From a virus (Duplodnaviria; Heunggongvirae; Uroviricota; Caudoviricetes), in IMG/VR virus record IMGVR_UViG_2917413769_000007, positions 1 through 13,143 of that record: a stretch of 13,143 bases of DNA; one strand, given 5' to 3'. This document shows, piece by piece, positions 1 through 13,143 of this stretch. Positions within the stretch are counted from its first letter, which is position 1; the number at the start of each line of letters is the position of its first letter. The notes beneath the pieces were generated by a model. The model searched no databases and was not told where the DNA came from. It worked only from the letters and a program-made list of their open reading frames with translations. The position numbers and the translations under genes were made by a program.

Positions 1-126
1 CGCCATAAATACCGGGAAAGGGATACCTGCATCGGTAATGGTTTCCAGCATCATGTCCTGGTTTTCTGGCACAAATACTTTGTTAAAGCCCGAGGCGAAG
101 AAGAACACTCCGAGAGCCAATCGCAT
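1..126 (-). CDS. Membrane protein, DoxX-like (first 42 codons only; gene runs off the window start); probable host flank
   Basis: Manual minus-strand translation from ATG at 126..124 gives MRLALGVFFFASGFNKVFVPENQDMMLETITDAGIPFPVFMA, a hydrophobic N-terminus typical of small inner-membrane proteins. No convincing SD upstream; in-frame stop at 187..189 bounds the ORF. Confidence 0.3.
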   Translation of the reverse strand, partial: MRLALGVFFFASGFNKVFVPENQDMMLETITDAGIPFPVFMA

Positions 127-429
127 TATGGCTAGTGGGATAAAGCTGCGGGTGCCCGGCGTCTGAAAAAAAAGCCTGCAAACAGGTCATAAATATTCTC
201 CCTGATTATGGGGTTGATTGTCACTTACAGGGAGGTATTTTCCTCCCCGGACGCAGGTAAAGATCATATAGCTTCAGATTCGCTGCGTTATTGAACCATA
301 CTGAACGCAGCATACCAGTGCAAGCAAGGTATAGAAAATTTGCTGTGAGCATCTCGAAGTGAAGTTAAGGAGTTGTTTATAGGATAGGCACCTCCGGCAG
401 CCATTATCGAAACATAGACTACCGGAGAG

Positions 430-560
430 AGGAAAATGATAATGTGTATATATTTGCGTATTAAAAATCAAATAAACTCAATATATAGCGATATAACATA
501 TTGATTTAAAGTACTTTGTTGTATTTTGGATAATCTTTATCGTACCGGATATCATATGGC
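430..560. other. AT-rich segment, candidate prophage/host junction
   Basis: About 130 bp of strongly AT-biased sequence (tatatat, ttaaaaatcaaataaa) between the Tfa remnant and the membrane-protein gene; no ORF of coding character. Confidence 0.3.
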
Positions 561-830
561 CTACGCCTCCGACAAATCAGGCCAGCTAACATGTTCAGGG
601 TCGGTTGTAACATCAACCGACTTAACCTTATTCTTATAATTCAGCCAGGCCGACAGTTTTGCTCTGCCGGTGTCGCTGATTTCCCCCAGCATTAACTCTG
701 TGCGCCAGTCGAGCATAGCTGCATCTGCATGGACCAGCAGTTGCTGGCGAACCCGGTTGGCGGCAGCAATCGATGCGGCATTTTTCGCTTCAGTATTCGT
801 GACCCATTTCTCAACCAGTTGTTTATCCAC
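561..830 (-). pseudogene. Tail fiber assembly protein (Tfa) C-terminal domain, probable remnant
   Basis: 89-aa ORF with GTG start; ending LSAWLNYKNKVKSVDVTTDPEHVSWPDLSEA matches from memory the lambda/P2 Tfa C-terminus ([28 protein letters not shown]). Sits right after replication genes with no tail genes in between. Confidence 0.45.
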
Positions 831-1071
831 CAGATCCCCCTTCGTGCTGCTGCCGCCAATAATTCAAACGTTGTCTGAAAAACTCCCGATAACTCTCCGG
901 CGTCGCGTCAATGTGCTGAATAACAGTCTGGCGAGTAACTTTACGCTCATAGAGCTGACGAACGAGCGCAGCGGCGCGCATGTCGTAATGCTCTTTGAGT
1001 TGGCACTCTTGTGGCCATTTTGCACGATTGAGCGGGAGACCGGGCGGGAGGTAATCCGATTGCCCGGCCAT
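823..1071 (-). CDS. Hypothetical protein (82 aa); possibly the upstream part of a frameshifted tfa-like gene
   Basis: ORF with ATG at 1071..1069; contains YLPPGLPLN resembling the YIPPHTGLPAN motif of Tfa N-regions; ends in GGSGG at a C5/G5 homopolymer (836..840) where the next ORF begins in another frame. Confidence 0.35.
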   Translation of the reverse strand: MAGQSDYLPPGLPLNRAKWPQECQLKEHYDMRAAALVRQLYERKVTRQTVIQHIDATPESYREFFRQRLNYWRQQHEGGSGG

Positions 1072-1074
1072 GCC

Positions 1075-1755
1075 TTAAGTCCTCATGTTTTTCTCTGAGT
1101 GAACGTAGAAACGGGGATCAACGCTTTTCAGCGTGAAGTGTGTAACGGGCATGTCGTCATGCCGCTCGATGCCAACAAAGTTAGACATGCAAAGCGCAAA
1201 GACGCGTTTCTGAAGTTGATCCAGGCTTATTTTGATGTCCGGGTAATATTTTTTGATCGCAGACATGATCCCCTGATATGAGAGCGTTTTACCCTTCATA
1301 ATCGCCACAAGGTGTTCCGCCGGCAGTTCGCTGGATTTTTGGGTTAATTGGGATTCAGTGGGATTCTCAATGGGTTTTATGGTATCCAACAGCAGACAAC
1401 AGCGGCTGGTAATACCTACCCTATAGCCCGTTTTTTTGTCGTAATTCTCTTTGCTTCCGGAAGTCCATACAGTTGCTGTTTCGCGAAGTTTTACTGTCTT
1501 CTCTCCACCTGAATAAATAACGGTTCCCGTATGCGTCTTACTGAAACACCGTGGGTTGGTTTCAACAGGTTTTGATTTTTTAGTTTTTTTGGCCGCGCGA
1601 GCAGTTAATCCCGGAACAGGTACTGGGCGCGGGCAAGGCACATAAACTGAACGGCTGCGAGCCCTAGCACCTGCGTTCATCCGCCAGATGATTACGTTTG
1701 TCCAGTCACAGGCATCGTCATCTGTCGCTACTTTAGGATAAATTAAATCGGTCAT
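1075..1755 (-). CDS. Hypothetical protein (226 aa from ATG 1755)
   Basis: Long ORF after the helicase; ATG at 1755..1753 is preceded on the coding strand by GAGGAAAGACCA (complement of 1757..1767). The ORF-track start at 1779 is a GTG without that RBS. No family recognised. Confidence 0.5.
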   Translation of the reverse strand: MTDLIYPKVATDDDACDWTNVIIWRMNAGARARSRSVYVPCPRPVPVPGLTARAAKKTKKSKPVETNPRCFSKTHTGTVIYSGGEKTVKLRETATVWTSGSKENYDKKTGYRVGITSRCCLLLDTIKPIENPTESQLTQKSSELPAEHLVAIMKGKTLSYQGIMSAIKKYYPDIKISLDQLQKRVFALCMSNFVGIERHDDMPVTHFTLKSVDPRFYVHSEKNMRT

Positions 1756-1793
1756 TGGTCTTTCCTCATTGTATTTCACGCTGGTCAGGCGTT

Positions 1794-3182
1794 TTAGAAT
1801 GCGTCGGTGTTGTACTTCTCTGCATACTTCCGTTGCTGTTTTCTGGGTTTTGCTGCCTCCAGTTGAATACGGGTCTTCTCTTTGCCGACGAGCTGATCGA
1901 TTGGCAGAAAGTGACCGTTTTTAAATTCCTGATAAACCACAGTACCAGCAGCCGCAAACCGGCATTTGCCGAGAATGACCTCAGCCACACCAGCCGCCGG
2001 GCTTTCAGGGTTATAAACTTCATCGCGGTACAGAAACAGGATGCTGTCAGCGTCCTGCTCGATGGAACCAGAATCACGCAGGTCTGACATTACCGGGCGA
2101 CGCTGCGCCGCCGGACGCGTATCAACCGCGCGGGAAAGCTGGCTGAGCGCAAAGGTCGGTGTATGTAGCCGCATAGCCATCGTTTTGAGATTGCGGGAAA
2201 TGTGCGCTACGGCAAGGTCGTTACGCTCTGCTTTCGGTTTCTTAATCAGGCCGAGATAGTCGACCATGATCATTGCCAGATGCGGATGGCGTCGCTTGTG
2301 TGTCTCCGCGATAGCGCGGATCTGTTCGACTGTGAGATCGGTCGCATCGACAATCCAGATGTCCCTGTCTGTAAGTTCTCCAATGGCTGCGGTCAATCTC
2401 GCCCAGTCCTCGTCGTACATGTCCTGAGGATTACGCAGGCGAGAAACGGACAAGTTTCCGGCACCAGCTAGCGAACGTTCAACAATCTGAGCCGCCGCCA
2501 TTTCCATGCTGAAAATCAACGCGCCGCCGCCCTTTGCCGTCACACCTTCAACGACGGTAAGCGCAAACTCTGTTTTACCCATGCCTGGGCGACCAGCCAC
2601 GACAATAAGATCCTGCGGGTTAATACTGCCTGTTGCGTTATCAAGATCCGCAATACCAGTCAGCAAATTGCGCGTGGATTCGTCACCGTCCATACGTTTC
2701 TGTACTGTGTCCATGTAAGCGGGCAAAAGCTCGTTGATGTGTACCGGCTGAACGTCGCCACTATCAGCAGTCATGTCCAGCAGCTGCGCCACTGCATTTT
2801 CGACCACTTGATCTCGTTGCTCCTGGTTGGCAGCTTTGCGGATGCCGTCAGCGCCATCCTGCAGAAGTTTCGCCAGCGCGCGGCTGCGCCAGGCCTTAAC
2901 CATCTTCCCGGCATACCCTTTCAGGTTCGGCACCGTTGCGGGGATACGGGATATTTCAGACAGGTCAGCCAGACTTGAACCGCCCAGCGCTTCGCTGATG
3001 AATAACATGTCGATCATGCCGTTAGTCAGCGCCTGTTTTTTTATCTCGCTGAATGTACGGCGATGAAAACCAATGCTGAATGATTCTTCTGGCGTGGAGG
3101 CGATCACGTCAAATGCGTCAGGAGAAGCACCGCCATTCAACAGGCCAGCCAGCACACACGCTTCCAGTTCCTGAGGATTCAT
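1794..3182 (-). CDS. Replicative DNA helicase, DnaB family (phage-encoded)
   Basis: 462-aa ORF; Walker A GRPGMGKT followed by other DnaB-like C-terminal-domain sequence (IVVAGRPGMGKTEFAL, SMEM, MIMVDYLGLI, SQLSR); start ATG overlaps the upstream gene stop as ATGA (3182..3179). Confidence 0.9.
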   Translation of the reverse strand: MNPQELEACVLAGLLNGGASPDAFDVIASTPEESFSIGFHRRTFSEIKKQALTNGMIDMLFISEALGGSSLADLSEISRIPATVPNLKGYAGKMVKAWRSRALAKLLQDGADGIRKAANQEQRDQVVENAVAQLLDMTADSGDVQPVHINELLPAYMDTVQKRMDGDESTRNLLTGIADLDNATGSINPQDLIVVAGRPGMGKTEFALTVVEGVTAKGGGALIFSMEMAAAQIVERSLAGAGNLSVSRLRNPQDMYDEDWARLTAAIGELTDRDIWIVDATDLTVEQIRAIAETHKRRHPHLAMIMVDYLGLIKKPKAERNDLAVAHISRNLKTMAMRLHTPTFALSQLSRAVDTRPAAQRRPVMSDLRDSGSIEQDADSILFLYRDEVYNPESPAAGVAEVILGKCRFAAAGTVVYQEFKNGHFLPIDQLVGKEKTRIQLEAAKPRKQQRKYAEKYNTDAF

Positions 3183-4432
3183 AATGCCTCTTCCCTGGTT
3201 TTACGCAGTGTTTCGGGTTTCATGAGATAATCAAAACTGGCACGCCAGCCGTCGTGATGCTCGCCACCGAAATAAAATTCAGGAGCGGTGTTGCGAAATT
3301 TCTCAAGGTATCCCAGAAACGCGCCTGTAGTTTTATTGATCATGTGGGCTGCGAGGCGTGTAATCATCTGGCGGCGATCGGCGTCCAGGGTTGCAGCAGG
3401 TAGCACATCAGCAAAAATTTCGTTGTAAGCATCGACTACCGCAACCGGATCAATACTGGCTTCGGTGGTGGCCCATGCCTCAGCGTCAGCCAGATAACCA
3501 TCGAAGCGGCATACTCGACAGATATTTGCCGGTTTAGGGAGGCTGTCACCCCGGCGGCGCCAGGTAGCCAGTACCCAACGAATAACTAACTGAACATCAT
3601 CCAGCGTATAGCCGTCTCGGGTAGTCGTAGGGGTCATAAGCGCCAGGAACGGCTTCATGTCACGGCAGCGAGTACCGGTTTGCACATTGTAAAAATCTAG
3701 TGCTTTTTTAGCATCTGCAAGGATTTGTTCGCGGGAAATATTAGCAACCGAGGATGTTTCTGGATGCGCACCAATCACAGTGATCCCGTCAAATTCGTAG
3801 CGTTCTGTAATTACGCCATCTCTGACCAGAATAAAGCCATCACTAAGCTGTTTTAATTTTGTTATGGATTTATCCCGCACGTTGATTCGATCAATTTCAA
3901 TACCGCATTGTTCACCATCGCTTCCAGTTACTAGTAAATCAACGCGGCCTCTGCGACCGTTACCACGATCAGCTACCGGGTATTCGCGCTGGCAGTCAAA
4001 GCCTGCACCAACAATCGCAGACTCAACAGCATCGTGAAGCTCACCTGCTTTTTCAAAATCAAATTTACCTTCGAGAAGGGAAATCAGTTGCTCACGCAAT
4101 ACATGTCCGCCAACTCTCCCAACGGGAGATTTAGAGGGATATATATTCTCTGTAGTAATCTCTGTATGAATATTTGCTGGTTTTCCACTTACTTGTCTGG
4201 TGGTTTTCCGCACTCCAGTATGTGTTTTTTCCGCATTCTTGTTTGCGGCTATAAGTACCTGATATAAAAACGTCATTATCAACCTTGTAGAAAAGTCGAG
4301 CAGGAACACCTTTTCGTTTTTCCAGCAGTACACCAATTGAGCGAAGTTTTTTACGCGCCCCTTCCTGCTCATAGCGAGAAAGGCCTGTTTCTTCTTCCCA
4401 TTCTTCTTGGGTTTTATATACCCACCCGTCAT
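3179..4432 (-). CDS. Replication initiator (O-like), downstream frame: central nuclease-fold-like segment plus conserved phage replication C-terminal domain
   Basis: C-terminal 170 aa (GYTLDDVQLVIRWVLATWRRRGD...EFYFGGEHHDGWRASFDYL) resemble the conserved C-terminal domain of phage replication initiators, by recollection. The first ~50 codons of the tracked ORF are out-of-frame translation of the N-terminal domain; likely continuation of 4131..4556 across a frameshift. Confidence 0.65.
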   Translation of the reverse strand: MTGGYIKPKKNGKKKQAFLAMSRKGRVKNFAQLVYCWKNEKVFLLDFSTRLIMTFLYQVLIAANKNAEKTHTGVRKTTRQVSGKPANIHTEITTENIYPSKSPVGRVGGHVLREQLISLLEGKFDFEKAGELHDAVESAIVGAGFDCQREYPVADRGNGRRGRVDLLVTGSDGEQCGIEIDRINVRDKSITKLKQLSDGFILVRDGVITERYEFDGITVIGAHPETSSVANISREQILADAKKALDFYNVQTGTRCRDMKPFLALMTPTTTRDGYTLDDVQLVIRWVLATWRRRGDSLPKPANICRVCRFDGYLADAEAWATTEASIDPVAVVDAYNEIFADVLPAATLDADRRQMITRLAAHMINKTTGAFLGYLEKFRNTAPEFYFGGEHHDGWRASFDYLMKPETLRKTREEAL

Positions 4433-4556
4433 CGTCGGATCGGTTAGTCCAGTAGGTCATTTGTGAAAGAAAAAGCGAGGCAGTAACACCAATATTCAGG
4501 CGAATAAAACTACGCTGGAAGGCGATCGGCCTGTCGAGTAGTGGGAGTATATTCAT
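4131..4556 (-). CDS. Replication initiator (O-like), N-terminal replisome-organizer/DNA-binding domain (upstream frame)
   Basis: Motif MTYWTNRSDDDGWVYKTQEEWEEETGLSRYEQEGARKKLRSIGVLLEKRKGVPARLFYKVD, typical of phage replisome-organizer N-domains by recollection; ATG at 4556..4554 sits 2 nt after the upstream gene's stop; sequence degrades after FYKVD. Confidence 0.65.
   Translation of the reverse strand: MNILPLLDRPIAFQRSFIRLNIGVTASLFLSQMTYWTNRSDDDGWVYKTQEEWEEETGLSRYEQEGARKKLRSIGVLLEKRKGVPARLFYKVDNDVFISGTYSRKQECGKNTYWSAENHQTSKWKTSKYSYRDYYREYISL
4147..4235. repeat. Candidate replication-origin iterons inside the O-like gene
   Basis: Direct repeats GGTTTTCCACT (4179..4189), GGTTTTCCGCAC (4202..4213), TTTTTCCGCAT (4226..4236) at about 23-bp spacing, plus TCTCTGTA twice (4147..4154, 4159..4166), next to an AT-rich stretch (4255..4280). 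Confidence 0.4.
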
Positions 4557-4558
4557 GA

Positions 4559-4783
4559 TCAAATCCCCAGAGTTTCGGCGATTTGACGACATGCCGCCTG
4601 ATATTCCTCAGATGACAATTCCATTTCACGGAGTTCTTCTTTCAGTTTTTCATACTGCGCCCAGATAGATAGCGCAGCTGCGCGACGGCCTTCGAAAATA
4701 TCTTCGATATCATCCAGGGTGGCTGGCACCCCGTTTAGTCGAAATCCGTTCCGCCATGTAATGCGGTCGATTGAAGTCAGCAT
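4559..4783 (-). CDS. Hypothetical small protein (74 aa) between the YdaT-like and O-like genes
   Basis: ATG at 4783..4781 preceded by GAGGAAAGACCAAT (complement of 4787..4797); product MLTSIDRITWRNGFRLNGVPATLDDIEDIF...; no family recognised. Confidence 0.6.
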   Translation of the reverse strand: MLTSIDRITWRNGFRLNGVPATLDDIEDIFEGRRAAALSIWAQYEKLKEELREMELSSEEYQAACRQIAETLGI

Positions 4784-4805
4784 ATTGGTCTTTCCTCGAT
4801 ACAAG

Positions 4806-5252
4806 TTAAACGCTGGTCAGGCGCTGTGTTTCCTGTATGGCTTGTAATGCCTGCGCTATACGCTGGGGTCGATCCCTTGCTTCAAGCAACAGAGCAATAA
4901 TCGCCGCGGCAAAATCACGAATCGCAATGCAAATTAACTGCTGAGTGGTCATTCCCAGCTGTGCATATCGTTCCGCAGGCAACGCAGCTTCCATCGCCAT
5001 GGCCAGCGCTTTCGTTTTGATTCTTGCCGCTTTCGTCTCACCACGTAGCCAGCGAAAAATCTGCTGCCGGTTGTTGTTGATAGCCCGCCAGTCAGCATTA
5101 CCTTTCGAATCCTCCATCGGGTGAAGTTTTACGTAGCTGGTATTGCCACCCATTCGAAACCACATGCGAGTGATCTCAATAGCAACATGTTCCTGGCCAC
5201 GCTCAGCAGCCCAGTTGAAGATTTCTCTTTTCAGTTCGTCGAGGTTTTCCAC
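4806..5252 (-). CDS. ydaT: YdaT-like protein (Rac-prophage YdaT family)
   Basis: 148-aa ORF with GTG start and AGGAG 10 nt upstream; segment WRAINNNRQQIFRWLRGETKAARIKTKAL matches my recollection of YdaT; located directly downstream of the Cro-like gene as in Rac. Confidence 0.7.
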   Translation of the reverse strand: MENLDELKREIFNWAAERGQEHVAIEITRMWFRMGGNTSYVKLHPMEDSKGNADWRAINNNRQQIFRWLRGETKAARIKTKALAMAMEAALPAERYAQLGMTTQQLICIAIRDFAAAIIALLLEARDRPQRIAQALQAIQETQRLTSV

Positions 5253-5275
5253 TTCGTCGCGTCTCCTGTCGCTGA

Positions 5276-5298
5276 AAACCTGATTAAGCGTAATCAGA
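5276..5298. repeat. 23-bp element AAACCTGATTAAGCGTAATCAGA with internal palindrome, copy 1
   Basis: Identical to 10629..10651. Contains CTGATTA-AGCG-TAATCAG. Lies between the Cro-like and YdaT-like genes; on the transcribed (minus) strand the hairpin is followed by GUUUUC. Confidence 0.5.
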
Positions 5299-5316
5299 TT
5301 TCAAATACGCTCTTTG

Positions 5317-5517
5317 TTAAGCTGCAGTTGTGTTGTTCGGTTCCAGATAAAATTCGGGGTCATATTTCAAAGCCCCATCAGTAACACGATCCAACCTTGC
5401 AGCTCGGCGCTCAGGTATCACATTTCCCCAGCGAGATACTGCTGGAAGTGAAACTCCTGCGGCTCGAGCCAGCTTTGTGGCGCTCCCAAAGAACGCTAAA
5501 GCATCGTTTTTAAACAT
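5317..5517 (-). CDS. dicC: Cro-like HTH regulator, DicC/YdaS family
   Basis: 66 aa, MFKNDALAFFGSATKLARAAGVSLPAVSRWGNVIPERRAARLDRVTDGALKYDP, matches DicC/YdaS pattern from memory; divergent from the repressor gene; SD GGAG 7 nt upstream of ATG. Confidence 0.8.
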   Translation of the reverse strand: MFKNDALAFFGSATKLARAAGVSLPAVSRWGNVIPERRAARLDRVTDGALKYDPEFYLEPNNTTAA

Positions 5518-5598
5518 TGCCGATCTCCATTTTGTTAACTTTAAGAAACAAAATTACGAGTTAAAGAAAATTAAGTCAAGTAAATTTATATTAACTAC
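5518..5598. promoter_or_regulatory. Divergent promoter/operator region of the immunity switch
   Basis: 81-bp AT-rich intergenic region between divergent repressor and cro-like genes; minus-strand -35 TTGACT (complement of 5574..5579); operator-like 18-mer GTTAACTTTAAGAAACAA at 5534..5551 with flanking inverted repeat TTTGTT/AACAAA. Confidence 0.5.
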
Positions 5599-6009
5599 AT
5601 GAACAAAATCAGCCCTGGCGAGCGCATTAAAAAGCGACGTAAAGAACTCAACCTAACTCAGCGTGAAGTCGCAAAACTCGCGCAGGTATCGCACGTCACA
5701 ATCTCTAAATGGGAAAACGATGACAACGAGCCTCAGGGCAGGAACTTGTTCCAGTTGAGTCAGGCCCTGCAATGTTCACCCACCTGGATTTTATACGGGG
5801 ACGAAGACAAACAGCCCGAGCCTCCAGCAGTATCTGAAGAAGATAAGATCACATTAGATGAGCTTGAAGAGCAGCTACTCGAGCTTTTCAGGGCACTACC
5901 CAGTTCAGAAAAAGAACGCCATTTAACTGAGCTTCGCGGAAAAGTGGACGATTTTAATCGTCTGTTTTACGAATTGCTCCAAGCAAGAAAAACCTCCAAG
6001 AAAAAATAA
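5599..6009 (+). CDS. dicA: HTH (XRE-family) repressor, DicA-like
   Basis: 136 aa; HTH segment LTQREVAKLAQVSHVTISKWEN; LQCSPTWILYGDEDKQP and LLELFRALPSSEKE match my recollection of E. coli DicA; no peptidase S24 domain. Confidence 0.9.
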   Translation: MNKISPGERIKKRRKELNLTQREVAKLAQVSHVTISKWENDDNEPQGRNLFQLSQALQCSPTWILYGDEDKQPEPPAVSEEDKITLDELEEQLLELFRALPSSEKERHLTELRGKVDDFNRLFYELLQARKTSKKK

Positions 6010-6045
6010 ATCCATTAAAATCAAATAAATGGATGAGTGTCGCCC

Positions 6046-6110
6046 TTTTATTTAACTTTTATAAACAAATTTATGTTGACTGATAATTTAACCTTTATTA
6101 AATTAACTTC
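6046..6110 (+). promoter_or_regulatory. Candidate early-left promoter with second operator copy
   Basis: TTTAACTTTTATAAACAA (6051..6068) matches the 5534..5551 operator-like 18-mer at 15/18 positions; followed by TTGACT (6076..6081), a 17-nt spacer and TAAATT (6099..6104). Confidence 0.4.
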
Positions 6111-6217
6111 CATCAACGACGCACTAACCACGCGGCAGTTGTTCAGAAAAACGTTCCGCCGCCGGGCGTAAAGCGGATGAGGGAATCGGCGCTAACAACA
6201 AAGCAATGGGGTGAGTG

Positions 6218-6535
6218 ATGGAATTCAGCAAGCTGCCACACGAAGTGCAGGTAATTGCCGCCAAATGCCTGGCAGACGAAATCAATACAGTTTCAGGTTT
6301 TGCAGGCAATGAGGTTAACCGCGGTCCCGCTAAAGAGCAGGCCAAACAGGTTCGTGACGCATTCATTGCTCTTTTTTCAGAGCGCGAGATGGAAGGTGAG
6401 AAAAAAGCGGCAGCAGAGAGAATTGCTGCCACCATCGCAGGCATGCAGCAACTGATTGGTAGCGATGAGGTGCTAAAAACCCAAGTTAAACATCTGATTT
6501 CAGCGACTGAAGATTTGCTTGATAAGTGCCTGTAA
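6218..6535 (+). CDS. Hypothetical protein (105 aa), first gene after the repressor
   Basis: Coding-like composition (MEFSKLPHEVQVIAAKCLADEIN...); GGGGTGAG upstream of ATG; the opposite-strand ORF 6124..6576 is low complexity and judged non-coding. Confidence 0.55.
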   Translation: MEFSKLPHEVQVIAAKCLADEINTVSGFAGNEVNRGPAKEQAKQVRDAFIALFSEREMEGEKKAAAERIAATIAGMQQLIGSDEVLKTQVKHLISATEDLLDKCL

Positions 6536-6736
6536 TTGGTAAGTGACCGATACACCATCTCCGTTAGATGGTCCATCTACATCAGGAAATCGAAGGGTGA
6601 CATTGTTTTTAAGGGCTTTTAGTTGTTCTGAAGTTAACAGTTTAAGGGCTTCATCAAGCATTACGTTTGTTGCTTCCAGAGTGGCTTCTGAGACTTTTGG
6701 CTTAATTTCCTCAAGCATTTTAGAAAGTTGACTCAT
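6500..6736 (-). CDS. Hypothetical protein (78 aa), convergent with 6218..6535
   Basis: Internal ATG at 6736..6734 of the tracked ORF is preceded by AAGG 7 nt upstream; product MSQLSKMLEEIKPKVSEATLEATNVMLDEALKLL...; candidate -10 TATACT (complement of 6769..6774). Confidence 0.4.
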   Translation of the reverse strand: MSQLSKMLEEIKPKVSEATLEATNVMLDEALKLLTSEQLKALKNNVTLRFPDVDGPSNGDGVSVTYQLQALIKQIFSR

Positions 6737-6885
6737 GTTTTTACCTTGCTGGTTATGTGAGAACGCCCAGTATACCACCGAGCCTGAAGTGGCTAAAAGA
6801 CAGGCAACGAATTCGCGGGTCGCCGCCAGTACGATGACATGCGGGAAAGACCGCAATGAATCCAAAATTGCTGTGTGTAGTCTTT

Positions 6886-6912
6886 GCCCAGCCACCACGG
6901 TGGGCACTTTTT
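6886..6912 (+). terminator. Candidate intrinsic terminator (plus strand)
   Basis: GC-rich hairpin GCCCA-N10-TGGGC (or CCAC-CACG-GTGG) followed by ACTTTTTTTC. Confidence 0.45.
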
Positions 6913-7111
6913 TTCACACAGTTACGATTTTACCGTTGTGACTGAGTCTCCAGACGGAGAGGCCAAACCCACAATGTGACACCAGGGAAAGACCGAAGGA
7001 AGTACAACGCCTGACCAGCGTAAACCGAGCATGACCAGCTCTGGCACCGGGGAAGACCGGAAGAGGAAAGACCTGATGGCCTCACCAGCCTGACTGCCGG
7101 GAAAGACCGGC

Positions 7112-7148
7112 ACCCTTTAGATGGCAAAAGGCCCGCACAAGGCGGGCC
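7112..7148 (+). promoter_or_regulatory. nut-like element: boxA-like CCCTTTAG plus boxB-like hairpin
   Basis: CCCTTTA (7113..7119) resembles boxA CGCTCTTTA; 11 nt later a perfect 7-bp GC stem GGCCCGC/GCGGGCC with 5-nt loop ACAAG (7130..7148), not followed by a U tract. Confidence 0.25.
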
Positions 7149-7276
7149 AGTTACCCCGGGCGGCGACCAAACCACCCGGATTGTTCCGCAGGGGACCAAC
7201 CCTGCGGAGAGGAAAGACCAATGCAGGACAGAGCCAACACTGATCGGCTCTGAGTATATATCACTAAGGAGCCGCT

Positions 7277-7600
7277 ATGGAAGCGCTAACCATCCCCGTA
7301 AAGCTGTACATCCATTACAACGCCAACACTTTCTCTCAGGAAAAAATCATTGTCGCCACCTGTGACATGTCACGTAGTTTTCCAGATCAATATGTCTTGC
7401 TGGAAACGCGCAATATATCCATCGATGTAAACCAACCAGAGCCATTCGACATTATTGCTCTGCAGGTCGACCAGTTGCGTGACCAGAAAGAGAAAATCGC
7501 AACTTTGGCGCAAAGTCAGATAGCCCAGGTTGACGACAAAATACAGCAACTGCTCTGTATTGATCACTCACCTGTTCAGGAAAGCGACATCCCATTTTGA
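7277..7600 (+). CDS. Hypothetical protein (107 aa) immediately upstream of the annealing-protein gene
   Basis: Strong SD TAAGGAG 6 nt upstream of ATG; coding-like acidic protein; no family recognised. Confidence 0.65.
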   Translation: MEALTIPVKLYIHYNANTFSQEKIIVATCDMSRSFPDQYVLLETRNISIDVNQPEPFDIIALQVDQLRDQKEKIATLAQSQIAQVDDKIQQLLCIDHSPVQESDIPF

Positions 7601-7695
7601 TCAACCGGCGCCAGACCAGCGCCAGTAACCAAAGAGGAAAGACCAAGTGACAATTTATAACTGTCTGTTCGAGCCGAAGAAATCTGCTATCAAGG

Positions 7696-9918
7696 ATGGT
7701 GCTGTTGCATTGGCAATCAGCATCGAAGCGCCAAATAAAAAAAGTCGCTGAAAGTATCATCATCGGCAAACTCTGGGAGCATTATCCTGCAAATGGCGAC
7801 AACTATTTTAAACCTAAAATCTGGGAAGATTCAGAGGGCCAGCCTCGTCCGGAAGTCGGAAAATTTGATGAGCAATTTGCTCAGGCGAACACATTAGACG
7901 GGGAAAAGTGGATCGCCAACGATTCAGACACCAGTACTTTAAATTTGCCAGCCAACGACGAGATAATCGATCTGACGAAGCTGCCAGCTCGTGAACGCTT
8001 CATTGCCATTCTTATGTTCAGTGATTCCCCCATTGACGGTGTACTGTACTCTCAGGTGCTGGATTATCTTGATAATCTGGAAAATAGCCACGAGCCGTTT
8101 GATGATGACGATCGGCTGAATTCTAATATTCTTCATGCCCTGGAAAATAACGAACCCGTTCGTCACATGCATGTTGAGGGGGTAAACAATCTGATTCAGG
8201 CCATCTTCGCTAAATTTGAAGGCCAGGCACCGGGTAAGGCAGCAATTTCACAGTTCATTAAACGCTGGATGGAAAATCCTCGTAAGCGTGAAGAAATGCG
8301 GCCGGAAAATACCGCATTGAATAATGATGGTGTCAACAATGACAGTAACAAAGTAGCACCACAGCGCGGATATAAGCATTCTTATGCCACACTGGATCAG
8401 GAAATTGCCCTCGCCCTTCTCCCGATTAATTTCACAGAAACAGTATCAGTTCGTGCGCTACGATCTGCTGAACACATCATTGAAGAAGACCGAGAAGATT
8501 TCAAACGCTGGTCAGCGGCACTACGTACGACAGAGCAGATCCTGAAGTATGACCGCCCCAGTGTTTTTGGCGTTATTCAGAATGCACCTGCTAAAGATAC
8601 ATACCATTTCCCTGAGTCACTGCGGCACCATATTGATTCCTGGCTGGCTGAAAATGGTCAGTTCGAGTGTGCTGGTACTGATGCGGAGAGAACCAGCAAA
8701 CTGCTTGCGGCAGAGCGCGGCGAGTACGTCGAAGGTATCAGCGACCCTAACGATCCTAAATGGGTTAAAACAGATTCCCAACCTCAGGTATCAAACCTCG
8801 GCAATGGAATGTTCTCTGTTGATAATCTTCTGCCTGAAACCGCCTCAAAGGAAGGTGAAAAACAGGAAGTGACCGAACAAGGAACTGTTACAGAAGACCA
8901 GGCAACACAGGCCCGAGAAAAGTTGAACAGCATGGGTTACGGCGTTTATGCAACGAACCATGACGAAACTGACCAGCAGGAAGAAAAGCTGAGCGATAAA
9001 GTAAAAACTCTCGTTCAGGATGCGGATCAACTTGTCGAGCGCGTTAAACGTGAAGAGCAGCTCCCGCAGGCATCTGAACTGGTTCAGAGCATCAACGAAA
9101 TGCAGTCTACTGAACGCGATAACCTGGAATTGTGGAAAGAGGTGTTCAAAACAGATGAGCGTTTTACTACTGCGTTCTCTGTGAATGGCGGCGGAACCTC
9201 AATCAATGGCACCTACATGACCATGATCGCTACCCGCGAATTTGGTCCGAAAGGTATCGGCTGGGGTGTGGATATTCTTGAAGAACGCTTTGACGATGGC
9301 GCGCCAATTACTCGCGCAGTCAAAGGGACTGACGGTAACAATACATGGGAGTTTATTCCCGACGGTGTAGGCGGCATCCTGACAGAGAAACACCACGTTA
9401 TCAAAATCAGACTTTGGTACATCCGGAATGGTGCGCGCGGTGAAGAGATTTCATTCGGGTGTACCCCGTATATTTACGGCAGCAAATACGGCCCTATTTG
9501 CGATGGTGAAGCGACAAAAAAATCACTGACTGACGCAACCAAAAAAGCGCTGTCTGCACTTGGTTTCTGCGCTGATATTTTCATGGGCCTGTACGATAAC
9601 CCGGAGTATCGCCAGAAAAATAAAGCAGAATTCGCGCTCAAAAACGCCAGCGAAAACGCCGAGGATGCCGCCCGCGTACGTCAGGAACTGGACGACAAAC
9701 TGACCCGAGTCGCTAACACCATTGCATCTGCTGTATCAGAGCACGAGATCAACAAGGTCTATTCTTCGATTGCTCGCGAAGCGGAGGTGCATCGCAAGGA
9801 TGCAGAGGCGAAAGGTGACACACAGCATGCCCGTTACTTAGGTGGGCGTCTGCGTCGCCTGACAACTATCAAAGATGGACGTATCGCCGAACTGAAAAAA
9901 GTACAGGAGAAAGCATAA
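7696..9918 (+). CDS. Large protein with C-terminal Erf/Rad52-like single-strand annealing domain and ~470-aa unknown N-terminal region
   Basis: 740-codon ORF; residues ~480-640 (EATKKSLTDATKKALSALGFCADIFMGLYD) match the Erf (GATSSYARKYCLNGLFGIDD) and Rad52 helix motifs from memory; tracked ATG 7696 has no usable SD; see frameshift finding. Confidence 0.8.
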   Translation: MVLLHWQSASKRQIKKVAESIIIGKLWEHYPANGDNYFKPKIWEDSEGQPRPEVGKFDEQFAQANTLDGEKWIANDSDTSTLNLPANDEIIDLTKLPARERFIAILMFSDSPIDGVLYSQVLDYLDNLENSHEPFDDDDRLNSNILHALENNEPVRHMHVEGVNNLIQAIFAKFEGQAPGKAAISQFIKRWMENPRKREEMRPENTALNNDGVNNDSNKVAPQRGYKHSYATLDQEIALALLPINFTETVSVRALRSAEHIIEEDREDFKRWSAALRTTEQILKYDRPSVFGVIQNAPAKDTYHFPESLRHHIDSWLAENGQFECAGTDAERTSKLLAAERGEYVEGISDPNDPKWVKTDSQPQVSNLGNGMFSVDNLLPETASKEGEKQEVTEQGTVTEDQATQAREKLNSMGYGVYATNHDETDQQEEKLSDKVKTLVQDADQLVERVKREEQLPQASELVQSINEMQSTERDNLELWKEVFKTDERFTTAFSVNGGGTSINGTYMTMIATREFGPKGIGWGVDILEERFDDGAPITRAVKGTDGNNTWEFIPDGVGGILTEKHHVIKIRLWYIRNGARGEEISFGCTPYIYGSKYGPICDGEATKKSLTDATKKALSALGFCADIFMGLYDNPEYRQKNKAEFALKNASENAEDAARVRQELDDKLTRVANTIASAVSEHEINKVYSSIAREAEVHRKDAEAKGDTQHARYLGGRLRRLTTIKDGRIAELKKVQEKA

Positions 9919-10472
9919 TGACTACTGCAATCGCGTTAGCTGCCGACTATACCAACCTGCTGCAATTGCTGGAAAGCTCAGATGAACTGACTCCGGAAAT
10001 GATCGCCGATACTCTGGAAGGCATTGAAGGAGAACTGGCGGATAAGCTGGATGCCATCATGGTATTAGCCCGCAATAATCTCGGACATGCCAAAACCTGT
10101 GATGAGGAAATGAAGCGCCTGGCGGAGCGCAAAAAGTCTTTCGAAAATAAAGATAAAACGCTCAGGAAATATATTCTGTCGTGCCTTATGGCCGCGAATC
10201 TGGATAAGCTCAAGACACCTAAAAACACTTTCACTGCCCGTAAAGGCAGCATCAGCGTTGTGATCGATAACGAAAAGCTATTGCCTGATGATCTGGTAAC
10301 TGTTCAGACGATTATCGCCCCGGACAAAAAAGCCATCAAAGAGGCAATCGAGGCTGCGGAAGCTGCCGCAGCGCAAATCACCGCTGATGGCGGTGAAGTA
10401 CCTGCCGAACTGTTAAACCCGGTACCGGGCGCCCATCTTGAGATCGGCGAACGTTCATTGCAGGTGCGCTGA
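9918..10472 (+). CDS. Siphovirus Gp157-like protein (companion of Erf/Sak-type recombinases)
   Basis: 184 aa; start ATG overlaps the upstream stop (TAATG); KTPKNTFTARKGSISVVIDNEKLLPDDL matches my recollection of Gp157 proteins; a Mu-Gam-like assignment is not excluded. Confidence 0.6.
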   Translation: MTTAIALAADYTNLLQLLESSDELTPEMIADTLEGIEGELADKLDAIMVLARNNLGHAKTCDEEMKRLAERKKSFENKDKTLRKYILSCLMAANLDKLKTPKNTFTARKGSISVVIDNEKLLPDDLVTVQTIIAPDKKAIKEAIEAAEAAAAQITADGGEVPAELLNPVPGAHLEIGERSLQVR

Positions 10473-10473
10473 T

Positions 10474-10656
10474 ATGCTGAAACTATCTCTCAAACGTGGC
10501 GATGCGGTACATGTTGTTCTCCCTGACGGTAGTAACGGAATTATTGAAGCCCGCAGCCGTTGTGAACTGGGTATGCGTCTGCCGAAAAACGTGAAGGTTA
10601 CGCGTGAGAAAGGCGCATTCCTCCCTGCAAACCTGATTAAGCGTAATCAGAAATAA
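10474..10656 (+). CDS. Hypothetical small protein (60 aa)
   Basis: ATG at 10474, 2 nt after the upstream stop; product MLKLSLKRGDAVHVVLPDGSNGIIEARSRCELGMRLPKNVKVTREKGAFLPANLIKRNQK; 3' end is encoded by repeat copy 2. Confidence 0.45.
   Translation: MLKLSLKRGDAVHVVLPDGSNGIIEARSRCELGMRLPKNVKVTREKGAFLPANLIKRNQK
10629..10651. repeat. 23-bp element AAACCTGATTAAGCGTAATCAGA, copy 2
   Basis: Identical to 5276..5298, same orientation on the plus strand; overlaps the stop region of 10474..10656. Confidence 0.5.
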
Positions 10657-10705
10657 AACCCCGCTACCGCTAGCATTGCGGCCTCACTATTCACAGGAGG
10701 TCGCA

Positions 10706-10903
10706 ATGCTGCGATGGCAACCCGGAGCTACTCTGCTCACAGATTTCGATATAAAGATTGGCCGGTTATCGGCAAGCGTACGAAAGAAGACACTGACCCA
10801 GTCCGACATCGAACGCGCCTGCAGTGATGCTGACGACGCTGTGTACCGGATGATGAGGAAAGACCAACATGACCAGAGAAAACGATCTGCTAACAGACGC
10901 TGA
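10706..10903 (+). CDS. Hypothetical small protein (65 aa)
   Basis: Internal ATG at 10706 preceded by AGGAGG with 5-nt spacing; product MLRWQPGATLLTDFDIKIGRLSASVRKKTLTQSDIERACSD...; 3' end overlaps the xis-like start by 35 nt. Confidence 0.5.
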   Translation: MLRWQPGATLLTDFDIKIGRLSASVRKKTLTQSDIERACSDADDAVYRMMRKDQHDQRKRSANRR

Positions 10904-11093
10904 ACTGATTGAGTTTACCGGCTATCAGAAACCATCCAAACAACGGGAAATACTGGACCGTGGCGGCGTGTCGTACATTCCCGACCGGGAAGGACGCCCG
11001 ATGGTTACCTGGACACATATCAACGCTGTACTGAACGGACAGATCACCGTGCAGACCAGTACAGAAGAGAAACCCGATTTTGGAGCTATTTAA
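10869..11093 (+). CDS. Excisionase-like protein (DUF4224-type)
   Basis: 74 aa directly upstream of and abutting the integrase gene; LLTDAELIEFTGYQKPSKQREILDRGGVSYIPDREGRPMV fits the int-adjacent small-protein pattern from memory; preceded by GAGGAAAGACCAAC. Confidence 0.65.
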   Translation: MTRENDLLTDAELIEFTGYQKPSKQREILDRGGVSYIPDREGRPMVTWTHINAVLNGQITVQTSTEEKPDFGAI

Positions 11094-12113
11094 ATGGGGC
11101 GCAGAAGAAAGGATCCGGGTGATAACAGGTTACCCCCGCGCGTATCAAAAACCAGAACTCGTTACTACTACAAACCCACCTCGCGGGAGACCGTGACGCT
11201 TGGACCAATCACCTTCACTATGTCGGCGTTATGGAAACGGTACGAAGAAGAGCGACGCAATTATTCAGATGTGATGACGTTCGAAAAGCTCTGGAAGATG
11301 TTTCTTAAAAGCGCCTACTACACCGAGCTTGCAATACGAACCCAGCGGGATTACCTGCAACATCAGAAAAAACTACTTGTCGTATTCGGTAAAGTTAAAG
11401 CTGATTTAATCAAACCGGAAGACGTTCGTCAGTTTATGGATCGTCGTGGCCTACAAAGTAAAAATCAGGCTAACCAGGAAATGAGCAGTATGTCGCGTGT
11501 TTACCGCTGGGGATACGAACGCGGTTACGTTAAGGGAAACCCGTGCGCCGGCGTCAGTAAATTCTCTCTCAAGGCCCGCGAGCAATACATCACTGACGAA
11601 GACTACCTGGCGATTTATAAACATGCAGATCACGTCGTCAGGGCAGCAATGGAAATATCGTACCTGTGCGCAGCCCGGCAAGCTGATGTACTCGCTCTGC
11701 GCTGGATGCAGATATCTGACAAGGGGATTTTTATCCAGCAGGGTAAGACAGGGAAAAAGCAAATTAAGGTGTGGACGCCCCGCCTTCGGCAGGCGCTGGA
11801 AACGGCACAGACAGAATGCCCGAGGCTCTCACCTGATTCACTGGTTATCTATAACAACGATCGTGCTCAGTTCATCCGCAAGACGTTCAATAATCGCTGG
11901 CTAAAGGCCGTACGTGCCGCACAAAGCGAACTGGGCCGGCAACTGGATTACACGTTTCACGATATAAAGGCAAAAGCCATTTCAGATTTTGAGGGGAGTA
12001 GCAGGGATAAGCAGATATTTAGCGGTCACAAAACAGAAAGTCAGGTGCTTATCTACGACAGAAAGGTGCAAATCAGTCCGACGCTGGATCGTCCTTTGAT
12101 AAATGGCCAGTAG
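11094..12113 (+). CDS. int: Tyrosine recombinase / phage integrase
   Basis: 339 aa; alignable by eye to lambda Int catalytic region: AARQADVLALRW (Arg-I), QQGKTGKK (Lys), TFHDIKAKAISDF (His box), FSGHKTESQVLIYDRK (His-II and Tyr). Confidence 0.9.
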   Translation: MGRRRKDPGDNRLPPRVSKTRTRYYYKPTSRETVTLGPITFTMSALWKRYEEERRNYSDVMTFEKLWKMFLKSAYYTELAIRTQRDYLQHQKKLLVVFGKVKADLIKPEDVRQFMDRRGLQSKNQANQEMSSMSRVYRWGYERGYVKGNPCAGVSKFSLKAREQYITDEDYLAIYKHADHVVRAAMEISYLCAARQADVLALRWMQISDKGIFIQQGKTGKKQIKVWTPRLRQALETAQTECPRLSPDSLVIYNNDRAQFIRKTFNNRWLKAVRAAQSELGRQLDYTFHDIKAKAISDFEGSSRDKQIFSGHKTESQVLIYDRKVQISPTLDRPLINGQ

Positions 12114-12114
12114 T

Positions 12115-12144
12115 TTGACAAATCCGCATCAACGGGGCTATATT
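12115..12144 (+). promoter_or_regulatory. Candidate sigma70 promoter immediately after int, reading toward antA
   Basis: TTGACA (12115..12120), 18-nt spacer, TATATT (12139..12144). Confidence 0.5.
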
Positions 12145-12174
12145 CCGCTTCATGGTGCTGAACACACCTTGCAA

Positions 12175-12212
12175 AGCGGAAACCGCACCTGTCAGTCATG
12201 CGGATTTTTTAT
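12175..12212 (+). terminator. Candidate attenuator/terminator in the antA leader
   Basis: GCGG-AAA-CCGC hairpin (12175..12185) shares its CCGC with an alternative CCGCA-N11-TGCGG stem (12182..12202) followed by ATTTTTTAT; stems are short. Confidence 0.3.
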
Positions 12213-12357
12213 GTCCATTTTTCAGATATGGTCGGGTAGCGCGTATACCGAAAAACAGCCGAAAGGTTAAGGATACGGGCCGACTTTGCACGGTGTTCAA
12301 GTACCTGACCGCCCTGCTGAACACAGGGCTATCTGAACAAATGCAAAGGACATAAAA

Positions 12358-13143
12358 ATGACCAATCAACTCATCCCCGTTTTCAACGGCACGATATCCA
12401 ACGACCCCCACCTGCTCTGCAATGCCCGCGATCTGCACGCCTTCCTCGAAGTAGGCAAGCGCTTCGCTACTTGGATTACTGACCGACTAAACGAGTATCA
12501 ATTCGTTGAAAATCAGGACTACATAGCTATTTCCCAAAAACGGGAAATAGGTCATGGGCGTGGCCGCAAGGACTTCTACATCACCCTGGACACCGCCAAG
12601 GAACTGGCGATGGTTGAGCGCAACGAAAAAGGCCGCCAGATCCGCCGATACTTCATTGAGTGCGAGAAGCAACTCAGTCAGAACAAAGAATCAATTGTCC
12701 TGACCACTCCGATGCATCGAACGCCACTACGTGACGCCGTTCACCTTCTTGTCGGTATGCGCTGCATGGCATTTCAGGAAGCCTATCAGCTTATCCACCA
12801 GCGCTTTGGCGTCGGTAGTATTGAACAACTCACCCGCGCACAAGTGATGGATGCCATAGAGTACATTCATTGTCTGTTAGCAGACGGGGCAACAGGGAAA
12901 CTCCCCTCCGGCGAAAGCAGAATATTAATCACCCTTCGAAATGGAGAAATAATCAAGACAAGGGCCATTGGAGCTGATGAGCATGTCGCAACGCTGGAGG
13001 CTTTTATCGAACTGGCGAGAAGTGCGCATTACATTGTCATCCACAAGGATGGTGCAGCGCCATTGATGAAGGCATTAACAGGAGGGAGATCTGAGGAAGG
13101 CAAAAGACACAAACTGAATAATTATTCAGTTTGCGATTTCTGA
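12358..13143 (+). CDS. antA: Phage antirepressor, AntA-type N-terminal domain with C-terminal extension
   Basis: 261 aa; ARDLHAFLEVGKRFATWITDRLNEYQFVENQDYIAI and DFYITLDTAKELAMVERNEKGRQIRRYFIECEKQL match the AntA domain from memory; SD AAGGA 9 nt upstream; stop at the last three bases of the window. Confidence 0.8.
   Translation: MTNQLIPVFNGTISNDPHLLCNARDLHAFLEVGKRFATWITDRLNEYQFVENQDYIAISQKREIGHGRGRKDFYITLDTAKELAMVERNEKGRQIRRYFIECEKQLSQNKESIVLTTPMHRTPLRDAVHLLVGMRCMAFQEAYQLIHQRFGVGSIEQLTRAQVMDAIEYIHCLLADGATGKLPSGESRILITLRNGEIIKTRAIGADEHVATLEAFIELARSAHYIVIHKDGAAPLMKALTGGRSEEGKRHKLNNYSVCDF

What the first reader, a model, noticed from the sequence alone, without database searches (positions are those of the whole stretch)
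7634..7751. Strong-RBS start for the annealing-protein gene is out of frame by one base at an A7 run
The tracked ATG at 7696 has no usable SD (AAGG abuts the ATG). A GTG at 7647 sits behind GAGGAAAGACCAA (7634..7646), the same module used by other genes here, but its frame stops at 7749..7751 after 34 codons. The two frames meet at a run of seven A (7737..7743); one A fewer would join VTIYNCLFEPKKSAIKDGAVALAISIEAPNKK to VAESIIIGKLWEHY... as one ORF. This could be a homopolymer sequencing error, an inactivating mutation in a decaying prophage, or slippage-dependent expression.
Basis: seen in the sequence. Interest (0 to 1): 0.5.

Follow-up and report, generated by a model that had tools for sequence, protein, structure and literature searches.

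The report
Ion Torrent homopolymer error splits recombinase gene
The one-base frame break in this prophage recombination gene is real in the deposited sequence, but it is almost certainly an extra A miscalled by Ion Torrent sequencing, because a second assembly of the same strain and every relative have one A fewer and an intact 756-residue gene.

Summary
GTG 7647 sits behind GAGGAAAGACCAA. That frame stops at 7749-7751. It meets the 740-codon ATG-7696 frame at an A7 run (7737-7743). Removing one A gives a 756-aa ORF.

The window is the first 13,143 bases of contig PDIL01000007.1 (Escherichia sp. E1130, cryptic clade II), an Ion Torrent single-end assembly (PMC6639607). A second assembly of the same strain (VATL01000016.1) differs from the whole window by no substitutions and exactly three one-base indels. 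Each is an extra A in an A run of the window, and each breaks a gene:
- the DoxX gene at 166-173;
- the replication-initiator gene at 4262-4266;
- this gene at 7737-7743.

The repaired protein is identical to the protein annotated in that assembly (WP_138211501.1). All 18 other loci examined are in frame. They carry A6, an in-frame A7 (next codon ATC), or a run interrupted by a synonymous G. The ATG is not conserved.

Best explanation: a homopolymer sequencing artefact (about 0.9). A real mutation in the sequenced culture is about 0.06. Programmed slippage is about 0.02 or less.

The parts
7634..7646 (+). Ribosome-binding module GAGGAAAGACC plus AA spacer. This is the real translation-initiation region of the recombinase gene.
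   Evidence: The 11-mer occurs 6 times in the window against 0.23 expected. The same module precedes the start codon in all 18 related loci.
7647..7751 (+). GTG start and the first 32 real codons of the gene (VTIYNCLFEPKKSAIKDGAVALAISIEAPNKK). Two out-of-frame codons and TGA follow, created by the extra A.
   Evidence: Translation. The peptide is conserved in E. coli strain 44, phage BUCT708, and Citrobacter, Raoultella, Enterobacter and Salmonella homologs.
7737..7743 (+). A7 homopolymer. One A is surplus, and the true length is most likely A6.
   Evidence: A6 is found in VATL01000016.1 (same strain), in the Logan assembly of SRR8835199 and in 10 other loci. In 3 loci the run is interrupted by a synonymous G, and one carries an in-frame A7. 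Only the window and its own contig PDIL01000007.1 have an out-of-frame A7.
7696..9918 (+). The 740-codon ORF. From 7744 on it is the true reading frame of the gene. 7696-7743 is out-of-frame sequence, and the ATG is fortuitous (GAT GGT read out of frame).
   Evidence: The ATG is absent in divergent homologs.
7647..9918 (+). The whole recombinase gene as it most likely exists in the strain: 756 aa after removal of one A. It has an N-terminal YdfE_N domain, a RecE-N-like middle and a C-terminal Rad52-fold annealing domain with a helical tail.
   Evidence: The repaired product is identical to WP_138211501.1/TLI70138.1 of Escherichia sp. E1130. phrog_2489 covers 1-756 against 1-728/728. PF27430 YdfE_N is recorded on homologs. 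NF007259 matches residues 203-338.
9115..9915 (+). C-terminal 267 residues: a Rad52-type single-strand annealing domain followed by long helices.
   Evidence: AF2 model with a 56-sequence alignment, pLDDT 96.3. The top 9 PDB matches are all the human RAD52 N-terminal domain, E 4e-7 to 3e-6. 17 of 56 stand-alone relatives hit Pfam Rad52_Rad22. Viral matches are named Rad52-like, SSAP or Erf.
4262..4266 (.). Second surplus A (A5 here, A4 elsewhere). It splits the minus-strand replication-initiator gene into ORFs 3179-4432 and 4131-4592.
   Evidence: The A4 version gives a 458-aa protein that matches phrog_1347 end to end. A4 is also found in the Logan assemblies of SRR8835199 and SRR6148301.
166..173 (.). 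Third surplus A (A8 here, A7 in the other assembly). It truncates the minus-strand chromosomal DoxX-family gene after 35 codons.
   Evidence: DoxX Pfam hit on the intact version.

Best explanation
The frame break is an artefact of the deposited assembly, not a property of the organism.

The window is the start of contig PDIL01000007.1 of Escherichia sp. E1130, which was sequenced with single-end Ion Torrent reads. That chemistry infers homopolymer length from signal size and often miscounts runs. Here the consensus carries A7 where the DNA most likely has A6.

In the strain, the gene most likely starts at GTG 7647, eight bases after GAGGA, and runs uninterrupted to 9918. It encodes a 756-aa prophage recombination protein with three parts: a YdfE_N N-terminus, a RecE-N-like middle and a Rad52-fold annealing domain.

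Shown: the sequence anatomy, the identity of the window with PDIL01, the platform, the A6 state in the second assembly and in all relatives, and the two further extra-A calls.

Inferred: that the discrepancy arose in sequencing or assembly rather than in the culture.
For: 1. The window is 100% identical to PDIL01000007.1 at the same coordinates.
2. PDIL00000000 is an Ion Torrent assembly: single-end reads of 35-400 b, 50x coverage, MIRA plus SPAdes (PMC6639607).
3. Ion Torrent is prone to homopolymer indels that cause frameshifts. In one study adenine runs were the most affected, and the mean length of affected runs was 5.5 (PMC12046094).
4. VATL01000016.1, a second assembly labelled with the same strain name, differs from all 13,143 bases by 0 substitutions and 3 indels. 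Each is one extra A in an A run of the window.
5. All three break ORFs that are intact in the other assembly. One is a chromosomal DoxX gene outside the prophage. Another is a replication-initiator gene whose intact form matches phrog_1347 end to end.
6. The repaired protein is residue-for-residue identical to WP_138211501.1 of E1130. The 740-aa and 34-aa products occur nowhere in a collection of 15 billion proteins.
7. The Logan assembly of run SRR8835199 has A6 and A4. The Logan assembly of run SRR6148301 has A4 at 4266, plus its own C-run and G-run deletions. So the A5 of the deposit is not reproduced even from what is probably its own read set.
8. The 18 other loci are all in frame. More than 2,000 homologous proteins were found, and the 120 best listed are 756-758 aa and cover the full query.
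Against: - No raw reads could be inspected.
- For the 7737 site there is effectively one independent replicate, because VATL01 and the Logan contig of SRR8835199 may derive from the same reads.
- The Logan contigs of SRR6148301 that I could fetch stop at 7380 and resume at 9542, so they do not cover the A run.
- The link between SRR6148301 or SRR8835199 and the two deposits is inferred from sequence identity. The tools do not state it.
- All three discrepancies are over-calls of A on the same strand. That is unusual but rests on only three sites.
Confidence: 0.9

Rival explanations
1. A genuine +1 A insertion arose by replication slippage in the clone or culture used for the Ion Torrent library. 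It would inactivate, or N-terminally truncate, the recombinase of a decaying prophage.
For: - The element is a roughly 12-kb prophage remnant between a DoxX gene and the hya operon, so relaxed selection is plausible.
- N-terminally shortened 549-aa alleles exist in several Citrobacter strains.
- A6-to-A7 slippage is a common class of mutation (established knowledge).
Against: - It would need three independent +1 events in 13 kb with no substitutions between two samples of one strain, one of them in a chromosomal DoxX gene.
- The A5 at 4266 is contradicted by the Logan assembly of what is probably the same Ion Torrent run.
- The rest of the gene is identical to the intact allele and shows no further decay.
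Confidence: 0.06
2. Slippage-dependent expression. The A7 run would be a programmed site where a +1 ribosomal shift, or loss of one A by RNA polymerase slippage, restores the full-length protein at low level. Alternatively, tract-length variation would make the gene a phase-variable switch.
For: - A run of seven A allows tRNA-Lys to re-pair in the +1 frame, and it allows some transcriptional slippage (established knowledge).
- The two frames meet exactly at the run.
Against: - No homolog has the out-of-frame arrangement. Eleven loci have A6 in frame. L006 has A7 in frame because the next codon is ATC. Three loci break the run with a synonymous G, as AAGAAA or AAGAAG.
- A dnaX-type -1 shift would land in the wrong frame. 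The ATG frame is +1 of the GTG frame, read from the coordinates.
- No SD-like element lies just upstream of the run.
- The 87 nt downstream fold no better than shuffles, z = -0.02.
- No tract-length polymorphism was seen among related prophages.
Confidence: 0.02
3. The annotated-looking ATG at 7696 is the true start. The 34-codon GTG ORF would be a separate upstream leader peptide.
For: - ATG 7696 is the first start of the long ORF.
- AAGG lies just before it.
Against: - AAGG abuts the ATG with no spacer.
- The ATG is absent in divergent homologs.
- The GTG-frame peptide is conserved as the N-terminus of the protein in all homologs, and profile phrog_2489 starts at its residue 1.
Confidence: 0.01

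Closest known systems
Ion Torrent (semiconductor) homopolymer-length errors that create false frameshifts or pseudogenes in draft bacterial assemblies
   Same: - Single-base indels confined to homopolymers of 4-8 bases.
- Adenine runs are affected.
- Conserved ORFs are split.
- The errors are not reproduced in an independent sequencing of the same isolate.
All of this matches the description in PMC12046094 and the platform stated in PMC6639607.
   Different: Nothing differs materially. All three errors here happen to be over-calls of A on one strand, but with three sites that is not significant.
Programmed frameshifting at A-rich slippery sites (dnaX A AAA AAG -1; prfB +1) and transcriptional slippage at long A/T runs in IS elements and some phage genes
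   Same: A run of A at the point where two overlapping frames meet.
   Different: - The out-of-frame arrangement is not conserved in any homolog.
- The run is not conserved as a run.
- The required shift is +1, with no stimulatory SD or hungry-codon context.
- No downstream structure was found.
Phage Rad52-type single-strand annealing proteins (Sak of lactococcal phage ul36; human RAD52 N-terminal domain). This concerns the identity of the gene product.
   Same: - The C-terminal domain has the Rad52 fold.
- Stand-alone relatives of 240-290 aa pass Pfam Rad52_Rad22.
- It sits in the early-left recombination region, next to a Gp157/Gam-like gene.
   Different: The domain is fused behind about 480 residues of YdfE_N and RecE-N-like sequence, giving a 756-aa protein. 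The window protein itself does not reach any threshold in the local Pfam copy.
RecE / exodeoxyribonuclease VIII of the Rac prophage
   Same: Residues 203-338 resemble RecE residues 234-366 (NF007259; phrog_607). A 72-nt stretch matches Gifsy-1/2 recE-like genes.
   Different: There is no match to the C-terminal nuclease domain. The score is 81 bits against a cut-off of 1269. The PHROG label 'exonuclease' therefore looks inherited from the shared non-catalytic region.

Membership tests
Homopolymer sequencing/assembly artefact | The sequence comes from a platform known for homopolymer-length errors. | tested here: met
   The window equals PDIL01000007.1. PDIL00000000 was sequenced on Ion Torrent (PMC6639607).
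Homopolymer sequencing/assembly artefact | An independent assembly of the same strain differs only by homopolymer indels, and the discrepant allele is the odd one out among relatives. | tested here: met
   0 substitutions and 3 extra-A indels over 13,143 b against VATL01000016.1. All 18 other loci are in frame.
Homopolymer sequencing/assembly artefact | Other such indels nearby break conserved genes, which points to a systematic error rather than a single event. | tested here: met
   The DoxX gene and the replication-initiator gene are also broken by an extra A. Logan contigs of SRR6148301 carry further C-run and G-run deletions.
Homopolymer sequencing/assembly artefact | Raw reads show ambiguous or shorter run length at the site. 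| not testable with these tools
   There is no read access. The Logan contigs of SRR6148301 that were fetched do not cover 7380-9542.
Programmed ribosomal frameshift / transcriptional slippage site | The two-frame arrangement is conserved in homologs. | tested here: not met
   Every homolog has a single ORF through the site.
Programmed ribosomal frameshift / transcriptional slippage site | The slippery run is conserved. | tested here: not met
   The run is interrupted as AAGAAA or AAGAAG in L002, L003 and L007.
Programmed ribosomal frameshift / transcriptional slippage site | A stimulatory element is present (downstream structure or upstream SD-like sequence). | tested here: not met
   The downstream 87 nt give z = -0.02. 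No GGAGG-like sequence lies within 15 nt upstream of the run.
Phase-variable homopolymer (contingency) locus | Tract length varies between closely related strains or assemblies, with ON and OFF alleles both common. | tested here: not met
   11 related loci have A6 and none is out of frame. The 740-aa and 34-aa OFF products are absent from the 15-billion-protein collection.
Rad52-type SSAP (the gene product) | Rad52 N-terminal domain fold. | tested here: met
   Model pLDDT 96.3. The top 9 PDB hits are RAD52, probability 1.00, E 4e-7 to 3e-6, target TM-score 0.49-0.61.
Rad52-type SSAP (the gene product) | Passes the Pfam Rad52_Rad22 gathering score. | tested here: inconclusive
   The window protein gives no hit. 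Relatives P0251 and P0300 pass with 22.1 and 23.9 bits against 20.3. 17 of 56 relatives hit at E <= 0.01.
Rad52-type SSAP (the gene product) | Ring oligomer that anneals complementary ssDNA. | not testable with these tools
   This needs biochemistry.
RecE / exonuclease VIII | C-terminal PD-(D/E)XK nuclease domain and a full-length match. | tested here: not met
   NF007259 scores 81 bits against a cut-off of 1269. Only profile positions 234-366 of 877 match.

The most novel reading that the evidence does not exclude
The A6/A7 difference is real heterogeneity in strain E1130. The run would act as a slipped-strand ON/OFF switch for a prophage Rad52-type recombinase. The OFF allele would be partly rescued by +1 ribosomal slippage, or by RNA polymerase slippage, on the seven As.
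Probability: 0.03. Interest if true: 0.35.

Novelty: not a real feature. Interest (0 to 1): 0.07.

Why it matters
As biology it matters little, because the gene is most likely intact.

It does matter as a data-quality flag. This 13-kb stretch of GCA_004745435.1 carries three false frameshifts, about one per 4 kb. Any pseudogene, 'decaying prophage' or frameshift signal taken from this assembly needs checking against GCA_005781065.1 or the reads before it is interpreted. The same probably applies to the 15 sister Ion Torrent assemblies of cryptic clade II.

The repaired gene is a useful annotation point. A widespread family in Salmonella and Citrobacter prophages is labelled 'hypothetical protein' or 'exonuclease'. 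It is in fact a fusion of a RecE-N-like region with a Rad52-fold annealing domain.

Tried and rejected
- Exact-sequence look-ups of the 740-aa ORF, two alternative starts and the 34-aa ORF: none on record.
- Scan of IMG/VR for the A7-containing 39-mer: no match.
- Search of complete E. coli genomes with the DoxX end of the window, to compare its T run: no match.
- Attempts to find a paper or the sequencing platform for the second assembly VATL01 or for SRR8835199: nothing.
- Attempt to fetch the Logan contig of SRR6148301 that covers the A run through a guessed partial product: not on record.
- The genome-contig scan returned only 5 distant loci and not the source genome.
- Sequence searches of the PDB with the protein and with a 56-sequence profile: nothing meaningful.
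- The single-sequence AF2 model was too poor to use, pLDDT 53.9.
- The local Pfam copy has no hit for the full protein. The YdfE_N assignment rests on precomputed hits for homologs.
- The ATG 7696 start, dnaX-type -1 frameshifting and phase variation were considered and rejected, as set out under the rival explanations.

Full report
**1. The observation**

- GAGGAAAGACCAA occupies 7634-7646 and GTG is at 7647.
- That frame reads VTIYNCLFEPKKSAIKDGAVALAISIEAPNKKSR and stops at TGA 7749-7751.
- ATG 7696 is directly abutted by AAGG and opens a 740-codon ORF ending at 9918.
- A run of seven A lies at 7737-7743.
- Deleting one A produces a single 756-codon ORF that joins ...APNKK to VAESIIIGKLWEHY....
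- The ATG frame is +1 relative to the GTG frame.
- GAGGAAAGACC occurs six times in the window against 0.23 expected, always 1-3 nt before a start codon.

**2. Where homologs start**

An E. coli strain 44 prophage (78.6% DNA identity) has one annotated 757-aa CDS. It begins at the equivalent of 7647, behind the same module, and it has AAC AAA AAA GTG where the window has AAT AAA AAA A GTC. The record of Stenotrophomonas phage BUCT708 shows the same arrangement.

The 120 best listed are 756-758 aa, come mostly from Salmonella and Citrobacter, and cover 100% of the query. PHROG family 2489 aligns end to end, residues 1-756 against profile positions 1-728 of 728.

I fetched 18 related loci besides the window's own contig.
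- All carry the module and a start codon, ATG or GTG, at the 7647 position.
- All read MTIY... through the run in frame.
- Eleven have A6.
- One, Enterobacter sichuanensis, has A7 in frame, because its next codon is ATC.
- Three break the run with a synonymous G, as AAGAAA or AAGAAG.
- The ATG 7696 equivalent is ATT, ACT, ACA or ACG in the divergent homologs. In the window it is simply GAT GGT read out of frame.

So the true start is the GTG, and the window has one A too many.

**3. Where the window comes from**

The repaired protein, with Met for the initiator, is residue-for-residue identical to TLI70138.1/WP_138211501.1 of Escherichia sp. E1130. The 740-aa and 34-aa products are absent from a collection of 15 billion proteins.

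The neighbouring Gp157-family protein and the integrase occur in two E1130 assemblies. Fetching both showed the following.
- The window is 100% identical to PDIL01000007.1 (GCA_004745435.1) at the same coordinates. The gene has no called product there.
- VATL01000016.1 (GCA_005781065.1) carries the intact 756-aa gene.

Over all 13,143 bases the two assemblies differ by no substitutions and exactly three one-base gaps. Each is an extra A in an A run of the window:
- 166-173 (A8 against A7);
- 4262-4266 (A5 against A4);
- 7737-7743 (A7 against A6).

All three break genes.
- The first truncates a chromosomal DoxX-family gene after 35 codons.
- The second splits the replication-initiator gene into 417- and 153-codon ORFs. 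Its intact 458-aa form matches phrog_1347 end to end.
- The third is the finding itself.

**4. The sequencing platform**

The genome announcement for PDIL00000000 states that E1130 was sequenced with single-end Ion Torrent reads of 35-400 b at 50x and assembled with MIRA and SPAdes (PMC6639607).

A platform comparison documents that Ion Torrent data are prone to homopolymer indels that produce frameshifts. It also reports that the same errors do not recur in independent sequencing of one isolate, that adenine runs were the most affected, and that the mean affected run length was 5.5 (PMC12046094).

Logan assemblies built directly from public runs agree.
- The contig from SRR8835199 has A4 and A6.
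- The contig from SRR6148301 has A4 at 4266. By accession number and error pattern this is probably the Ion Torrent run, but that link is inferred. It also has its own deletions, in a C run at 6128 and a G run at 10427.
- I could not obtain a SRR6148301 contig covering 7380-9542.

**5. Verdict on mechanism**

The best explanation is a homopolymer over-call carried into the deposited consensus (confidence about 0.9).

A real +1 mutation in the sequenced culture is possible. It would need three such events in 13 kb with no substitutions, including one in a chromosomal gene. One of the three is also contradicted by an assembly of what is probably the same read set (about 0.06).

Programmed or phase-variable slippage is not supported (about 0.02 or less).
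- No homolog has the split arrangement.
- The run is not conserved.
- A -1 shift would reach the wrong frame.
- No upstream SD-like element is present.
- The downstream RNA folds no better than shuffles, z = -0.02.

**6. What the gene is**

Precomputed Pfam hits on homologs give YdfE_N (PF27430) at the N-terminus. Residues 203-338 resemble RecE/exonuclease VIII residues 234-366, but with 81 bits against a cut-off of 1269 and no nuclease domain.

The last 267 residues occur as stand-alone proteins of 240-290 aa in many clusters (1,160 representatives at E <= 1e-10). Seventeen of 56 such relatives hit Pfam Rad52_Rad22, and two are above the gathering score.

An AlphaFold model built on that alignment has pLDDT 96.3. 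Its nine best PDB matches are all the human RAD52 N-terminal domain, with E 4e-7 to 3e-6. Viral matches include proteins named Rad52-like recombinase, SSAP and Erf.

The product is therefore a Rad52-fold annealing protein fused behind a RecE-N-like region. It is followed by a Gp157-family gene, which PHROG labels as Mu Gam-like end protection. The PHROG label 'exonuclease' is probably inherited from the non-catalytic RecE-like region.

**7. Novelty and score**

The finding as posed, a frame break at an A run, is most likely not a real feature of the organism. Interest is low. Its practical value is as a warning about this assembly and probably its sister assemblies, and as a corrected gene model: 7647-9918 minus one A, 756 aa.

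Noticed in passing
window 4262-4266 (minus-strand ORFs 3179-4432 and 4131-4592): A second false frameshift. The window has A5 where the other E1130 assembly and two Logan assemblies have A4. It splits a 458-aa replication-initiator gene, whose intact form matches phrog_1347 end to end.
   Followed up: yes
window 166-173 (minus-strand ORF 83-190): A third false frameshift. The window has A8 against A7 in VATL01. It truncates the chromosomal DoxX-family gene after 35 codons. No E. coli complete genome matched this end of the window.
   Followed up: partly
window 1779-1791(-), 4811-4823(-), 7008-7020(+), 7609-7621(+); with GAGGAAAGACC at 1757(-), 4787(-), 7063, 7209, 7634, 10855: A bipartite intergenic module. 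CGCCTGACCAGCG (4 copies against 0.03 expected) is followed 11-42 nt later by GAGGAAAGACC (6 copies against 0.23 expected) and then a start codon. It looks like a conserved gene-junction or translation-initiation cassette of this prophage family.
   Followed up: partly
window 7063-7090 and 7209-7252; L008 7608-7909: Two copies of the RBS module are followed only by 5- and 10-codon ORFs. In a related Citrobacter-type contig the same module precedes an extra 95-aa gene inserted just upstream of the recombinase gene. This suggests cassette gain and loss at these junctions.
   Followed up: no
window 7647-9918 (protein); 9115-9915 (C-terminal domain): The family is annotated 'hypothetical protein' or 'exonuclease' (phrog_2489, phrog_7838). 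It is in fact a fusion of a YdfE_N/RecE-N-like region with a Rad52-fold annealing domain. No nuclease domain was detected.
   Followed up: yes
proteins P0122, P0126, P0128, P0130 (cluster of P0001): Several Citrobacter strains carry 549-aa alleles that begin at Met208 (MENPRKREEM). They lack the YdfE_N region. The cause (deletion, frameshift or annotation) was not examined.
   Followed up: no
L022 (window 10427) and L026 (window 6128): Logan contigs of run SRR6148301 carry their own one-base deletions in a G3 run and a C2 run, relative to both deposited assemblies. This fits a read set rich in homopolymer errors.
   Followed up: partly
window 1-13143; L009/L021: The window is the first 13,143 bases of contig PDIL01000007.1. 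The prophage is a remnant of about 12 kb lying between a DoxX gene and the hyaABCDEF-cyd-like operon. It holds replication, immunity, recombination and integrase genes plus a Caudo_TAP fragment. An AntA-domain ORF (12358-13143) follows the integrase.
   Followed up: no
L002 (OM816834.1, Stenotrophomonas phage vB_SmeS_BUCT708) 1-8340: A phage record assigned to Stenotrophomonas carries an early-left region (Cro/CI, YdaT-like gene, recombinase, Gp157, integrase) that is collinear with, and about 70% identical to, this enterobacterial prophage. That is an unexpected host assignment.
   Followed up: no

What the first reader, a model, noticed from the sequence alone, without database searches (positions are those of the whole stretch)
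12114..12357. 244-bp leader between int and antA: strong promoter, alternative hairpins, and CTGAACA repeats; no att core found
Right after the int stop lies TTGACA-N18-TATATT (12115..12144). About 60 nt downstream are mutually exclusive hairpins ending in a U6 tract (12175..12212), which could be an attenuator or a short RNA. TGCTGAACACA occurs twice (12156..12166, 12315..12325) and CTGAACAA once (12333..12340), suggesting binding sites. Antirepressor genes are classically controlled by small RNAs (established for P1 c4 and P22 sar). I found no 12-bp or longer direct repeat shared with the left junction (130..560), so the element probably continues past the window end, or this is a junction with a second element.
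Basis: partly seen in the sequence, partly recalled or inferred. Interest (0 to 1): 0.5.

Follow-up and report, generated by a model that had tools for sequence, protein, structure and literature searches.

The report
c4-like RNA switch guarding antirepressor gene
The 244-base stretch before the prophage's antirepressor gene is a self-contained RNA control cassette: a small structured RNA (Rfam family sRNA-Xcc1) whose two exposed segments match short repeats placed before it and on the gene's ribosome-binding site, the same logic phage P1 uses with its c4 RNA, which suggests what this "orphan" small-RNA family does.

Summary
It missed the central part: a full-length sRNA-Xcc1 (RF02221) RNA at 12230-12318 (68.3 bits, threshold 53).

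The leader is one conserved module: promoter, hairpin H1, intrinsic terminator, Xcc1 RNA, 3' hairpin, ribosome-binding site, antA.

The CTGAACA repeats are not protein sites. They are complementary to the Xcc1 junction (a', 12293-99). A second repeat, TGCAAAG (12170-76 and 12342-48, the latter overlapping the ribosome-binding site), is complementary to the Xcc1 hairpin-3 loop (b', 12284-90).

- Across 42 distinct relatives, cognate sites match in 76-93% of cases, against 6-8% for non-cognate pairs.
- In the closest lineage, four alleles changed b1, b' and b2 together on a 94%-identical backbone.
- The layout equals the IsrK-C4-antirepressor module of P1 and Gifsy-1, but neither covariance model detects the other family.
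- Downstream genes in relatives are antirepressor types (Bro-N, KilA-N, P22_AR_N, AntA, ORF6N).
- The att site is the tRNA-Ser 3' end, about 80-110 bp past the window. antA is cargo inserted between int and att.

Verdict: a c4-like antisense control cassette built from a different RNA family. No experiment has tested this reading.

The parts
11094..12113 (+). Tyrosine integrase gene (int). Its stop codon TAG is at 12111-12113. Similarity to the mobile antA cassette begins at the next base.
   Evidence: ORF list. Pfam Phage_integrase on the identical gene in L004/L005. E. coli and Stx-phage matches to the cassette start at 12114.
12115..12144 (+). Sigma-70-type promoter of the cassette: -35 TTGACA at 12115-20, an 18-nt spacer, -10 TATATT at 12139-44. 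The inferred transcription start is about 12151-52.
   Evidence: 11 of 12 matches. A promoter sits at the same distance from hairpin H1 in relatives. The start site is inferred, not mapped.
12154..12168 (+). Hairpin H1: GGTG / 7-nt loop CTGAACA / CACC. It presents target copy a1 (TGAACAC, 12159-65), which is complementary to a' in Xcc1.
   Evidence: inverted repeat I9, 7/7. The H1 loop covaries with the Xcc1 junction across relatives.
12170..12176 (+). Target copy b1 (TGCAAAG), complementary to the Xcc1 hairpin-3 loop b'.
   Evidence: D4, I2. The four-allele table. The permutation test.
12183..12210 (+). Intrinsic terminator: CCGCA 12183-87, 11-nt loop, TGCGG 12199-203, A, then T6 at 12205-10. 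It would end a short leader RNA of about 58 nt. The competing small hairpin GCGG 12176-79 / CCGC 12183-86 overlaps it.
   Evidence: The stem covaries in 30 relatives, with 3 of 4 pairs compensatory. Termination and read-through are inferred.
12229..12318 (+). sRNA-Xcc1 family RNA (RF02221). Closing stem TGGTCGGGTA 12229-38 / TACCTGACCG 12302-11, two internal hairpins, and a 3' tail.
   Evidence: Rfam match at 68.3 bits, gathering score 53, E 6e-11. My own model gives 53.7 bits. 11 of 15 predicted pairs are compensatory in 38 relatives.
12284..12290 (+). b' (CTTTGCA), the loop of Xcc1 hairpin 3. This antisense segment pairs with b1 and b2.
   Evidence: I11 7/7, I2..
12293..12299 (+). a' (GTGTTCA), the junction between hairpin 3 and the closing stem. 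This antisense segment pairs with the CTGAACA copies.
   Evidence: I9 7/7, I6..
12312..12328 (+). 3' hairpin: CCCTG / loop CTGAACA (12317-23) / CAGGG. This is the second, loop-presented a copy, immediately after the Xcc1 closing stem (it overlaps the 3' tail of the Rfam match).
   Evidence: D1, D2, I6. The same loop-copy arrangement is seen in L020, L030, L043, L077 and L088.
12333..12350 (+). Target a2 (CTGAACA 12333-39) plus b2 (TGCAAAG 12342-48), overlapping the Shine-Dalgarno AAGGA (12346-50). The antA start codon is at 12358.
   Evidence: D1, D4, I11. The MFE fold pairs b'/a' with b2/a2. RNAduplex gives -15.2 kcal/mol, reached by 4 of 500 shuffles.
12206..12219 (+). Lineage-specific 'clamp' arm (TTTTTATGTCCATT), complementary to 12345-12358 (AAAGGACATAAAAA, Shine-Dalgarno up to the first base of the AUG). 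A second arm, 12218-28, pairs with 12330-40.
   Evidence: I1 14 nt 93%, I5. MFE of the full leader (z = -3.0). Changes in close relatives stay wobble-compatible. Not conserved in distant relatives.
12358..13143 (+). antA, encoding a 261-aa protein with an AntA/AntB antirepressor N-terminal domain. This is the regulated gene.
   Evidence: Pfam AntA, E 3.5e-26, residues 22-89. ORF list.

Best explanation
The leader is a self-contained antisense-RNA control cassette for the antirepressor gene. It has the logic of the P1/P7 c4 system and the Gifsy-1 IsrK-C4 module, but is built around a different RNA family, sRNA-Xcc1.

Proposed sequence of events:
1. A constitutive promoter (12115-44) starts transcription at about 12151.
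2. Many transcripts stop at the terminator (12183-12210). This gives a short RNA of about 58 nt carrying the decoy or target sites a1 (in the loop of hairpin H1) and b1.
3. Read-through transcripts carry the Xcc1 domain (12229-12318) and antA.
4. Xcc1 folds into a three-way junction that leaves two segments exposed: b' (hairpin-3 loop, 12284-90) and a' (junction, 12293-99).
5. These segments pair with a2 and b2 (12333-48), which lie on the Shine-Dalgarno sequence. This blocks translation of antA, either in cis or, after processing to a discrete RNA of about 88 nt, in trans.
6. The same segments also pair, more strongly, with a1/b1. The short leader RNA can therefore titrate Xcc1, as IsrK is proposed to do, or Xcc1 can act on nascent leaders, as P4 CI RNA does on seqA.
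7. The b sites are hypervariable. They set the specificity of each cassette, which insulates cassettes from one another in cells carrying several prophages.

What is shown and what is inferred:
- Shown: the parts, the complementarity, the covariation, and the association with antirepressor genes.
- Inferred: transcript ends, processing, the direction of regulation, and cis versus trans action.
For: - Family membership: Rfam sRNA-Xcc1 match at 12230-12318, 68.3 bits against a gathering score of 53. The core structure covaries, with 11 of 15 pairs compensatory in 38 relatives.
- Complementarity in the window: a1, the 3' hairpin-loop copy and a2 against a', and b1 and b2 against b', each over 6-7 contiguous bases.
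- Family-wide test: 42 distinct (a',b') combinations were taken from an IMG/VR scan. Cognate matches of at least 6 nt occur in 90% (a' upstream), 93% (a' downstream), 83% (b' upstream) and 76% (b' downstream). Non-cognate pairs reach 5.8-8.1%.
- Close lineage: the backbone is 94% identical, yet four b alleles exist (TGCAAAG, CAGCAAG, TCGAAAG, ATACAAG). Each has exact 7-nt complementarity of both b1 and b2 to its own b'.
- b2 overlaps the Shine-Dalgarno sequence, and the MFE fold of 12226-12365 forms the b':b2 and a':a2 helices.
- Predicted duplex energies are -24.8 kcal/mol for a1b1 (1 of 500 shuffles as good) and -15.2 kcal/mol for a2b2 (4 of 500).
- The same order of parts is found in the IsrK-C4-antirepressor module that sits next to a homologue of this leader in phage phiSTEC1589.
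- Downstream genes of 32 distinct relatives: Bro-N 7, KilA-N 5, P22_AR_N 4, AntA 3, ORF6N 3. APSE phages have Xcc1 upstream of an ORF6N gene.
- sRNA-Xcc1 is a discrete 88-nt RNA in Xanthomonas, by Northern blot and RACE (PMC2996969).
- In P1, c4 RNA is required for full repression of ant (PMC8198154). In the IsrK system, the short terminated RNA acts on its own read-through mRNA (PMC4825925).
Against: - There are no expression data for this locus. The transcription start, termination efficiency, processing and any effect on AntA are all inferred.
- Each pairing is only 6-7 bp.
- RNAduplex does not cleanly separate all cognate from non-cognate allele pairs. The L135 antisense segment scores as well on the window target as the window's own does.
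- The short leader RNA does not fold better than shuffled sequence (z = +0.47).
- Neither the Rfam C4 or isrK models nor my own Xcc1 model links Xcc1 to C4, so the parallel is one of architecture, not demonstrated homology.
- There is no small coupling ORF (icd / orf45) between the RNA and antA, unlike in P1 and Gifsy-1.
- The published view of sRNA-Xcc1 is a trans-acting, virulence-linked sRNA.
- My sample of relatives was drawn with one 14-mer of the Xcc1 apex plus one 20-mer of the window type, so it covers only part of the family.
Confidence: 0.72

Rival explanations
1. A purely cis-acting RNA switch. Xcc1 never acts as a free RNA here. The leader toggles between a form in which Xcc1 is closed and the ribosome-binding site is open, and a form in which a'/b' pair with a2/b2 and the site is hidden. 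The a1/b1 copies in the same molecule act as the competing partner.
For: - MFE folds of the read-through transcript form the b':b2 and a':a2 helices within one molecule.
- The full leader folds better than shuffles (z = -3.0).
- For IsrK, alternative structures A and B of a single transcript were shown experimentally.
- All partner sites lie on one transcript.
Against: - In Xanthomonas the homologous RNA accumulates as a discrete 88-nt species.
- The terminator between a1/b1 and Xcc1 would separate the partners in most transcripts.
- Diversification of b into discrete alleles is what one expects if cross-talk in trans matters. A strictly cis switch has little need for it.
Confidence: 0.15
2. 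A late-promoter type unit controlled by processive antitermination. The promoter plus the short terminated transcript would correspond to lambdoid PR' and tR', and antA would be expressed only when a Q-like antiterminator modifies RNA polymerase.
For: - In Aaphi23 the module lies directly after gene Q and before ant and the lysis genes.
- A strong promoter followed within about 60 nt by a terminator resembles PR'/tR'.
Against: - The whole module, including its promoter, also sits next to int (this window, Stx2a phages) and in the nin region (phiSTEC1589).
- Q proteins act at their own cognate site at PR' (established knowledge).
- This reading explains neither the a/b complementarity nor its covariation.
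Confidence: 0.05
3. The CTGAACA repeats are DNA operators for a repressor protein, and the hairpins are incidental.
For: Three exact copies of a 7-mer occur within 182 bp.
Against: - All copies lie downstream of the promoter, in transcribed sequence.
- They are complementary to a segment of Xcc1, and in relatives they change together with that segment.
- Two copies sit in 7-nt hairpin loops.
Confidence: 0.03
4. Xcc1 here is mainly a trans-acting sRNA aimed at host mRNAs, as proposed in the Xanthomonas and Xylella literature. Its position before antA would then be incidental.
For: Published target predictions and HrpG/HrpX-dependent expression.
Against: - Both exposed segments have cognate sites in the flanking leader in 76-93% of relatives.
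- b' differs in almost every relative (40 variants among 42), which is not what a conserved host target would produce.
- The downstream gene class is consistent.
- An additional host target cannot be excluded.
Confidence: 0.05

Closest known systems
P1/P7 immI: c4 antisense RNA with targets a1/b1 and a2/b2 controlling icd-ant (Rfam C4 RF01695, c4-a1b1 RF03163)
   Same: - A structured RNA is transcribed ahead of an antirepressor gene on the same strand.
- It has two exposed antisense segments, one in the second hairpin loop and one in the junction before the closing stem.
- One target set lies upstream and one downstream, in the same 5'-a-b-3' order, and b2 sits on the ribosome-binding site.
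- The specificity segments vary between relatives.
- I verified this layout on the C4 copy in phiSTEC1589: b' GGUUUC, a' GUUCCAA, a2 UUGGAACC, b2 GAAACC.
   Different: - Neither covariance model detects the other family.
- Hairpin 1 of Xcc1 is larger and has a conserved ACCCGAAAGGGG apex.
- There is no icd-like ORF between the RNA and the antirepressor gene, so the translational coupling and Rho-dependent polarity described for P1 need not apply.
- RNase P processing, known for c4 (my own knowledge), is untested here.
Gifsy-1 IsrK / STnc1160 (a C4 homologue) / orf45-anrP (PMC4825925)
   Same: A promoter-proximal hairpin RNA ends at an intrinsic terminator that is partly read through. The short RNA shares complementary sequence with the downstream structured RNA and mRNA. 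The end product is an antirepressor.
   Different: - The Rfam isrK model does not match this leader.
- The IsrK helices involved are about 30 nt long, whereas the sites here are 7 nt.
- IsrK acts through orf45, and no equivalent ORF exists here.
- The activating role of the short RNA is an inference for this locus.
P4 immunity: CI RNA with seqA and seqC
   Same: A processed RNA from the leader pairs with complementary sequences both upstream and downstream of itself, as summarised in PMC4825925.
   Different: In P4 the outcome is premature transcription termination of the replication operon, not control of an antirepressor. Whether Xcc1 binding to a1/b1 affects the terminator at 12183-12210 is unknown, and the competing hairpin that would make this an attenuator is not conserved.
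sRNA-Xcc1 of Xanthomonas campestris (RF02221; PMC2996969; Chen et al. 2011)
   Same: Same Rfam family, same three-way-junction fold, and a size of about 88 nt.
   Different: It was described as an integron-cassette, trans-acting, virulence-linked sRNA. The flanking promoter-hairpin-terminator leader, the cognate target repeats and the link to antirepressor genes do not appear in any paper I could find.
P22 sar antisense RNA
   Same: A small RNA controls an antirepressor gene.
   Different: sar is transcribed from the opposite strand across the ant start. Here no promoter-like site is found on the minus strand of 11900-12600, and the regulator lies on the same strand, upstream.

Membership tests
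sRNA-Xcc1 (Rfam RF02221) | Covariance-model score at or above the curated gathering score of 53 bits, over the full model | tested here: met
   68.3 bits, model positions 1-87 of 87, at 12230-12318 on the + strand.
sRNA-Xcc1 (Rfam RF02221) | Three-way junction (closing stem plus two hairpins) supported by covariation | tested here: met
   RNAalifold on 38 relatives including the window: 11 of 15 predicted pairs have compensatory changes.
sRNA-Xcc1 (Rfam RF02221) | Accumulates as a discrete RNA of about 88 nt | not testable with these tools
   Shown only for Xanthomonas campestris 8004 (PMC2996969).
C4 antisense RNA (Rfam RF01695, clan CL00128) | Match to the C4 covariance model | tested here: not met
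   No C4, c4-2 or c4-a1b1 match at E up to 10 in 12050-12450. Conversely, my Xcc1 model does not hit the C4 copy at L007:1692-1775 on the + strand.
C4 antisense RNA (functional definition, P1/P7) | Two antisense segments complementary to repeated targets both upstream and downstream of the RNA | tested here: met
   a' against a1, the 3' hairpin-loop copy and a2, and b' against b1 and b2. Cognate 76-93% versus non-cognate 6-8%. Four co-varying alleles.
C4 antisense RNA (functional definition, P1/P7) | The downstream target covers the ribosome-binding site of the first ORF of the antirepressor operon | tested here: met
   b2 at 12342-48 overlaps the Shine-Dalgarno AAGGA at 12346-50, and the ATG is at 12358.
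C4 antisense RNA (functional definition, P1/P7) | A small upstream ORF (icd / orf45) whose translation is coupled to antirepressor expression | tested here: not met
   antA starts 46 nt after the Xcc1 closing stem. No ORF with a ribosome-binding site lies between them.
C4 antisense RNA (functional definition, P1/P7) | 5' end generated by RNase P from a longer precursor | not testable with these tools
   The only relevant observation is a similar 'AUG-G' context before the closing stem, and a CaCCC-like tail, in both families.
IsrK (Rfam RF01394) | Match to the isrK covariance model | tested here: not met
   No match at E up to 10. The same search settings did find isrK in L007 at 54.9 bits.
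IsrK-type short leader (functional) | A promoter-proximal RNA that carries target copies and ends at an intrinsic terminator ahead of the structured RNA | tested here: met
   Promoter, H1 with a1, then b1, then a terminator with a covarying stem. Partial read-through was not tested.
Intrinsic (Rho-independent) terminator | GC-rich hairpin followed by a U tract, with the stem supported by covariation | tested here: met
   CCGCA/TGCGG plus T6. 3 of 4 pairs are compensatory in 30 relatives. The simple scan missed it because the loop is 11 nt.
Phage att site next to int | Core sequence shared with the host target (tRNA 3' end) adjacent to int | tested here: not met
   No tRNA gene and no copy of the tRNA-Ser 3' end anywhere in the window. 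The site lies about 80-110 bp beyond base 13143 in contigs L004 and L005.

The most novel reading that the evidence does not exclude
sRNA-Xcc1 is not primarily a virulence sRNA. It is the core of a second, widespread family of c4-type 'RNA immunity' cassettes in which three RNA sites work together. The hypervariable loop b' and its two cognate copies diversify together into discrete specificity alleles, so each antirepressor cassette answers only to its own RNA. The short terminated leader RNA acts as an anti-antisense decoy that sets a burst of antirepressor on entry into a new cell or on induction. This module would have arisen independently of, or diverged beyond recognition from, the C4/IsrK module with the same wiring.
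Probability: 0.4. Interest if true: 0.72.

Novelty: new variant of a known kind. Interest (0 to 1): 0.62.

Why it matters
- It gives a concrete, testable job to an Rfam family (RF02221) that is annotated in many proteobacterial genomes, prophages, integron cassettes and Stx phages. As late as 2025 that family was still discussed as a trans-acting virulence RNA.
- Antirepressors decide whether prophages, including Shiga-toxin phages carrying a 97.7%-identical copy of this leader, stay silent or are induced. They also mediate cross-talk between co-resident prophages.
- A modular RNA lock with swappable 7-nt specificity would explain how many antirepressor cassettes coexist without interfering. 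It would also be a compact, programmable regulatory part.
- It shows that the c4/IsrK wiring (decoy copy, structured antisense RNA, target on the ribosome-binding site) exists in at least two RNA families that covariance models cannot link.

Tried and rejected
1. Rfam search at E up to 10 for c4, isrK or other families in 12050-12450 returned only sRNA-Xcc1.
2. Homology of Xcc1 to C4: my own model built from 38 Xcc1 sequences does not find the C4 copy in L007, so I rejected membership.
3. Attenuator by mutually exclusive hairpins: GCGG/CCGC exists in the window and appears in the MFE fold. In relatives whose terminator stems are CCAAC/GTTGG or TCAC/GTGA, the upstream GCGG cannot pair with the stem. 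This reading is therefore not supported as a family feature.
4. The 10-bp inverted repeat between the promoter spacer (12120-29) and the terminator 3' arm (12198-207) is degraded in L130, L146 and L149. It is probably not functional.
5. The clamp 12206-19 / 12345-58 is present and wobble-tolerant in the close lineage but absent in distant relatives. I treat it as lineage-specific.
6. Two genome-contig scans to place the leader taxonomically gave nothing useful: no match, then two chance matches inside Rhizobium coding sequence.
7. I did not use the count of structure pairs on the a/b pairings. Loop-length differences shift the register between alleles, so I used a cognate versus non-cognate permutation test instead.
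8. A coding reading of the leader ORFs (12152-12355, 12103-12270) was rejected: close relatives carry 1-2 nt indels in the hairpin-3 loop.
9. A conserved ORF starting at the ATG after the U tract was rejected: the reading frames are 4-20 codons long, unrelated to one another, and lack a ribosome-binding site.
10. A copy of the tRNA-Ser att sequence in the window: none.
Full report
**Setting**

The window is the early region of a lambdoid-type siphovirus prophage. It carries cI/cro-like genes, a replication initiator and DnaB-type helicase, a large exonuclease, Gp157, a DUF4224 gene and a tyrosine integrase at 11094-12113. Two E. coli relatives match 815-12091 at about 86% identity and are integrated at tRNA-Ser next to hyaA. 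In one of them int is followed directly by the tRNA. In the other, two unrelated cargo genes sit between int and the tRNA.

Contigs that encode the identical AntA protein extend 108 bp beyond the window. They end inside the 3' end of tRNA-Ser, and the stretch after the antA stop codon equals the stretch that follows int in the E. coli relative lacking antA. So antA with its leader is a cargo cassette inserted between int and the phage side of att. The window contains no tRNA and no copy of the att core. This settles the 'no att core' part of the finding.

**Checking the observation**

- The promoter TTGACA-N18-TATATT is at 12115-12144 and matches 11 of 12 positions.
- The two competing hairpins and the U6 tract are as described.
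- The repeats are exact and at the stated coordinates.

**The cassette is mobile and its leader is unusually conserved**

Megablast matches in about 237 E. coli genomes and many Stx phages begin at base 12114, the first base after the int stop codon. They end at 12674, inside antA. The leader alone is 97.7% identical to Stx2a phages, whereas identity over the whole 12114-12674 match, which adds the first part of antA, is about 85%. In other genomes the cassette sits beside xis/int, in the nin region, or directly after gene Q.

**Anatomy and comparative evidence**

An IMG/VR scan with a 14-mer from the Xcc1 apex gave about 59 non-redundant genuine loci. Nearly all share one order of parts:

1. 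promoter
2. hairpin H1
3. short spacer
4. intrinsic terminator
5. 26-73 nt
6. 'AUG' followed by the Xcc1 three-way junction
7. often a 3' hairpin
8. Shine-Dalgarno sequence and start codon

The Xcc1 stems covary (11 of 15 pairs), and so does the terminator stem (3 of 4 pairs). A TTGAC -35 box lies at a fixed distance before H1 in most loci where enough upstream sequence was available.

Two unpaired parts of Xcc1 are variable: the loop of hairpin 3 (b') and the junction before the closing stem (a'). In each locus, a' is complementary to the H1 loop (a1) and to a copy downstream (a2). Likewise b' is complementary to the bases just before the terminator (b1) and to bases overlapping the Shine-Dalgarno sequence (b2).

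I tested this with the same search procedure on cognate and non-cognate pairs among 42 distinct (a',b') combinations, counting matches of at least 6 nt:

| Pairing | Cognate | Non-cognate |
|---|---|---|
| a' vs upstream | 90% | 5.8% |
| a' vs downstream | 93% | 8.1% |
| b' vs upstream | 83% | 6.3% |
| b' vs downstream | 76% | 7.6% |

The set contains 40 different b' sequences.

**Coordinates in the window**

| Part | Sequence | Position |
|---|---|---|
| a1 | TGAACAC | 12159-65 (H1 loop) |
| b1 | TGCAAAG | 12170-76 |
| b' | CTTTGCA | 12284-90 |
| a' | GTGTTCA | 12293-99 |
| loop copy of a | CTGAACA | 12317-23 (3' hairpin) |
| a2 | CTGAACA | 12333-39 |
| b2 | TGCAAAG | 12342-48 |
| Shine-Dalgarno | AAGGA | 12346-50 |
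| antA start | ATG | 12358 |

**Strongest single piece of evidence**

A second scan recovered 37 loci of the window's own lineage. Their backbones are 94% identical on average. The only hypervariable spots are b1, b' and b2, which occur as four alleles. Each allele has exact 7-nt complementarity of both targets to its own b': TGCAAAG/CTTTGCA, CAGCAAG/CTTGCTG, TCGAAAG/CTTTCGA and ATACAAG/CTTGTAT. Three sites changing together four times on a near-constant background is hard to explain other than by selection on RNA-RNA pairing and on its specificity.

**Folding and energies**

- The MFE fold of 12226-12365 forms the b':b2 and a':a2 helices.
- The whole leader folds better than shuffled sequence (z = -3.0).
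- RNAduplex gives -24.8 kcal/mol for the antisense segment with a1/b1 and -15.2 kcal/mol with a2/b2. These values are reached by 1 and 4 of 500 shuffles respectively.
- The short leader on its own is not unusually stable.

**Comparison with known systems**

Phage phiSTEC1589 carries an isrK-C4-antirepressor module immediately before a homologue of this leader, which there precedes a Rha-type gene. Read directly, the C4 module has the same wiring:

- hairpin loop AUUGGAAC (a1)
- GAGACC (b1)
- terminator
- C4, with loop GGUUUC (b') and junction GUUCCAA (a')
- UUGGAACC (a2)
- GAAACC (b2)
- Shine-Dalgarno sequence

In P1, c4 RNA is needed for full repression of ant (PMC8198154). In Gifsy-1, the short terminated IsrK RNA acts on its own read-through mRNA to switch on an antirepressor. 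The authors of that study compare it with P4 CI RNA and its seqA and seqC targets (PMC4825925).

Membership, however, fails. The Rfam C4, c4-a1b1 and isrK models do not match the leader at E up to 10. My own Xcc1 model does not find C4. There is also no icd/orf45-like ORF. The cassette therefore works like c4 but is not a C4 family member. It is a member of RF02221.

**Gene association**

Of 32 distinct downstream proteins, 22 carry an antirepressor-type N-terminal domain: Bro-N 7, KilA-N 5, P22_AR_N 4, AntA 3, ORF6N 3. Eight have the P22 antirepressor C-terminal domain. The APSE phage paper had noted Xcc1 before an ORF6N gene, without interpreting it.

**Literature**

The papers that mention sRNA-Xcc1 treat it as an integron-borne, trans-acting, virulence-associated sRNA, or simply list it. 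I found none that links it to c4-type control or describes the flanking target repeats. The library does not cover subscription-only papers, so this is an absence in what I could search, not proof of absence. In Xanthomonas the RNA is a discrete 88-nt species, which fits processing from a longer leader. For the Stx phage Phi24B, ant is weakly expressed in lysogens and its loss weakens induction (PMC3064807). I did not verify that this ant gene carries this leader.

**Mechanism, with status of each step**

- Shown: the parts, their order, the complementarities, the covariation, the overlap of b2 with the ribosome-binding site, and the gene association.
- Inferred:
  - transcription from 12115-44;
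  - partial termination at 12183-12210;
  - release of an Xcc1 RNA;
  - repression of antA translation by a'/b' pairing with a2/b2;
  - titration or feedback through a1/b1.
- Open: whether the short RNA activates (IsrK-like decoy) or Xcc1 promotes termination on nascent leaders (P4-like). The competing hairpin that would support an attenuator is not conserved.

**Verdict**

The actual regulator had been overlooked, and the repeats are RNA target sites rather than protein sites. The module is a new variant of a known kind of system and suggests a function for a known but misunderstood RNA family.

Noticed in passing
window 12176-12198, and relatives (alignment A4): The bases AGCGG just before the terminator, and a CCCG(N)NAG motif in the terminator loop, are conserved even when the terminator stem sequence changes (CCGC, CCAAC, TCAC, CCAC types). 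In the window the loop motif is mutated to CCTGTCAG. No pairing or function explains this conservation.
   Followed up: partly
window 12120-12129 and 12198-12207: A perfect 10-bp inverted repeat lies between the promoter spacer (AAATCCGCAT) and the 3' arm of the terminator (ATGCGGATTT). It is degraded in several close relatives (L130, L146, L149), so it may be chance.
   Followed up: partly
window 12206-12228 versus 12330-12358: The segment right after the terminator is complementary to the a2 / Shine-Dalgarno / start region (14 nt at 93% and 11 nt at 91%). It would enclose Xcc1 in a long-range helix that hides the ribosome-binding site. It is seen only in the enterobacterial lineage, where substitutions stay wobble-compatible.
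   Followed up: partly
window 12674-13143: Similarity to the E. coli and Stx-phage antA genes stops at 12674, after the AntA domain. The C-terminal two thirds of this AntA differ from those copies, which points to domain shuffling within the cassette.
   Followed up: no
L003 14546-16794 (E. coli strain 44 relative): The same int-to-tRNA-Ser gap holds two different cargo genes on the opposite strand, a hypothetical protein and a nucleoid-associated protein. This gap is a cargo hot spot in this prophage group.
   Followed up: no
window 4660-7301: The immunity region (cI/cro-type HTH genes and neighbours) is 81-83% identical at the DNA level to Stenotrophomonas phages BUCT708 and BUCT709. That is unexpectedly close across bacterial orders.
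   Followed up: no
L149 (IMG/VR 2778261154_000018): A copy of the leader with Xcc1 diverges completely right after CCCTGCT, the 3' end of the Rfam model, and so lacks a2, b2 and the antirepressor gene. This marks a recombination breakpoint at the RNA's 3' boundary and leaves an orphan Xcc1.
   Followed up: no
L079, L091, L118 (about 10-90 nt downstream of Xcc1): In some Pasteurellaceae-type loci Xcc1 is followed not by a gene but by another promoter-like TTGACA and an H1-like hairpin containing GTCGAAAC, which suggests tandem modules. The literature reports five Xcc1 copies spaced about 385 bp apart in Xylella fastidiosa Temecula1 (PMC12189769).
   Followed up: no
L007 1593-3394 (phage phiSTEC1589): Two antirepressor control cassettes of different RNA families sit back to back: isrK + C4 + antirepressor, then the Xcc1 leader + a Rha-type gene.
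   Followed up: partly
window 1-815: The left end of the window has no counterpart in the E. coli relatives of this prophage, whose matches start at 815-836. No tRNA-Ser core copy occurs there.
   Followed up: partly
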